Shown: positions 1 to 62,004 of the stretch, one piece after another
Layout: the number at the start of each line of letters is the position of its first letter
Position numbering within the stretch: position 1 is the first letter of the stretch
From: Candidatus Levybacteria bacterium RIFCSPHIGHO2_01_FULL_36_15
GTDB taxonomy: Bacteria > Patescibacteriota > Microgenomatia > Levybacterales > GWA1-39-11
Direction of reading: 5' to 3'
Assembly (NCBI GenBank): GCA_001782015.1
Contig: MFNJ01000048.1
Span: forward strand, 1-62,004
Length of the DNA stretch: 62,004 bases
The notes under the pieces: generated by a model
The model's database searches: none
Seen by the model: only the letters and a program-made list of their open reading frames with translations
Told to the model about the DNA's origin: nothing
Position numbers and translations under genes: made by a program

Positions 1-56
1 TCGAACCCGTCTTTTTTGCTTGGAAAGCAAATGTTGAACCGCTCAACTAATCCCGC
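1..56 (-). tRNA. tRNA-Gly(UCC), 3' end cut by window edge
   Basis: Minus strand reads GCGGGAT-TA-GTTG-AGCGGTT-CAAC-A-TTTGC-TTTCCAA-GCAAA-AAAGA-CGGGTTCGA... The acceptor 5' strand is present, the D and anticodon stems pair, and the anticodon loop is UU-UCC-AA. Confidence 0.75.
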
Positions 57-79
57 GCAAATAATTCAACAATAATTTG

Positions 80-293
80 TCGGGGACAGAGGACTTGAAC
101 CTCCGACCTCACGGTCTCGGAATAATCGCTACGCGATTTTCTGAGTAAACCTTTACCCGGTAATTTTCTCTGTCGGAGACCAGGGAATTGAACCCTGTAC
201 TTCTCGGTCCCAAACCGAGCGTTCTACCGATGAACTAGTCTCCGAAAATATACCGGGCAAACCGCGCGCTCTAGCCAACTGAGCTAGTCCCCG
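80..293 (-). tRNA. Interrupted tRNA-Pro-like gene (5' half 262-293, 3' half 80-114) enclosing tRNA-Pro(UGG) plus extra sequence
   Basis: Minus strand 293->262 reads CGGGGAC-TA-GCTC-AGTTGGCTA-GAGC-G-CGCGG. Minus strand 114->80 reads CCGTG-AGGTC-GGAGG-TTCAAGT-CCTCT-GTCCCCG-A. The acceptor strands are exactly complementary and the anticodon-stem strands pair with one G-U. I could not assemble a normal 7-nt anticodon loop between them. Confidence 0.4.
173..244 (-). tRNA. tRNA-Pro(UGG)
   Basis: Minus strand reads CGGAGAC-TA-GTTC-ATCGGTA-GAAC-G-CTCGG-TTTGGGA-CCGAG-AAGTA-CAGGG-TTCAATT-CCCTG-GTCTCCG-A, 72 nt. It is a full cloverleaf with C1-G72 and A73, typical of bacterial tRNA-Pro. CCA is not encoded. 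Confidence 0.85.
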
Positions 294-310
294 CTTAAAT
301 TCACATCTAT

Positions 311-320
311 ATTATAGCAA
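311..320 (-). promoter_or_regulatory. Possible extended -10 promoter (TGcTATAAT) for the tRNA cluster
   Basis: The reverse complement of 311-320 is TTGCTATAAT, about 17 nt upstream of the first tRNA-like 5' end at 293. No good -35 was seen. Confidence 0.3.
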
Positions 321-401
321 AAATTGATACATTCTATATTTATTATTTTGAATTTATATCCGATTGGGTAAATTATTAAATAACTCATTTTAAGACTACA
401 T

Positions 402-428
402 AAAAAAAATAATCCCCTTTAGGGGGAT
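402..428 (-). terminator. Rho-independent terminator (minus strand)
   Basis: A GC-rich hairpin ATCCCC/GGGGAT lies at 412-428. On the minus strand it is followed directly by a T-run (the A-run at 402-409 on plus). Confidence 0.5.
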
Positions 429-735
429 GAAAAAAATTATTTAAAAAGCTCTCTGTCTCTTAAGGCGGAGATCTGTCCATTGAATTCCAGTAAAATATGT
501 GAGTTTTATGTATTATTTGTTTATCCATATCTAAAAATCTTAAATCAAGAATATTTTAGATAAATGCAAAACTATTACTATCAAAACCTCACAACTTTCC
601 CTAAACGCTTTTGGAATTTAAAATTTATAGTCTTTCGTGTGGAGCACATAATATTCTTCATATTTGGAAGTATCTTGATACTAGGGGAATATAATAAGAA
701 ATCAATAATAAAATTGTAAGAAATCGGATAGAAGA

Positions 736-921
736 TTATTGGTCAGCAAACCAGTAATAGTAAACAACAGGTATGAGAAACAACATGATAGTCCCGGAAA
801 AAGTTAAACCTGCTATGGCACGTTTGAATGGAAGTTTTGCTTTGATATTAAGACACCTATTAGAGCAGGAAAGTGGGGTATTTGTTATGGTCACAATTAT
901 CAGAACAAAAGATAAAAGCAT
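736..921 (-). CDS. Hypothetical small membrane protein (doubtful ORF)
   Basis: The 61-aa ORF has two hydrophobic stretches and sits alone in a roughly 900-nt otherwise non-coding region. No recognisable motif was seen. Confidence 0.2.
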   Translation of the reverse strand: MLLSFVLIIVTITNTPLSCSNRCLNIKAKLPFKRAIAGLTFSGTIMLFLIPVVYYYWFADQ

Positions 922-1197
922 AGCAAGAAGTATGGATGAAACTGAATTCTGATTTTCTTCATTGACTCCGCCGGTTTTCCAAAAATATCCCGACTGAAGG
1001 TTAAGACTATCTGCAGATTTTGCAAGCTTCGCATGATGAAAATCACCAAATCCGAAGTTTTAATTTTGATTTAAAACTGTAAGGCTTGATTTAATCAGGT
1101 CAGAATTAAAGATTTCAAAATATGAAATATTTGGTAAGAAAAGGCTTATAGTTTTTTTCTTACCATCCTATTACCAAATAATAATAAGGAAAACTTC

Positions 1198-1226
1198 TTT
1201 ACAAGGAATAATTGTTGTGTTATAGT
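1198..1226 (+). promoter_or_regulatory. Sigma70-like promoter of the glycan island (TTTACA-17-TATAGT)
   Basis: TTTACA lies at 1198-1203 and TATAGT at 1221-1226, with a 17-nt spacer. The -10 ends 1 nt before the ATG at 1228, so the real start of the first gene is more likely ATG 1342. Confidence 0.45.
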
Positions 1227-1227
1227 A

Positions 1228-3645
1228 ATGAATCTTACAAAATCTACCATTTTAGATACTTGCGATAATTCATCAGACTGCCCCGCTGAGTTCTACGAGT
1301 GGAGTTTTTTTATTAAAGAAACAAAAAAAACAGAGCACGTAATGAACAAATTATCTGTCGTTATTCCAACCTGGAATGAAGAAAAAAACATCCAGGAATT
1401 AATAAAACAAATTGACAGCTCCCTATCAGGGTGCGGTATTGTTTATGAAATAATTTTTATTGATGACCACTCAACTGATAAAACAAGAGACGCAATTTTT
1501 TATCACGAAAAAAAATATCCCGTCAGAATGTTTTCCAAGAAGGGAAAACGGGGTAAGGCACAATCATTAATCGAAGGCTTCTCTAACGCAAAATATAATT
1601 TGATCTGCATGATTGACGCAGATCTTCAATACTCCCCAGAGTATATTCCTGAAATGCTCAAAAAAATTAACCGCAATACAGATATAGTGGTAGCTAAAAG
1701 AACAGAACAAAAAACAAGCTTACTGCGTCAAATAATAAGTAAGGCATTTTCATTATTTTTTGGCAAAATTCTTCACGGAATGCCTTATGACGTACAATCC
1801 GGTCTTAAAGTTTTCAAACGTGAAATACTTGAAAGAGTTAATCTTGATCCGTCTCCGTGGGCGTTTGACCTGGAATTTCTGGTAAAAGCGCAAAATGCGG
1901 GATACACAATAAAAAGTTCTGGAATTGTCTTTAGACCAAGATACGCGGGGAAGGAAAAAATAAATATTCTGAAGGCAAGCTTTGAAATAGGATTATCCGC
2001 CATAAAGCTTAAATTTTGCTCTCCTGAAATAGTACCTCTTCACCCCAGTACTGTAAAAAGGGAAGGGCCTGGTTTTCATTATAAAGGAAACAAATTTATT
2101 CATCATAGCCTTCTTGATCACGGGGAAAGCGCGTTCAAAAGCCTTTCAAAAAAACAATCTGTGGCTTTGGGAATTTTTGCTTTAATAACGCTTAGTGCAA
2201 TAATTCTTGACTGGCACACAACAGCAATTGCTCTTATTGCTTCTTTGTCTATTTTATACTTTTGTGATCTTTTATTTAATTTATTTTTGATCTACAAAAG
2301 CTTTTCCAAAAAACCGGAGATAAATATAAGTAAAACCGAGATAGAAAAAGTGGATGAGAATACATGGCCAACTTACACAATTTTCTGTCCGCTTTATAAA
2401 GAATGGGAAGTCCTGCCTCAATTTGTAACAGCAATTAACAGGCTAAATTATCCAAAAGACAAACTTCAGGTTTTGCTTCTGCTTGAAGAAAATGATAAAG
2501 AAACAGTACAAAAAGCTGAACTTTATAATCTTCCCTCATATTTTCAAACGGTTATTGTTCCTGATTCGCTTCCAAAAACAAAACCCAAAGCCTGTAATTA
2601 TGGCTTACAAAAGGCCCGAGGAAAATATTCAGTAGTGTATGACGCAGAAGACATTCCGGAACCAAACCAACTCAAAAAAACAGTTATAGCATTTAATAAG
2701 GCAGGCTGCCAGGTAACCTGTATTCAAGCAAAGCTTAATTTTTACAACCCGCATCAAAATATCATAACGCGTGTTTTTACTGCTGAATACTCACTGTGGT
2801 TTGATTTGGTACTAACTGGCCTGCAATCAATAAATGCTCCTATTCCGCTTGGGGGAACAAGCAATCACTTTAGAACCTCTGACTTAAAAGATGTTAAGGG
2901 CTGGGATTCGTTCAATGTAACGGAAGACTGTGACTTGGGGGTAAGACTGGTAAAAAAAGGCTACAGAACTGCAATTTTAAACTCAACTACCTATGAAGAA
3001 GCAAACAGTGACTTTGTAAACTGGTTCTGGCAAAGAACGCGCTGGATAAAAGGCTACTTGCAGACTTATCTTGTACACATGAGAAACCCGGGGGAATTTA
3101 CCAAAAATACCAAAAAAACAAATCTTATAATTTTTCAGTTGGTTGTTGGAGGAAAAGTTTTATCCATGCTTATCAATCCTTTCATGTGGATAATAACTTT
3201 CCTGTATTTTGCTACAAGATCAACTCTTGGAACTTTTATAGAATCATTTTTCCCTCCTCCCGTACTTTACGTGGGAGTTTTTTCACTTTTTATAGGAAAT
3301 TTTTTGTACATGTACTACTACATGATCGGGTGTGCGAAAAGAAAATACTTCGGGTTAATCCATTACGTTTTTCTTGTACCTTTTTATTGGCTGGGAATGA
3401 GCCTAGCGGCTTATACCGCAACTTTCAAACTGATCAAACAGCCTTATCACTGGTCAAAAACAAAACACGGATTGCATCTTGATAACGAAGACGTAATAAA
3501 GCACGCGAGAGGCATAATCGGAAGAAATCTTGTTGACAGGGAGCTTATAGATCCGGTTCCTGCTCCAGTCGTAATTCCGGGCACTTTTACATTAAAAAAA
3601 ACAAACTATTCAAAAAGGGTCTCAGAAATTGACGGAATAAGTTAA
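1228..3645 (+). CDS. Membrane protein with two family-2 glycosyltransferase domains (DPM1/ArnC-like GT2 plus synthase-like GT2)
   Basis: The N-terminal GT2 shows LSVVIPTWNEE, IFIDDHSTD and DADLQY. Central TM helices follow. The second GT2 carries DAED, TEDCDLGVRL and QRTRWIKG (a QxxRW-type motif), then C-terminal TM helices. The likely true start is 1342 (MNKLSVV...). Confidence 0.85.
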   Translation: MNLTKSTILDTCDNSSDCPAEFYEWSFFIKETKKTEHVMNKLSVVIPTWNEEKNIQELIKQIDSSLSGCGIVYEIIFIDDHSTDKTRDAIFYHEKKYPVRMFSKKGKRGKAQSLIEGFSNAKYNLICMIDADLQYSPEYIPEMLKKINRNTDIVVAKRTEQKTSLLRQIISKAFSLFFGKILHGMPYDVQSGLKVFKREILERVNLDPSPWAFDLEFLVKAQNAGYTIKSSGIVFRPRYAGKEKINILKASFEIGLSAIKLKFCSPEIVPLHPSTVKREGPGFHYKGNKFIHHSLLDHGESAFKSLSKKQSVALGIFALITLSAIILDWHTTAIALIASLSILYFCDLLFNLFLIYKSFSKKPEINISKTEIEKVDENTWPTYTIFCPLYKEWEVLPQFVTAINRLNYPKDKLQVLLLLEENDKETVQKAELYNLPSYFQTVIVPDSLPKTKPKACNYGLQKARGKYSVVYDAEDIPEPNQLKKTVIAFNKAGCQVTCIQAKLNFYNPHQNIITRVFTAEYSLWFDLVLTGLQSINAPIPLGGTSNHFRTSDLKDVKGWDSFNVTEDCDLGVRLVKKGYRTAILNSTTYEEANSDFVNWFWQRTRWIKGYLQTYLVHMRNPGEFTKNTKKTNLIIFQLVVGGKVLSMLINPFMWIITFLYFATRSTLGTFIESFFPPPVLYVGVFSLFIGNFLYMYYYMIGCAKRKYFGLIHYVFLVPFYWLGMSLAAYTATFKLIKQPYHWSKTKHGLHLDNEDVIKHARGIIGRNLVDRELIDPVPAPVVIPGTFTLKKTNYSKRVSEIDGIS

Positions 3646-3649
3646 ATAT

Positions 3650-6058
3650 ATGAAAGTTTTTACAAAAAAAGTTTTAACTGGTGGAGGCATTTTACTTGCT
3701 TCGCTCATGTTTTCTAATTTATTGAATTTTATATTTAACGCCTATTTAGGACGTGTCTTAAGTTTTGAAGACTTTGGTTTAGTTACATTAATAAACACTT
3801 TATGGTATTTTGCCACTATTTTTTTGGGTGCACTGGGAATAACAATAACTCATAGAATTGCGTATATAGGTGCAACCTCCGGTAAAGAAAAAGCTGCGGG
3901 ATTTTTTATGTCTACAAAGAAAAAATCATTTTTTATAGCATTTGGAATATGTTTTTTCTGGCTTATTAGCACTCCTTTTGTTTCTCATTTTTTTGATACG
4001 AACAATATTATCCCGTTAATATTGTTTACACCTGTTATTTTATTTGGTACCCTCGTATCTGCCAACAGAGGATTTTTGCAGGGAAATTTCTATTTTATAT
4101 TTCTTGCCCTTATAACTATTATTGAATCTCTTGTAAAGCTTTTATCAACTCTTGTAATTGTTTCTCTTGGGTTTAATTTTTGGGCTTACGCCTCTATACC
4201 CATATCTGTAACCTGCGCATTTATTATTTCTCAATTAATTATTTCAAAAAAAATAAAAAAAATTGAGAAACATAACTACAGAATGCCTCTCAGGTTTTAT
4301 GTTGCAGCAGTTTTGACAGGAATCGCTACAACCGCTTTTTTAAGTATTGATGTATTCCTTGTAAAACATTTTCTTGATCCAAAAGGAGCCGGAGAGTATG
4401 CGCTTTTGTCTCTGGTTGGGAAAATGATTTATTTTTTCAGTTCGCTTTTAAACATTTTCATCGTACCGTTTGCAAGCCGCGATGAAGGTTTAAAAAATAA
4501 TCCAAATAAAAATTTCTATACAATACTTTTTGCAAGTACCGTGCTCTGTTTAATCGCGTATATTCCGATTGGCTTATTTGGAAATATTACTGTGCCAATA
4601 CTTTTTGGCACTAAAGCGTTTGTTATAGTTCCTTATTTAGCTCTTTATGGAGGTGCTATCGCACTATACAGTGTATCAAGTAAAATTATAGTTTTTCATC
4701 TATCACGACATCATTACACATTTCCTATTATATCTTTTATCTTTACATTTATTATGGCCCTAGGCGTTATAATTTATCATCAAAATATAGGTGAAATAAC
4801 AAACGTTGTGTTTATTACAAGTCTTGCGAGCTTCACGGTAACTATTTTACTTCACTTTATCCAAATAAATGAAAAGTTTCTCCTTTCTAATATTGTTGAT
4901 TTTTTCTATCTATTCAAAGGTTTGCCAAAAGTTTCTCCTGTTTTAAAGATTGACGATACTCATAAACGTATTCTTATTCTAAATTGGAGAGATACAAAAC
5001 ATAGATTTGCTGGAGGAGCAGAAGTTTACATACATGAACTTGCTAAACGCTGGGTAAGAAAAGGCCACCAAGTAACACTTTTTTGCGGAAATGATGGAAA
5101 GTCTGCCAGAAATGAAGCAATTGACGGAGTACAGGTAATAAGACGCGGGGGATTTTACTTTGTATATGTCTGGGCATTTATATATTACATAACAAAATTC
5201 AGAGGAAAATATGATGTAATTATTGACTCGCAAAACGGCGTGCCATTTTTTACACCATTTTATGCAAAAGAGCCTGTTTATTCAGTTCTTTATCATGTTC
5301 ATCAAGACGTGTTTTATAAATCCCTTCCAAAACCGCTGGCATTTGTAGCCTCAACACTTGAAAATCTTTTTATGCCCTGGGCATACAAAAAAACCAAATT
5401 TATTACAATTTCAAATTCAACTAGAGAAGAAATGAAGACAATTAACTTAACGAGTAATACAGTTGAAATTATATATCCTGGTGTTGATTTAAAAAAACTT
5501 AAACCGGGTGATAAAAGCAAAACCCCTATGGTTCTATACATGGGAAGACTTAAAAGTTATAAGTCAGTTAATATTCTTATTAAATCGTTCAGGAAAATTT
5601 TACATGTAATTCCTAATGCAAAACTCGTTATTGCAGGAGAAGGAGAAGAGTTTTTAAATCTCAGGGCGCTCGCACAAAAACTTGGAATAATAGAAAAAAT
5701 TGAATTTACTGGCAAAATAAACGAGGAAGACAAAGTTAATCTTCTTCAAAGAGCTTGGGTTTTTGTTAATCCGTCGTTTATGGAAGGGTGGGGGATTACA
5801 ACAATTGAAGCAAATGCATGCGGAACTCCTGTGGTTGCTTCTGATGTTCCGGGACTTAAAGACTCTGTAAGAAATCCGTCAACTGGATTTCTTGTTGAGT
5901 ACGGAGATTCCGATGCTTTTGCCGAAAGAATTCTTACCTTATTGAAAAATAAAGATTTAAGGTCTAAAATGTCAAAATTGTCAGTAGAATGGGCAAAAAC
6001 GCATGACTGGGAAAGCAGCGCAAACAAAGGCTTAGAAGTACTAAATATTAAAATATGA
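3650..6058 (+). CDS. Fusion of a Wzx/MOP-type polysaccharide flippase with a GT4 glycosyltransferase
   Basis: Residues 1 to about 430 form a polytopic membrane domain with many TM helices, in the style of the polysaccharide-biosynthesis-protein family. Residues from about 440 to 802 form a GT-B/GT4 domain (RILILNWRD..., EGWGITTIEANACGTPVVASDVPG). Confidence 0.8.
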   Translation: MKVFTKKVLTGGGILLASLMFSNLLNFIFNAYLGRVLSFEDFGLVTLINTLWYFATIFLGALGITITHRIAYIGATSGKEKAAGFFMSTKKKSFFIAFGICFFWLISTPFVSHFFDTNNIIPLILFTPVILFGTLVSANRGFLQGNFYFIFLALITIIESLVKLLSTLVIVSLGFNFWAYASIPISVTCAFIISQLIISKKIKKIEKHNYRMPLRFYVAAVLTGIATTAFLSIDVFLVKHFLDPKGAGEYALLSLVGKMIYFFSSLLNIFIVPFASRDEGLKNNPNKNFYTILFASTVLCLIAYIPIGLFGNITVPILFGTKAFVIVPYLALYGGAIALYSVSSKIIVFHLSRHHYTFPIISFIFTFIMALGVIIYHQNIGEITNVVFITSLASFTVTILLHFIQINEKFLLSNIVDFFYLFKGLPKVSPVLKIDDTHKRILILNWRDTKHRFAGGAEVYIHELAKRWVRKGHQVTLFCGNDGKSARNEAIDGVQVIRRGGFYFVYVWAFIYYITKFRGKYDVIIDSQNGVPFFTPFYAKEPVYSVLYHVHQDVFYKSLPKPLAFVASTLENLFMPWAYKKTKFITISNSTREEMKTINLTSNTVEIIYPGVDLKKLKPGDKSKTPMVLYMGRLKSYKSVNILIKSFRKILHVIPNAKLVIAGEGEEFLNLRALAQKLGIIEKIEFTGKINEEDKVNLLQRAWVFVNPSFMEGWGITTIEANACGTPVVASDVPGLKDSVRNPSTGFLVEYGDSDAFAERILTLLKNKDLRSKMSKLSVEWAKTHDWESSANKGLEVLNIKI

Positions 6059-7173
6059 GAATAAAATTAACAAAACTAAAAATTGCTATTTTAGATTTTG
6101 ATGACATAAAAAATCCGCTGCTTGCCGCTGGACAAGCAAAAGCAACCTTGGAAGTTGGTAAAAGACTTGCTGAAAAAGGACATAAAATTACTGTAGTTTC
6201 CTCACGTTTCCCAGGATATAAAGACAGATTTGAAAATGGAATGAAGTATATACATATTGGCTTGGGAAGCAATAACATTAGGTTAAATAATATCTTTTAT
6301 ATACTGACCTTACCTTTTTATGTAATAAAACTGAATTCTAATGTAATTATTGAGTGCTTTACTTCGCCAATATCAACATTGTTCACTCCTTTGTGGACAA
6401 AAATACCAGTTGTTGCGATTCCAACATCTTTTGAAGCAGATAGATTTTCCAGACTTTATAAACTTCCTTTTGATTTGATAGAAAAATTCGGCTGCAGATT
6501 TTACAGGTATTTTTTGCCATATACAGAAAGTCTTGATTTAAGAATGAAAAAATATAACCCTAAAATTGTTTCTAAAATAGTTCCTGAAGGGGTAGGAAAT
6601 GAGTTTTTTAAAATTAAAGCAAGGATCCCAAAACATATACTGTTTTTAGGCAGATTTGACATCAATCAAAAAGGAATAGATCTTTTACTAAAAGCCTATT
6701 CTGGGGTAGCAAAAGAGATTAAATACCCGTTGGTAATTGCTGGTAATGGTCCGGACGAACAAAAAATTAAACTTCTTATAACAAAATTAAATCTTGATAA
6801 ATATGTAAGAATGGTCGGCCCTGCGTACGGACAGAAGAAAAAGAATATTTTGTCAGAAGCTCTGTATATAGCTTTTCCCTCCAGACACGAAGGTTTTTCT
6901 CTTTTTTCCCTGGAAGCACTGGCCTCCGGCTTGCCTTTGATATGCTTTGATATTCCTGCTTTGAAATGGGCAGATAAAAGAGTTGCGCTAAAAGCAAGGC
7001 CTTTTGACGTAAAAGAGTATTCAAGATTAATAAAACTGGCCGCAAATAAAAAGTTTATTAACAGTATGCGCAAAAACACAAGAATAGTAGCCAGGAAATA
7101 CTCCTGGAGCAATGTTGCAAATGAATATGATGTTTTTCTTAAAACAATACTAAGCGATAAATATGCTAATTAA
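6055..7173 (+). CDS. GT4 family glycosyltransferase
   Basis: The C-terminal GT-B motif is SRHEGFSLFSLEALASGLPLICFD (E-x7-E). The start overlaps the upstream stop. Confidence 0.85.
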   Translation: MRIKLTKLKIAILDFDDIKNPLLAAGQAKATLEVGKRLAEKGHKITVVSSRFPGYKDRFENGMKYIHIGLGSNNIRLNNIFYILTLPFYVIKLNSNVIIECFTSPISTLFTPLWTKIPVVAIPTSFEADRFSRLYKLPFDLIEKFGCRFYRYFLPYTESLDLRMKKYNPKIVSKIVPEGVGNEFFKIKARIPKHILFLGRFDINQKGIDLLLKAYSGVAKEIKYPLVIAGNGPDEQKIKLLITKLNLDKYVRMVGPAYGQKKKNILSEALYIAFPSRHEGFSLFSLEALASGLPLICFDIPALKWADKRVALKARPFDVKEYSRLIKLAANKKFINSMRKNTRIVARKYSWSNVANEYDVFLKTILSDKYAN

Positions 7174-8320
7174 ATTTTTTAAACCATACATATCAGGTAA
7201 CGAACTTAAATACATTAAGGATCTTTTTGACAATAGACTCGACCTGTCAGGTGATGGAAAGTACACAAAAATGGCTCAAGAATTTCTTGAAAAGAAATAT
7301 CATGTAAATAAAGTTTTTCTAACTACCTCTGGAACCACAGCTCTTGAACTGGCGGTAAGACTGTTGGATTTAAAACCTGGCGATGAAGTGATTGTTCCGT
7401 CATTCACTTTTTCTTCAACCGTAAATGCTATTCTGTTTTCTTACGGAGTAAAAGTGGTATTTACAGAAATACAAAAAGACACATTAAATATTGATCCGAA
7501 AGACATAAAAAGAAAGTTAAATAAAAATACAAAAGCAATAATGGTTGTTCATTACGCGGGTGTGGCGTGTGATATGGATAGGATCATGAAAACAGCAAAG
7601 GAAAGTAATCTTAAAGTTATAGAAGACGCAGCGCAAGCTATTGAGAGTAAATATAAAAATAAATATCTTGGGACAATTGGGGATTTTGGCTGCCTAAGTT
7701 TTCACGACACAAAGAATGTCACATGCGGTGAAGGAGGAGCATTGTACATTAATACTGACGATAAAAAGATAATAGAAAAAGCTGAAATAATCAGAGAAAA
7801 AGGAACAAACAGAACAAAATTTTTCAGAGGAGAAGTGGACAAATATACATGGGTTGATGTTGGATCAAGCATTCTTCCAAGTGACATACTGGCAGCATTC
7901 TTACTGGCCCAACTTGAAAGTATTGATGAAATAACAAAAAAACGTTTAAAAGCTTATAACTACTATAAAAAATTATTATCAAAATACGAAAAACACAAAA
8001 TATTTAGAATTCCGAAAATTCCTAAATACGCTATCCATAATGGGCACATATTTTATGTAATTTTTAGCTCCGAAAAAGATAGAAATTTTACAATGGATTT
8101 TCTTCGGAAAAATGGGGTACAAGCTACATTTCATTATATCCCCCTTCATTCCGCGCCACAGGGAATAAGGCTTGGATATAAAGCTTCAGATCTTAAAATT
8201 ACTGAAAACGTCAGTAAATGCGTAATGAGATTTCCCCTTTATGCTGATATGGCAAAAGAGGAAATAAAATATGTTGCAAAAGTGTTTGAAGAAGCAATGA
8301 AAAAATTACATGGAAAATAA
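7163..8320 (+). CDS. wecE: DegT/DnrJ/EryC1 sugar aminotransferase, WecE-like (dTDP-4-amino-4,6-dideoxygalactose transaminase type)
   Basis: It matches the E. coli WecE layout as I recall it: PSFTFSSTVNA, HYAGVACDMD, SFHDTKN (PLP lysine), IREKGTNRTKFFRGEVDKYTWVDVGSS and FHYIPLH. Confidence 0.8.
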   Translation: MLIKFFKPYISGNELKYIKDLFDNRLDLSGDGKYTKMAQEFLEKKYHVNKVFLTTSGTTALELAVRLLDLKPGDEVIVPSFTFSSTVNAILFSYGVKVVFTEIQKDTLNIDPKDIKRKLNKNTKAIMVVHYAGVACDMDRIMKTAKESNLKVIEDAAQAIESKYKNKYLGTIGDFGCLSFHDTKNVTCGEGGALYINTDDKKIIEKAEIIREKGTNRTKFFRGEVDKYTWVDVGSSILPSDILAAFLLAQLESIDEITKKRLKAYNYYKKLLSKYEKHKIFRIPKIPKYAIHNGHIFYVIFSSEKDRNFTMDFLRKNGVQATFHYIPLHSAPQGIRLGYKASDLKITENVSKCVMRFPLYADMAKEEIKYVAKVFEEAMKKLHGK

Positions 8321-9227
8321 ATCAATATATACGGTAACAATAGGCATCCCTGCTTATAATGAAGAGGCAAATATTACAAATCTTCTTAATTCAATTCTGA
8401 GACAAAAAGAGGATGGGTACTTGATAGAAAGAATTATTGTTCTTTCTGACGCAAGCACGGATAAAACTGTGGAGAAAGTGGAAGAAATAAAAGATCCAAG
8501 AATTGAAATTCTTGATTTTAAAAAAAGAATGGGAAAATCCTACCATTTAAATACTTTCCCAAAAATAGTTAATTCTGATATTTTAGCGCTCTTTGATGCT
8601 GATGTGGTTTTAAACGGAGAAGACGTTATTAAGAAACTTATTGAGCCAATTATTAAAGAAGAAAATGTAGGTTTAGTTTCAGGAAATTTTCTACCAATCC
8701 GTGTCAAAAATTTTTTCCAACATGCAGTAAAAACCACAATCAATGTTTATGAAGTTTTGAGACAGGAATGGAAAGGCGGTCATAACGCTTTTGGTTGCAC
8801 AGGCAGAATTCAGGCCTTATCCAAACCATTTTATAAGGTACTAAAAGTGCCGCCTACTATGGTATTGAACGACATTTACACATACTTTGACTGCATTCAA
8901 AATGGATTTGAATTCAGGCACGTAAAATCAGTGAACGTATACTACCAGCTTCCAACAAATTTGAAAGACTATTTAAATCAATTCAAAAGGTTTTGTGTTG
9001 GATCAAGCCGTATGAGTAAGATATTCCAAGATCTGTACACACAAGAATATTCTATCTCCAAAAAAAGATTTTATTTATTAATGTTGAAGCAATTCACTAA
9101 TAAGCCAATACATTGTATTTTCATCTGTTTTGTAAATATCATTGGAAAGTTTATGGCAACTAGGGAATTAAAAAAAATGGACGGAAAATGGGAAGTGGTA
9201 ACTTCAACAAAAAATTTAAATAATTAG
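8310..9227 (+). CDS. GT2 family glycosyltransferase
   Basis: Motifs are TVTIGIPAYNEEANI, LSDASTDKT and FDADV. It is a paralogue of 10112-11044 and shares the C-terminal W-E/D-V/I-VTSTK. Confidence 0.85.
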   Translation: MENKSIYTVTIGIPAYNEEANITNLLNSILRQKEDGYLIERIIVLSDASTDKTVEKVEEIKDPRIEILDFKKRMGKSYHLNTFPKIVNSDILALFDADVVLNGEDVIKKLIEPIIKEENVGLVSGNFLPIRVKNFFQHAVKTTINVYEVLRQEWKGGHNAFGCTGRIQALSKPFYKVLKVPPTMVLNDIYTYFDCIQNGFEFRHVKSVNVYYQLPTNLKDYLNQFKRFCVGSSRMSKIFQDLYTQEYSISKKRFYLLMLKQFTNKPIHCIFICFVNIIGKFMATRELKKMDGKWEVVTSTKNLNN

Positions 9228-9233
9228 ATTATT

Positions 9234-9995
9234 ATGATTATAAAAGTAAAACAATTGATACAATCAATAATTCCGCCAGGAAATTATATTTCGCCGTTTG
9301 CAAATACGCTAAATAATCATGTTGTTATCATTACCGGCGGTTGTAGAAATGTCGGTAAAGCAATAGCCGAAAGTCTTTACAAAGAAGGTGCTAGTCTTGC
9401 TCTTGTTTCCAGAAATGATACAAATTTTAATAATTTTTTAAACTTTGATCCTAAAAGAATTCTTTTAATAAAAGCTAACTGCATAAATAAAGAAGATGTT
9501 AATCGCGTAGTAAATCTTACCATTGATAAATATGGAAAAGTGAATACTCTAATAAATTGCGCCGGGAAATTTATAAATAAACCATTCGTCAACACATCAA
9601 TTAATGATTATAATTTGGTGATAGACAATAATTTGAAGAGCGCATTTCTTATGTCCAGCGCAGTAGTACCCGTGTTTAAAAAGCATAAAGGCGGTTTAAT
9701 CATCAACATTGGCAGTAAAATAAGCCATAACACTAATATAACGCCCAATAAGGTTTTATATGCAACCGCCAAATATGCCATAGAAGGATTTTCTTTTGCT
9801 CTTAACAAAGAATTAAAACCCTATGGTGTTCGAGTTACCTGCCTCATGCCAGCAACAATTAATACATTTCTGTCTCTTAATTCAAAAAATTACTTATCAG
9901 CCTATGACATTTCTTCTGTAGCGTTAATGCTTATTAAATTTAAAAATATTGATTTTGAAGGAATAATTTTCAAATCAATAAAACATGATATATGA
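9234..9995 (+). CDS. Short-chain dehydrogenase/reductase (SDR)
   Basis: It has the Rossmann motif ITGGCRNVGKA, NCAG and the catalytic YATAKYA (YxxxK). Confidence 0.85.
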   Translation: MIIKVKQLIQSIIPPGNYISPFANTLNNHVVIITGGCRNVGKAIAESLYKEGASLALVSRNDTNFNNFLNFDPKRILLIKANCINKEDVNRVVNLTIDKYGKVNTLINCAGKFINKPFVNTSINDYNLVIDNNLKSAFLMSSAVVPVFKKHKGGLIINIGSKISHNTNITPNKVLYATAKYAIEGFSFALNKELKPYGVRVTCLMPATINTFLSLNSKNYLSAYDISSVALMLIKFKNIDFEGIIFKSIKHDI

Positions 9996-10016
9996 GAACA
10001 TTTAGCGTTTTTAATA

Positions 10017-10046
10017 TTGTCAACAAGTTAAATTTTAAAATATATT
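10017..10046 (+). promoter_or_regulatory. Possible internal promoter (TTGTCA-18-TATATT) in the only sizeable gap of the island
   Basis: The hexamers were read directly in the 116-nt gap between the SDR gene and the second GT2 gene. Confidence 0.3.
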
Positions 10047-10111
10047 TACAGAACTAATAAAAATGGGACAAATTGTGTCATTAAAGTTTTAGATGAAGCA
10101 AAAAAAGTTAT

Positions 10112-11044
10112 ATGAAAAATAAATCAAAATATACGGTAACAATCGGTATCCCTGTGTATAATGAAGAGGCAAATATTGATAATCTACTTATTTCCTTGCT
10201 CAACCAAAAGTGTGGTAATTTTGTTCTGCGAGAAATAAGTATATATTCCGACGGCAGTACTGACAAAACTCATGAGAAAATTGAAACACTAATACAAAAA
10301 AACCCAATTATCAAATTAAAAAAAGATAGGCAAAGAAAAGGGAAATATTTCAGAGTTAACCAGATTTTCAGAGAATGTAAAAGCGATATAATAGTTGTTT
10401 TAGATGCTGATATAGCTTTGGTAGGAAACCGTTTTTTAGAAAAACTTGTGGGAGTGTTGATAGCGGATGACAACGCAAAAATGGTTGCAGCTCACCAAAT
10501 CCCTTTACGCCCAGATAATTTTATAGGGAAAGTTATTCACGCAAGTTTTGTTCTTTGGGATTTTGTAAGATTAAGCATTCCTAATCATAACAGCGCCCTT
10601 AATTTCTTTGGGTCTGCCACAGCCTACAGAGGTTCTTTTGCGCAATCTGTTGTTATACCCACTTTTTTATCCGACCCACATTTGTTTATATATTTAATGG
10701 CAGACAAGACTAACGGATTTAGATATTGCCGTAGCGCAGAAATACTACAATGGTCCATTGCTACATTAAGCGATTTGGAAAAACTTTTGCGCCGCACAAT
10801 CGGAAAAAAAGATGAGAAGCTAGAAAAGATGTTCGGGGACAAGATTAAAAAAGTGTATTTTATCCCTTGGCAATACAAATTAATTGGGATTTTGAAGACT
10901 TTTATACGTCTACCTTTCTATGCCCCGCTTGCATTATTATTGAATTTAATTATGCTCAAAAGAGCAGCTTTTCTAAAACCCGATACATCACCAATATGGG
11001 ACATTGTTACATCTACAAAAAAACCGATAAAATATGAAAAATAA
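10112..11044 (+). CDS. GT2 family glycosyltransferase (paralogue of 8310-9227)
   Basis: Motifs are TVTIGIPVYNEEANI, YSDGSTDKT and LDADI, with the same C-terminal WDIVTSTK signature. Confidence 0.85.
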   Translation: MKNKSKYTVTIGIPVYNEEANIDNLLISLLNQKCGNFVLREISIYSDGSTDKTHEKIETLIQKNPIIKLKKDRQRKGKYFRVNQIFRECKSDIIVVLDADIALVGNRFLEKLVGVLIADDNAKMVAAHQIPLRPDNFIGKVIHASFVLWDFVRLSIPNHNSALNFFGSATAYRGSFAQSVVIPTFLSDPHLFIYLMADKTNGFRYCRSAEILQWSIATLSDLEKLLRRTIGKKDEKLEKMFGDKIKKVYFIPWQYKLIGILKTFIRLPFYAPLALLLNLIMLKRAAFLKPDTSPIWDIVTSTKKPIKYEK

Positions 11045-12149
11045 CAAAAAATCACTGATAATTATTTCAACCTATGACGACATAAAAAATCCGTTCTATG
11101 GTGGAGGAGGGGCTATTGCAATTCATGAATTAGCAAAAAGAATATGCTGTAAATATAGTATTAGAATACTAAGCTGGAACCATTCAGGAAAAACAAGAGA
11201 AAACATAGACGGCGTGGATTATGAAAGATTTGGGCTAAAATTTTTGCATCCAAAACTTTCAATGTTAGTTTTTCAATTGGCATTACCATTGATTATAATC
11301 TTTAAAAAATATGATCTGTGGTTAGAAAGTTTTTCTCCTCCTCTGACAACATCTTTTCTGCCGTTATTCACTAAAAACACAGTGGTTGGTGTTGTGCACA
11401 TGCTTGCGGCAGAAGACATGCAAAGAAAATACAAGCTGCCATTTCATTTGATAGAAAATATTGGGATTAAAAAATACAAAAATATTATCGTCACTAGCAA
11501 GTCGTTAAAGGAAAAAGTGCTAAGGATCAACTCCAAATGTTCGGTTGCCGTGATAAGCAATGGAGTTGATAAAGTTAATAACAGAAAATTTTCATACAAA
11601 AATTACATTTTGTTTCTAGGAAGAATAGAAATTAACCAGAAAGGGATTGACCTGCTTATCCCAGCGTTCAAAAAATTTAATGAAGAAAAAAAATATGCTT
11701 ATAAATTAATTATTGCAGGATTTGGGGATCCAAAAGAATTAAAAAAATTGAAGCAGATTGTAGATAAATTTGACATTGATAAGTATGTAATATTTGAAGG
11801 CAGAGTATCGGGAAGAAAAAAAGAAACGCTTCTAAATTATGCTGCGTGTGCTGTTATACCGTCAAGGTTTGAAACCTATTCACTTGTTGGCCTTGAGGCA
11901 ATGGCACACGGTCTTCCAATAGTGTGCTTTGATATAAAAGGTCTTTCTTGGATTCCCGGTAAAGCAGCCAAAAAAGTACGCGCCTTTGATACTGATAAAT
12001 TATCAAAAGCAATCTCACAGGTTGTATCAGATCCATTACTCAGAAATTATATGAAAATTGAAGGAATAAAATACGCCAGAAAGTTTACCTGGAACTCAAT
12101 TTCAAAATTATATGACGACTATATTAGACATGTAACAGCCGGTTTATGA
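11034..12149 (+). CDS. GT4 family glycosyltransferase (paralogue of 6055-7173)
   Basis: Shared blocks are DDIKNP, YKLPF.LIE and FLGR.(D/E)INQKGIDLL. The E-x7-E motif is SRFETYSLVGLEAMAHGLPIVCFD. Confidence 0.85.
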   Translation: MKNNKKSLIIISTYDDIKNPFYGGGGAIAIHELAKRICCKYSIRILSWNHSGKTRENIDGVDYERFGLKFLHPKLSMLVFQLALPLIIIFKKYDLWLESFSPPLTTSFLPLFTKNTVVGVVHMLAAEDMQRKYKLPFHLIENIGIKKYKNIIVTSKSLKEKVLRINSKCSVAVISNGVDKVNNRKFSYKNYILFLGRIEINQKGIDLLIPAFKKFNEEKKYAYKLIIAGFGDPKELKKLKQIVDKFDIDKYVIFEGRVSGRKKETLLNYAACAVIPSRFETYSLVGLEAMAHGLPIVCFDIKGLSWIPGKAAKKVRAFDTDKLSKAISQVVSDPLLRNYMKIEGIKYARKFTWNSISKLYDDYIRHVTAGL

Positions 12150-12910
12150 GCAATAAATTAGTAAAACAAATACTTAATAAAAAGTTTAAATGTATTTTTA
12201 TATCGCCACATTTTGACGATGCAGTCCTCTCCTGTGGCAGTTTATTAATGCACTTGACTGGTAAAACCAGTATTACAATAATAAATGTTTTTACAAAGGC
12301 GCATAAAAAACCATACACTTTATCCGCGCGCAAATTCTTAAAAGAGTCAAACGGAGGAAGTGATGCCACTGTTTTATTTAAAGAAAGATTTAAGGAGGAT
12401 AAGAATGTGTTATCTTCCTTAAATGTAAAGATTATTAATCTTGGTTTGGTGGACGCATTGTTCAGAAAAAAAAATAATTTTAATTTTCTTGGTAAAGTAT
12501 TTCCGGAAATAAATCACATTTACCCCACTTATAAATGGCACGTTGTCAGAAGAATATCACCCCATGATCATGCAACAACTCAGTTAAAAAAAATACTTAA
12601 AAAGTTCAATGGGGAAAAAATTCTTGTATTTGCTCCATATGGCATTGGCAACCATGCAGATCACGTGATTACACGAAAAGTCTGCGAAGACTTATTTGAC
12701 AATCTGATTTTATACTCTGATTTTCCCTATAATCTCCGAGCTAATAATTATGGCCATGCTGATGAAAGTTATCAAGAATTTGAATTGAAAGTTAACCTTA
12801 GTAAAAAAAGCAGCCTAATAAAGTTATATAAAACGCAATTTCAGGGCTTATTTCCTGATGGCAAAGTTCCAAGCCACAAAGAAGTTTATTTCTTAAGTAA
12901 AAAATTATGA
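12146..12910 (+). CDS. PIG-L/LmbE family N-acetylglucosaminyl deacetylase
   Basis: It has the N-terminal ISPHFDDAVLSCG motif and the downstream zinc-ligand motif GNHADHV. Confidence 0.8.
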   Translation: MSNKLVKQILNKKFKCIFISPHFDDAVLSCGSLLMHLTGKTSITIINVFTKAHKKPYTLSARKFLKESNGGSDATVLFKERFKEDKNVLSSLNVKIINLGLVDALFRKKNNFNFLGKVFPEINHIYPTYKWHVVRRISPHDHATTQLKKILKKFNGEKILVFAPYGIGNHADHVITRKVCEDLFDNLILYSDFPYNLRANNYGHADESYQEFELKVNLSKKSSLIKLYKTQFQGLFPDGKVPSHKEVYFLSKKL

Positions 12911-13974
12911 AAACTATAATCTATAAAAAAATAGAGAGCAAGCTGTTGCAGGATTGGGTGTATCTTTGGGAGAATTCACCTTATGCTAATTATGTCAACT
13001 CTCCATACTGGTTTTTATCAGTCATGGAAAATTTCAAGTATAAAGACTATGTAATTATTTGTGTATACAAAAGTAATCATCTAGCAGCACTTGTTGCTCT
13101 TATTAAGGAAAAAAAATATTGTGTAGATTTTTATACAGTTCCCCCTGGAGATTTTGTCTGCGGCACACCTTTTTTAGTAGATCCAAAAGACGCAAAAATT
13201 ATGAGAGTATTAGTTAAAAAACTACTAGAAACAGGAAATATATTTATTGACAACGTTCCGGAAGATATAATAGCCTGTTTGAAAAAAAACACATCAGAAA
13301 TAGATTTTGCATCTTACAGTTTAAATTATTACATGAGTCTTCATAAAGACGAAACTGGGCAAGTATTCATAAGAAACAAAAAAAAACTTATGCGTAGAGC
13401 TCACGATATTGAAGAAAAACTTAAGCTGAAGTCTTTCAACGGGGAAAACCCAGATATATTAAAAATCGCTTTTGCAATTGACCAAGAAAGCAGAAAGAAG
13501 ACAAGAGGCTATAATGCTTTTTCATGTGAAGACACAAAAGGATTCTACGGGTCTCTTGCCAAACATTTTAAAAAAAACTTCTTGATCAATATTTTATACC
13601 ACGGTAACAAACCTATTGCTTATGAAATGGGTTTTGTTGTAGGATCCACTTTTTTTTGCAGCCAGATATCCTCCCTTAAAGAATATGACCGCTATTCTCT
13701 GGGAAGAGTACTGCTAATTAAGCTTTTCGAAGATTTAGTGACAAAAAATGTTAATACAATAGATTTTGGATCTGGTGATGACCATGTTAAAAAATCTTTT
13801 ACAAAGGAATATAGAGCTTTATATAAAGTTATTATTTCAAAGAAAATTGTAATTAGAAACTATCTTAAAATAACGTACCAATGTAAAAATATTATGTTCA
13901 ATTATCTGCAGCATCACATGACAGCTTATTCACTATACCGTAATATAAAAACACTTTTAATAATACGGGCATGA
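12907..13974 (+). CDS. FemAB/CelD-like GNAT-fold acyl- or aminoacyl-transferase (Acetyltransf_6-like)
   Basis: At 355 aa, its size and C-terminal block (AFAIDQESRKK...PIAYEMGF...LGRVLLIKLFED...IDFGSGDDHVKKSFT) resemble BioF2-like/CelD GNAT domains. This was assigned from memory. Confidence 0.55.
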   Translation: MKTIIYKKIESKLLQDWVYLWENSPYANYVNSPYWFLSVMENFKYKDYVIICVYKSNHLAALVALIKEKKYCVDFYTVPPGDFVCGTPFLVDPKDAKIMRVLVKKLLETGNIFIDNVPEDIIACLKKNTSEIDFASYSLNYYMSLHKDETGQVFIRNKKKLMRRAHDIEEKLKLKSFNGENPDILKIAFAIDQESRKKTRGYNAFSCEDTKGFYGSLAKHFKKNFLINILYHGNKPIAYEMGFVVGSTFFCSQISSLKEYDRYSLGRVLLIKLFEDLVTKNVNTIDFGSGDDHVKKSFTKEYRALYKVIISKKIVIRNYLKITYQCKNIMFNYLQHHMTAYSLYRNIKTLLIIRA

Positions 13975-15038
13975 ATAAATTTCAGACCGAAATAGTAAAA
14001 CAAGTAAACTTGACACTTATCAAGCAGTGGACAGATTTGTGGCAAAAAGCAGAGAACGCAAATATATTTAACTCTTACGAGTGGTTTTTGACATGCCAAA
14101 AGACATACGGCATAAAGGAATATGAAATATACGTGTGCCATAAAGAAAAGGATCTAGTTGCAATTCTGCCTTTGTTTTTCACCAGGTGTTTTGGAATAAA
14201 AGTAGCAAGTTCAATAGGTAATAAACATGTTGTAGGTACTCCTTTTTTGGTTGAAAAATACGATAAAGAGCTCCTGAAAAGTTTTTTTAGCAAAATATCT
14301 TCCAAGAGAAACCTTCATATAACAAAAATTGACAGCAGGGCAGTGGAAATACTTCATAACTCTTTTCCCGGTATGTTTTTTTCTTTAATATCCGTAAATC
14401 CATACATTGATTTTTCAGAGGATCCTTTAAAATCAATTTCTAAATCTACGCTAAGCAAAATCAAAATTATCCTTAGAAAAAACTCCGGCCAATTCAGTTT
14501 TAAAACTTACGAAGGCGGTAATAATTTACTCGAACATCTAAAAACAATGTTTGCAATTGATCAAAAAAGCGGAAAACAACGGCATTCTAAGGATATATTT
14601 TCAAATAAAGAAGAAAGAGATTTTTATACAAATATAGTGAAGTATTGCCAACGATTTGTTCAGCTTTGTTTTTTATATTACGAAAATACGCCTATTGCAT
14701 ATTCTTTTAATTTCAAAAACAGGAAAATCTACGTTGGTTATCAAACATCTTACCTTTTGGAACGCAGAAAACTCTCCCCCGGAAAAGTTATGATCATATA
14801 TATGCTAGAAAAATTAAAAAAAGATTCTGCTGATCTTCTGGATTTGTGCGGTGGAATAAGTTATTATAAACAGGAGTTTACACTCAAATATTATTTTCAA
14901 CACAACTTGTATTATTCTAAAAGTTTTCTAGTGATGAAGTGGTGGAAATTGATTAATTTAGCCAGAAGGATAAAGCAAATTGTTTTTCCTGAGAAATTTA
15001 CCAGAGACCATGAATTTCTTTTTAAAACTTTATCTTAA
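13971..15038 (+). CDS. FemAB/CelD-like GNAT-fold transferase (paralogue of 12907-13974)
   Basis: It has the same length (355 aa) and the same blocks (MFAIDQKSGKQ..., PIAYSFNF, PGKVMIIYMLEK, LDLCGGISYYKQEFT). Confidence 0.55.
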   Translation: MNKFQTEIVKQVNLTLIKQWTDLWQKAENANIFNSYEWFLTCQKTYGIKEYEIYVCHKEKDLVAILPLFFTRCFGIKVASSIGNKHVVGTPFLVEKYDKELLKSFFSKISSKRNLHITKIDSRAVEILHNSFPGMFFSLISVNPYIDFSEDPLKSISKSTLSKIKIILRKNSGQFSFKTYEGGNNLLEHLKTMFAIDQKSGKQRHSKDIFSNKEERDFYTNIVKYCQRFVQLCFLYYENTPIAYSFNFKNRKIYVGYQTSYLLERRKLSPGKVMIIYMLEKLKKDSADLLDLCGGISYYKQEFTLKYYFQHNLYYSKSFLVMKWWKLINLARRIKQIVFPEKFTRDHEFLFKTLS

Positions 15039-15044
15039 AAAGGT

Positions 15045-16595
15045 ATGTTAAAACTAATAAATAAAAAAAATAATATTTTTATATATATTCTCATTTTGAT
15101 TAGCGTATTGCTTTACGTATTTACATTAAGAGGTATATACGGTAACCCCAACGGAAATATGATAAAAAACAACCTTGATCAGGCAACTCGTCCTTTTGAA
15201 CTTTCTCCGGAAAGAGGAAGATATATTCTTTCTATGTCTTTGGCGGACAACAAATCTTTTTCTCTCTCCCAGACACTTGCCGATGCTGCATATCCCGATG
15301 TGGGTTATTATCAAGGAAGATTTTATATCAATTTTGCCCCGGGAATTTCATTAATTTCCTTACCGTTTTATTTAATTGGGAAATATTTCAATTTGTCCCA
15401 GATGTTTTCATTTTTTTCAATATCCATATTTGCGTTATTAAATATATTTCTTCTTTTTAAAATTAGTAAAAATCTATTTAAACTTCCTGATTGGATATCA
15501 GTTTTTGTTTCCATTGTATTTGCTTTTGCTTCCACCTCCTGGAGTTATGCGATAACTTTGTATCAACATCACGTGACAACATTTTTTATAATTTCTTCAT
15601 TTTACGCTGTTTGGAAATACAAACAAAATAAAAAAAGAAGCTTTTTTTGGGCAATTTTTATATGGTTTAACTACGCTCTTGCCATATTAATTGATTACCC
15701 AAATGCGATTCTTATGCTTCCTATTATGATCTATTTCTTTTTATCCTCGTTTAAAATTTCAAAATTAAAAGAAAAGATCCAGATTAATTTCAGGTTGGGA
15801 ATAGTATTGACTTCATTTATATTTATATTAATCACCGGTCTTCATGGATATTACAACTTTGTAAACTTTGGCGGATGGAATAAGGTCAGCGGAGGATTGG
15901 TAAGTTACAAAATAATCAAAGAACAAAAATTACTTAACAAACAAAGCGGTAAAATTGTTATAGAACAGATGAAGGAAAAAAAAGATAATTCAGGATTTTT
16001 CAAAGAGGAAAGAATCCCTTTTGGAATTTATGAATTATTAATTGCTCCTGATAAGGGAATCTTTGTATTTTCACCAATATTTATTCTTGCATTGGTTGGA
16101 ATATTTTTTACAATAAAACAAGTCAACCTTGAAAAAGCAATACTTTTAGCCACAGTTGGGGTAAATTTATTCCTATATAGCAGTTGGGGTGATCCGTGGG
16201 GAGGATGGGCGTATGGTCCAAGATATTTAATTATCTCTATGGCTGTTTTATCAATCTTTATCGGAATTTTTTTGCACAAAATAAAATTTAAACTTCTGGG
16301 TAAAATAGTTACTTTTGTGCTCTTCGCATTTTCAAGCGCTGTTGCTCTCCTTGGAGCACTTACAACAAACGCTGTACCTCCCAAAATTGAAGCAGATTAT
16401 TTGAATATGAAATACGGGTTTATGTTAAACATTGATTTTCTTAAAAACAACAGGAGCGGAACTTTTGTATATAGCCATTTTCTCTCAGATAATCTTTCTC
16501 TTATTAATTACTTCCTGATTATATTTGCAGTTTTACTGCTCATGGCATTTATAGTTTTATTCATTCTGCCCAAAATAGAAAAAAATGAAAATTAG
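15045..16595 (+). CDS. Polytopic GT-C-fold-like membrane glycosyltransferase or polymerase (ArnT/PMT-like)
   Basis: The 516-aa protein has more than 10 predicted TM helices and an early loop region, in a glycan-island context. No soluble domain was seen. Confidence 0.5.
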   Translation: MLKLINKKNNIFIYILILISVLLYVFTLRGIYGNPNGNMIKNNLDQATRPFELSPERGRYILSMSLADNKSFSLSQTLADAAYPDVGYYQGRFYINFAPGISLISLPFYLIGKYFNLSQMFSFFSISIFALLNIFLLFKISKNLFKLPDWISVFVSIVFAFASTSWSYAITLYQHHVTTFFIISSFYAVWKYKQNKKRSFFWAIFIWFNYALAILIDYPNAILMLPIMIYFFLSSFKISKLKEKIQINFRLGIVLTSFIFILITGLHGYYNFVNFGGWNKVSGGLVSYKIIKEQKLLNKQSGKIVIEQMKEKKDNSGFFKEERIPFGIYELLIAPDKGIFVFSPIFILALVGIFFTIKQVNLEKAILLATVGVNLFLYSSWGDPWGGWAYGPRYLIISMAVLSIFIGIFLHKIKFKLLGKIVTFVLFAFSSAVALLGALTTNAVPPKIEADYLNMKYGFMLNIDFLKNNRSGTFVYSHFLSDNLSLINYFLIIFAVLLLMAFIVLFILPKIEKNEN

Positions 16596-19536
16596 TATTT
16601 CAATAAAAGAAAAAAAGGTATTAAAAATAAAACATTGGTTTGAAAATGCTCCATGGCTTAGAATTATAATTGTCCTTTCCGTTATTCTCTCGATTGCAGC
16701 CACTGTTTATTCTTACTCTCACGATTACATAATTGCCTACGGAGATGCTGAAAGCCATTTGGATATCGCAAAAAGAGTTGTTCACGGTCTCACGCCCGGC
16801 TTTGCTCAGCTTGGAGGGATATGGTTGCCTTTACCTCATATTTTCATGCTTCCATTTATTCTGTCTGATTTTTTGTGGAGAACAGGACTTGCAGGATCAA
16901 TTATATCCGGAGTTGCTTTTATTATATCAACAATATATATCTATAAACTTACAAACCTCATCACAAAAAACAATCTTGCCTCAGCGGTTGCCGCAATTAT
17001 CTTTGCCACCAACCCCAACGTTTTGTACATGCAATCAACGCCCATGACTGAAATGACTCTTATTGTCTTTTTCATATTATCTTCATACTATTTTGTAAAG
17101 TTCCTGCTTAATAAAGAAAGCATCCTTTCTCTTATTGCGTCCGCGTTTTTTGCTTTCTGCGCGACGCTAAGCCGTTATGACGGATGGTTCTTGGTAATTA
17201 TTGAAGCGCTGATTGTGATTTTAGTTCAGATTCCCAAGGATATTCCAAAAAGACTCATGAGAAATATTATTCAACTTATAAAGCCTTCCGATGACAATTC
17301 ATTTCTTTTAAACGGCAAGTTCAAACAAGTCTTTGAATTTGATCTTAAAAATCACCTTTGGGATAAAAAGAACTTGGAAAAGATCAAGGGAACATTTTTG
17401 TTATTTGCCACCCCTGCTTTTTTTGGCATTTTAATCTGGCTTATCTGGGATCTATTAATACTTGGTGACCCGTTTTATTTTACAAACAGCCAGTTTTCAG
17501 CAAAATCACAACAACATAACTGGCTTATTAAAAATCAGCTTCCGTCCTATCACAATCTTTTGTCGTCATTTTTATATTACTTCTTCACATCCATGAGCAA
17601 TATTGGAATAATTATATTTGCAATCTCGCTTATTGGATTTGTCATGTTCTTATTAAACAAAGACAAAAGAAACAGTCTTGCCATTTCTTTGATCTTAATC
17701 GTTCCTTTTATATTTTACGTAGCCACATTGTTCATTGGCCAATCAGTAATATTTATTCCAAGCCTTACCCCTTCCTCTTTTGAATGGAGGCTCTTTAACG
17801 CCAGGTACGGAACAATGATGGTGCCTTTTGCGGCAATTTTTTTTGCTTATTTATTTTATAAAAGTAAAGTTTCATCAAAAGCTCTTCTTGCTGCTCTTTT
17901 TGTTATACAGCTTGGGTTATATGTAATAGGGTATTCAAAAGTTATCACGCTTGCTGACGGGACTGAGGGTTTGTCTCGGGCTAGATCCCCAAACGTAGAA
18001 AGCTGGATGGCTAAAAACTATGATGGTGGACTTGTTTTAATGGATGACTACGCCCGTACCATGAGTATTATCAGAAGCAATGTACCCATGCAGAATGTGA
18101 TTTATGTAGGTACAAAACCTTACTGGGAAGAATCGCTTGCAGAACCTGAAAAATACGCAAAATGGGTAGTTGTTCAGAACAAAGATGATGTTTGGAAATA
18201 TATTTACAGCAATCCTATTGCTCAAGGCAGACTTTATAAATACTTTGAAAAAGCCTACACTTCTCCTGAAATACTGGTATTTAAAAGGGTAAACGAAGAA
18301 AGCATTGTAAAAAGCTATATGACGCCTACATATGTAAGTAATAATAATCAGGAAATATTATGGCCGGTTCAGGCAATAGACACAATGAAGTATTCCAGAG
18401 ACTACGCACGGGACCCGGAAATATTTAAATATATTCCGTCTGTTGTAGATATGGTTTCCTCCCTTAAAGCCACTCATATTGCGCTGGCAACGCCTTACAA
18501 TGAGGAATTTTATCCAATTCTGAAGGCATGGGTTGAACAAGCAAGAAGGAAAAATCTCAAAGTTTGGTTCAGGGGAAATTTTGCTGAGTGGGAAGGGTGG
18601 TTTGACTATCCCAAAAATATGACGGCAAGTCAACATCATCAAAGTACTTATGCGTTTATACAACAACATTCTGAGTTGTTCGAGACGGGGGACATTTTTA
18701 CCCCGGCTCCCGAACCTGAAAACGGATCAATAGGAGATCCAAGGACATCTTCTGAAAACGCGAAAAGCTTTAATAATTTCTTGATAGATTCTTATGCTAA
18801 CTGTCAAAAAGCTTTCGAGGATATAAATCAGTTTCTTGAAAATAATAAAAAAAGTGTTACCTGTGGATATTTCTCAATGAACGGTGACGTAGCAAAGGAA
18901 TCTTTGACGCGTGAAACAGTCAAAAAAACCGGAAACGTAGTGGTTATTGACCATTATGTCAAAGACCCAAGACAACTATTCACAGATATTGATTATCTGC
19001 ATCAAAAATACGACGCAAACATAGTACTTGGAGAGTTCGGCGCACCAATTCCTGACATTAACGGAAAAATGACAGAAGAAAAACAGGCTGAATTTATTAA
19101 CGAGCTTTTAAAGCAGGCTTATATGAATAAAAAATATGTTGTGGGTGTAAATTATTGGACAGTAACAGGAAGTTCAACCGCTTTATATAACGATGACGGT
19201 TCAGAAAGAAAAGCTACAAAAATAATAAAACAATATTATTTGCCTAATATTATAAGAGGTACAGTGTCCAATACGCTTGGCGAACCGATTGCCAAAGTGG
19301 CAATCAAAACACAAGACGGCCTAAACGCAACTTTAACCGATAAAGATGGAAGATTTTCCCTGTTGGTACCCTCTGTTGATAACCAAATTTACATAATGAA
19401 TGATAAATATAAAAATATTAAGGAAGCCGTTAAAGGAAAAAACAGACAGACCGTGATCAACCTGACTCTTGAGCCAAAAAAGATTGACACTTTTTATAAA
19501 ATAAAAAATATACTTAAGTCGATAGGAATACTCTAG
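16585..19536 (+). CDS. GT-C (ArnT/PMT-like) membrane glycosyltransferase fused to a large extracytoplasmic domain and a CarboxypepD_reg-like domain
   Basis: The N-terminal roughly 480 aa are polytopic, with an early acidic loop (YGDAESH). The C-terminal region carries TIM-barrel-glycosidase-like signatures (APEPEN ... VLGEFGAP), which is tentative. The last roughly 90 aa match the carboxypeptidase-regulatory fold pattern (IRGTVSNTLGEPIAKVAIKT...TDKDGRFSL). Confidence 0.6.
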   Translation: MKISISIKEKKVLKIKHWFENAPWLRIIIVLSVILSIAATVYSYSHDYIIAYGDAESHLDIAKRVVHGLTPGFAQLGGIWLPLPHIFMLPFILSDFLWRTGLAGSIISGVAFIISTIYIYKLTNLITKNNLASAVAAIIFATNPNVLYMQSTPMTEMTLIVFFILSSYYFVKFLLNKESILSLIASAFFAFCATLSRYDGWFLVIIEALIVILVQIPKDIPKRLMRNIIQLIKPSDDNSFLLNGKFKQVFEFDLKNHLWDKKNLEKIKGTFLLFATPAFFGILIWLIWDLLILGDPFYFTNSQFSAKSQQHNWLIKNQLPSYHNLLSSFLYYFFTSMSNIGIIIFAISLIGFVMFLLNKDKRNSLAISLILIVPFIFYVATLFIGQSVIFIPSLTPSSFEWRLFNARYGTMMVPFAAIFFAYLFYKSKVSSKALLAALFVIQLGLYVIGYSKVITLADGTEGLSRARSPNVESWMAKNYDGGLVLMDDYARTMSIIRSNVPMQNVIYVGTKPYWEESLAEPEKYAKWVVVQNKDDVWKYIYSNPIAQGRLYKYFEKAYTSPEILVFKRVNEESIVKSYMTPTYVSNNNQEILWPVQAIDTMKYSRDYARDPEIFKYIPSVVDMVSSLKATHIALATPYNEEFYPILKAWVEQARRKNLKVWFRGNFAEWEGWFDYPKNMTASQHHQSTYAFIQQHSELFETGDIFTPAPEPENGSIGDPRTSSENAKSFNNFLIDSYANCQKAFEDINQFLENNKKSVTCGYFSMNGDVAKESLTRETVKKTGNVVVIDHYVKDPRQLFTDIDYLHQKYDANIVLGEFGAPIPDINGKMTEEKQAEFINELLKQAYMNKKYVVGVNYWTVTGSSTALYNDDGSERKATKIIKQYYLPNIIRGTVSNTLGEPIAKVAIKTQDGLNATLTDKDGRFSLLVPSVDNQIYIMNDKYKNIKEAVKGKNRQTVINLTLEPKKIDTFYKIKNILKSIGIL

Positions 19537-19540
19537 GTTA

Positions 19541-19568
19541 TTGAAATCACAAGATTTAATGTTATAAT
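19541..19568 (+). promoter_or_regulatory. Sigma70-like promoter (TTGAAA-16-TATAAT) for the LAxTG protein/sortase pair
   Basis: The hexamers were read directly and lie 57 nt upstream of the ATG at 19625. Confidence 0.45.
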
Positions 19569-19624
19569 CTTATAATAAACTTACATTAAAAAATAAAATA
19601 TTGTTTCTTTAACATAGTAAGCAT

Positions 19625-20290
19625 ATGGCAGGCAAAAATATTATTTTAGTAATTATCCTATATTTTGTTTTATCTGTTTTTGTGGCTTCTAAAGCACTTG
19701 CGGTAACTATTCCAAGCTTTCCTTCATGTCTAAATATTCAAGGAGAACTTATTGTTTCTTACACAACAGGAACGCATGGAATACCGGGAGACAGCGCAAC
19801 TTATACCGGCAGTGATTCAGTATATAAATTAACAGAAGATACTCTTACCCAATGTTTTTGTTCAGTAAACGGAGATGGTATTCAGACAAACTGGTGGAAA
19901 GTTTCAAGTCTTTCCGACAACGAAATTACTGATCTTAAAAATCAAAATTGGATTTTTATATTAAATGGATCTTTGTGGGGGCTTGATGACGCACCTTACA
20001 TGGCCAAAAATTCAAATTTTTCCTGCCAAACCACAAGCCCAACTCCAACACCTACGTCAAGCAGCAGCTCAAGCTCTTCCGGCAGCAGTTCATCTAGTAG
20101 TAGCTCCAGTTCTTCCGGCAGCTCCGGCAGTGTACAAGCAGCTTCAACAGGCTCTGTTGGACAAGTTCTTGGACTGGCAACCACCGGAAATATTCTAACC
20201 ATATACACTCTTCTTATTGTAGGCATTACATTTATCTTACTTGGAATTATGCTTGCAAGAAAAGAAAGGGGAATATATGGACGAAGATGA
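19625..20290 (+). CDS. Sortase-anchored surface protein (signal peptide, 4-Cys globular domain, TP/poly-Ser stalk, LATTG sorting signal)
   Basis: It has an N-terminal signal peptide (…VASKALA) and the stalk TSPTPTPTSSSSSSSGSSSSSSSSSSGSSGS. LATTG (nt 20174-20188) is followed by a hydrophobic helix and the basic tail ARKERGIYGRR. Confidence 0.8.
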   Translation: MAGKNIILVIILYFVLSVFVASKALAVTIPSFPSCLNIQGELIVSYTTGTHGIPGDSATYTGSDSVYKLTEDTLTQCFCSVNGDGIQTNWWKVSSLSDNEITDLKNQNWIFILNGSLWGLDDAPYMAKNSNFSCQTTSPTPTPTSSSSSSSSGSSSSSSSSSSSGSSGSVQAASTGSVGQVLGLATTGNILTIYTLLIVGITFILLGIMLARKERGIYGRR

Positions 20291-20829
20291 GGAATTTTGT
20301 TTCTAAACTTTTTGTAATCACGGGCTTTATATTTATTCTATCAAGTTTATATTTAGTCTGGCAAAGAAATAACCCCGACAGACTTAGTTTTGATATCAAA
20401 CCTGACACCTTTAAAGAAACAATATACAAAAAAACAGACATAAACCCGGTACAAATAGTAATTCAAGATGTAAATATTAACCTGCCTTTGTACCCTTCAA
20501 TCATTGATGGCAAAAACTGGGAAACAACCACAAAAGGAGCATCATATCTTACCTCATCTCCAATGCCGGGAGAGGAGGGCAATAGCATTATATACGCCCA
20601 TAATTGGAATAACCTCTTTGGAAAAATTGTTCTGGCAAAACCAGGTGGAAAAGTGAAGATAGCATTCAGTGATAATTCAACCAAAACATTTACTATTAAA
20701 TATACCGCTACAGTTACGCCTGATGAAACACATATTTTGAACAAATCAAATGACAAAAGAATCACTCTTTATACCTGCACGGGTATTTTCGACCAGAAAA
20801 GATTTGTAGCGGTGGCAGTTTTGGATTAA
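20287..20829 (+). CDS. Sortase family transpeptidase
   Basis: It has an N-terminal TM anchor, the catalytic His context IIYAHNW, the TLxTC motif (RITLYTCTG) and a downstream Arg (QKRFVAV). Its start overlaps the substrate gene's stop. Confidence 0.85.
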   Translation: MRNFVSKLFVITGFIFILSSLYLVWQRNNPDRLSFDIKPDTFKETIYKKTDINPVQIVIQDVNINLPLYPSIIDGKNWETTTKGASYLTSSPMPGEEGNSIIYAHNWNNLFGKIVLAKPGGKVKIAFSDNSTKTFTIKYTATVTPDETHILNKSNDKRITLYTCTGIFDQKRFVAVAVLD

Positions 20830-20856
20830 TCACACATGCAATAAAAGCTGGAGATT

Positions 20857-21900
20857 TTATAAAAGCTTTTGCTGCTTGTCAATAGTTTCATTATATTCAA
20901 TGCCAAGATGATCATATGCCGCTCTTGTGGCAGTTCTTCCCCGCGGAGTACGTTTAATATACCCAATTTGCATTAAATACGGCTCAACTACCTCTTCTAT
21001 AGTTCCAATGTCTTCTGATATGGAAGAAGCAATCGTTTCAATACCTACCGGGCCGCCTGAATGCATGTGAATTATTGCCCTTAAAAATCTTATATCAGCG
21101 CTGTCAAGCCCCATGTTATCAATTTCAAGCATTTTTAAGGCTTTATGAGTAAGAGCCGCTGATATTTCGCCTTTACCCTTGACCTGTGCAAAATCACGCG
21201 CTCTTTTTAATAATTTTAAAGCAATTCGAGGTGTTCCTCTTGCGCGCATTGATATTTCCCCAATGCTTTCCTGGTCTATTTTAACTTTTAATTTTTCTGA
21301 AGCTTTTATTATTACTGTTTCCAGTTCTTTGGGAGAATAAAACTGCAGCCTGTGAACAACCCCAAATCTGTCCCGCAACGGCGCAGAGAGTAAACCGATC
21401 CTGGTAGTTGCTCCGATAATAGTAAACTGGGGCAATTCAAGCCTTAGTGTTCTTGCTGAAGGCCCTTTACCAATCACTATATCCAGACAATAATCTTCCA
21501 TTGCCGGATACAGGGTCTCCTCAACAACTTTATTAAGTCTATGTATTTCATCAATAAAAAGAACGTCTCCTTTTTCAAGATTTGTTAATATTGAAGCCAG
21601 ATCCCCAGCTCTTTCAATAGCAGGTCCTGATGTTACTCTGATATTTGACCCCATTTCACGGGCAATAAGATGGGATAAAGTAGTTTTTCCAAGGCCGGGA
21701 GGACCGTAAAGCAAAATATGTTCTATTGATTCCTTTCTTTTTTTTGCTGCTGAAATCGCAATTTGAAGAGATTCCTTAACATTATTCTGACCAAAGAATT
21801 CATCCCAGCTTCTTGCCCGCAGTGAAGTAAATAAAACCTCTTCTTCCGGATTTTCTGGCCCCAAATTTTTTATTGACGGATTTGCCTTTTTATCGTCCAT
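20857..21900 (-). CDS. ruvB: Holliday junction branch migration ATPase RuvB
   Basis: It has Walker [10 protein letters not shown] and Walker [10 protein letters not shown], plus the RuvB-specific C-terminal winged helix (PRGRTAT). Confidence 0.95.
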
Positions 21901-21902
21901 AA

Positions 21903-22478
21903 TTATTTCCCCAAATATTTAAGCGCAAGCCTTATTTTTTCCTCAACCGGAATACTGTTGTCTTTTATAGACTTTGTTGCCTGCTGAATTTCGCGGGCGG
22001 AGAATCCTATACTTTTAAGCGCTTTTATTACGTCTTCATTTGAATCTTTCTCTAAGCTGTTAATATCTATATCGTGCTTGTCTGCTATTTTACTCCTCAA
22101 CTCAATAATGATTTTTTGGGCATTCTTTTTTCCAAGTCTTGGAACGGTTGTAAAAAAGTCAACATCGCCTGAAACTATTGCCTGCATTATCTGTTCTTTA
22201 TTTCCAAATGAAAATATATTTATAGCGGTTTTTGGACCAACACCGGATACGCTTATCAGCTTTTCAAAAAGCTTTAAATCTTCAAAATGCAGAAAACCGA
22301 ACAGCTCCATCACATCTTCCCGGACATGCGTGTAGGTGTATATCAAAGATTGGGAATCGGCACTGGTCTTTGACAACACCTCAGCTGTTGCGTGTACTTT
22401 ATATCCCACACCATTAACGTCTATATAAATAGATTGTCCATCTTTTAAAGTAATTATCCCTTTTAAAAAACCTATCAT
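21903..22478 (-). CDS. ruvA: Holliday junction DNA helicase subunit RuvA
   Basis: It shows MIGFLKG...GVGY, the HhH motifs ([24 protein letters not shown]), and lies between ruvB and ruvC. Confidence 0.9.
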
Positions 22479-22481
22479 AAT

Positions 22482-22973
22482 TTAAATATTCCTGATTGAC
22501 CGGGACTTATTTGAGAATGCGTGCGTTAAGGCAATAGCCAAAGCATCAGCCGTATCATCAGGTTTTGGAATATTATCCAATTTTAATATAGTTTTGGTCA
22601 TTTGTCCTATTTGTCTTTTTTCCGCCCTGCCGTAACCCGTTATGGCAATTTTTACCTGCAAGGGGGTATAAATTGAAACTGGAATATTTTTTTTAGCACC
22701 TGCCAAAAGCATTACTCCCCGCGCCTGTCCCACAACAAAAGCGGTTTTTGAGTTTGTATTGAAAAAAAGTTCTTCTATTACCAAAGCATCAGGTTTATAT
22801 TTCTCAAGCAATTCTGAAATTTCAGAATAGACTACCAGTAATCTTTCTGAAATATTCTTGTCAGGAGTTGTTTCAACACAACCATAAGCAACAACACTTA
22901 TTTTTCCCTTAACTTCTTCTATCACTCCCCAGCCAGTACGGGCAATTCCGGGATCTATACCAAAAATCTTCAT
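22482..22973 (-). CDS. ruvC: Crossover junction endodeoxyribonuclease RuvC
   Basis: Motifs are IFGIDPGIARTGWG, LVIEELFF and the C-terminal DDTADALAIALTH. Confidence 0.9.
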   Translation of the reverse strand: MKIFGIDPGIARTGWGVIEEVKGKISVVAYGCVETTPDKNISERLLVVYSEISELLEKYKPDALVIEELFFNTNSKTAFVVGQARGVMLLAGAKKNIPVSIYTPLQVKIAITGYGRAEKRQIGQMTKTILKLDNIPKPDDTADALAIALTHAFSNKSRSIRNI

Positions 22974-23061
22974 ATTCTAACGATCAATTATATCACCAAA
23001 AACGAAGATTAAAAATGAAGCTCATTGACAAGCTTATAGTATATATACTATACTCATCTTT

Positions 23062-24279
23062 ATGTCAACAACAGAAACTACTGTAAGAAGAGAAGAATTA
23101 TACAAAGCGGAGCCGCATGGAGCTGTATTAACAGAAGCTGAATTTTTAGCAGATTTTGCGCATGAAGCAAAAAAAGTAAGAAAAGGTGAAGTTTTTTCCC
23201 AAGCAATGGTATTTTTTCCTGATGAAAAAGGAGAAGCTGTTGCTGAGGCTTTAAAAGGCGCTTCAATAGAAGCAAAGAGAACATTAGTAATTGACGCGTA
23301 TTCATATCTTGCTATGGACAACAGAGTCAGCGCGCTTGCCGCTTTAAATCCCTTTGACATTGGTAGCTTAATTAAAAGAATGAAGAAATATAACAAAATA
23401 GTACAAGATCTTAGAGATTCCGGCGTAACCGTTGATGAAATAAATAAACCGCACGGAATAAAAGCTCCTGTTAAAATCTTTTTCCCCTTTGTTGGAACAA
23501 ATCATACTAAGGGAACATATGTGTTTAATAAAGAAAAACATGAAGCATCTGCAAGTTGCAAAAAACCGGATAACAGCACAACTTTCTATCTCTCAACAGC
23601 AAACCATGAAGATGAACCGCGAATGAATATGGTTATTAAATACAGCGGCCCGCTTGCTCTTGCATTAAAAGAAGAGTATGAGGCAATGCACAAAAATCCA
23701 CCAAAAGAAGATTATTCAAAACAGCTTTCTTCAGACACATGGTTATTTGTTGACAGCGGTATTCCTGGAAAATCAATCATTCTAAGGAAAGCAGATGAAC
23801 TTGTAGCCGGAGCGCAAAAAAGTGTTCAAGCCGCAACATTACTTTATCCGGACGGCAAATTCGCAAATTCTCTTCAGGGTAAATATAATCAATGGAAAGA
23901 AGAAGAAATGCAAAGTAAAGAATTTGATGTTGTTACTTCGCAATTTTATCCGGATTTCCCTTTGTTAACTGTTGAAGGAACATTTTACTTGGTGGATAAA
24001 CGGGCTCGCCTTCAAGCAAAAAAAAATCATTTTACCTTTCCTGTACTTGCTGATAATACCAGATGGAGCCACTCTAAGTGTTTAATTACTGATAATAAAT
24101 GGCTTTTTATTGGCTCACATAATTACGCATCTTCCGGAGTAAAAGCAGGAACACGGGAGTGGCAGATTCTGACCTCAAATCCTGAGATAGTACAAGCAGC
24201 ACAGAGAATGTTCAGAGATTATAAAGCACAAGTTTTGGCAACTGCTGTTAGCACCTCAAAAGAAAGCCAATTGCTGTAA
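23062..24279 (+). CDS. Phospholipase D superfamily protein with one canonical HKD motif
   Basis: The C-terminal motif HSKCLITDNKWLFIGSHNY fits HxKxxxxD...GSxN. An N-terminal degenerate copy NHTKGTYVF...LSTANH lacks the Asp. Confidence 0.7.
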   Translation: MSTTETTVRREELYKAEPHGAVLTEAEFLADFAHEAKKVRKGEVFSQAMVFFPDEKGEAVAEALKGASIEAKRTLVIDAYSYLAMDNRVSALAALNPFDIGSLIKRMKKYNKIVQDLRDSGVTVDEINKPHGIKAPVKIFFPFVGTNHTKGTYVFNKEKHEASASCKKPDNSTTFYLSTANHEDEPRMNMVIKYSGPLALALKEEYEAMHKNPPKEDYSKQLSSDTWLFVDSGIPGKSIILRKADELVAGAQKSVQAATLLYPDGKFANSLQGKYNQWKEEEMQSKEFDVVTSQFYPDFPLLTVEGTFYLVDKRARLQAKKNHFTFPVLADNTRWSHSKCLITDNKWLFIGSHNYASSGVKAGTREWQILTSNPEIVQAAQRMFRDYKAQVLATAVSTSKESQLL

Positions 24280-24293
24280 AATCTTTCTATTAG

Positions 24294-24366
24294 TGGACCC
24301 AAGGGGACTTGAACCCCTAACCTCTTCCATGCCATGGAAGCGCTCTACCAATTAAGCTATGGGCCC
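24294..24366 (-). tRNA. tRNA-Ala(GGC)
   Basis: Minus strand reads GGGCCCA-TA-GCTT-AATTGGTA-GAGC-G-CTTCC-ATGGCAT-GGAAG-AGGTT-AGGGG-TTCAAGT-CCCCT-TGGGTCC-A. The G3:U70 identity pair is present. Confidence 0.85.
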
Positions 24367-24669
24367 AATTTTATTGCTATGGTTTTTTGCCCCTGCCGGC
24401 AGAAAAACCATCCCAAGTTGTACTCTTTTAACCTTTCAAAGAGTAAAAAGGTTGTAGCCCAAAACAAACTTGATTCTAACAGAAAAATATTAAAATATAT
24501 ACTATCATTTTAGATGAAAACTCGAAATTTTAAATTCGAAGCACGAAACAAATTCTAATATCTAAAATTAAAATGACAAAATAATTAAGTAGCTATTGTT
24601 TTAAATTTAAGTAATTATAATTTTGATATTGTTTCGAATTTCGATATTTGTATTTCGAATTTTATTAGA

Positions 24670-25899
24670 ATGGTGGTAAAATATAGGCAAATGGAAAACG
24701 TACCTCTTGCAGAAAAATTAAGGCCTAAAAAATTAGAAGAATTCATAGGCCAGGAACATCTGGTCGGTAAAGGAAAACCGGTAAGACGGATGCTTGAAAC
24801 CGGAAATATAACTTCTATGATTTTATGGGGTCCGCCCGGAAGCGGAAAAACAACTCTTGCGTCTTTGATTGCTTCTTACACAAATGCCAACTTTGTATTT
24901 TTTTCCGCAGTAACAAGCGGAGTAGAGGAAGTTAGAAAAGTTATAAAGCGCGCACAGGAAGACAAAAAAATGTACGGTAAGACAACTATTCTGTTTATTG
25001 ATGAAATCCACAGGTTTAATAAGGCACAGCAGGACGCGTTTCTGCCGTATGTTGAAAATGGAACGATTGTTTTAATTGGCGCAACCACGGAAAATCCGGG
25101 CTTCAGAGTCAACGCACCGCTTATTTCAAGAAGCCAGGTTTATGCATTGTATTCTCTTTCGGAAGAAGATATTGAAAAAATTGTTAAAAGAGCAATTCTG
25201 CTTTACAAAAAGCACAAATGGAGCACTGATGCTCTTAAGCACATTATTAAATATGCCAATGGGGATGGCCGGGTGGCAATAAACGCCGTTGAACTTGCGG
25301 CTTCGATAAATAAAAAAATTGACTTAAAAACTGCGGAAGAGGCAGTCCAAAGAAAAGCGGTTTTTTATGACAAAAAAGGGGATTGGCATTATGATACAAT
25401 CTCCGCCTTTATCAAGTCCATGAGAGGAAGCAATCCCGATGCAACACTTCATTATCTGGCCCGAATGATAAAAAGCGGAGAAGACCCTATATTTATCGCA
25501 AGACGCATGGTTATTTTTGCGTCTGAGGATATAGGCAACGCTCAACCTACCGCGCTTGTGCTGGCAACTTCCTGCATGCAGGCAGTTCACATGATAGGAA
25601 TGCCTGAAGCAACGCTTATTCTTGCCCAGACTGCCGCGTATCTTGCGACTGCCAGAAAATCTATTGCTTCAACTGTTGGGATTTCCGAAGCCCTTTCTGA
25701 TATCGATGAAGAAAATCTTGATCCCATACCGCTCCATCTCAGAAACGCCGCAAACAAAGTGATGAAGCAATTTGGTTACGGAAAAGGACACGTTCGATAC
25801 CCATGGCTTGTTGAAAAACAAACAGAAGAAAAAATAGAGCAGGAATACATGCCAGAAAATTTACGTGGGAAAAAATACTACAGACCGGACTGGAAGTAA
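24670..25899 (+). CDS. rarA: Replication-associated recombination protein A (RarA/MgsA AAA+ ATPase)
   Basis: Motifs are LAEKLRPKKLEEFIGQEHL, Walker A GPPGSGKTT, Walker [12 protein letters not shown], and the MgsA C-terminal block (HYDTISAFIKSMRGSNPDA..YLARM). Confidence 0.9.
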   Translation: MVVKYRQMENVPLAEKLRPKKLEEFIGQEHLVGKGKPVRRMLETGNITSMILWGPPGSGKTTLASLIASYTNANFVFFSAVTSGVEEVRKVIKRAQEDKKMYGKTTILFIDEIHRFNKAQQDAFLPYVENGTIVLIGATTENPGFRVNAPLISRSQVYALYSLSEEDIEKIVKRAILLYKKHKWSTDALKHIIKYANGDGRVAINAVELAASINKKIDLKTAEEAVQRKAVFYDKKGDWHYDTISAFIKSMRGSNPDATLHYLARMIKSGEDPIFIARRMVIFASEDIGNAQPTALVLATSCMQAVHMIGMPEATLILAQTAAYLATARKSIASTVGISEALSDIDEENLDPIPLHLRNAANKVMKQFGYGKGHVRYPWLVEKQTEEKIEQEYMPENLRGKKYYRPDWK

Positions 25900-25940
25900 T
25901 AATTTAGTTTTATTGCTTGAAATCTTAAATTGCACTTTCG

Positions 25941-26024
25941 TACCGGGAAAGGGAGTCGAACCCTTATGACTTATGCAGCCACAGGATTTTAAGTCCTGCG
26001 TGTATACCATTCCACCACCCCGGC
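25941..26024 (-). tRNA. tRNA-Leu(UAA), type II with long variable arm
   Basis: Minus strand reads GCCGGGG-TG-GTG-GAATGGTATA-CAC-G-CAGGA-CTTAAAA-TCCTG-(TGGCTGCATAAGTCAT)-AAGGG-TTCGACT-CCCTT-TCCCGGT-A. The acceptor helix has G-U pairs at both ends. Confidence 0.8.
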
Positions 26025-26096
26025 AGATAAACTTGAATTCGATACTCAAAGGTACTTACTACACCCAACCTATTTTAACTTAATATAATATTCGAA

Positions 26097-27062
26097 TCAA
26101 GAATGAGGCGGGGGTTCAACACCAAGAGTTTTCAGCGAATAATCAAGCAAATCTTTCATTTCCATTATTCTGTTTGTACTGTTTAACAAAATGGCTATGA
26201 TTTTATGCCCGTCATATTCCAAGTACGTCACAAGACAAAGCCCTGCTTCATCCGTGTATCCCGTCTTAACACCTTTAACACCCGGATAGGTTGTAAGCAA
26301 ATTTGTTTCATTAAAAAGATATATTTGCTTATGTTGTTCAGTATACGGAATTTCATAATCCACCGTGGAAACTATTTTTGCAAAGTTACCGTTATTCAAA
26401 CCGTAACGGGTAATCACCAGTAAATCAAAAACAGAGCTGTATTGTTTTCCATCGCCTTCAAGACCGGTTGGATTTGTGAAGTGCGTATCAGAAAGTCCCA
26501 GGTCTTCGGCTTTTTTATTCATAAGATAAATAAAATTACTCCTTCCGGACGGCATACTTTCCGCTATAGCCTCCGCGGCATCATTTCCCGAATGCAGAAT
26601 TAAGCCATACATCAAGTCTTCCAAAGAATATTCTTCACCCTTTGTCAGACCCATTGAATCCTCTCCAATACCGGCAGCGCTTTTACTAATTTTTATCTTT
26701 TGATAAAAATCTTCATTTTCAAGAGCGATTACTGCCGTCATTATTTTTGTGAGCGAAGCAATAGGGTAGCGTGACTTTATGTTTTTGTCATACAGCATTC
26801 TTTCAGAAGTTAAATCATAAGAAATTACCGATAGTGCGCTTATTTCCGGCTTCTTAATCCCCTTATCATAGATTTTATCTACTTTTGGCAACCAAAAGCT
26901 GTTTTGTGCTTGAGCTGATAAAACTTTTTGCTCGAACAGCTCAACCGGAGAAATAATAACAGGATTTTTTTCGGGTTTTATAAAAACAAGTGCAATAAGT
27001 AAATAAAAAGAGCAAAAAATCAAAAAAAAGAAACTTGTAAAAAAAATCTTGGACAGTTTCAT
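26097..27062 (-). CDS. Serine-type D-Ala-D-Ala carboxypeptidase (peptidase S11, PBP5-like), membrane anchored
   Basis: It has an N-terminal TM helix, SxxK (ASLTKIM), SxN (HSGND) and KTG (VKTGYT). Confidence 0.85.
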   Translation of the reverse strand: MKLSKIFFTSFFFLIFCSFYLLIALVFIKPEKNPVIISPVELFEQKVLSAQAQNSFWLPKVDKIYDKGIKKPEISALSVISYDLTSERMLYDKNIKSRYPIASLTKIMTAVIALENEDFYQKIKISKSAAGIGEDSMGLTKGEEYSLEDLMYGLILHSGNDAAEAIAESMPSGRSNFIYLMNKKAEDLGLSDTHFTNPTGLEGDGKQYSSVFDLLVITRYGLNNGNFAKIVSTVDYEIPYTEQHKQIYLFNETNLLTTYPGVKGVKTGYTDEAGLCLVTYLEYDGHKIIAILLNSTNRIMEMKDLLDYSLKTLGVEPPPHS

Positions 27063-27073
27063 TCTGATAAGTT

Positions 27074-27781
27074 TTACCGAAGAGTTATTTTTACAAAACC
27101 TTCAGCGTATTTCACACCGTTTTTTTTACCCAGTTCCATTGCTCTTTCTGTTGTTATTTTCACATGCTCATCTTTAATCTGACTTTTATGAGCAGTGAGA
27201 GCTTTAATTTTTATATCAAAGGAAGGAGTAATATCAACAATTTCATTGTAATTGTCAAAATTTACAAAGTATAAATATTTTACCTTATGAGGACTAAGTC
27301 CTTCAACTTCTTGCTCCGGAAATGTCAGCCTGTCGCGCGCAAGTGGAAAAACCGCGTCCATAGCAGCAATCCCTACCGCCCTATGATCTGTATGATTAAC
27401 AGAATTTCGTGAAATTGAATAAACCATAGTTGGATCCAAAGTTACCACTGTATCAGGCTTGAGCATTCTTATATAGCGCACAATATCTCTTTTAACATCA
27501 AGGTTTGGAACAAGTTCAGTATCCGGATAATCAAGAAAAAAAACATTCTTAAGTCCTAAAATTTTCCCTGCATCTATTTGTTCCTTCTGCCTTATTCTAA
27601 TTAACTTTTCAGGAGTAATATTTGGATCACCGGACCCCTTAGAACCGTCCGCGCAAATTAAATAATAACATTCAGCGCCCGTCTGAGCCCACTTGGCAAA
27701 AGTGCCTGAAGCTCCAAATTCAAGATCATCCGGATGAGCAGCCACCCCTAAAATTACTCTTTTTTTATCTTTGTTTTCCAT
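27074..27781 (-). CDS. PIG-L/LmbE family deacetylase
   Basis: Motifs are VAAHPDDLEFGASG and NHTDH. This is the second member of the family in the window. Confidence 0.8.
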   Translation of the reverse strand: MENKDKKRVILGVAAHPDDLEFGASGTFAKWAQTGAECYYLICADGSKGSGDPNITPEKLIRIRQKEQIDAGKILGLKNVFFLDYPDTELVPNLDVKRDIVRYIRMLKPDTVVTLDPTMVYSISRNSVNHTDHRAVGIAAMDAVFPLARDRLTFPEQEVEGLSPHKVKYLYFVNFDNYNEIVDITPSFDIKIKALTAHKSQIKDEHVKITTERAMELGKKNGVKYAEGFVKITLR

Positions 27782-27800
27782 CTTGCACCTTTCCTCTCTA

Positions 27801-27829
27801 TTGACAAATTAAAACCTTATAATTATATT
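27801..27829 (+). promoter_or_regulatory. Sigma70-like promoter (TTGACA-17-TATATT) upstream of gdh
   Basis: The hexamers were read directly and lie 20 nt upstream of the ATG at 27850. Confidence 0.45.
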
Positions 27830-27849
27830 ATACAAAGGCTAAATACTCT

Positions 27850-29145
27850 ATGAACACAAATAATGATATATTGTCTCAAACTAAAAATTCTATCTTAAAA
27901 CTATCCAACAAGTTTAACATAAGAAAAGATAAAATTGAAGCGTTCCTGCAACCAAACAGAGTTGTTGAAATAAATGTTCCCATAAGGACAAAAAACGGAA
28001 AATTAACAACCTTCAAAGGCTATAGAAGCCAGCACAATAATAACCTTGGACCATATAAAGGAGGAATAAGATTCCATCAAAATGTAAGCAGGGAAGAAGT
28101 TGAAATGCTCTCTCTTTTAATGAGCCTTAAATGCGCCGTTATTAACCTTCCTTACGGCGGGGCAAAAGGAGGAATGATAGTGGATCCAAAAACTTTATCC
28201 CAAAAAGAATTGGAAAACTTGTCCCGTGGATACGTAAAAAAAATTTATGATGTGATTGGTCCGGAAAAAGACATTCCAGCGCCGGATGTAAATACCAACC
28301 CAACAATCATAAATTGGATGGTGGACGAATACGTAAAATTAAGCAGTAAAAAGAATATTTCCGAAAATGTCCTTTACGCGGCATTCACCGGAAAGCCAAA
28401 GGAAAAATACGGCCTTGAAGGACGAACTGAAGCAACAGGGTGGGGAGGAATAATTGTACTTTGCGAACTTGTAAAAAAACTGGGCTTAAAAAATAAAGAT
28501 TTAACTATTGCTGTTCAGGGTTTTGGCAATGTTGGATATCATTTTTCTCTTTTTGCAAGCCAAAAAGGGTTTAAAGTAGTTGCTGTTTCAGATTCAAAAG
28601 GCGGAATCACAAACAAAAATTTAAGCACCCTTCTTTCACTTGATATTCCGCTGGTCAGAACTTGCAAAAAAAAGAAAGGTTTTATTGCGGGCTGTTACTG
28701 CGTAGGGGGCGTTTGCGATTTGACACGCGGAAGGCCGATTTCAAACGAGGATTTAATTGCTCTTCCTGTGGATATTCTTGTTCCGGCAGCCTTAGAAAAC
28801 GTGATTAATAAATCTAATATGCATAGAGTCAAGACAAAGATCATAATTGAAATGGCAAACGGCCCTGTGTCTTATGAAGCCTACGAATATCTCACAAAAA
28901 AGAAAGTAATTATTGTGCCTGATATACTTTCAAACGGAGGAGGAGTTGCTGGATCTTATCTTGAATGGAAACAAAACCTGGAAAATTCAAAATATGAAAA
29001 AGAATTTGTTTTAAAAGAGCTTGAGAGAATGATGCAAAAATCGTTTGAATACGTATGGAAAATCTCAAAAAATCAAAAACTCAATCTTAAAGAAGCCTGC
29101 TTATTTACAGCACTCAAGCGTATAATGAAATTTACCCCTAACTAG
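27850..29145 (+). CDS. gdhA: Glutamate dehydrogenase (Glu/Leu/Phe/Val dehydrogenase family)
   Basis: It has GPYKGGIRFH, the catalytic-Lys block PYGGAKGG, and the Rossmann motif VQGFGNVG. Confidence 0.9.
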   Translation: MNTNNDILSQTKNSILKLSNKFNIRKDKIEAFLQPNRVVEINVPIRTKNGKLTTFKGYRSQHNNNLGPYKGGIRFHQNVSREEVEMLSLLMSLKCAVINLPYGGAKGGMIVDPKTLSQKELENLSRGYVKKIYDVIGPEKDIPAPDVNTNPTIINWMVDEYVKLSSKKNISENVLYAAFTGKPKEKYGLEGRTEATGWGGIIVLCELVKKLGLKNKDLTIAVQGFGNVGYHFSLFASQKGFKVVAVSDSKGGITNKNLSTLLSLDIPLVRTCKKKKGFIAGCYCVGGVCDLTRGRPISNEDLIALPVDILVPAALENVINKSNMHRVKTKIIIEMANGPVSYEAYEYLTKKKVIIVPDILSNGGGVAGSYLEWKQNLENSKYEKEFVLKELERMMQKSFEYVWKISKNQKLNLKEACLFTALKRIMKFTPN

Positions 29146-29200
29146 CTTAAAGATTTATTGCGTTTTAAATCATTTATTTTTATAATTCACAAAAATTTAT

Positions 29201-29398
29201 TTATTTCTTTTTTAAAACAGGAAGACCTGTTCTTTCATTTTCTACCACCTTATAGCCCTCGGGCATTTTATCTATACTGTTTTGCCCCGCACTTCTTGAG
29301 AAATAATAAATTGTCTGTTTTTTACCTCCTCTTAAAGTAACCAGCTTGGAATTCAAATAGTATTTTGTACCTTTTTTATTAGTATGTTCATAAGCCAT
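29201..29398 (-). CDS. Small basic hypothetical protein (65 aa)
   Basis: A strong SD GGGAGGTGA lies 6 nt upstream of the ATG. The sequence is lysine-rich and has no TM segment. Confidence 0.55.
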   Translation of the reverse strand: MAYEHTNKKGTKYYLNSKLVTLRGGKKQTIYYFSRSAGQNSIDKMPEGYKVVENERTGLPVLKKK

Positions 29399-29468
29399 AA
29401 TGCTTCACCTCCCTTAAATATTTAATTTCATTATTCAAACCCATTGATAAAAATAGTATTAATTCAAC

Positions 29469-29491
29469 AAACAGATGTAAACCATCTGTTT
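29469..29491. terminator. Perfect 9-bp hairpin (AAACAGATG/CATCTGTTT) between two small minus-strand genes
   Basis: It lies 16 nt downstream of the stop of the acidic ORF. A U-rich tail (TTTGTTTT) follows only in the plus orientation, so the strand is ambiguous. Confidence 0.35.
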
Positions 29492-29506
29492 GTTTTAAGA
29501 AGATAT

Positions 29507-29632
29507 TTACTCTTCGTAATATTCATCCGTATCCATCTCTTTTTTGTCTTTTACCTCTGATTTTCCTCCTTTTTCTCCGCTTTCTTCTTCCTGCTGAATA
29601 TCTTCATCCTGTCTCTTTTTATCATCTGCCAC
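29507..29632 (-). CDS. Unannotated small acidic protein (41 aa, GTG start)
   Basis: SD AAGGAGGTGA lies 6 nt upstream of the GTG at 29632. The translation is (M)ADDKKRQDEDIQQEEESGEKGGKSEVKDKKEMDTDEYYEE. It is below the ORF-track size cutoff. Confidence 0.45.
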   Translation of the reverse strand: MADDKKRQDEDIQQEEESGEKGGKSEVKDKKEMDTDEYYEE

Positions 29633-29692
29633 TTTAATTCACCTCCTTTATTCTCAAAGATTAAATTTTAGCAACTCTAATCACAAACAGCC

Positions 29693-29968
29693 TTATATTT
29701 TTCTCATGCTTCTTCCTATAAACAAGAGCACCAAAGACCCTATAACCGCTATTACAAATGAGTTTATGTCAAAACCTGTTATTCCAACACCAAATACCAG
29801 GTTAGCCAGAAATCCTCCTACAAGTGCTCCTGCTATTCCAAGGATAATCGCTCCCACTAAACCACCTTTTGCGGGACGGGGATCTATAACGTTTGCGACT
29901 ACTCCTGCCACTAAACCAAAAACTATCCATGCAAATACGTTCACAACTTTTTCACCTCCCTTTGACAC
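29693..29968 (-). CDS. GlsB/YeaQ/YmgE (transglycosylase-associated) family stress membrane protein
   Basis: It has Gly-rich TM helices (GGLVGAIILGIAGALVGGFL). The SD GGGAGGTGA lies inside the ORF, so the likely real start is the GTG at 29944 (VNVFAWIVFG...). Confidence 0.8.
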   Translation of the reverse strand: MSKGGEKVVNVFAWIVFGLVAGVVANVIDPRPAKGGLVGAIILGIAGALVGGFLANLVFGVGITGFDINSFVIAVIGSLVLLFIGRSMRKI

Positions 29969-30071
29969 AAAATCTGATTTATATTACTTTCTCCGATTAA
30001 GAGCTGAACAAAAAATTAGTAAGAATCTTGAAAGAAAGGAGATAATTGAGGAAAAGTAGGCATGTATATCT

Positions 30072-31244
30072 TTATCTTCTGTCTAAAGCACCTTCCAGAT
30101 CTGGTCTTGCTCTAAAGAATTGTTTCAAAGCAGGGAAAACGTCTTTCTTATCTGTAATCACAACTGGTGTAAACCTCTTGTCTTTGATTGCTTGAAAAGA
30201 ATTCATAAGCACGGAGGATGAACGAATTGCGCCTTGTCTGATCTCTCCATAACCAAATAAATTGGATCTATCAATAATTTGTTTAATAAGGTCAACGCAT
30301 CTTCTGTTATCAACGTTTCCCCAGTTATCTCCGTCTGAAAAGTGAAAAGGATATGTATTCCAATCATGGGAAGGATAATCTCTATTAATAATATCCAAAG
30401 CCAGCTGGTACGCGGATGAAACTTTGGTCCCGCCTGATTCTCCAAGTTTGAAGAATTTCTGCTCGTCCACCTCCTGGGCTTCTGTATGATGTGTAAGAAA
30501 TCTTATGTCAACTTTATTATATCTTTCCCTTAAGAATCTTACCATCCAAAAATAAAAACTGCGTGTTATGTATTTTTCAAATTCTCCCATACTCCCCGAA
30601 ACATCCCTCATGGCAATAACCGCAGCGTTTGTTTTGGGTTCAGGTTTTCTGTTCCAGGTTCTAAAACGATAATCATCATCTTTAACGCCCCCAAATCTGA
30701 CTTGACCGGTTTGCATAGCGTTGCGCTTCATGTTAGCCTGAAACGTCTTTCTCTTATCAAGATTTGCCCAGAGGCCTTTTTTCCTTACATCATCAAAGAT
30801 TACGCTTTCGCTTTCCATTTCACGGGCTTGTTTTTGCTGCAAATTGGGTAACTCTAAATCTTCAAAAACAAGTTTAGCAAGATCATCAATTGTTATGTCA
30901 ACCTCCTCATAGTCTATTCCCGGCTGGTCTCCTGCTTGTCTTCCGCGTCCTGAGACATCCTGCCCAACAGAGTCTCCCGGCTGCGAATCACCGTCTCCCT
31001 GTCCTATATGTTTGTTCTTGCCAAAATCATACCTGAAACGCGGAAGCTCTAATCTTCTCATTGGAACTTTTACAATTTTTTTTCCGTCCGAAGTAATTAT
31101 GGCTTCCTCAGAAATTATCCTTGGAAGGTTTCCTTTAATTGCTTCTTTTACTTTTTCATCATGCCTTGCAGCGTCTGCGTGGCCTTTCCTATGAAGGCTC
31201 CAGTCCTGCTTGGATAATGTAATTGTTTCATGTCCTGTTCCCAT
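30072..31244 (-). CDS. YeaH/YhbH (DUF444, UPF0229) vWA-like protein
   Basis: Blocks match E. coli YeaH as I recall it: LVFEDLELPNL, RDVSGSM, FLTHHTEAQEVDEQKFF, ESGGTKVSSAY and HFSDGDNW. Confidence 0.85.
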   Translation of the reverse strand: MGTGHETITLSKQDWSLHRKGHADAARHDEKVKEAIKGNLPRIISEEAIITSDGKKIVKVPMRRLELPRFRYDFGKNKHIGQGDGDSQPGDSVGQDVSGRGRQAGDQPGIDYEEVDITIDDLAKLVFEDLELPNLQQKQAREMESESVIFDDVRKKGLWANLDKRKTFQANMKRNAMQTGQVRFGGVKDDDYRFRTWNRKPEPKTNAAVIAMRDVSGSMGEFEKYITRSFYFWMVRFLRERYNKVDIRFLTHHTEAQEVDEQKFFKLGESGGTKVSSAYQLALDIINRDYPSHDWNTYPFHFSDGDNWGNVDNRRCVDLIKQIIDRSNLFGYGEIRQGAIRSSSVLMNSFQAIKDKRFTPVVITDKKDVFPALKQFFRARPDLEGALDRR

Positions 31245-31325
31245 ATTATTGATTTAACATATTTAAGCTGTAACCTGAAAAGTCTACTATCATAGTACAC
31301 ATATCTGTAATTGTCAATAACAACT

Positions 31326-31351
31326 AAAAAAATCCTCCTTTTGGGAGGATT
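31326..31351 (-). terminator. Rho-independent terminator (minus strand) inside a divergent intergenic region
   Basis: An 8-bp stem AATCCTCC/GGAGGATT with a 5-nt loop is followed on the minus strand by a T-run. It lies 82 nt upstream of the DUF444 start. Confidence 0.45.
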
Positions 31352-31527
31352 CTCTTTGAATTTTTTTTGATTTTTATCCTCCCACAGCCTTATCAGCGCT
31401 TAATGCACATAAAGCAAATTGAATGGAAGGATATTTCTTTCATGCTCTTATGATATTAAAAACTTTATGAAATTGTCAAGAGACGTTATATCACCCTTTA
31501 AATATTTTAACGTATTCAAAGCTTCGA

Positions 31528-31556
31528 TTGAGATTTATGATTTATTCTGATATAAT
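31528..31556 (+). promoter_or_regulatory. Sigma70-like promoter (TTGAGA-17-TATAAT) placing the regulator mRNA start at or next to the ATG (leaderless)
   Basis: The -10 ends 9 nt before the ATG at 31566. There is no SD in between. Confidence 0.45.
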
Positions 31557-31565
31557 TTTCTTACA

Positions 31566-32237
31566 ATGGTCAGTAACCTTTTAATAGTAGAGGATGACAG
31601 CGGCCTTCAAAAATATCTAAAGGAGCTATTTCTTGACAATGGATATTCTGCGCAAGCCGCCTCAGACGGAGTAGCAGCACTAAATGTAATTGAAAAATCT
31701 CTTCCTGATCTTGTAGTGCTGGACTTGGGCTTGCCAAATATGAGCGGAGAAGCTGTGTGCATGGAAATCAGAAAGAAATATCCTGAACTTCCGGTTATAA
31801 TTCTTACTGCAAAAGATTCAATAAGCGATATTGTTCATGGTCTTGATCTTGGGGCAGATGACTATATAACCAAACCCTTTATAGCAGACGAGCTTCTGGC
31901 AAGGATTAAGGCAAGGCTGAGACAACGATCAGACAGTCAATCCAGGCTCAAGATTGCCGACTTGGAGTTGGACATGAAAACACTTGAGGTGCAGCGCGGT
32001 AGAAAAACTATATCTCTAACACCCAAAGAATTCAAACTGCTTGAATACCTCTTAAAAAATACCGGAAGAATCCTGACGCGCGAAATGATCCTAAACAGGA
32101 TTTGGCTTTATTCTCCTGATATAGAAACCCGCGTGGTTGACGTATATATGGGGTATCTGAGAAAAAAAATAGATTCAGGATTCAACAAAAAACTTATTAA
32201 ATCCGTCAGAGGATTCGGGTACATGATAAAAGACTAG
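31566..32237 (+). CDS. OmpR-family response regulator
   Basis: The receiver domain has LIVEDD and the phospho-acceptor context LVVLDLGLP. The winged-helix output domain shows LTPKEFKLLEYL and VRGFGY. Confidence 0.9.
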   Translation: MVSNLLIVEDDSGLQKYLKELFLDNGYSAQAASDGVAALNVIEKSLPDLVVLDLGLPNMSGEAVCMEIRKKYPELPVIILTAKDSISDIVHGLDLGADDYITKPFIADELLARIKARLRQRSDSQSRLKIADLELDMKTLEVQRGRKTISLTPKEFKLLEYLLKNTGRILTREMILNRIWLYSPDIETRVVDVYMGYLRKKIDSGFNKKLIKSVRGFGYMIKD

Positions 32238-32242
32238 GTTTT

Positions 32243-33406
32243 TTAAGCAGTGGGTTTTGCTCTTCTTAATTTAAGCTTAACTGTTGTACCTTTATCTACT
32301 GCAGAATATATCTCCAAAGAACCATGATGACTTGTTACAATATTTTTTGCGATATATAAACCCAATCCCATCCCTTCTCTTAAACCTGAATGACCCTTAT
32401 AAAACCCTTCAAAAATTTTGGGCAGGTCTTTTTTAGGAATACCAGCTCCCTGATCTTTAATAGTTAATGTTAAGTAAGAAGATTTGTTCTTTAGATTTAT
32501 TAAAACTTCTTTTTCAGAAAACTTTAACGCATTGTCCAATAAATTTACTATCACTTGAACTAATCTGTCATAATCCCCTATAACCAAATCCTTATTCTGT
32601 TTCAGGGTGCTCTTAAACAATATTTTTCTGCCAGGAAATTTGAATCTCAAGCTTTCTGTAGCAGCGTTGACTATTTTGGTCAAACTGCATATTTTAAATA
32701 CAAAGTTTAAGCTGCCGGATTGGATCTTATTAATTTCAAGCAAGTCATTCACCAAAGATGTCAGCCTTGAAGTCTCAAAGGCAAGCTCATTAACCCATTT
32801 TGATTCTCTGGGAACAGAATTGCTATTAAATTTGTTTTGCAAAAGTTGCACGTAACCGTTTATGGATGTAAGAGGAGTTCTGAATTCATGCGCAGCCATT
32901 GAAATAAACTGATTTCTGGTTTCCAGGGCTTTCTTGGTTTCGTCCAAAAGATTTATATTTCTTATCCTTTGGCTCACAAAAGATCCCAGCAGTTTTAACA
33001 AGTTTAGGTCTTTGGAAGTAAAATGTTGAATTCTAGAGGACTGGAATGTTAGAACACCTACTGAACTATTTCTATAGGATAAAGGAATCGCTATAATAGA
33101 TTTTATTCCCATTTGTCTTATTTTGGGATTCATGTTTTTTATATGTTTTACTCCCAAAACAAAAGGCCTATGTGTCTTATACGCTTTATAGGCAAATCCT
33201 TTTCTTCTTGCTTTAATCTGATAATACTCTGGAGAATTAGTGTAAACCCTTTTTAATGTTCCGTCTTGGGCCAGAAGAATAGATCCGTATTCGGCTTTTA
33301 CAAGTTTTATGGATTCGCTGACAATAGTTTCATAAATCTGATTCTGGTTCATCGGTTCCAGAAGCTTTAAAAAAATTTTATTTAAATCTTCAATAATGTT
33401 CCTCAT
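32243..33406 (-). CDS. Cytoplasmic GAF-domain sensor histidine kinase
   Basis: It has no TM helices. An N-terminal GAF-like region is followed by the H-box MAAHEFRTPLTSI, the N-box NLLDNALKF and the G-boxes DQGAGI and GMGLGL. Confidence 0.85.
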   Translation of the reverse strand: MRNIIEDLNKIFLKLLEPMNQNQIYETIVSESIKLVKAEYGSILLAQDGTLKRVYTNSPEYYQIKARRKGFAYKAYKTHRPFVLGVKHIKNMNPKIRQMGIKSIIAIPLSYRNSSVGVLTFQSSRIQHFTSKDLNLLKLLGSFVSQRIRNINLLDETKKALETRNQFISMAAHEFRTPLTSINGYVQLLQNKFNSNSVPRESKWVNELAFETSRLTSLVNDLLEINKIQSGSLNFVFKICSLTKIVNAATESLRFKFPGRKILFKSTLKQNKDLVIGDYDRLVQVIVNLLDNALKFSEKEVLINLKNKSSYLTLTIKDQGAGIPKKDLPKIFEGFYKGHSGLREGMGLGLYIAKNIVTSHHGSLEIYSAVDKGTTVKLKLRRAKPTA

Positions 33407-33613
33407 ATCAAAGAGGTTCCCGAAATGAACCTCAAATAAGCCAAATTACCGCATATTTTTAAGGCCATGGAAACCATAAAAAGCATTATTTTGAATTATA
33501 TTTATTCTACAGGAGAAGTAAAAAGTATGAAAAACTGATAAAAAATACTTTCTTTATAAATCTTTTCAAATATAATATTCACCTTGCCCCTGATTAATGT
33601 TAAATGCCGGCCT

Positions 33614-33675
33614 ATGTTAACGTTTGTAAATGTCAAATCTATAGTTTCCATAATAGATAATATGAACGTTAACAT
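33614..33675. repeat. Perfect 11-bp inverted repeat ATGTTAACGTT ... AACGTTAACAT with a 40-nt spacer
   Basis: It was read directly, with arms at 33614-33624 and 33665-33675. It lies between the dac stop (33742) and the kinase start (33406). Confidence 0.5.
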
Positions 33676-33741
33676 TAAGAAAATAATGCTATTTTCAGTA
33701 AGAATTATGAAAGAGGAGAAAGCAATATTCTTTAGAAATCT

Positions 33742-34827
33742 TTAGTATTGTTTCCAGGTTAAGTATTTAGCCAAAAGCTTCTGTGAATTAAGGTTAAAAG
33801 ATTTAATGCCGTATTTGGCAAAACCTAAATCCAAAAGCCTTGCAGAAAGAAGATCTCTTTCAAATATGTCAGAAGTCCCCAGTAAAACAACCATTATCCT
33901 TCTGTCTTCTCTTTGGGAAAGAGTAACCATTGTTGTACCTGCATCTCTGCTGTTACCAATCTTCACTCCTTCAATGCCAGGATAAACATTTAAAAGTCCA
34001 TTCCAATTGTAAAGGTTAAACTGCTTGTGATTGCTATCGGCTTCCAAAAACTGATAGTCCTTTTTAACAATTTTAGCAAATAATGGGTAAGTTAACGCGT
34101 AATGTGAAAGAACAGCCAAATCTTCTGCGCTGCTGAAATTTTCCTTGCTGTCAAAACCCTGGGGGTTTGCAAAGTGCGTATTTGAAAGACCTAAAATCTT
34201 TGCTTTTTCGTTCATGCTTTTTATAAAAATATTCTCACCGTATCTTTTATTTAACTCTTCTTTTATAACCTCTGTAGCGTCATTGGCAGAAGTAAGCAGG
34301 GAAGCGTTTAATAGTTCTTCCAGTGTCATTTTTTGACCCGGAACGACTCCAATTTTAGTGGGTATCTGATCTGCTGCATTTCGGGAAACTTCAAAAACAT
34401 CCGTAGGGCTTGCAAGATCAAGAGCAACAATAGCAGTCATAATCTTTGTGAGGGACGCAATTGGCACTTTTTTGGAAATCTTCCTTCCGGATAGTACTTC
34501 TCCGGTATCATAATTTACCACAAGATAAGAAAGAGTCTCAGGGTAAGAAACATCAGATATCTGATAGGGAAGGACAACCTCTTTTTGTTTCAGTTTAAAC
34601 TGGTTTACATTTTTAAGAAGTTTAGGTTTTATTGTCTCAATAAGATTCTCACTTTTGTAGCTTACTTTTTCTTGTGAGAGAAAAAATGATTTCGGTAGCC
34701 TGATCCCTATATGTTGGACAGAAACCATAAAAAATATTGCCAAAAAACCTATCCAAAATCCTTTTAAGTCAAATGAAGAAAATTCGATTGCTTTAAAATA
34801 CCCTTTTATTTTTCGCATACACCTCAA
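33742..34827 (-). CDS. Serine-type D-Ala-D-Ala carboxypeptidase (peptidase S11), membrane anchored; second copy
   Basis: It has a TM helix, SxxK (ASLTKIM), SxN (TSAND) and a KxG variant (VKIGNS). Confidence 0.8.
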   Translation of the reverse strand: MRCMRKIKGYFKAIEFSSFDLKGFWIGFLAIFFMVSVQHIGIRLPKSFFLSQEKVSYKSENLIETIKPKLLKNVNQFKLKQKEVVLPYQISDVSYPETLSYLVVNYDTGEVLSGRKISKKVPIASLTKIMTAIVALDLASPTDVFEVSRNAADQIPTKIGVVPGQKMTLEELLNASLLTSANDATEVIKEELNKRYGENIFIKSMNEKAKILGLSNTHFANPQGFDSKENFSSAEDLAVLSHYALTYPLFAKIVKKDYQFLEADSNHKQFNLYNWNGLLNVYPGIEGVKIGNSRDAGTTMVTLSQREDRRIMVVLLGTSDIFERDLLSARLLDLGFAKYGIKSFNLNSQKLLAKYLTWKQY

Positions 34828-35112
34828 ACAGTTTTTTTAGGCTGAAATACAAAAATATCTGTCAGAAATTTCTTTTCTATGAATTTAAATTTTTCAGGGA
34901 AAGTTGAGAAAAATAACATCCGCAAGTTGTTGAAGAATATAAACCAAACTTGCAACTCCTACTCTAGCAAAATTATAATAATCTGTCAAGAATCAAATTA
35001 TGAAGTTATCATCAAAAAACAATAAGAGAAAAGTAAGAAAATTAAATCGGGATCAAATCAGAAAAGATATATAGAAAATATACAAGTGGAGTATTGAAAA
35101 AGCTTTAACAAT

Positions 35113-37380
35113 CTACAAAAATAAACTTACCTTTTTTTTGAATATTTGAAGAACAGGAATGAACTTTGTTTTAAGCAAAAATAACAAGTATACTAATGGA
35201 ATAATAACTATAAGCCAGGCAAGATTGATTTTTATATTTTTTGTTTTGGATTGAATCTTTGCTGCGCCAAAATCCGCACTCTTGATTCCCGCAACTGCAA
35301 CATAGGAATTGGGAGCAGCATTGTAAACAAGCGAGTTTTTACTTCCGGAAGTATTATTTGTATTTACCGGATTAAAAAGGATCGAAGAAGCATTATTTTT
35401 ACTTTCCGAAGCAACGAAGTTAGAGGATGGCTGATTTGACGATTTACCAGTGCTGTTATTTTGACTTTCATTAGTAGAAGAAACAGTATTGTCAGCAGTG
35501 TCTGAATTCTGTGAAGAACTATCAGTAGAAGAAGTATTTGTGTCTTTTGTGGCTCCCGGAGGAAGAAAATCTCCCACCCAACTGCCAAATACGTTGACAA
35601 CTGTAACCAGAAGCTTTCCCCCACCTGTAATATTATTGTTTACAAAATTGACAAGACTGGCAATAACGTGGGCATCACCGGTTTGAATATAAGATGTACC
35701 CCCCGTATTGTCATTTGCAGAATTTTCTCCGGTACTGGCAGAAAGATTAATGTTGTTATTTATCTTTGCGTTATTCGTTTGACTGACTGTATTACTATCT
35801 GACTGGCTGGAGGAAGCATTGTTTTCAGAACCTGAAGAATTGCCGGAATTTACCGCTGTCACGTCACCGTTTCCATTAACGCTAAACTGTGTACCGGCTG
35901 AGGCGGCATAACTTGATCCGGCAGGACTACCCACAATTTGCCCGATCCACTGGCCAGCTTTGTTCACTATCACAAGCCAGATGTTTCCTCCATCAATATT
36001 TGAATTGGCAACATTAAGAGTTTGCGCATCAACTGTTGCGCTTCCTGTTTTAACAACAGAATCTCCCCCTGTATTTGCAGATGTATTATTGTCTCCGGTT
36101 GTTGCCAGCAGATTGAGATTATTTTGGATATTTGCCTCATTATTTTGTAGTGTTGTATCAGTTGCAGATGTAGAAGCATTGGCGCTGTTGGAAGAAAACG
36201 AACCGTTTGCCGAATTTTGAGCCGAAGTATTTGTTGACGTACCACTGCAATTGCCGCAGGAGTCAAACGAACTTGCAGGAAGTACTATATCTCCTGTTAA
36301 ATTTCCATAAACATTAACTACTCCCACAGCCACATTTCCGGTAATGTTATTGTTTAAAAAAGTTAAGGCGTTTCCGGAAACATTCGCATCACCAGTTTGA
36401 ACCACAGAATCTCCCCCCGTATTTTTACTTGAGTCATTTTTACCCGAGTCAGCCATAAGAATCAAGGTGTTCTCAACAGTTCCATCGTTACTCTGAAAGG
36501 TATTATTATTTGTAATATTGGAGCTTTCTGCCGTGTTAGTGGAGTCTGATCCGTTTGCAACATTGCCGGCAGAAACAGTACCGTTTGCACATCCGGAAAT
36601 ACAGTTTGCTCCATAATCCAGAACCAAGTTGCCTTTCTGATCATCCACAACGTTAAACTCTGAAACTGAAACGCCGGACAAATTTGTGTTTGCCGCAGTA
36701 ATGATAGTTCCTGATATATTGGCATTTCCGCTACTGATAAAAGAATTTCCTACATTGCCGGATGCTGTATTACCTCCGGTTACGGAAGATTTGTTTAAGT
36801 TATTTGAAATATCAGCGGCATTTTGCTGAACAGTTGAGGAATTACTTGTTGAGTCTGCCAAAGCACTGTTTGTTGAAAAAGAGCCGTTCTCTGAATTTGC
36901 AGCCTGGACACCGGAAGAGTTATTGCCGCCTGGCGTATTAGAATCTGAGCCTGCCGTTTGATTGCCGTTAGTATTTGTATTTGTAACTGTTGTTAGAACT
37001 CCTGTATTGGTTACATTGCCTGTTTTTACAGCTATATCCCCAACTGCCCCTTCAGGCACAGTGGAATTATTTGTTTGCGATTGAGTTTGTTGAGTCTGAT
37101 CATGTGGAGCAGAAGTTTCAGCTGGAGACGTAGTACTATTATTATCGCTTGTAGAATCTGATGCTGGAGGCGTTGAGGACGGAGCAGTAGGAGCGCTTGG
37201 CGCAGGCGCGGGATCTGAGGGAGCAGAAGGAACGGATGGTGCACTTGGGGCAGATACGGCGGATGGAGCAGTAGGAGCAGACAGAATAACATCTTCTGCG
37301 TTTACAGATAAGATGTTTACAAAAAACAGACAAACGATTGTAAGTAATGTTATATATTTTTTAATCCTCATGTTCAACAT
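35113..37380 (-). CDS. Secreted, C-terminally membrane-anchored repeat protein (PAPS-rich linker plus 3-4 N/S/T/G-rich modules); family unknown
   Basis: It has a signal peptide (…NILSVNA) and the linker APTAPSAVSAPSAPSVPSAPSDPAPAPSAPTAPS. The core TG.N....NTGGDSVV.TGDA.V recurs, each copy followed by a hydrophobic segment (VAVGVVNVYGNLTGDIVLP; IWLVIVNKAGQWIGQIVGSP; LLVTVVNVFGSWVGDFLPPG). A C-terminal TM helix closes the protein. Confidence 0.7.
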   Translation of the reverse strand: MLNMRIKKYITLLTIVCLFFVNILSVNAEDVILSAPTAPSAVSAPSAPSVPSAPSDPAPAPSAPTAPSSTPPASDSTSDNNSTTSPAETSAPHDQTQQTQSQTNNSTVPEGAVGDIAVKTGNVTNTGVLTTVTNTNTNGNQTAGSDSNTPGGNNSSGVQAANSENGSFSTNSALADSTSNSSTVQQNAADISNNLNKSSVTGGNTASGNVGNSFISSGNANISGTIITAANTNLSGVSVSEFNVVDDQKGNLVLDYGANCISGCANGTVSAGNVANGSDSTNTAESSNITNNNTFQSNDGTVENTLILMADSGKNDSSKNTGGDSVVQTGDANVSGNALTFLNNNITGNVAVGVVNVYGNLTGDIVLPASSFDSCGNCSGTSTNTSAQNSANGSFSSNSANASTSATDTTLQNNEANIQNNLNLLATTGDNNTSANTGGDSVVKTGSATVDAQTLNVANSNIDGGNIWLVIVNKAGQWIGQIVGSPAGSSYAASAGTQFSVNGNGDVTAVNSGNSSGSENNASSSQSDSNTVSQTNNAKINNNINLSASTGENSANDNTGGTSYIQTGDAHVIASLVNFVNNNITGGGKLLVTVVNVFGSWVGDFLPPGATKDTNTSSTDSSSQNSDTADNTVSSTNESQNNSTGKSSNQPSSNFVASESKNNASSILFNPVNTNNTSGSKNSLVYNAAPNSYVAVAGIKSADFGAAKIQSKTKNIKINLAWLIVIIPLVYLLFLLKTKFIPVLQIFKKKVSLFL

Positions 37381-37429
37381 ATTTTTTAATTTATTAAATA
37401 TTTATAATTTTGAATAATTTCATTTTCTG

Positions 37430-37472
37430 GAGGCGGATGTCTTGCTGAAGTGAAACAATAAACATCCACCTC
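37430..37472 (-). promoter_or_regulatory. Intercistronic hairpin between the two repeat-protein genes
   Basis: The 11-bp stem (GAGGTGGATGT/ACATCCGCCTC on the minus strand) is fully paired only in the minus-strand RNA, through one G-U pair. The loop is 21 nt and no U-tail follows. Confidence 0.35.
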
Positions 37473-37485
37473 ACAGAAATTTGGT

Positions 37486-38709
37486 CTAATGGTGTAGGAA
37501 GCCCAATAGTCCTCCTAAATCAAAACTGAGATCTAGTTGGACGTCATGTGGAAAACTAACACCAGTACCGAAAAGATTTACATTACCAGTATTTCTTACG
37601 TCAGTATCTGACCTGGCATTACCGGTAAGTATCACTGTTGGATCGCCTACTGCTGGGCCGGTATTTCTGTTGGCATAATTTTTTCCGGTCTTGGCATCGG
37701 CATCTACGTCATTGTATATATCAAGCTCATTGTCTTGGAAGACTGAATTTGAATCAACAAGGTATGCCGTAATATCATTAGTAGAATTTGATCCGTTACC
37801 GGAAATTTTTGCAGAAATATCTGTCAAACATCCGCAATTTAAATCTGCTGCGTTGAAGTTTGCAAGATTCCTGACATCAACATTCGTACGGGCATCGCCA
37901 GTAGCAATTACAACGTCTCCTCCTGTATTATCATTAGCATTATTGCGTCCAGTTTTAGCATTGGCGTCAACATAATTCATTATGTACGCGTCGTTGTCCT
38001 GAACTAAAGTCCTGGAAACATCATGATTTAAATCTATGGAGTTATCGCTGTAGGAACCGTTTCCTGAAATAGTCGCATCCAGAGATCCCTGACTTCCATC
38101 TCCACTGCCTATTTTTGCCACATTCGCATTGGCCGCATTTCTAACATCCACATTGGATGTTGCATTACGTGTTACAATTGTGACATCTCCACCTGTATTT
38201 CTGTTAGCGTCATTTTTGCCTGTATAGGCATTTGAGTCAATATCATTTGTTATATCCGCCTTATTATCTTGAAATACTGAGGTGTCTGAAGAATTATCAA
38301 GTTCAACTGAATTATCGGAATACGATCCGTTGCCTGAAATATTTACTCTTATATCAGTATTACAACCGTTACAATTATCTAAATCTGCTTTATTAAGATT
38401 AACTTCGGTAGTAACATCCACCTTGGAACGAGCATCTCCCGTGGAGATTAATACATCTCCATTTGTATTGTCATTCGCGGAGTTTCCGCCTGTTGACGCA
38501 TTGGAATCTATGTCGTTACTTATTGTAGCATCGTTACTTTGTACCACAGTTGTGGTGTGGTCTACGGTAACGTTTGCTGTGTTTGTTGAGGATGATCCAT
38601 TACCAGAGAGTGTTATTTTTGTATCGGCAAGTGCAACTGGTGCAAAGGTATTTAAAAGCATTGCTCCTGTTGCTGCTACTGTTATTATTTTTCTAGTTAT
38701 GTTTAACAT
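37486..38709 (-). CDS. Secreted repeat protein, four ~90-aa modules; paralogous to modules of 35113-37380; family unknown
   Basis: It has a signal peptide (…APVALA). SGNGS occurs at aa 35, 125, 215 and 303. Each copy is followed by V.Q.N.A.I.ND(I/V)D(S/A)NA.TG.N.AN.NTGGDV.I.TG(D/N)AR..VDVRN. A strong SD GGAAGGAGGTGA precedes the gene. Confidence 0.75.
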   Translation of the reverse strand: MLNITRKIITVAATGAMLLNTFAPVALADTKITLSGNGSSSTNTANVTVDHTTTVVQSNDATISNDIDSNASTGGNSANDNTNGDVLISTGDARSKVDVTTEVNLNKADLDNCNGCNTDIRVNISGNGSYSDNSVELDNSSDTSVFQDNKADITNDIDSNAYTGKNDANRNTGGDVTIVTRNATSNVDVRNAANANVAKIGSGDGSQGSLDATISGNGSYSDNSIDLNHDVSRTLVQDNDAYIMNYVDANAKTGRNNANDNTGGDVVIATGDARTNVDVRNLANFNAADLNCGCLTDISAKISGNGSNSTNDITAYLVDSNSVFQDNELDIYNDVDADAKTGKNYANRNTGPAVGDPTVILTGNARSDTDVRNTGNVNLFGTGVSFPHDVQLDLSFDLGGLLGFLHH

Positions 38710-38756
38710 ATTTTCACCTCCTTCCGTTTTAATAATTTTCTCTTAATGAGAACACT

Positions 38757-38888
38757 TCTTACACATAATAGAAATGCTTATTTAAAATAGAATGAGGAAT
38801 TTGTAAGAGTTTGGTAAATGTAAGCATTATTACAGATAAAAATAATTATTAAATTCAAATTATTGTGTAAGAATTTTATTTACTTACA
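38757..38888. repeat. Five copies of TGTAAG (either orientation) in the upstream region of the repeat-protein operon
   Basis: The copies lie at 38757-38765 (tcttacaca), 38802-38808, 38819-38825, 38864-38872 (tgtgtaaga) and 38883-38888 (cttaca). The first and fourth form a 9-bp inverted repeat. Confidence 0.4.
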
Positions 38889-39124
38889 AAAAATAGCATT
38901 TACAAAATTAAAAGCGAGCAAGCATATTCTTCTTAGACAATCCAATTTAACCTTTTCCTCAAGCAAGGTCACGTTACGCTCAAAAATTTATTTGCGGGTG
39001 GAATAAGACCAAGTTGTGAACCTGTTCTGTATGAAGATAGATTTCTGGAAGTTTTTATAATGGTAGGTGCGAAATTATAATTAATTTTAAGAGTTTGGGA
39101 ACCGGAATCAAAGAATATTTTGCT

Positions 39125-39937
39125 TTATTTATTTAAATTAAGAATTGTTTTTCCTTTGGCTATTTCTCCAATTTTTAACCTGAGATTTTTATCATTATCA
39201 TTTATGGGAAAACCCAATCTTGTATCTTTTGTGGAAATTGCCTGTATTTCAACTGGATCGTTATGAATATCAGCGGCAAACCAGTCGTTTTTGTTATTTG
39301 AAGAAAGCCTGACATAATCTCTTGCGTTAACCTGGAAATTCTGGTTACTACCGTTTTTTAATTTCAGATTAACTATTAAAAAAGTTTTCCCTTTAACAGC
39401 TCTTGCGATTTGCCCTCTGACAACTATTTCATCCTGAATTTCAACAGATTCTATGGAGTATTTAATTGTTAAATCCTGCCCGTTTATGCTTTTTATACTA
39501 AATGCAAATTCTTTATTTATCTGCTGCTTTGACTTTGGACCGGGAATCTGAACTCTATTATCAGATACTCCAAAACTTAAAACATTTGTTCCTATAAAAC
39601 CATTCAAGGCACTCATCCTACCGGCTAAAAAAGATGAAAGCAGAAGTAGTACCGCTAAAATAGACAATAAGAATTTTTTAGTTATTAACTTGAAAAGGAG
39701 AAAGTGTTTAACGTTTGATTTTCTTTTTTCATTTACGGCAGGATTTGTAAGAGGATGTGATTGCGAATTAACATATGGTTCGCTCCGCCAGTTAGCAGAC
39801 TGTGGAGAAGATGAAGCTAGTAAATTATCGGAAACATCAGGTTTATTCAGCCCAGTATGATTGAATTTTGAGGAAGAAAAAAAATATATTGGCTTTAGAA
39901 AAATACTTAAAATATATCTGTTAATAAATGCTTTCAT
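39125..39937 (-). CDS. Membrane-anchored protein with DUF4352-like Ig-fold domain
   Basis: A central TM helix is followed by the C-terminal pattern VRGQIARAVKGKTFLIVNLKLKNGSNQNFQVNARDYVRL, which is typical of DUF4352. This was assigned from memory. Confidence 0.55.
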   Translation of the reverse strand: MKAFINRYILSIFLKPIYFFSSSKFNHTGLNKPDVSDNLLASSSPQSANWRSEPYVNSQSHPLTNPAVNEKRKSNVKHFLLFKLITKKFLLSILAVLLLLSSFLAGRMSALNGFIGTNVLSFGVSDNRVQIPGPKSKQQINKEFAFSIKSINGQDLTIKYSIESVEIQDEIVVRGQIARAVKGKTFLIVNLKLKNGSNQNFQVNARDYVRLSSNNKNDWFAADIHNDPVEIQAISTKDTRLGFPINDNDKNLRLKIGEIAKGKTILNLNK

Positions 39938-40494
39938 ATTTTACTGCTAATATACATTATATTAATTGTTGTATTTTTTTCCGTCGTCCTTTTAGAAATT
40001 TCCACATTTATTTGATTTTTTCCATCAGAGGCTACCAGTTTATTAAATGTGTTGTCTTTTGTCTGTTTTTTAACTGATTTCTGAATAGTCATATTCAAAT
40101 TTTGCAGTTTTTTCTTATACCAATTTGTTATTACATTTATATTATCTCCGCTTTGCAAAACCATTGCATTATTACTTCTGTCAACCAAAACGGATCCTTG
40201 ATATTTAAAGCCGGAAAGATATTTAGAAAAATCAGATGCAATAATACCAGTTGATTTAGACATTAAGGAAATATTCGTGTAATTTAACGCATAAGAAGCA
40301 GAGAATTCATCGCTTTCTAACTTTATTATTTTCAGCTTACGGGAGAAAAGAATGGCAGATGCCAACACAATCAAAACAATAAATAAAGACATTTTAACTT
40401 TCATGAATAAACTTTCTTTAGCTACTAATCTATTATCTGGATATAAGAAGCAAGCAAAAAAAATGTAAGAAAAAAGAAAGAAAAGAAATGACAA
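39934..40494 (-). CDS. Hypothetical membrane-anchored protein
   Basis: It has an N-terminal TM segment and no recognisable motif. Its stop overlaps the start of 39125-39937 (ATGA). Confidence 0.5.
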   Translation of the reverse strand: MSFLFFLFSYIFFACFLYPDNRLVAKESLFMKVKMSLFIVLIVLASAILFSRKLKIIKLESDEFSASYALNYTNISLMSKSTGIIASDFSKYLSGFKYQGSVLVDRSNNAMVLQSGDNINVITNWYKKKLQNLNMTIQKSVKKQTKDNTFNKLVASDGKNQINVEISKRTTEKNTTINIMYISSKI

Positions 40495-40498
40495 TCTA

Positions 40499-40831
40499 TT
40501 AAAATATTTTTTGGAGAAAAAAATTTATTATGGAAAGAACAAGGCTAAAAAGGAGCGCCCACCCAAAATTATCTACCTTAAAGTTTGAAACTATAGCGCT
40601 TACTAGAAGAATTATAGCCGCATTAATAATTAATGTAAAAAGCCCCAACGTCAAAATATTTATTGGTAGAGTTAAAACGAGCAAAACTGGCTTGACAGTA
40701 ACATTAATTATACCAAGAATTAATGCAACTATTAGGGCTGTTAAAAAATCCTTAACGTGAACACCTGGTAGTAAGTATGCAGTTACCAAAACTGCAGCTC
40801 CGCTTATTACCCAGCTAATCAATAAACTCAT
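40499..40831 (-). CDS. DUF360 / phage-holin-4_2 family membrane protein (YvlD-like)
   Basis: The 110-aa protein has four TM segments, with the characteristic LPGVHVKDF and PINILTLGLFTLIINA blocks. Confidence 0.7.
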   Translation of the reverse strand: MSLLISWVISGAAVLVTAYLLPGVHVKDFLTALIVALILGIINVTVKPVLLVLTLPINILTLGLFTLIINAAIILLVSAIVSNFKVDNFGWALLFSLVLSIINFFLQKIF

Positions 40832-40903
40832 ATTCTAGATAATACTAAGATTTCACCACTAAATCAAGAATGCTCAGAGAATCCATCATCTTGATTCACC
40901 TTT

Positions 40904-41035
40904 TTTATAACTGGGTACAACAAGAAGTAGCCATATGGAAAGAAGAGCAAAAGGAATCATGTCTGAAGGTATGATTCTGTTTAAAATCAGAAGCACAAAT
41001 TCTGCGATTATCAGTACCACAAGAAAACGCTTCAT
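40904..41035 (-). CDS. Possible unannotated 43-aa peptide (N-terminal TM helix, Cys/Ser/Thr-rich tail)
   Basis: SD GGGAGGTG lies 8 nt upstream of the ATG at 41035. The translation is MKRFLVVLIIAEFVLLILKQNHTFRHDSFCSSFHMATSCCTQL. Confidence 0.3.
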
Positions 41036-41151
41036 TTCTTCTACACCTCCCAGACAACTATATTCTGTCGAGAAATAATGATAATAATGTAAGATGACTG
41101 TAAGAGGAATGTAATTAAATGTGCAATAGTATTTGGGAATATTTTAAATTA

Positions 41152-41649
41152 TTAGCGGGAAGATTTTTTTACTACTTTTGCTATATTAATAATCTCTCTG
41201 AGCTCTCCGTCTTCGCCCTCAATAACATTTGCACCCGACAATCTTTGGTATTCCTGTAAATAATCAGACAACTCCGTCTGAAGTTCTTTAATATCGGACT
41301 TCATATTCTTTATCTGGTTGGCAACTGTCATGACTGTGGGACGTCTCAAGATTTGCTGCCGAGTCTCTGCTTTTACTTTATTTGCTTCCTTGGCTTTTTC
41401 CGAGTGATCGGCAAATGTAGGATCATTTAAGAATATGCTATCAAGCGTTTCTTTATGTTTTTTTATTTCTATATACAATCTCTCTATGCTGGAAATATGA
41501 CTTTTAATTGAATCTTCAAGATTTACGAGTACTACACCGTTATTTTGAGTTGTGCCGGAAGCTTGTGAATCAACAATTTCTCCCTCCTGAATTTTATCGT
41601 CAATGTTTGGCTCATCCATATTCTTTAAACTACTATACAAAAATTTCAC
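41152..41649 (-). CDS. Hypothetical coiled-coil protein
   Basis: The 165-aa protein is charged, with heptad-like segments, and has no recognised motif. Confidence 0.5.
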   Translation of the reverse strand: MKFLYSSLKNMDEPNIDDKIQEGEIVDSQASGTTQNNGVVLVNLEDSIKSHISSIERLYIEIKKHKETLDSIFLNDPTFADHSEKAKEANKVKAETRQQILRRPTVMTVANQIKNMKSDIKELQTELSDYLQEYQRLSGANVIEGEDGELREIINIAKVVKKSSR

Positions 41650-41674
41650 TTATTAAATCAAGAGGCATTTTGGG

Positions 41675-41793
41675 CACTTATCCCGTTACGACACGTAGGT
41701 CATCCCGAATTTATTTCGGGATCTCGGATCTAAGATCATCGAGATGCTGAAACAAGTTCAGCATGACGCTTACATGTTTTCAAGGGATAAGTG
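41675..41793. other. Compact multi-hairpin structured element (candidate ncRNA, leader or MITE-like insert)
   Basis: A 10-bp closing helix CACTTATCCC/GGGATAAGTG encloses three hairpins at 41702-41722, 41723-41743 and 41744-41764. The 9-nt direct repeat AGGCATTTT flanks it at 41663-41671 and 41794-41802. Confidence 0.5.
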
Positions 41794-41865
41794 AGGCATT
41801 TTTTATACCTTCAGTTATCAATAGACAAATTTATTAACAGGTGCTAAACTTAAATTATAAAGACA

Positions 41866-43155
41866 ATGAAAATAACAGATATCCGCTCCAGGCAAATACT
41901 GGACTCCAGAGGAAATCCGACAGTTGAAACCGAAGTAAAACTAGAAAACGATATTGTTGGCCGCGCATCAGTTCCCTCAGGTGCTTCAACCGGAAGCAAT
42001 GAAGCAGTTGAATTAAGAGACAAGGACCCAAAAGTGTATGGCGGTCTTGGTGTTTTGACAGCAGTAAGAAATGTGAGTACTATTATTGCTGAAAAAATTA
42101 GGGGTTTTGAGGCGGAAAATCAGGACGTGCTTGACAGCGCACTAATTGATCTTGATGGAACAGTAAATAAAAGCAATCTTGGAGCAAATGCGACTCTCTC
42201 AGTGTCTCTTGCGGCAGCTTGTGCGGCTGCTCTTAACAGTAAATTTCAGCTGTTTGAATACATAGGAAATCTTGCAGGAAACACCAACTATCTCTTGCCT
42301 ATTCCCTTATTTAATATCATAAACGGCGGAAAACACGCGGCTTCATCAACAGACATACAGGAATATATGATTATGCCTATCGGCGCAAAAACTTTTAGCG
42401 ATGCCTTGAGAATGGGATCTGAAGTTTTCCATTGTCTTTCTAAAGTCTTAGCGGAAAATGGATACGCAACAACTGTGGGAGATGAAGGAGGTTTTGCGCC
42501 TCACGTTAAAAATGGAAATAGAGAAGCATTAGATCTTATCAGTGAAGCTATTGTAAAATCCGGCTATAATTTGGGGGTAGATTTGGCTTTTGCTTTGGAT
42601 AGCGCATCATCAGAGTTGTTTGAAGACGGGAAGTATCACCTGGAAACTGAAAAGAGAGAGCTTTCAAGCGAGGAAATGATTGGATGGTATGAAAACCTGG
42701 CAAAATATTATCCGGTTGTCTCAATTGAGGACGGAATCGCTGAAACCCAGTGGCCATCCTGGATTAGCCTGACGGAAAAGCTGGGAAATAGAATCCAACT
42801 TGTGGGAGATGACCTTCTTGTAACAAATACTAAATTCTTAAAACAAGCCATAGATGTAAAAGCAGCAAATGCAATTCTTATTAAGCCTAATCAAATCGGA
42901 ACGCTTACTGAAACAATCAATGCCGTAAAAATGGCAAAAAACGCAGGCTGGAACACAATTATTTCTCACAGGTCGGGTGAGACAGAAGACACAACCATTG
43001 CTCATCTTGCCGTGGGTTTGTCAACCGGGCAAATTAAAACCGGATCGCTTTGCCGCATGGAAAGAATTGCAAAATATAATGAGCTTTTAAGAATAGAAGA
43101 AAAGTTAGGAAATAAAGCCAAATACGCTGAATTCAAAATCCCGCAACTGCTATAA
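41866..43155 (+). CDS. eno: Enolase
   Basis: Motifs are [25 protein letters not shown], the DDL.VTN region and [12 protein letters not shown] ... SHRSGETED. Confidence 0.95.
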
Positions 43156-43292
43156 TTTCTTCTGCCGTAAGGCAAGCAATACTTAACCCAACAGGAATAT
43201 TGTAATATATAAATGCACCACGGATTATATATGAATATGAAATATTATGGGATCTTGACAACCAAAACGGGAGATTTATACTCTAAGTATAC

Positions 43293-43583
43293 ATGCCAAA
43301 CTCTTCAAGCAAAACGGTTTTTCTGGCTTTAGTTGCTGTTGTGGTTATGCTTTTGGCCGCATTTATTGTTATCAAAAATCAAAAAGAGCTACAGCCGATC
43401 GCACCCAGTACAAGCAATATTATTCCCAAGCAGGAGTCAAGTAAACCCCCTCAAACAGGAAATGATGACACGCAGCTTGATAAGGATCTGAATAACATTG
43501 ACAACAATATAAGTTCTTTGGAGACGGATACCAGTACCGTAGACCAAGGCTTAAATGACCAGCCGGTTGATCTTAGCCAATAA
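43293..43583 (+). CDS. Hypothetical single-pass membrane protein
   Basis: It has an N-terminal TM helix and an acidic low-complexity tail. Confidence 0.5.
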   Translation: MPNSSSKTVFLALVAVVVMLLAAFIVIKNQKELQPIAPSTSNIIPKQESSKPPQTGNDDTQLDKDLNNIDNNISSLETDTSTVDQGLNDQPVDLSQ

Positions 43584-43584
43584 T

Positions 43585-44352
43585 ATGAAAAAAACTTTAT
43601 TCTTGATTGTATTACTTTTAATTATGCTTAGTGCATCAAGCACAACCGCATTATATGCTCAAAATACAACTGCTTCTCCTACCGGTACGGGAATCAAAAA
43701 CAACGTTGGACAGGAACAACAAATAACTAATCTAAAGCAAAGAGCAGACAAAGAAATTACAAGAAGAGTGACTTCCTTAAATAACCTTCTGAAAAAATTA
43801 AATACAATGAAAAGGCTTACAGACCAGCAGAGATCAAATTTCTCTTCGCAGATTCAAACGGAAATATCCAATTTAAACAACCTGAAAATAAAAATAGACG
43901 GTGATACAGACCTTACAACCCTTAGAGCAGACGTAAAATCCATAGTTGCTTCTTACAGGGTTTACGCTTTATTCATTCCACAGATTCGCTTATTTGCGGC
44001 AGCCGGCAAAACGACAAATATTGCTGATCAGATGAGCTTACTTGCCGGAAAGCTTCAGACAAGAATTCAAAACGCAAGCGCGCAGGGTAAAAATGTAACG
44101 GCACTTCAGACAACTCTTTCTGATATGCAGACAAAAATCGCGGACGCAAAAACGCAGTCGCAAAACGTCATGAAAACTGTAGTGGTTCTTTCTCCTGCAG
44201 GTTACCCTGCAAATAAAACAGTTCTTTTGGATGCAAGAGCTATTTTAAAAACAGCTCACCAGGATCTGGTTCTGGCCAGAAAAGACGCAGGAACAATAGT
44301 TAAGCAACTAAAATCTCTTAATACGTCTGCATCTCCCACCAAAGCTTTGTAA
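43585..44352 (+). CDS. Hypothetical secreted coiled-coil protein
   Basis: The start was chosen at MKKTLFLIVLLL (signal peptide), 1 nt after the upstream stop. The track ORF begins at 43555. Confidence 0.55.
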   Translation: MKKTLFLIVLLLIMLSASSTTALYAQNTTASPTGTGIKNNVGQEQQITNLKQRADKEITRRVTSLNNLLKKLNTMKRLTDQQRSNFSSQIQTEISNLNNLKIKIDGDTDLTTLRADVKSIVASYRVYALFIPQIRLFAAAGKTTNIADQMSLLAGKLQTRIQNASAQGKNVTALQTTLSDMQTKIADAKTQSQNVMKTVVVLSPAGYPANKTVLLDARAILKTAHQDLVLARKDAGTIVKQLKSLNTSASPTKAL

Positions 44353-44499
44353 TTTTAATAATTCTTGTTTTAGTTTACTTGGTGTTCTTTGAATTTCTTA
44401 AAAATAAATTTGCAAAGGGTATAGATCTGCCAGTTGATCAATAAATTTTCATTTAGTATGATATACATGGATTTATCTTTTAAAGGGAACTTATTAATT

Positions 44500-45213
44500 A
44501 TGCAAATCAGCGTCATCATTCCTGCCTTTAATGAAGAAAAGTACATAGAAGATTGTTTAAAAATACTGGCCACAAACCTTCCTAAAGAGGTTATTGAGAT
44601 AATAGTTGTTGATAATGCAAGCACAGACCAAACCTCAGAGATTGCAAAAAAATTTAGAAAAGTAAGAGTGGTCAGGGAAGATGAAAAAGGATTAACCAAA
44701 GCAAGGCAAAAAGGGCTACTTGAAGCAAAAGGCGACCTTCTTGCTTATGTTGATGCTGATACTCAAATTTCAACTAACTGGTTTGATGAAATAAAAAAAG
44801 AATTTTCTGAAGATAATAATGTTGTGTGTTTAAGCGGCCCGAATTATTTATTGGGAGTAAACCACCTCAATAAAGTATTTGTAAGGCTTTACTGGAATTT
44901 AATTGCTATGCCCGGATACAACATAACTGGCCATATTGTTAACGGTGCAAATTTTGTGGCAAAAAAAGAAGCACTTTATAAAATAGGCGGATTTGATACA
45001 AAAATCGCTTTTTATGGAGAGGATGTTGACATAGGAAAAAGAATTAGCAAAATCGGGAAGATGAAATTTTCCAAGAATTTAATAGTATTCTCGTCAGCAA
45101 GAAGATTTCAATCGGAAGGTTTTTTACGAGTTGGAATAAAATACGTAGCAAATTATTTATCAGAAGTATTATTACATAAGCCCATCACTAAAAAATACAA
45201 AGACATAAGATGA
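44500..45213 (+). CDS. GT2 family glycosyltransferase
   Basis: Motifs are MQISVIIPAFNEEKYI, VDNASTD and VDADT. The track ORF begins at 44434, but the GT2 fold starts at the Met at 44500. Confidence 0.8.
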   Translation: MQISVIIPAFNEEKYIEDCLKILATNLPKEVIEIIVVDNASTDQTSEIAKKFRKVRVVREDEKGLTKARQKGLLEAKGDLLAYVDADTQISTNWFDEIKKEFSEDNNVVCLSGPNYLLGVNHLNKVFVRLYWNLIAMPGYNITGHIVNGANFVAKKEALYKIGGFDTKIAFYGEDVDIGKRISKIGKMKFSKNLIVFSSARRFQSEGFLRVGIKYVANYLSEVLLHKPITKKYKDIR

Positions 45214-45599
45214 CGGTTATAAAAAGCAAGCAAATTAAAGGCAAAGGAAGAGGAAAAAAAATAGGGTTTCCCACTATAAATCTTGAAATTCCGGAAAATC
45301 TTGAGCTTTCAAGCGGAATTTATGCCGCAAGAGTAAAAATAGATCAAAAAATATTTCTGGCAGCTTTACATTTTGGGCCTGTTCCAACATTTGCGGAAGA
45401 GAAAAAAAGTCTGGAAATATTTTTAATTGATGCAGACCCCAAAAACTTTCCTCAAACTCAAAACAGGCAGATAGAAGTTAATGTGATAACAAGAGTAAGA
45501 GAAGTAAAAAAGTTCAACAGCATAAAAGATCTCAGAAATCAAATCGAATCAGACGTTAAAATTATTAAAAACATGCTTATTGAATCTCTCAATCACTAA
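45210..45599 (+). CDS. Monofunctional riboflavin kinase (RibF C-terminal-domain type)
   Basis: Motifs are GKGRGKKIGFPTINL and the LEIFLID pattern. At 129 aa it has no FAD-synthetase domain. Confidence 0.75.
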   Translation: MTVIKSKQIKGKGRGKKIGFPTINLEIPENLELSSGIYAARVKIDQKIFLAALHFGPVPTFAEEKKSLEIFLIDADPKNFPQTQNRQIEVNVITRVREVKKFNSIKDLRNQIESDVKIIKNMLIESLNH

Positions 45600-45609
45600 A
45601 CATTTCTTC

Positions 45610-47292
45610 CTATTGGATTTTTACGGGCAAGTTATTTTTCATTTGATCATAAACGTATTTTGTTATTATATCGTCTGAAATTGTATTTGCTCTTTTTCCG
45701 GCAATAAGAGCATCTTTCTTATTTCCCAGTTTGTACTCAGAAATTGCCAAATACAGCCAAAGCCTTACAGAATCAGGGTAATCGGAAACCGCAGCTTTAG
45801 TGAGGTTCCGTGCTTTATTATCGTTTCCCTGAACAATAAGAATTTCCGCAAGATTTGCGTAAGTTAGTTCATAGTGCTTATGGCTTGTATCAAGGTTATA
45901 ATTTTTTGCGCCAAGAGCTTTTTCATAAATATTTCTCGCGCTTTCTAAATCTCCAAGCTTTTGATAAGCTATTCCAAGATTTGTAAGGTTTGTTTCATAG
46001 GGCAGTGTAGCCACAGATTTTTCAAGATAAGTTTTGGCTTCTTTATATTTTCCATCCAGAATAAGCTCAGCGCCCAACGCGTTTTCTATATCATAATTAT
46101 CCTCTATTTTTATGTCATGCGAAAACAAAGTACTAGCAGTCTGCCAGTTGGAATTCCTGATTATAGTCCGTAGGCCAAACAAAATCAGAATAATTATAAG
46201 TGATGAAAAGAAAATCCTGTTGAATCTAATACTTAACTTCTCAGCTAAAATACCCAGTGTTCCTATTAGACCCACCATAGCAAAATAAAACCATCTATCA
46301 GCCACTGTCATGTCAAGAGCAACAATTTGCGTGTAAGGTAAAATTCCCACTAAAAACCAGATCAAGAAAAAGATTAATTTTTTGCTTTTATGATTATCCA
46401 CCAAATGTAGCCTTACAGTAAAATAGAATAAAACGGAGAAGAAAAAAAATAAAACAAAAAGCGGAAGATAAAAATTTGTCAGATTAATTTTAGTCACTAT
46501 CCAAAGCTGGTCAACCGAAAGAGTAATTGGAAAGAAAAATGTTTTTAAGTAATAAAATAATACAGCAGGCACATTGATCATCCGCTCCCAAAAAGAAAGC
46601 CTCATAATGGGTATTGAATAAACGTTTATAAGCTCAAAACCGTGTAACAGCCATCTTACAAATATATAAATAGCAAGCGTCATGAAAGATGCAAGACAGA
46701 AATATAAAAATTTTATTCTGTTAAAAATAAATCTGTAAATAAGTATCAAAAGCAAAAAAACTATACCGGTTTCTTTTGTAAATAAAGACAAAAGAATAAA
46801 TAGATAAATAAAAATTAATGAGGTAATTTTGGGATTATCTTTAACAGCTTTTAAAAATGCAATCGCTCCAAAAACAAAATAAACCTCACTGACGGATGAG
46901 CTAATATATGAAACAGACTCAACATTCATGGGATGAACAAGAAAAATAAGGGAAAGAAAAAAAGAAATTTTTTCTTTCATAAATTTTCTGAAAATAATAA
47001 AAACCAAATATACACTCAAAATATGAAGTACTAATTGAAAAAGATGATAGTAAAAAGCATTTTGGCCAAAAAGAGTGTATAAAGCAGAAAAATATATAGC
47101 AGATATAGGTTTGTAATACGAACCGTAATTAAAATAGTTTTTTCCAAAAAGCTTTAAAACATTAAAAGAGTAAAGATCGGGATTTCCAATAATAAAAACT
47201 TTATCATCCCAAACAAAATTATTAAAAAGGGCATTAGCAAAAACCAAAAAACCAACAAAAAAAAATATTAATATATATTTTTTATTTGACAT
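45610..47292 (-). CDS. GT-C membrane glycosyltransferase with C-terminal TPR repeats (TMTC/PMT-like)
   Basis: It has the first-loop acidic motif NNFVWDD and about 10 TM helices. The C-terminal roughly 170 aa are TPR-like (AELILDGKYKEAKTYLEKS...YQKLGDLESARNIYEKAL...). Confidence 0.7.
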   Translation of the reverse strand: MSNKKYILIFFFVGFLVFANALFNNFVWDDKVFIIGNPDLYSFNVLKLFGKNYFNYGSYYKPISAIYFSALYTLFGQNAFYYHLFQLVLHILSVYLVFIIFRKFMKEKISFFLSLIFLVHPMNVESVSYISSSVSEVYFVFGAIAFLKAVKDNPKITSLIFIYLFILLSLFTKETGIVFLLLILIYRFIFNRIKFLYFCLASFMTLAIYIFVRWLLHGFELINVYSIPIMRLSFWERMINVPAVLFYYLKTFFFPITLSVDQLWIVTKINLTNFYLPLFVLFFFFSVLFYFTVRLHLVDNHKSKKLIFFLIWFLVGILPYTQIVALDMTVADRWFYFAMVGLIGTLGILAEKLSIRFNRIFFSSLIIILILFGLRTIIRNSNWQTASTLFSHDIKIEDNYDIENALGAELILDGKYKEAKTYLEKSVATLPYETNLTNLGIAYQKLGDLESARNIYEKALGAKNYNLDTSHKHYELTYANLAEILIVQGNDNKARNLTKAAVSDYPDSVRLWLYLAISEYKLGNKKDALIAGKRANTISDDIITKYVYDQMKNNLPVKIQ

Positions 47293-47384
47293 AGTTTGAT
47301 TTTTTAATCATAACTCTTTCTGGTATCTTTTCCAAGACCTGAATCTGCCTTTAAGTATTTTTGTATTTGTGATAAATTAAACTC

Positions 47385-48182
47385 ATGAATCTGTTTCTAA
47401 AATTGCCAAAGGGACAAATGGTTTTGTTTTTATTTTTCATAGCATTAAGCGCTTTGATAGAACATCCTAAATTATTAAACTTTTATATAATTTTTGCTTC
47501 GGTTTTATTTACTATTTTTTTTGATCTCTTGTTTACATACTTCCGCAGCAAGAAATTATTTGTACCTTACGCAGCAATTGTGACTGGAATTATAACCGGC
47601 CTTATCGTAAATTCCAGCCTTTCTCTATATCAAATACCTTTGGTCTGCGCGCTTTCAATGGGTATTAAAAATTTCGCAAGAGTAGGGAACAGGCATATTT
47701 TTAATCCTGCCGGGAGCGGACTTGTTTTTGGATCAATAATTCTAGGTACTCATATCTCCTGGTGGGCAGTATCTTTTCAGAACATTTTTTCTCTTCAAGC
47801 AAAATATATCTTTTCATTCTTATTGCTTCTTGCTCCAGTATTTGTATCTGGATTAAAAATGAAAAGATATTACGCCATTCTTTCTTTTTTGACGTTATAT
47901 ACAATTTTTTCACAGATTGTGAGTTTAAAAAGTTTTTCAGGAGAATCTTTTTTAAATACATTTTTTGATCCGACAGTTCTTTTTTTCTCAATAGTTATGC
48001 TCCCTGAGCCTATGACCTCTCCTGTAAATTCAAAAAGGCAGATATTATACGCTGGATTTGTGGCTTTGATCTCCCAATTAATATCTTTGCCGATTTTGGG
48101 AAATTCAATTATTCAAACTATTCCTGATCCTTTAGTCTCTGCTTTGCTGCTGGGGAATCTGGTTTTTTTCAAATATAGATAA
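47385..48182 (+). CDS. RnfD/NqrB-like polytopic membrane protein (orphan)
   Basis: HIFNPAGSGLVFG and MLPEPMTSP resemble the RnfD/NqrB signature (..MATDPVTSP). No other Rnf or Nqr subunits lie nearby. Confidence 0.5.
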   Translation: MNLFLKLPKGQMVLFLFFIALSALIEHPKLLNFYIIFASVLFTIFFDLLFTYFRSKKLFVPYAAIVTGIITGLIVNSSLSLYQIPLVCALSMGIKNFARVGNRHIFNPAGSGLVFGSIILGTHISWWAVSFQNIFSLQAKYIFSFLLLLAPVFVSGLKMKRYYAILSFLTLYTIFSQIVSLKSFSGESFLNTFFDPTVLFFSIVMLPEPMTSPVNSKRQILYAGFVALISQLISLPILGNSIIQTIPDPLVSALLLGNLVFFKYR

Positions 48183-48227
48183 AAAGCTAAAAGTGCAAAA
48201 CTTGTTTTTGATTTTTTATCTTTAATT

Positions 48228-48656
48228 TTATTTGGTCCTGACTGGGGTTTTAAAATCAGGCGCAAGTACATGTTCAGTCATTTGGTCTGCTGCTTTTGCT
48301 GCTTGCATTCCGGGATTATAATAAAAAGTATCAAAAAATATTTTCATGCTCTGATTAACCGGAGAAAAGGGAAACCAAAAATTTATGCCGGCATGATTTA
48401 TCTGCTGCATTAACTTAACAAAACTTTGAGCAGGTCCCGGTTTTACCGTTTTTGCTTCTTCATCTTGAATTGCCGGCTGAGCAAGACCTTTTATTGTTTC
48501 TCCAGGAATATTGTTGAAAATTCCCCGGTTGTTGAGCCAAGCAATAAACCCCAAATGTAATTCCCTGCCTGACTTGCAATCATCCACCCATTCGGTTATC
48601 TTTTTCTCCTTTAAAGATAACAGCCTGCTTTTTTCAGATTCAGACAGAGCAACCAT
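48228..48656 (-). CDS. Hypothetical protein (142 aa)
   Basis: No motif was recognised. It lies downstream of, and co-directional with, the kinase-like gene. Confidence 0.45.
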   Translation of the reverse strand: MVALSESEKSRLLSLKEKKITEWVDDCKSGRELHLGFIAWLNNRGIFNNIPGETIKGLAQPAIQDEEAKTVKPGPAQSFVKLMQQINHAGINFWFPFSPVNQSMKIFFDTFYYNPGMQAAKAADQMTEHVLAPDFKTPVRTK

Positions 48657-48854
48657 AAATTCGGTATATCACCAAAAAATTCAAATGTCAAACGCCAGCT
48701 TGGTTATCTGTGTACTCATAAAAATTATATTGATCAACCAATTTTATAAAATTATGAATTAAATGAAGTTACATGGGCAAACGTCCATATATCTCTTTCT
48801 TCTAAGATATAATACCTTTCGAATTCCGTCAAAGAATAGAAGAAGGATGAGATG

Positions 48855-49628
48855 TTACTGATCTATTATCCACAAGGTAAATGGAGAATTCTTTGTTGGA
48901 CGTGAATAATCGACAAGGGCATTTCTTTCATTAGTAAATAAATCATTAAAGAATTTATCAGGAGTGGTACCGCCTTCTCCTCCAGCCAATCTTTCCTTTC
49001 CTGCTTTTTTTATTTCCTTGCATGCGGAATAAAATTCCGTAAGTATTTTATATGTCTCATCAGAGGAAAAACGATTCGGATCATATTCCTCACAATCCTC
49101 ATTTGCAATTATATGAAGAGGCACTCCGTCTATTTTTTCCATAAAAACGAAAGCTTGAGGTCTTGCTTTTTTATCTAATCGTTCTACGATTCCGTAATTT
49201 TTAGGCATTCTGACGCATCCTCCCACAAACTGTTCACAAAGCAAGCGACTCGCCTCCATTCTTACAAACTGTTCGTAAGCGCTCCCAATCCATACAAAGC
49301 CAACCTCTTTTATAACAAACTGGTCGCTTCCATCCAAGTTATACACTCGGCCTTCAGCATGACCGCCAAGATGTTGGCCTCTATTTCCTTTTTTGTATTT
49401 ATTTACCATTTGAAAAACATCTCCTGTAAGTGATCTTCCCTCAGATGTTAAAGTTATTCTGTTTTCAGAAGTATAAAATCGTCTCCAGACAATTTTATCA
49501 GGGTTTTGAGCATTAAAGCTATTTACATCCCGCTGTCCAACAAAAATTTTCCCATCCTCAAAACGAAATGGTTCGATATGCCTGCTTGATAGCACCAAGC
49601 TTCTCTCGGCTCTTTCTGCAACAACCAT
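48855..49628 (-). CDS. Minimal protein-kinase-like fold protein (speculative)
   Basis: The order of elements resembles RIO/Kdo-type kinases: FVIKEV (beta3 Lys), MEASRLL (alphaC Glu), FVFMEKIDGVPL (hinge), NDLFTNERNALVD (catalytic-loop-like) and a terminal LWIIDQ (DFG-like). The protein ends there. Confidence 0.35.
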   Translation of the reverse strand: MVVAERAERSLVLSSRHIEPFRFEDGKIFVGQRDVNSFNAQNPDKIVWRRFYTSENRITLTSEGRSLTGDVFQMVNKYKKGNRGQHLGGHAEGRVYNLDGSDQFVIKEVGFVWIGSAYEQFVRMEASRLLCEQFVGGCVRMPKNYGIVERLDKKARPQAFVFMEKIDGVPLHIIANEDCEEYDPNRFSSDETYKILTEFYSACKEIKKAGKERLAGGEGGTTPDKFFNDLFTNERNALVDYSRPTKNSPFTLWIIDQ

Positions 49629-49637
49629 ACCAGCAGT

Positions 49638-49666
49638 ATTGTAAACCTATAGTGTTGTATTGTCAA
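49638..49666 (-). promoter_or_regulatory. Sigma70-like promoter (TTGACA-17-TACAAT), leaderless configuration
   Basis: The -10 ends 9 nt before the ATG at 49628, with no SD. Confidence 0.45.
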
Positions 49667-49753
49667 GTTCGCTATATTTTAGTATAGCAGGTTTCATCAA
49701 AGCGGAAGATATTTCTAGACAGCAGTTGGGAAAATTGTTCTTATAATTTAAAG

Positions 49754-50353
49754 TTAAGCAAAATCTTTGAGGATCTGGAAATCTTTTTTTAACACTTCCT
49801 TACTTTTTGCCGTATAAATTGCAACGGCGGGATGAAAGAGAGGAATTATGCTTATTGTTGCATAAGAAGCATTTGCTTTCAACACTTTTCCGTGAAGAAC
49901 GCTGATTGATTCTGTTTTTTCCGGAAGGTCGAATTTTTCCAGGATATACCTCATAGAAAAACGTCCCAAAGTTACTAGTGTCTGTGGCTTAATAATCTCA
50001 ATTTGCCTGTCAAGAAATGGCGAGTAAAGTTCTATTTCAGAAGGCAACGGGTCCCTGTTTCCAGGAGGTCTGTCCTTAATGATATTTGTTATGTAAGCAC
50101 TGTTTCTTTCAACATTTATCGACTCGAATAGCTCGTCAAGAATCCGCCCGGCTGCGCCGCAAAAAGGACGACCTTTTTTTGCTTCATTTTCTCCGGGAGC
50201 CTCGCCTATAAACATTATTTTTGCGTAATGGTTTCCTTCACCTATCACTGGAAAGTATTTACTCTTAATCCTATACTCATAAAGCGGGGATTCTTTCAAG
50301 CCCAAAATCTCATCTTTAATTTTTTTCAGTTGTTCCGTATTATTTTTGCCCAT
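49754..50353 (-). CDS. Uracil-DNA glycosylase, family 4
   Basis: Motifs are GEAPGENEAKKGRPFCGAAG and the C-terminal FHPA. Confidence 0.85.
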   Translation of the reverse strand: MGKNNTEQLKKIKDEILGLKESPLYEYRIKSKYFPVIGEGNHYAKIMFIGEAPGENEAKKGRPFCGAAGRILDELFESINVERNSAYITNIIKDRPPGNRDPLPSEIELYSPFLDRQIEIIKPQTLVTLGRFSMRYILEKFDLPEKTESISVLHGKVLKANASYATISIIPLFHPAVAIYTAKSKEVLKKDFQILKDFA

Positions 50354-50385
50354 ATCTTCTTTATAACATTTTTTTAAATTTCATA

Positions 50386-52533
50386 TCAGGTTAATGTTTC
50401 TTTTACGCCTTTTCTTACCGATTGCCAATAATTATTCACAAGATCTTTCGCGTAAGGATCTCCTCCGTCCGGGATAAGCATCCAGTCAGGAAGCTGATGG
50501 CTTAAAACTTCTTTTTTTAGCGTTGGACTATCAACTCTTGTAGAAACATTTGGATAATTGGCAATATTGTGAACCCTGCTTACACCGCTGTTTTGTGAAC
50601 CAAAATAAGGATCATGTACCACAAGCTCTTGCACTTGACTTATTTCCGGGAATGTTATTTCAACTTTTTTACCTAACGAACCAATATACGCTCCCGCCAC
50701 TCCAAGAATTCCGCTTGTAAACTGGCTCCCTTGCTCTAGCATATTTGTATCAAAATCCGCTATGATGTTTTCTCTGTCCATCTGGTTTTGCATAAAATCA
50801 ATAACACTTTTTGTATATAAAGGATTTTGTCTAACTTTAACTTTAATTTTATCCGCTATCGCTCTTACCACTTGATTTTTCCTGAAGCTTCTTTCATCTT
50901 TTTTCCCTTCGGGATTTTTATCTTCCGCAAGCATATAGCGCATTGCCTGCATAACATCCATCTGCTGTCTGCCTCCATGTATTGAGCCTTCCGGATATTC
51001 CACCCCCCCAAGTCTAAATTTTTGCGTTTCATGACTTTTTGGGACATCCAACTCAATTGATTTATCAGCTAAACTATCTATTGCATCCATTACTACTGTA
51101 TCTTTTAAAACAATTTGAAAATCGGGACAAAGACCTGTTGCGTTCTCCACTGTTTTTCTCATGAGAGGAAATCCGCCAACTTTATAAACATGGCGCAAAA
51201 CCATCCATTTTCTTTCATTCTCAGGAAGAGTTTGTTCGAGTTCCGGAGCTCTAATGTCTCGGCTCAGGCTTATTGAACCTACTTGCTGTGATTTAAGATC
51301 ATAAGACATAACTAACATTGATCCTCCCATATCAGCATACGACTCCCCATGCTCCTCTCCAATTCCCAGCACCGCAAAATTTATCCTGTCCGCATTGAGT
51401 TCCTGATCAACCCGCTTACTAAACTCTGGATCATCTTTCATCCTTTCAGCCCGTTTTCTTTTTGCCTGGTCAATGAATGGCTTAAATAATTCATTAATAA
51501 GATTGACAGGTTTTTCAGGTAAAGCTGGAGTTAGATTTGTTTCTGTTTGTTTAACAACAATAGGGGCGGGCGCAGCATCCGAAAGAACTGGCGTAGGAGT
51601 TTTGGATACAGGTAAAACCGCAACCGGAGCAACAGTTTCATTGGGAAAAGCATGATCCTCCTGGGCTCCACTTGACCTTCCGGCAAGTTTTATTGCCGAG
51701 CCTAACGTTCCTACGCCTACGCCCGCAAATAATAACATGCGCAATAAATTTCTCCGGCTGGTTGTATGACGGGACTTTTCCTGACCCGGCAAAAGCACTA
51801 TTTCAGCGTTGCTCTTATCATAGGTTATCTGATCAGACCCGGAACTTTCCGGTTCCGCATGAGTTTGTAATTCTAGCTTAGCTTTCTTATCAATTATTTC
51901 AAGATCTTCTTCTCTTTTTGAAAGCGATTGAAGTATTGAAAAACGGTTCTGCTGTTCATCTTTTTTTAGCTCTTTGATTTTTTTGGAAAGTTTTGCGGCA
52001 CTTGGATTTCTTACTTTTCCATCAAAATTTATGTCCATAAGTTCACGTGTAGCCTGCCGAACATACTTTTCATCACGAATTCTATTTTGTTCATATCTTG
52101 CTTTGGCCGCAAGACTATTTAACAACCGCTTTACAGCTCTTCTTTGCAGAGTCGCTTGCCGCTTTTCCCCACCTGTAAATCTTTTTTTAATAGCATCATC
52201 TTTATATCTGCCTTTTTCATCTATTCCCCTGAATTCTTTTATTAAATTCAAAACCTCTTGATGAGAACCTGTAGTAAAATAAAGATCTTTATAAATATCT
52301 TGTGCTGCTCTTTTCCCTTTCGCACTTAGCTTAAGCTTTTGGGTGGACTGGCCTTTTGCAGTAACGCTTTCTGAAATATTAAAAAGCGAAACCGGACTCT
52401 CCAATGCTTCTATTTTTCCGGCTAATATCAGCATATGCTCATCTGAAGATTCATGAATACCTGTCTGGACCGTTTCAGCATGCTGATTTTGATCTTCTGA
52501 CACTGCTTTAGATCTATATATTTCTGTTCTCAT
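50386..52533 (-). CDS. LytR-CpsA-Psr (LCP) family protein with ~250-aa N-terminal cytoplasmic extension
   Basis: The TM segment follows TSRRNLLRMLLFAGVGVG. The LCP-like blocks are RINFAVLGIGEE...GGSMLVMSYD...SISLSRDI and GGRQQMDVMQAMRYM. The assignment is moderate. Confidence 0.55.
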   Translation of the reverse strand: MRTEIYRSKAVSEDQNQHAETVQTGIHESSDEHMLILAGKIEALESPVSLFNISESVTAKGQSTQKLKLSAKGKRAAQDIYKDLYFTTGSHQEVLNLIKEFRGIDEKGRYKDDAIKKRFTGGEKRQATLQRRAVKRLLNSLAAKARYEQNRIRDEKYVRQATRELMDINFDGKVRNPSAAKLSKKIKELKKDEQQNRFSILQSLSKREEDLEIIDKKAKLELQTHAEPESSGSDQITYDKSNAEIVLLPGQEKSRHTTSRRNLLRMLLFAGVGVGTLGSAIKLAGRSSGAQEDHAFPNETVAPVAVLPVSKTPTPVLSDAAPAPIVVKQTETNLTPALPEKPVNLINELFKPFIDQAKRKRAERMKDDPEFSKRVDQELNADRINFAVLGIGEEHGESYADMGGSMLVMSYDLKSQQVGSISLSRDIRAPELEQTLPENERKWMVLRHVYKVGGFPLMRKTVENATGLCPDFQIVLKDTVVMDAIDSLADKSIELDVPKSHETQKFRLGGVEYPEGSIHGGRQQMDVMQAMRYMLAEDKNPEGKKDERSFRKNQVVRAIADKIKVKVRQNPLYTKSVIDFMQNQMDRENIIADFDTNMLEQGSQFTSGILGVAGAYIGSLGKKVEITFPEISQVQELVVHDPYFGSQNSGVSRVHNIANYPNVSTRVDSPTLKKEVLSHQLPDWMLIPDGGDPYAKDLVNNYWQSVRKGVKETLT

Positions 52534-52650
52534 CTTTATGAAAATATAATTTAGCAGATGATTTTATCTTAAAATTAGTATAAAAATCAAATTTAAATTT
52601 ATAATATTAAAGCAGAGTAGAGGAAAAAGTAATAAATGTGAGAAGAAAAA

Positions 52651-53307
52651 TCAATATTCAACTTTATCCAAAGTGCTTTTTAGAACTCCTTTGGTTTCTT
52701 TTATAAAGAAGTCGATTCCGTCTGATTCAAGTTTTATATATGAACCGTTTTTTACGGAAGTCGGCTGAATTTGAGCATAAGTCCCATATCCTAAATGTAC
52801 CAGCAAAGCTCTCATTACTCCTCCATGCGTAACTACAAGCACAGTTTTGTTTTGATACGCAACGGCAGTTTCCCGCAAAAAAGTTATAAATCTTCCCATT
52901 ATTTCTTCGTCACTTTCCACCTCCGGAAACTTGTAGGATTTTTTTCTGTTATCAGGAAGCGCCTCAAATTCTTTCAGTAAGTCTTTAAGCTCATCAGCAA
53001 AAACGCTGTATTTTTTTCCTTCAAATTTTCCAAACGCCCTTTCTCTTAGAAGCTTGGTTGTTGTGACAGCAAGGTTTTTCTCCATAGTAATAATTTCCGC
53101 GGTTTTAACAGCCCTTATGGAATCGGAGGAAAATACCGCGTCAAAATGGATATTTTTCAGTTTTTCCCCCAAAAATTTAGCCTGATTTGCGCCTTTTTCA
53201 GTCAAAGTGGAATCAGAGTGTCCCTGCAGTAAACCTTCTACATTCCACTCCGTTTCCCCATGGCGCACGATATAAAAAGTACAGTACAACGCAGAAATAT
53301 TTTTCAT
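52651..53307 (-). CDS. Histidine phosphatase (phosphoglycerate mutase) family protein
   Basis: It has the RHG motif (IVRHGETEWN) and the second His (VTHGGVMRAL). Confidence 0.85.
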   Translation of the reverse strand: MKNISALYCTFYIVRHGETEWNVEGLLQGHSDSTLTEKGANQAKFLGEKLKNIHFDAVFSSDSIRAVKTAEIITMEKNLAVTTTKLLRERAFGKFEGKKYSVFADELKDLLKEFEALPDNRKKSYKFPEVESDEEIMGRFITFLRETAVAYQNKTVLVVTHGGVMRALLVHLGYGTYAQIQPTSVKNGSYIKLESDGIDFFIKETKGVLKSTLDKVEY

Positions 53308-53319
53308 ACAGTAATTATC

Positions 53320-53412
53320 TCAAATAATGTCGCATTTTCGTCCCAAAACAATACTGAATGTTTCACTATTTATAAGTACTCCGTCAGCATCAAAAATAAT
53401 GGCTTTAAGCAT
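53320..53412 (-). pseudogene. Remnant of a HAD-superfamily hydrolase (first 30 codons only)
   Basis: MLKAIIFDADGVLINSETFSIVLGRKCDII-stop carries HAD motif I (DxDGxL) and then terminates. No continuation was seen in any frame before the next gene. Confidence 0.4.
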
Positions 53413-53472
53413 AAAGAAATTATATCAGATTATCTTGAATTTGATTACAGTGTTTATCTACAGGAAAAGTAT

Positions 53473-53646
53473 TTATGCCAGATTTTCTGGGGGAACAACA
53501 GGAGTTTCCACGCTTACCCACACATCATCTTCCAGACACCAGTAAACCACTCTTCTATATTCCTTATAGTCTTTACCCATTCTCAGATTACTGGTAATAT
53601 CATTTCTTTGCATTTTCATTTCTTTATTACACAAAGGACACACCAT
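53473..53646 (-). CDS. Unannotated 57-aa protein with N-terminal CPLC knuckle
   Basis: The translation is MVCPLCNKEMKMQRNDITSNLRMGKDYKEYRRVVYWCLEDDVWVSVETPVVPPENLA. A TATAAT lies 7 nt upstream of the ATG, suggesting a leaderless transcript. It is co-directional with all neighbouring genes. Confidence 0.4.
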   Translation of the reverse strand: MVCPLCNKEMKMQRNDITSNLRMGKDYKEYRRVVYWCLEDDVWVSVETPVVPPENLA

Positions 53647-53720
53647 GAAAATATTATATCATTTGCTGAAAGCGCTAAAAAAGAGCAGAATCCAATATTC
53701 TAGATATCAAATAGCTTAAT

Positions 53721-54014
53721 CTATTTATGTTTGTACTGTTTTCTGGAGTTTTTAAGATCAATAGACCTTTTTTTATTGGAAGCTTTGAATGCGGCTTTCC
53801 TGTTTTCTTTATCCAATTCAAAAGCTTCTTTTTTCTTTTTCTGCGCCGCGAGTTCTTTTTCAACAATTTTCTGGCATTCCGGATCAGGGCAGACGGTCTG
53901 GGTATAAGTAATGACTGATGTCCCCATAAAATTAGTCACTTTCTCATTCCAGGTTTTTGCCTTTATTCTTTCCTTACCACAACGGTAACAGGGATTAGAA
54001 ATTTTAGTAGCCAT
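53721..54014 (-). CDS. Small zinc-ribbon protein with basic tail
   Basis: It has CYRCGK ... CPDPEC (4 Cys) and a Lys-rich C-terminus. It lies 10 nt downstream of the RRM gene. Confidence 0.6.
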   Translation of the reverse strand: MATKISNPCYRCGKERIKAKTWNEKVTNFMGTSVITYTQTVCPDPECQKIVEKELAAQKKKKEAFELDKENRKAAFKASNKKRSIDLKNSRKQYKHK

Positions 54015-54024
54015 ATTAAATCAC

Positions 54025-54369
54025 TTACCAACGTTTTGAGCGCTTATTGTCTCTGCCTTCTCTACGTGCGCCTCTATCGTTATTTCTATTTGAAGAAAAT
54101 CCTCCGCCTCCGGGTCTTGCTTCCTGCGGACGGGCTTCTCTTACGATTATTGTTCTGCTGTCAAGCATTGTATTATCCAGCTCTTTTATTGCCTTTTGCG
54201 CTTCTTCATCCGTGCTCATTTCTACAAATCCAAAACCTCTGCTTCTTCCAGAAAATTTATCAACAATTACTTTTGCGGATAGAACTTTACCAGCTTTAGA
54301 AAAATAGTCTCCAAGAGTAGAATCGGTTGAACTGTATGAAAGTCCTGCTACAAATAATTTATTTGCCAT
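54025..54369 (-). CDS. RRM-type RNA-binding protein with Arg/Gly-rich tail
   Basis: It has RNP-2 (LFVAGL) and RNP-1 (RGFGFVEM), plus a C-terminal RGG-like tail. A strong SD AAGGAGGA precedes it. Confidence 0.9.
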   Translation of the reverse strand: MANKLFVAGLSYSSTDSTLGDYFSKAGKVLSAKVIVDKFSGRSRGFGFVEMSTDEEAQKAIKELDNTMLDSRTIIVREARPQEARPGGGGFSSNRNNDRGARREGRDNKRSKRW

Positions 54370-54549
54370 CTATCTTTCCTCCTTTCTTTAATAATTTCTT
54401 GAGGAAATGCAACTGCTTAAATAAGAAGAGTACGAGTAGAAACAAAGATACAAGGTAGAAATACAATAATAGGATATCTTTATCTTTAGTTTACCAAAAC
54501 TTTATCAAAATTAAGCAGATATATTGCCTCAAAATCTGCAACAATACAC
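54370..54549 (-). promoter_or_regulatory. Conserved structured 5' leader (~174 nt) of RRM operon A
   Basis: It shares ordered blocks with 60937-61121: GCAGA..ATCTGCTTA..TTTGAT..TAAAGATAAAGATA..CTTGTATCTT..CTTCT..AAGCAG..TAAAGAAAGGAGGAAAGA. Confidence 0.6.
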
Positions 54550-54578
54550 ATTATAGCATAAAACTTAAAGATAGGCAA
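54550..54578 (-). promoter_or_regulatory. Promoter of RRM operon A (TTGCCT-17-TGcTATAAT)
   Basis: The hexamers were read on the minus strand, with an extended -10 TG present. Confidence 0.6.
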
Positions 54579-54813
54579 GAGAATCTTGGTACCCCAAATC
54601 TATCGCAACTTATTCAGTGATGATGTAGTTTTGTAAGACCAATAGTAAGATGCGGTAATAGAGGACAAGTTCTTTTTCAATTAGAACTGTTCCTGTCATA
54701 TATGAAAGACTTCAGCCTGAGCAATTTTTTGGCTAAAAATTGCTGGTTTGAAGAAGTATTAGTCCTATTAACGTAGAAACTTGACCATTATCACTTACTG
54801 AAGTTAAGGCGTA

Positions 54814-56031
54814 TTATTGATTATCCTGGCTGCATGGTTTAGATGGGGGAGTTTTACCGTGGGAACTATATATTCTAACAGTTGCCTCTTCAAGACAACC
54901 TTGCCTGAGTAAAATTTTATTAAACGTAATTGATATCCTTTTTGAAGGAGCATCAAAAGAGGCAGTAAAAAGATTAGACGCATTAGAAGCAACAATCCAG
55001 ACAAATAATATTAATACGAATAAATGAGTAAGCTTATATTTCTCCATTACATAGTTTGTTACTATTACGGCCTGAAAAAAGAAAAATGCGGCATACATAA
55101 TTACGTGAAAACTGGAACGGTTCAGAAGAATTACGGCAAACCATGCCGGGATACTGAAAAGCTGAAGATATAAAAACTTTCTGATTCTAAACGACAGCAG
55201 AAATGTTCCTATTAGCCACAGAGCAAAAGGCAGACTGGTATACTCAACAAGTGCCCAAAAAAAAGTAAGTGCATCTTTTGAGACACCTTCACTGACCCGC
55301 GAAAAGTAAAAAAATAAACCCCTGTTTAAATAATGCTGCTGAAAGCCAAACTTATACGTAAGAAATGGCAAAGCCATCCAGGCCAAAAAATATACGCTAA
55401 GAAAAAAAAATATTGCGATACTTAGGAAACGTATTTTTTTGTTTTTTAGCACGCGGTTTTTAATAAAAACGCAAATTATTCCAGGCAGAGCCACAGCCGC
55501 ATCAAGCATAGTCAATATTGCCGCTACCCAGACAACAAGAGCGTAAAAAAGATTTCGGACATTAAAGTTTTTCATATTTTGCCAAAGAAAATATGCTGTA
55601 AACAAAAACAAAAAGCGCATCTGAGAATCCGCTCCGCCATTGCGGTCATTAATAAGAAGCGCGGATAAAGAAAACGAAAGCATTGAGATAATAACAAGAC
55701 GTGAGTCAATTTTTTCTCTGTTAAATATCCATACAAGTAGCCAGAAGGTTAGGAAGCTGAAAATAATACCTGGAAGCCTCAACAAAACCGGATCAGGACC
55801 GAAAAAATGAAGCAGTGTACCGGAAAATACCGCCCTGAAAGGTTCTATATAAAATAAAAAGGGGTACGCTAATAAACGCAAGTCTTTGAGCTTAATTGCG
55901 TCCCACATGCGGTCAATAGAAAGCATGGCGGAAGCCTCATCTCCTATAAATACCTGGTTTGAAAGCCCGTAAAAGTGAAGAAAAACAAAAACAATAAAAA
56001 TTAAAACCAGACAAACATTCCGCCACTTCAT
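54814..56031 (-). CDS. GT-C (ArnT/PMT-like) membrane glycosyltransferase
   Basis: The 405-aa polytopic protein has the first-loop motif FIGDEASAM. Confidence 0.6.
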   Translation of the reverse strand: MKWRNVCLVLIFIVFVFLHFYGLSNQVFIGDEASAMLSIDRMWDAIKLKDLRLLAYPFLFYIEPFRAVFSGTLLHFFGPDPVLLRLPGIIFSFLTFWLLVWIFNREKIDSRLVIISMLSFSLSALLINDRNGGADSQMRFLFLFTAYFLWQNMKNFNVRNLFYALVVWVAAILTMLDAAVALPGIICVFIKNRVLKNKKIRFLSIAIFFFLSVYFLAWMALPFLTYKFGFQQHYLNRGLFFYFSRVSEGVSKDALTFFWALVEYTSLPFALWLIGTFLLSFRIRKFLYLQLFSIPAWFAVILLNRSSFHVIMYAAFFFFQAVIVTNYVMEKYKLTHLFVLILFVWIVASNASNLFTASFDAPSKRISITFNKILLRQGCLEEATVRIYSSHGKTPPSKPCSQDNQ

Positions 56032-56217
56032 AATAGTTGTAGTATATCCATAATTATTGCAAAAGTCTAAGTTACTTTTTTAAAAATGATGTATACCCTT
56101 CTTACTTGATTTTGCAACTTTTTCGAAATAAAATGTTGCTAAATCAGTCTAGAAGGAGTTATACCCGTAGCATTTTTAAATGCGAGTGGTATAAAATATA
56201 TTACTGTTTAAAAAATT

Positions 56218-56871
56218 ATGAAAAAAATATTTTTGTTTCTCATATCTCTTGTTGCCGGAATTATATTTATAGCAATTTATGCTAAACTAGCTGATCAAAA
56301 AAGCAGCCAAAATATAATATCTCCTGCGTCTGATACCAGTAGGTTTTCTTTGGAAAGCGCTCCCGGCAGGTCTTTGCGCGGAAAGATTTTATCTTTTTCC
56401 GGCAGCGTGGACTGGCAATCAAGAAGCGCAACCATGCCTGCAACGCTTGCTAAAGTCATCCCTATCCAGCAGGGCGAAAAAATAATTACAAAAAATGGAA
56501 AAATCAAAATACAGTTTGAACATGAATTAACATTAAATATTCTGCCTGATACGCAGGTAGAATTTATTCAAACACTCCCGGAAAATATTGTTATAGCCCA
56601 GAGTAAGGGAACGGCTGACTATTCAAAAACCGGTACGGCTTCTGTTTCCGTTCGGACTATCCATCTTCTGACAGAAGTTAACGGAAACGCTGTTGTTTCC
56701 CTGGACAAGAACACACCAGTCGTTACTGTTGACGTTTACAAAGGTTTGGTAAAAGAAGCCTTTAACGACTTAGAGTACGCAAGCACAGTAATAACAATCA
56801 GTGAAGGAAAACAATTTATTTTTAACGATGAAACCCGAGAAAGTACAATTAAACTCAGTATTAATAAGTAA
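56218..56871 (+). CDS. Membrane-anchored FecR-domain-like protein
   Basis: It has an N-terminal TM helix and a beta-rich domain with the FecR-like pattern (GSVDWQS...IQQGEKIITKNGKIKIQF...LNILPDTQVEF). Confidence 0.45.
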   Translation: MKKIFLFLISLVAGIIFIAIYAKLADQKSSQNIISPASDTSRFSLESAPGRSLRGKILSFSGSVDWQSRSATMPATLAKVIPIQQGEKIITKNGKIKIQFEHELTLNILPDTQVEFIQTLPENIVIAQSKGTADYSKTGTASVSVRTIHLLTEVNGNAVVSLDKNTPVVTVDVYKGLVKEAFNDLEYASTVITISEGKQFIFNDETRESTIKLSINK

Positions 56872-56875
56872 AACA

Positions 56876-58048
56876 CTACTTGTTGTAATCCGCGATCCCT
56901 TCAAGTATTGTTGCGCCCTCATATCCCAGCGCCCACAGAGCTATTCCGCCTATATGATTATTTTCCGCAAAACTTATTTTCGCAAGAGAAGATTTTTTGT
57001 CAGGATAAAAAATTTGATGGTATGTATTTGTCTTTTCATCCTTATAAACAATGTATGTCTCCTGCGCCTCTTCATCAAATCCGCCGCTGCAAGTGGCACA
57101 TGAAGCAAGCAACTGTTCTACTCTTAAATTGCTTGCTATCAAACCCGTACCCGGAATAATGCCTGAACGGGGAGAGTTGTTAATTGATTCCCATTCATAA
57201 CCATACAACGGCATGCCTAAAATTATTTTCTCTTTAGGCATTATTCTTTGCGCTTTTTCAATCGCCGTTTGAATATCAAATTCCGCTGTGCTTCCGGCAC
57301 CGTACAAGGGGGCAACCGGCCCGGTAACATAAGATCCTGTATAGTGATAGTCATAACCCATCAGTAACATACGGTCAACAAAACCCGCTACTTCTTTGGG
57401 GTTGACAAGATTTTTCTTCACAAAATCTATTGGGCTTATATCTATTGTAAGTGTTCCGGCCTGTTGTGACTGCAAACCCTTTTTTACTTCTTTTACAAAA
57501 AGAACAAACCTCGTTCTTGCCTCATCCGATGCTTCGCTTGTGCTCTCAATGTCAAGATTAAGATCGGTAAATCCGTATTCTTTCATAATCGGAACTGTTT
57601 CCCTGATTAAATTTTGTGCGTGAGGTAGGGGATTACTGATTAAATTATTGATCGACTCCTGATTACCGTTAAAAACAACAAGAGAAAGTTCTACATTTTT
57701 TTCTTTGGAACTTTTGAAAAATTTGTCCAGTTTGCCTGATCTTAACGCATACCATCCGGGTTCTTCTTCAATAGGGCTTGTAAGCTTAAGGATTTTACCG
57801 TCATCATCAAGCGTAAGGCTGAAATAGGAAAGCATAGTGATATATTTTGAATAGTCGGTTTTTGCTTTGCTGGCAAGCCAGTAAGGTAAAAAGCCAATGA
57901 CCTGTTTGCGGGGACGTTCAAAATTTTCAAGAAGAGAAAAGGGTTTTTCATTCCGCAGAGAGAAAAGCGGAGTATAAAAGATAATAAAGTATCCGATCAG
58001 GATTCCTGTTATAATCCCTCCTGTTAGAATAACAGATTTTAAAAACAT
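56876..58048 (-). CDS. Glycoside hydrolase family 18-like protein (YaaH/chitinase-like), membrane anchored
   Basis: It has an N-terminal TM helix and the GH18-like catalytic strand GFTDLNLDIE (compare DxxDxDxE), plus GIALWALGYE near the C-terminus. Confidence 0.65.
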   Translation of the reverse strand: MFLKSVILTGGIITGILIGYFIIFYTPLFSLRNEKPFSLLENFERPRKQVIGFLPYWLASKAKTDYSKYITMLSYFSLTLDDDGKILKLTSPIEEEPGWYALRSGKLDKFFKSSKEKNVELSLVVFNGNQESINNLISNPLPHAQNLIRETVPIMKEYGFTDLNLDIESTSEASDEARTRFVLFVKEVKKGLQSQQAGTLTIDISPIDFVKKNLVNPKEVAGFVDRMLLMGYDYHYTGSYVTGPVAPLYGAGSTAEFDIQTAIEKAQRIMPKEKIILGMPLYGYEWESINNSPRSGIIPGTGLIASNLRVEQLLASCATCSGGFDEEAQETYIVYKDEKTNTYHQIFYPDKKSSLAKISFAENNHIGGIALWALGYEGATILEGIADYNK

Positions 58049-58166
58049 ACCTTATTTTACCATGAAATCATCTATACCCTAAATTTAATCGGAGCCAAAG
58101 GTATAAATCCTGTAGTATTTAACGGGAGATTATTGAGTACAGAAAAAACCTTCCTGATTTTGGAAT

Positions 58167-59318
58167 TTAAACTTTTATTTTCCTGATCAAAAAGATAGAA
58201 AAAATACCCGTTATTCCGCAAATAACAAATCCTGCGGCCAGCCCAAATGCCTGAGAAAGTATTCCGATAAAAATCGGGCCAATCATGTCCCCGAATTCCT
58301 TAAAAGATCCGGCAGCCCCCATTGTGGCCCCAAGTTTCCCTTCTTCCGCAAGCTTACTGACCAACATATCCGTATTTGTCCAGACAATACCTACCCCAAT
58401 TCCGGAAATAATGGCAATTAAAACTAAAGGCACGTCTTTTACAAAAGGTGTAAGAATAATACTAACAGCAGATAAAACAAGGCCAATTCTAATTGTAGAT
58501 ACAACATTTATTCTATCCGCAAAAAAACCTGCCACAGGCTGTATAAGAAGATATGACAGCGCCACAAGCGAAAGCAGTATTCCCGTTTCAAGCGCCCCAT
58601 AATTTAACGCGTAAACTCTTACCGGCAAAAACCCAAAAAGAATACTTACAAAAAACATATTCACTATGATAACCGCGTACCATCTCAAAAGTTTTGGGTT
58701 ATGAAACACCGACACAAATGATTTTAAAGAAAAATCATCATCTAACTTTGTTCTTTCTTTCTGCTTATCAGAGGGCAAAAATAAAGACAAAATAAAAGCA
58801 GCAATTCCTACTACGGAAGCAACAATAAATATATAAGAAAAATTACTTTTTAAAATAATCAATCCTCCTATAACAGGGCTTAAAACGTATCCCGCTCCTT
58901 TTATGGCATTATAAATTCCATACGCTCTTCCTCTTTCTGCCCGGTAGTATGTTCCAATTAAGGCAAGAGAGACCGCTGATAGTGCTGCGGCACCAATCCC
59001 CTGAAGAAATCGGACAACAAGCATCAGTTGCGGCGGAACAATCAAATATATTAAAGATGCTAAAATAAATATTCCAATTCCCAAAAGCATTGTACGCTTC
59101 ATTCCCTGGCGGTCAGAAACTGCGCCAAAAACAGGTTTTGCTATAATCTCGGCAAAGTCATAAACCGCAATCAAAAATCCAATCATTGCCAGACCAACGC
59201 CTACCTGCTTAGCATATACGGGCAAATTTACCGCAACAATATGAGAGCCAAAAGAAGTTACAAATCCAACAAAACCTAAGATAAAAGCAAATATAAGCGA
59301 AACAGATTTTCCGGACAT
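58167..59318 (-). CDS. MFS transporter
   Basis: It has 12 TM helices and the loop 2-3 motif GAVSDRQGMKRT (compare GxxxDRxGRR). Confidence 0.85.
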   Translation of the reverse strand: MSGKSVSLIFAFILGFVGFVTSFGSHIVAVNLPVYAKQVGVGLAMIGFLIAVYDFAEIIAKPVFGAVSDRQGMKRTMLLGIGIFILASLIYLIVPPQLMLVVRFLQGIGAAALSAVSLALIGTYYRAERGRAYGIYNAIKGAGYVLSPVIGGLIILKSNFSYIFIVASVVGIAAFILSLFLPSDKQKERTKLDDDFSLKSFVSVFHNPKLLRWYAVIIVNMFFVSILFGFLPVRVYALNYGALETGILLSLVALSYLLIQPVAGFFADRINVVSTIRIGLVLSAVSIILTPFVKDVPLVLIAIISGIGVGIVWTNTDMLVSKLAEEGKLGATMGAAGSFKEFGDMIGPIFIGILSQAFGLAAGFVICGITGIFSIFLIRKIKV

Positions 59319-59471
59319 AACTGGATTATAACAAACATAAAGTTAGAACAGTAGAATGATTAAGCTCAGTTTATGAATTCTGTTTGGGTAAAAGACACAA
59401 CATCTCTTATTAAAGTATTGTTTTTAGAAATTAAAGTACTTGGACTGACAAGTCAATCCACATATTCATGT

Positions 59472-60674
59472 CTATTCCACAAAAGTTAAAGCAACACCTC
59501 GTTTGCCCGCGCGTCCTGTTCTTCCTATTCTATGAACGTAGTCATCGTAGGACTCAGGAGCATCATAATTAATCACGTGGGTTACGTTTTCAATATCCAG
59601 TCCGCGTGAAGCAACGTCTGTTGCTATTAAGATTTGTAATCGGTCATTCTTAAATTCCTGCAGTACGCGTTGACGCTGATTCTGTGATTTATTACCATGA
59701 ATTGCGGCTGTCCTAAAACCGCGCTCAACAAGAATCTTTGACAGTTTTTCCATTCCCCACTTTGTTCTGCCAAAAATTAAAACCTTATCAAATCCCGGCT
59801 GGATTAATAAATCATGCAGTACGTCTATTTTTGGCCGGTTGCCCGTTAGCCTTACAATATCCTGGTCTATATTTTCCGCGGTATCCTGCTGCTTTACTGA
59901 AACTGTTACCGGATTTGTCACAAAGCTTTGTAAAATCTCCCGTGTCTTTCCATCAACAGTCGCAGAAAAAAATAATGATTGGCGGATTTTAGGGAGAAGC
60001 GAAATGAGATATTTGATGTCTTTTATAAATCCTATATCAACCATTCTGTCCACTTCATCAAGAACTACATTTTGAAAAAGCGATAAATTCAATTCCCTTC
60101 TTTCTATTAAATCTTTTAATCTGCCCGGAGTGCCTATAACAAAATGCGGCCTGTGCCTGAGCCCATATGTTTGACTTCTAATGCTCACCCCTCCAATGGT
60201 GGTAACTACCTCAAGACCCATTCCTTTTGCGAAAATTTGAAATTCCTCCCCAATTTGAACAGCAAGTTCACGAGTAGGAACAACAATTAAAACCCTTTGA
60301 CTGCGGTCAAGATATGCTTTATTAATAAGTGAAATAAGAAACGCCGCAGTTTTACCTGTTCCCGTATTGGCAATACCAATAATATCGCGCCCGGCAAGTA
60401 TTTGGGGAATTGCTTTTTCCTGTATAGCGGTTGGAATAGAGTAGCCGTGGTCTATAATGTTGCGTTTCAGCGTGTCTACAATTGCGTATTCAGCAAACTG
60501 CACGCTTGACACATATTCAGTTTGTATATTTGCTTCTTTTGCTTTCCTGATGAAAAGATTAGGATCAAGCTTTTTCACGTGCTTTCTTATTCCACGTTGG
60601 AAATTTGCTCTTGGAGCATAAAAATTATTACCGTTTCTGCCACGGTTATGATTTCTGTATCTAGACCTATACAT
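59472..60674 (-). CDS. DEAD-box RNA helicase (motif II = DEVD) with Arg-rich N-terminus
   Basis: It has the Q motif (PTAIQEKAIP), motif I ANTGTGKTAAF, PTRELA, TPGR, DEVD, SAT, ATDVASRGLD and HRIGRTGRAG. Confidence 0.9.
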   Translation of the reverse strand: MYRSRYRNHNRGRNGNNFYAPRANFQRGIRKHVKKLDPNLFIRKAKEANIQTEYVSSVQFAEYAIVDTLKRNIIDHGYSIPTAIQEKAIPQILAGRDIIGIANTGTGKTAAFLISLINKAYLDRSQRVLIVVPTRELAVQIGEEFQIFAKGMGLEVVTTIGGVSIRSQTYGLRHRPHFVIGTPGRLKDLIERRELNLSLFQNVVLDEVDRMVDIGFIKDIKYLISLLPKIRQSLFFSATVDGKTREILQSFVTNPVTVSVKQQDTAENIDQDIVRLTGNRPKIDVLHDLLIQPGFDKVLIFGRTKWGMEKLSKILVERGFRTAAIHGNKSQNQRQRVLQEFKNDRLQILIATDVASRGLDIENVTHVINYDAPESYDDYVHRIGRTGRAGKRGVALTFVE

Positions 60675-60678
60675 ATCT

Positions 60679-60936
60679 TTATCTTTTTTCTTGTGGTTTG
60701 GCTTCTTTTACGGCAATTGGGCGGCCATTAAGTTCTGAACCATTAAGCTTGTCCATAGCTGTTTTTGCTTCTTCTTCCGTACCCATTTCAACAAACCCAA
60801 AACCCTTGCCCTGGCCTGTATTTCTATCAACAATTACTTTTGCAGATAAAACTTTTCCGATTTTTGAAAAATGTTCTTCCAGTTGTGAATCAGTAGTTGA
60901 ATAGTCAAGACTTCCTATAAATAATTTATTTGTCAT
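60679..60936 (-). CDS. RRM-type RNA-binding protein (short form)
   Basis: It has RNP-2 (LFIGSL) and RNP-1 (KGFGFVEM). It lies 4 nt upstream of the helicase gene. Confidence 0.9.
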   Translation of the reverse strand: MTNKLFIGSLDYSTTDSQLEEHFSKIGKVLSAKVIVDRNTGQGKGFGFVEMGTEEEAKTAMDKLNGSELNGRPIAVKEAKPQEKR

Positions 60937-61121
60937 TTCTTTCCTCCTTTCTTTAAATGTTGCGTGTATTACGCTGATATGTCTGCTTAGAAGATGAAAT
61001 TATTTTCTATTAGGAAGAAGATACAAGTGGAAAAAAATCAAATTAAAGTATCTTTTATCTTTACTAAAAAATTCAATCAAATATAAGCAGATGTACCAAC
61101 GTACTGTCTGCACCATAAAAC
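60937..61121 (-). promoter_or_regulatory. Conserved structured 5' leader (~179 nt) of RRM operon B
   Basis: It has the same ordered blocks and the same predicted helices as 54370-54549. Confidence 0.6.
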
Positions 61122-61150
61122 ATCATAGCATAATAATATAAATATGTCAA
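61122..61150 (-). promoter_or_regulatory. Promoter of RRM operon B (TTGACA-17-TGcTATGAT)
   Basis: The hexamers were read on the minus strand, with an extended -10 TG present. Confidence 0.6.
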
Positions 61151-61240
61151 TAATGCTATAGGACGTTTTTCTGAATCTTCCGGCATGTGTTTGGAGTTTT
61201 TCAAAGACAAATTTCTCTCACAAGCAGTTTTATGATGAAT

Positions 61241-61273
61241 AAAAAAACAACCCACCGATTTCTCGATGGGTTG
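61241..61273 (-). terminator. Rho-independent terminator of 61366-61848
   Basis: The stem CAACCCA/TGGGTTG is followed on the minus strand by TTTTTTT. Confidence 0.6.
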
Positions 61274-61365
61274 CCTTAAAATCTTTGGTAAACAATCTTA
61301 AATTGTATTGTACTCAAAGAAATATTCTGAAAGGTTCCAAGTGTTGAACACACCTTCCGTCATAA

Positions 61366-61848
61366 TTACGGAATCAAGTTGTGCTCGAACAGATAAGAAC
61401 CTGGATTCCAAGCATTCAGATTCGCTCCAGTAACATCACTCGACTTAACGAGCCAAATCTTGTATTTGCCCAGAGTTTCTCCACCCGATCCGATGTCAAC
61501 TGTACCCGCTATGTGAACATTCCCAGCGGCATCTGCCACGTCACTGCCAATCACAGTTACACTTGGCCAGCCGTTGTATTCAACCAGGGTATAATCCGTG
61601 CCAGGGACAAGTCCGTGCCCGTTGAAGGGGCCTGAGATTGTGGTGCCAGAGAGACTGTAATTGTACTTCCCCCAAGCTTCATCCCAAACGATATTCCAAC
61701 TTGCATCTTTCTGATACAGGTATAAGTTGTTCGGATTATCGTTGGCTGGACTGTCCTTTCCGCCCGGCGCAGCCAATGCTGGAATTGCTATGCTTCCAAG
61801 CACTACTGCGCTTGCTGCTGCTCCTACTAAAAATTTCTTAATATTCAT
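61366..61848 (-). CDS. Secreted hypothetical protein
   Basis: It has a signal peptide (…AIPALAAP), a strong SD GGGAGGTGA and a beta-rich mature part. The family was not recognised. Confidence 0.6.
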   Translation of the reverse strand: MNIKKFLVGAAASAVVLGSIAIPALAAPGGKDSPANDNPNNLYLYQKDASWNIVWDEAWGKYNYSLSGTTISGPFNGHGLVPGTDYTLVEYNGWPSVTVIGSDVADAAGNVHIAGTVDIGSGGETLGKYKIWLVKSSDVTGANLNAWNPGSYLFEHNLIP

Positions 61849-62004
61849 TTATTTTCACCTCCCTTCTATGTTAAGTTTCTAAAAATGGAATTTAGAGTTT
61901 ATGAATTTTATTTATATAAAAGTTACTTGAAGTTTTACGAAGAAATTGACTAAGATATCCTGCCATAGACATAAATAAACTTTAGCAAACTATTTTTATA
62001 AAGT

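Follow-up and report, generated by a model that had tools for sequence, protein, structure and literature searches.

A gene cluster conserved throughout the Microgenomates most likely builds a cell-surface polymer that was previously undescribed. Its two central genes, A and B, lie side by side in the window analysed here (the whole 62,004-nt stretch of contig MFNJ01000048.1 from Candidatus Levybacteria bacterium RIFCSPHIGHO2_01_FULL_36_15, assembly GCA_001782015.1, GTDB GWA1-39-11) and encode exported proteins built from a shared module. Within such an envelope polymer, A could quite possibly be the free subunit made in abundance, stacking onto membrane-anchored B and a wall-anchored paralogue, C, much as in chaplins and curli, except that the module is new. 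Microgenomates and other CPR represent a large share of bacterial diversity, and the make-up of their cell surface is almost unstudied. The CPR envelope is the contact site with hosts, phages and minerals, and most conserved secreted CPR proteins are nameless; the A cluster is a tangible candidate for the main polymer in the envelope of an entire bacterial class.

Architecture of proteins A and B

The two adjacent minus-strand reading frames described in the original prediction were both recovered, with the following features:

37486..38709, minus strand: gene A, secreted 407-aa protein with signal peptide, four ~90-aa modules and short C-terminal tail (ORF)
38356..38622, minus strand: A module 1 (aa 30-118), then CNGC (module HMM, E 6e-27)
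38089..38352, minus strand: A module 2 (aa 120-207; module HMM, E 3.4e-32)
37819..38082, minus strand: A module 3 (aa 210-297), then CGC (module HMM, E 1e-32)
37549..37818, minus strand: A module 4 (aa 298-387), NTG loop with insertion (module HMM, E 2.6e-30)
35113..37380, minus strand: gene B, 755-aa predicted type I membrane protein (ORF, module HMM, AF2)
37051..37293, minus strand: B Pro/Ala/Ser-rich linker (aa ~30-110; sequence, pLDDT <50)
36652..36909, minus strand: B module 1 (aa 158-243; module HMM, E 9.7e-11)
36319..36576, minus strand: B module 2 (aa 269-354; module HMM, E 5.4e-11)
35980..36228, minus strand: B module 3 (aa 385-467; module HMM, E 9.8e-14)
35608..35862, minus strand: B module 4 (aa 507-591; module HMM, E 1.2e-16)
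35146..35235, minus strand: B juxtamembrane K-x-I-N-L-A-W, TM helix and start of basic tail (aa ~716-745; sequence, AF2)

The signal peptide and four tandem repeats of about 90 aa proposed for A were confirmed: the signal peptide spanned aa 1-28 (ending in VALA, ahead of DT), and SGNGS started at aa 35, 125, 215 and 303. Cysteine pairs lay between repeats 1 and 2 (C113/116, CNGC) and between repeats 3 and 4 (C292/294, CGC), as had been noticed. Mature A had an acidic pI (4.1), and Asn (15%), Asp (12%), Thr, Ser and Ala were abundant in A. Its C-terminal tail was short and conserved (F.FDL..LL..L), and the C-terminus (...GGLLGFLHH) displayed neither a TM segment nor an LPxTG-like motif.

Protein B encompassed a signal peptide, the Pro/Ala/Ser linker, a partial module at about aa 111-135 (recognised in the sequence and in the consensus of the B family), four extended modules, a stalk rich in Ser, Thr and Asn and an anchor at the C-terminus. 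The core, estimated earlier to be reused three to four times in B, was found by the module HMM in exactly four complete modules. Each was extended by a hydrophobic beta segment; the ending G.(W/L).G(D/Q)(I/F) ascribed to all of them held after modules 2-4 (GNLTGDI, GQWIGQI and GSWVGDF) but not after module 1, which displayed a degenerate GNLVLDY. The N-terminal linker and C-terminal hydrophobic helix were present as described. In the C-terminal region, INLAW preceded a TM segment and a basic tail; an LPxTG-like motif was absent, and N[LIVM]AW was found in 67 of 70 B family members. A was predicted to be soluble and secreted and B membrane-anchored, in line with the original prediction of one soluble and one anchored protein.

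Homology and distribution of the module

A and B were homologous. The module HMM, built from A-family repeats, matched the four A repeats with E-values of 6e-27 to 1e-32 and the four B modules with 1e-10 to 1e-16, and direct comparison of A with B by tblastn (1e-23, composition-corrected) and blastp (4.6e-48, uncorrected) agreed with the module sharing first noticed by eye. The family is very large and unannotated, accounting for 3160 clusters at 50% identity, and its named records came almost all from Microgenomates (CPR). Homologues of A (n=521) were conserved in length at about 410 aa, and 440 homologues of B were obtained. Both proteins showed conserved sequences and lengths among Levy-, Gottesman-, Davies-, Woese-, Ames-, Shapiro-, Chisholm- and Roizmanbacteria, with about 50-60% sequence conservation between candidate phyla. 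Variants with 3 and 5 modules also occurred in the family.

The module had been reported as belonging to no recognisable named family, and it was without match in every library searched. With an E cutoff of 1, Pfam matched neither A nor B nor any of 36 modules searched singly, NCBIfam held no model matching A or B, and neither PHROG nor the sequences of PDB chains matched either protein; no characterised repeat family emerged from the profile searches.

Several known repeat types were considered and rejected. The curlin repeat (Curlin_rpt PF07012, S-x5-Q-x-G-x-G-N-x-A-x3-Q, ~22 aa) had no Pfam match in A, B or the 36 modules, and alignment of the module profile with E. coli CsgA by hhalign, with an approximate CsgA sequence, reached a probability of 0.1%. 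The chaplin domain (Chaplin/DUF320) had no Pfam match in A, B or single modules. The RTX beta-roll (HemolysinCabind PF00353, GGxGxDxUx nonapeptides) was likewise without Pfam match, and RTX structures appeared among weak fold matches only (E 0.7-0.9). Right-handed parallel beta-helices of the pectate-lyase-like and tailspike kind gave weak Foldseek matches only (E >=0.04, TM <=0.08), with no Pfam Beta_helix.

Predicted fold and repeat stacking

AF2 modelled A as an all-beta protein with moderate confidence (pLDDT 70.7, pTM 0.66), with strands at identical positions in every module and isolated loop beta-bridges at equivalent positions (77/167/257 and 82/172/262). The model of B was also of moderate confidence (pLDDT 63.7, pTM 0.55); its module cores exceeded a pLDDT of 90, and a helix spanned residues 720-754. 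Within modules, couplings joined two long strands via their conserved faces; between modules, they were found almost solely at separations of 89/90 and 178/179. Concerted evolution of the repeats could partly explain the repeat-to-repeat couplings (module identity of 0.44-0.55 within one protein versus 0.43 for different modules of different proteins). From these predictions, the modules most likely stack in register, each protein forming a short, wide, four-rung beta-solenoid with open top and bottom edges.

Fold-search matches were all weak and dominated by parallel beta-solenoids, none being significant (TM <=0.17). Among them were FapC and CsgA, both functional amyloids and the top-ranking PDB entries, and 'curlin associated' proteins, as well as Ag43 (a self-associating autotransporter), SRRP adhesins, RTX proteins and Ca2+-dependent antifreeze beta-helices. 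FapC was the best PDB fold match (A: E 5e-3, probability 0.12, TM 0.08/0.17; B: E 1.4). Membership of the Fap amyloids (FapC repeats) was rejected, the fold match being non-significant and sequence searches of PDB chains giving no match. A beta-solenoid-type fold, suggested earlier from composition, remains the interpretation that best fits the AF2 model and the matches of its fold search, and the repeat-to-repeat couplings are compatible with it. With rungs of such unusual width, these proteins may represent a new cross-beta architecture.

One ladder-like position across the four modules was occupied by DRDR in 61, DDDD in 36, FFFF in 12, RRRR in 10 and QQQQ in 5 of 184 proteins.

Acidic ladders would need counter-ions (DDDD and EEEE alike), the Asp and Asn content of A is high, and its turns (TGGN.AN.NTGGD..I.TGDA) recall GGxGxD. 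The module might hence be that of a cation-binding wall or envelope protein, a Ca2+-dependent beta-roll comparable to RTX and Ca2+-dependent antifreeze adhesins, both represented among the weak fold matches, and serve to buffer ions, nucleate minerals or stabilise the envelope rather than form a polymer. This appears very unlikely, as the commonest ladder (DRDR) is self-neutralising and neither HemolysinCabind nor any other Pfam family was matched by the whole proteins or single modules; cation binding would also be compatible with a polymer rather than opposed to it.

Gene neighbourhood in related loci

Two further genes of the cluster lie upstream of A in the window:

39125..39937, minus strand: gene D, 270 aa, N-terminal membrane anchor and distant DUF4352-like beta-sandwich ectodomain, upstream of A
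39934..40494, minus strand: gene E, 186 aa (orf186-like), N-terminal membrane anchor, often upstream of D

The order D-A-B on one strand was found in 79 of 81 related loci. The DUF4352 match of D was weak (E 3e-4 in the window; 7 of 31 family members matched, the best at 3e-5). With tblastn, E turned up in 32 of the 81 loci, and clustering placed it in 39; it had no Pfam match. Conserved neighbours across 80 loci were D, E, a YezD-like ORF, paralogue C and a sortase. The two-gene unit initially proposed thus held for A and B but was too small, the unit encompassing at least D, usually the orf186-like protein and the YezD-like small ORF, and conserved RNA elements.

About 50-60 of 80 related loci also encoded a paralogue, C, that bears a sortase sorting signal and precedes a sortase gene. 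B was located in 70 loci, and in 48 of them it adjoined C, which carried 1-4 of the shared modules. Nearly all C C-termini consisted of a linker, LP[AVIQE]TG or GL[SA]xx[ST]G, a TM segment and a basic tail, and a sortase with the TLxTC motif was encoded in 59 loci, usually downstream. The window harbored no paralogue C and no sortase next to B, and the only domains of its neighbours were the weak DUF4352, Phage_holin_4_2, Peptidase_S11 and a two-component system. The possibility that A or B is itself a sortase substrate or a sortase-assembled pilin was rejected, since neither carries an LPxTG-like signal and only C, in other genomes, does. A surface location for A and B is strengthened because most related genomes have a sorting-signal paralogue (LPxTG or LAxTG-like) and a sortase after B. 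The gene neighbourhood of the family is constant, and its members are predicted to occur free, anchored in the membrane or anchored to the wall.

The two-component system and wall-remodelling genes cited earlier as lying upstream are indeed adjacent, on the low-coordinate side, but in the direction of transcription they are downstream of B. A link to them did not hold up, the two-component system and the S11 carboxypeptidase each being found beside the family in only 1 of 81 loci.

One paralogue is sortase-anchored, a trait shared with Gram-positive adhesins. To our knowledge, all cultivated CPR bacteria are epibionts, and A, B and C could each act separately, without co-assembly, as beta-solenoid adhesins or as proteins by which an episymbiotic cell binds its host (comparable to Ag43, pertactin and serine-rich repeat adhesins); Ag43 and SRRP adhesins did appear among the weak fold matches. 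However, A has no anchor, yet is the most conserved member and the best equipped for expression. The degree of conservation between candidate phyla and the fixed module number are unlike those of fast-evolving adhesins, and the conserved strand face is the buried one, not an exposed binding face. Independent adhesins are therefore considered improbable.

RNA elements and expression signals

Three elements flank the coding sequence of A:

38715..38721, minus strand: A Shine-Dalgarno GGAGGTG, 5 nt before ATG (sequence)
37424..37479, minus strand: A-B intercistronic hairpin, directly after the A stop codon, loop CACUUC at 37447-37452
38753..38758, minus strand: A 5' leader motif GAAGUG (GAAGUGC in most loci), reverse complement of the hairpin loop (sequence)

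The strong Shine-Dalgarno site of the first gene, already recognised in the original prediction, was a general trait: a strong site preceded A in 63 of 67 related loci, while an SD-like site preceded B in 1 of 67. The hairpin in the window folded at -29.1 kcal/mol (z = -5.6), and none of 200 shuffled sequences folded as well. As claimed, it is perfect on the coding strand only, where a U-G wobble would become an A-C mismatch on the other strand. With a covariance model, 60 of 80 loci had a single copy each, invariably located directly after A, while the window copy is diverged and scores below the model threshold. Covariation was extensive (95.4% of cells paired; 15 of 15 pairs with two-sided changes), and the loop GCACUUC was invariant across related loci. 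With Rfam, only tRNAs passed in the window and eight related loci, the best local matches reaching 14-18 bits against gathering thresholds of 39-109. Lacking a U-tract, the hairpin is not a canonical terminator.

The leader motif was located 25-72 nt (mostly 35-62) upstream of the Shine-Dalgarno site in all 58 scorable loci, with compensatory variants, and in the window it was followed by a small hairpin (UUCUC-AUUAA-GAGAA). A 7-nt complementarity hence connects the 5' leader of A with the 3' hairpin loop of the same mRNA, the 5' partner being clear of the Shine-Dalgarno site. This compact RNA element is a candidate case of bacterial mRNA end-to-end pairing, and the regulatory signals point to one very abundant subunit.

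Precedents exist for an intercistronic hairpin after a major-subunit gene (papA) and for pairing between 5' and 3' UTRs (S. aureus icaR). As in papA, a stable stem-loop directly follows the presumed major-subunit gene, ahead of minor-component genes; as in icaR, a 5' leader and a 3' element of the same mRNA share conserved complementarity. Unlike either, the loop is invariant across candidate phyla, has no Rfam match, and its 5' partner lies outside the Shine-Dalgarno site.

Proposed assembly and comparison with known systems

The building block would be the all-beta module of about 90 residues, forming a polymer outside the cell. A would be exported by Sec, carry no anchor and be made in large excess through its own leader, strong Shine-Dalgarno site and stable 3' hairpin, which probably ends or protects the A mRNA. 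B would be made at a low level, having no Shine-Dalgarno site and lying downstream of the hairpin. Held in the membrane by its C-terminal helix and raised on a stalk of about 100 Ser/Thr/Asn-rich residues, it would present the shared modules and is therefore proposed to serve as base or template for the stacking of A. In most related genomes, C would be fixed covalently to the wall by its dedicated sortase and do the job of B at the level of the peptidoglycan. D, E and, elsewhere, the YezD-like protein may act as assembly or chaperone factors.

Whether A and B would assemble into a fibre or a layer bears on a further alternative, in which flat four-rung units of A join side by side into a paracrystalline, two-dimensional S-layer instead of a one-dimensional stacked fibre, with B and C as membrane and wall tethers. 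Cryo-EM of ultra-small groundwater CPR cells reportedly displayed an S-layer. The acidic composition of A, its apparent design for high expression, the tight conservation of its length and four-module count (as expected of a lattice unit) and the long stalk of B, which would suit a tether, all fit. Conversely, a solenoid with open edges, as the couplings imply, would more readily stack along the hydrogen-bond axis, variants with other module numbers exist, and neither SLH, CWB2 nor any other known wall-binding or S-layer anchoring domain was found in A or B with Pfam and NCBIfam. A lattice of this kind is thus regarded as unlikely, if less so than independent adhesins.

Stacking of A on anchored paralogues has a counterpart in Streptomyces chaplins, in which short secreted ChpD-H and long sortase-anchored ChpA-C share a self-assembling beta domain and an LAxTG-type signal holds the polymer on the cell. 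The likeness, free secreted and sortase-anchored paralogues of one domain, is an analogy only and comes from related loci, not from the window. The two systems are unrelated in sequence, Pfam having given no match of any sort. A module of about 90 aa is repeated four times here, compared with a chaplin domain of about 40 aa, and the Microgenomates cluster has an extra TM-anchored paralogue (B), other accessory genes and belongs to another phylum.

With curli (CsgA/CsgB) and Pseudomonas FapC/FapB, the cluster shares a presumably abundant secreted repeat subunit, predicted stacking of beta-solenoid rungs, Asn/Gln/Gly-rich conserved positions and a subunit gene adjoining a homologous cell-attached partner, a possible nucleator. 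The rungs here are about four times longer, and no CsgG/CsgE/CsgF or FapF-type (outer-membrane) secretion genes were found among the window neighbours or the conserved neighbours of 80 loci; the host is presumably monoderm.

A bolder, rather doubtful extension is a class-wide Microgenomates envelope polymer of giant-rung (~90 aa) cross-beta subunits stacked in register on membrane- and sortase-anchored paralogues, maybe the S-layer or sheath of ultra-small CPR cells, with its stoichiometry set by a new mRNA element whose 3' hairpin loop would kiss the 5' end of the same message.

CPR-specific filaments of another kind, the Pam pili (PamA/PamB), are Sec-exported to the surface and have been reported in Saccharimonadia and Microgenomatia (bioRxiv 10.64898/2026.03.03.709456). 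Pam pilins combine a beta-sandwich NTD with an incomplete Ig-like CTD and polymerise by donor-strand exchange (bioRxiv 10.64898/2026.03.03.709456), an architecture that, as described, sets them apart from the four equal tandem homologous repeats of A and B. PDB fold and sequence searches returned no Pam-type entry. Both systems encompass unannotated Sec-exported CPR proteins, co-encoded membrane-anchored accessory proteins and paired cysteines (bioRxiv 10.64898/2026.03.03.709456).

Module-bearing proteins and their family assignment

Two adjacent open reading frames (ORFs) had been predicted to encode secreted repeat proteins, candidates for a novel surface fibre or layer, and both lie on the minus strand exactly where predicted:

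37486-38709, minus strand: protein A, predicted to be secreted, 407 aa
35113-37380, minus strand: protein B, with a predicted C-terminal membrane anchor, 755 aa

Four copies of a module of about 90 residues were confirmed in A (E 6e-27 to 1e-32 with a profile built from A-family repeats), with SGNGS starting at residues 35, 125, 215 and 303 and with C113/C116 (CNGC) and C292/C294 (CGC) as the only cysteines. Protein B reuses the module in four complete copies (aa 158-243, 269-354, 385-467 and 507-591; E 1e-10 to 1e-16 with the A-repeat profile), and the two proteins are homologous across the entire repeat region of each (tblastn 1e-23, corrected for composition). The Pro/Ala/Ser linker and C-terminal hydrophobic helix expected in B were both present, and after each of modules 2-4 its hydrophobic extension closes, as had been described, with G.(L/W).G(D/Q)(I/F).

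The C-terminus of B is composed of a conserved juxtamembrane K-x-I-N-L-A-W, a Pro-containing transmembrane (TM) helix and a basic tail (window 35146-35235, minus strand, aa ~716-745) in 67 of 70 homologues, and no known model of a C-terminal sorting signal matched it. Pairs of conserved Cys residues (CxC, CxxC or CxxxC) follow alternate modules (A aa 113/116 and 292/294; B aa 260/264 and 375/378), while copies of a third paralogue, C, carry 'CCP' after the last module; the pairs of all three proteins could act as disulfide staples or as a metal site across stacked rungs. Reading GNGS as an N-glycosylation sequon was rejected because homologues do not consistently have Ser/Thr at its third position. 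Long antisense or out-of-frame ORFs also occur within A and B (window 38282-38746, 37691-37975 and 35960-36220, all on the plus strand, and others), 249 of which, from 78 loci, fall into one cluster; they arise from the repeats and are not to be called genes.

In line with the original prediction, the module could be assigned to no named family in the profile libraries and sequence collections searched. Pfam, NCBIfam and PHROGs gave zero matches for A, B or 36 isolated modules, and so did the PDB sequence search with a single sequence or a 78-sequence profile. Foldseek searches of PDB and BFVD with AlphaFold2 (AF2) models returned nothing significant (TM 0.17 or less). The weak matches were almost all parallel beta-solenoids: the amyloids FapC and CsgA, Ag43, SufB/D, RTX blocks, Ca2+-dependent antifreeze proteins, pectate lyases, tailspikes and 'curlin associated' phage proteins. 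The module profile showed no relation to E. coli CsgA (hhalign probability 0.1%, with a CsgA sequence entered by hand), and no description of the A/B family was found in literature searches. Pam pili, recently described in CPR, differ from A and B in architecture and are on that ground an unlikely explanation. The finding is genuine, and the libraries searched do not contain the module.

Predicted fold of the module

AF2 models built on family alignments were all-beta, with a pLDDT of 70.7 and a pTM of 0.66 for A, and a pLDDT of 63.7 for B, in which module cores exceeded 90. Each of the four A modules had its predicted strands in the same places (42-74/132-164/222-252/310-340, 86-89/176-179/266-269/358-361 and 93-110/183-200/273-290/365-380), with isolated bridges at equivalent residues of the TGGN.AN.NTGG loop. 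Topology was deduced from DSSP strings, from couplings and from the kinds of structure that the fold searches matched.

Mean-field couplings were computed at module level (1650 modules, effective number 1347) and filtered for gap and terminal-column artefacts, which dominated before filtering. They pair segment 28-42 with 64-77 through conserved alternate residues (V/Q/N/A/V/N/V facing A/S/V/N/A), and connect the GNGS segment to the NTGG/TGD loop. In full-length A (300 proteins, effective number 263), separations of 89/90 and 178/179 residues accounted for 23 and 18 of the top 300 couplings, respectively, and other couplings beyond a separation of 93 for 4. The variable position of A-N-x-N-T-G-G formed a ladder across the four modules, reading DRDR in 61, DDDD in 36, FFFF in 12, RRRR in 10, QQQQ in 5 and EEEE in 4 of 184 proteins. 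Modules of one protein are 0.44-0.55 identical, and different modules taken from different proteins 0.43, so that the couplings between repeats may owe something to partial concerted evolution. Taken together, the couplings, the ladder and the solenoid-type Foldseek matches point to in-register stacking of four wide rungs, each predicted as a two-layer beta-arch, and a solenoid is the probable reading.

A conserved gene cluster around A and B

The conserved unit exceeds two genes. Gene order D-A-B on one strand was found in 79 of 81 loci, protein D (window 39125-39937, minus strand) having an N-terminal membrane anchor and a distant DUF4352-like ectodomain. Upstream of D, 32-39 loci encode protein E, an orf186-like anchored protein (window 39934-40494, minus strand). 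In 68 of 80 loci (e.g., L011 7528-7731) the D-A spacer holds a small YezD/DUF2292-like ORF of about 67 aa, with the motif YGS.EIYVQ...VTQITVRNIKKT, which is missing from the 415-bp spacer of the window.

The gene directly after B encodes paralogue C (190-410 aa) in 48 of the 70 loci with B located. It consists of a signal peptide, 1-4 of the same modules, 'CCP' and a Pro/Thr- and Gly-rich linker, followed in nearly all copies by a sorting signal (LP[AVIQE]TG or GL[SA]xx[ST]G, a hydrophobic segment and a basic tail). In 59 loci a TLxTC-motif sortase was encoded, usually just downstream of C. Neither C nor a sortase lies beside B in the window, whose only sortase is preceded by its own substrate:

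20287-20829, plus strand: sortase
19625-20290, plus strand: sortase substrate composed of signal peptide, N-domain (unrelated, with Cys), Ser/Thr/Pro linker and sorting signal LGLATTG

Motifs of the LGLATTG type also occur in short C paralogues of other genomes.

The best-supported model, which we hold tentatively, is that the A/B/C cluster builds an envelope polymer. Abundant free A would stack onto membrane-anchored B and, in most genomes, also onto sortase-anchored C, with D, E and the YezD-like protein as putative helpers. The same parts might build a two-dimensional S-layer instead, which we consider rather unlikely, and it is less probable still that A, B and C are independent adhesins; least probable is a cation-binding wall protein. 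The proposed polymer follows the same logic as chaplins and curli/Fap, but Pfam searches and hhalign against CsgA showed no membership of those families. Read as such a polymer, the A/B/C system would comprise a self-assembling surface protein and its anchored paralogues, from a bacterial class about which little is known, with a new RNA element attached.

A two-component system and wall-remodelling enzymes had also been linked to the two proteins. The histidine kinase, response regulator and S11 carboxypeptidase beside B were each found in 1 of 81 loci, and were therefore rejected as members of the system. The original prediction was largely right in its overall reading, but incomplete and wrong about the neighbours.

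RNA elements flanking A

The strong Shine-Dalgarno (SD) site ascribed to A was present (GGAGGTG, 5 nt before ATG), and a strong site (GGAGGTGA or GGGGGTGA) preceded A in 63 of 67 loci. For B, an SD-like site occurred in 1 of 67, and the start context was A/T-rich. The 105-nt A-B spacer contained the predicted intercistronic hairpin (-29.1 kcal/mol, z -5.6), which a U-G wobble makes perfect on the coding strand alone:

37424-37479, minus strand: A-B hairpin

All A-B spacers examined folded stably (median -31 kcal/mol, z -5.9; 64/64 below -15 kcal/mol). A covariance model from 12 gap-free hairpins matched 60 of 80 loci, exactly once in each and always directly 3' of the A stop codon, with no match elsewhere in 1.24 Mb. 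In the model-fitted alignment, 95.4% of cells pair and 15/15 pairs have two-sided changes, with a covariation score of 0.81 versus 0.25 for shuffled and 0.05-0.13 for slid alignments. A plain MAFFT intergenic alignment, in which variable-length stems were misaligned, gave 4 base pairs only with RNAalifold. The hairpin matched no Rfam family. With no U-tract behind it, it was rejected as a canonical intrinsic terminator.

The 8-nt hairpin loop reads N-GCACUUC in most loci. Its exact complement, GAAGUGC, was found 25-72 nt (mostly 35-62) upstream of the A SD site in 58 of 58 scorable loci, including the window:

38753-38758, minus strand: leader motif, GAAGUG in the window, followed by a small hairpin

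Four loci had compensatory leader/loop variants (L002 GAAGUGU/ACACUUC; L007 and L010 GAAGUGA/UCACUUC; L009 UAAGUGC/GCACUUA), and ten leader/loop pairs had an end-position mismatch. Judged from these sequences, leader and loop may make a 5'-3' kissing contact within the A mRNA, which, together with the hairpin, might favour A over B. GAAGTGC/GCACTTC are unlikely to be DNA inversion sites, as A has the same orientation in all 80 loci.

Further upstream of A, many loci carried a promoter-like TTGACAA and then a conserved GCTGACCGCAAACGGAGGC...GCCTCCGTTTTTTT terminator-like hairpin (L002, L003, L007, L010-L013 and others; e.g., L003 ~1530-1660). Its core 7-mers ACGGAGG/TCCGTTT occurred in 52-53 of 67 loci, and 37 loci had the longer flank. 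This element, absent from the window and matching nothing in Rfam, might be either an attenuator in the leader or a small RNA.

Distribution of the system

Among candidates scored, 521 significant relatives of A and 440 of B were obtained, all labelled 'hypothetical' and conserved in length (~410 and ~730 aa, respectively), with named sources in Levy-, Woese-, Gottesman-, Davies- and Amesbacteria and 'Microgenomates'. At E up to 1e-3, an exhaustive profile search yielded 3160 clusters at 50% identity, and at E up to 1e-30 it yielded 1022; four-module proteins prevailed, alongside some 3- and 5-module variants. The related-locus search, run with a 15-sequence alignment on one genome per GTDB species, found 141 stretches encoding a relative. 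The 80 loci kept were again from Microgenomates lineages, now with Shapiro-, Chisholm- and Roizmanbacteria as well.

Many third-party MAG records with a Microgenomates-type cluster were titled 'uncultured Gammaproteobacteria' (L005, L007-L010, L013-L015 and about 40 other loci; accessions starting with CAY or CAZ), one Methylomirabilota and one Nealsonbacteria. The non-Microgenomates titles are probably mislabelled or the records mis-binned.

Other genes of the window

A stretch of 8 kb holds two paralogues of S11 D-Ala-D-Ala carboxypeptidase (window 26097-27062 and 33742-34827, minus strand), alongside a PIG-L deacetylase (27074-27781), a local concentration of wall-modifying enzymes that has no relation to the conserved cluster. 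Candidate enzymes for glycosylation of the Ser/Thr/Pro-rich linkers in envelope proteins are three large multi-pass membrane proteins (15045-19536, plus strand; 45610-47292, minus strand), one of which has a weak PMT_2 (mannosyltransferase-like) match and TPR repeats. The window also encodes a DUF444 (YeaH-like) protein (30072-31244, minus strand; E 1e-99), from a family that usually accompanies PrkA and SpoVR and is unexpected in a small CPR genome.
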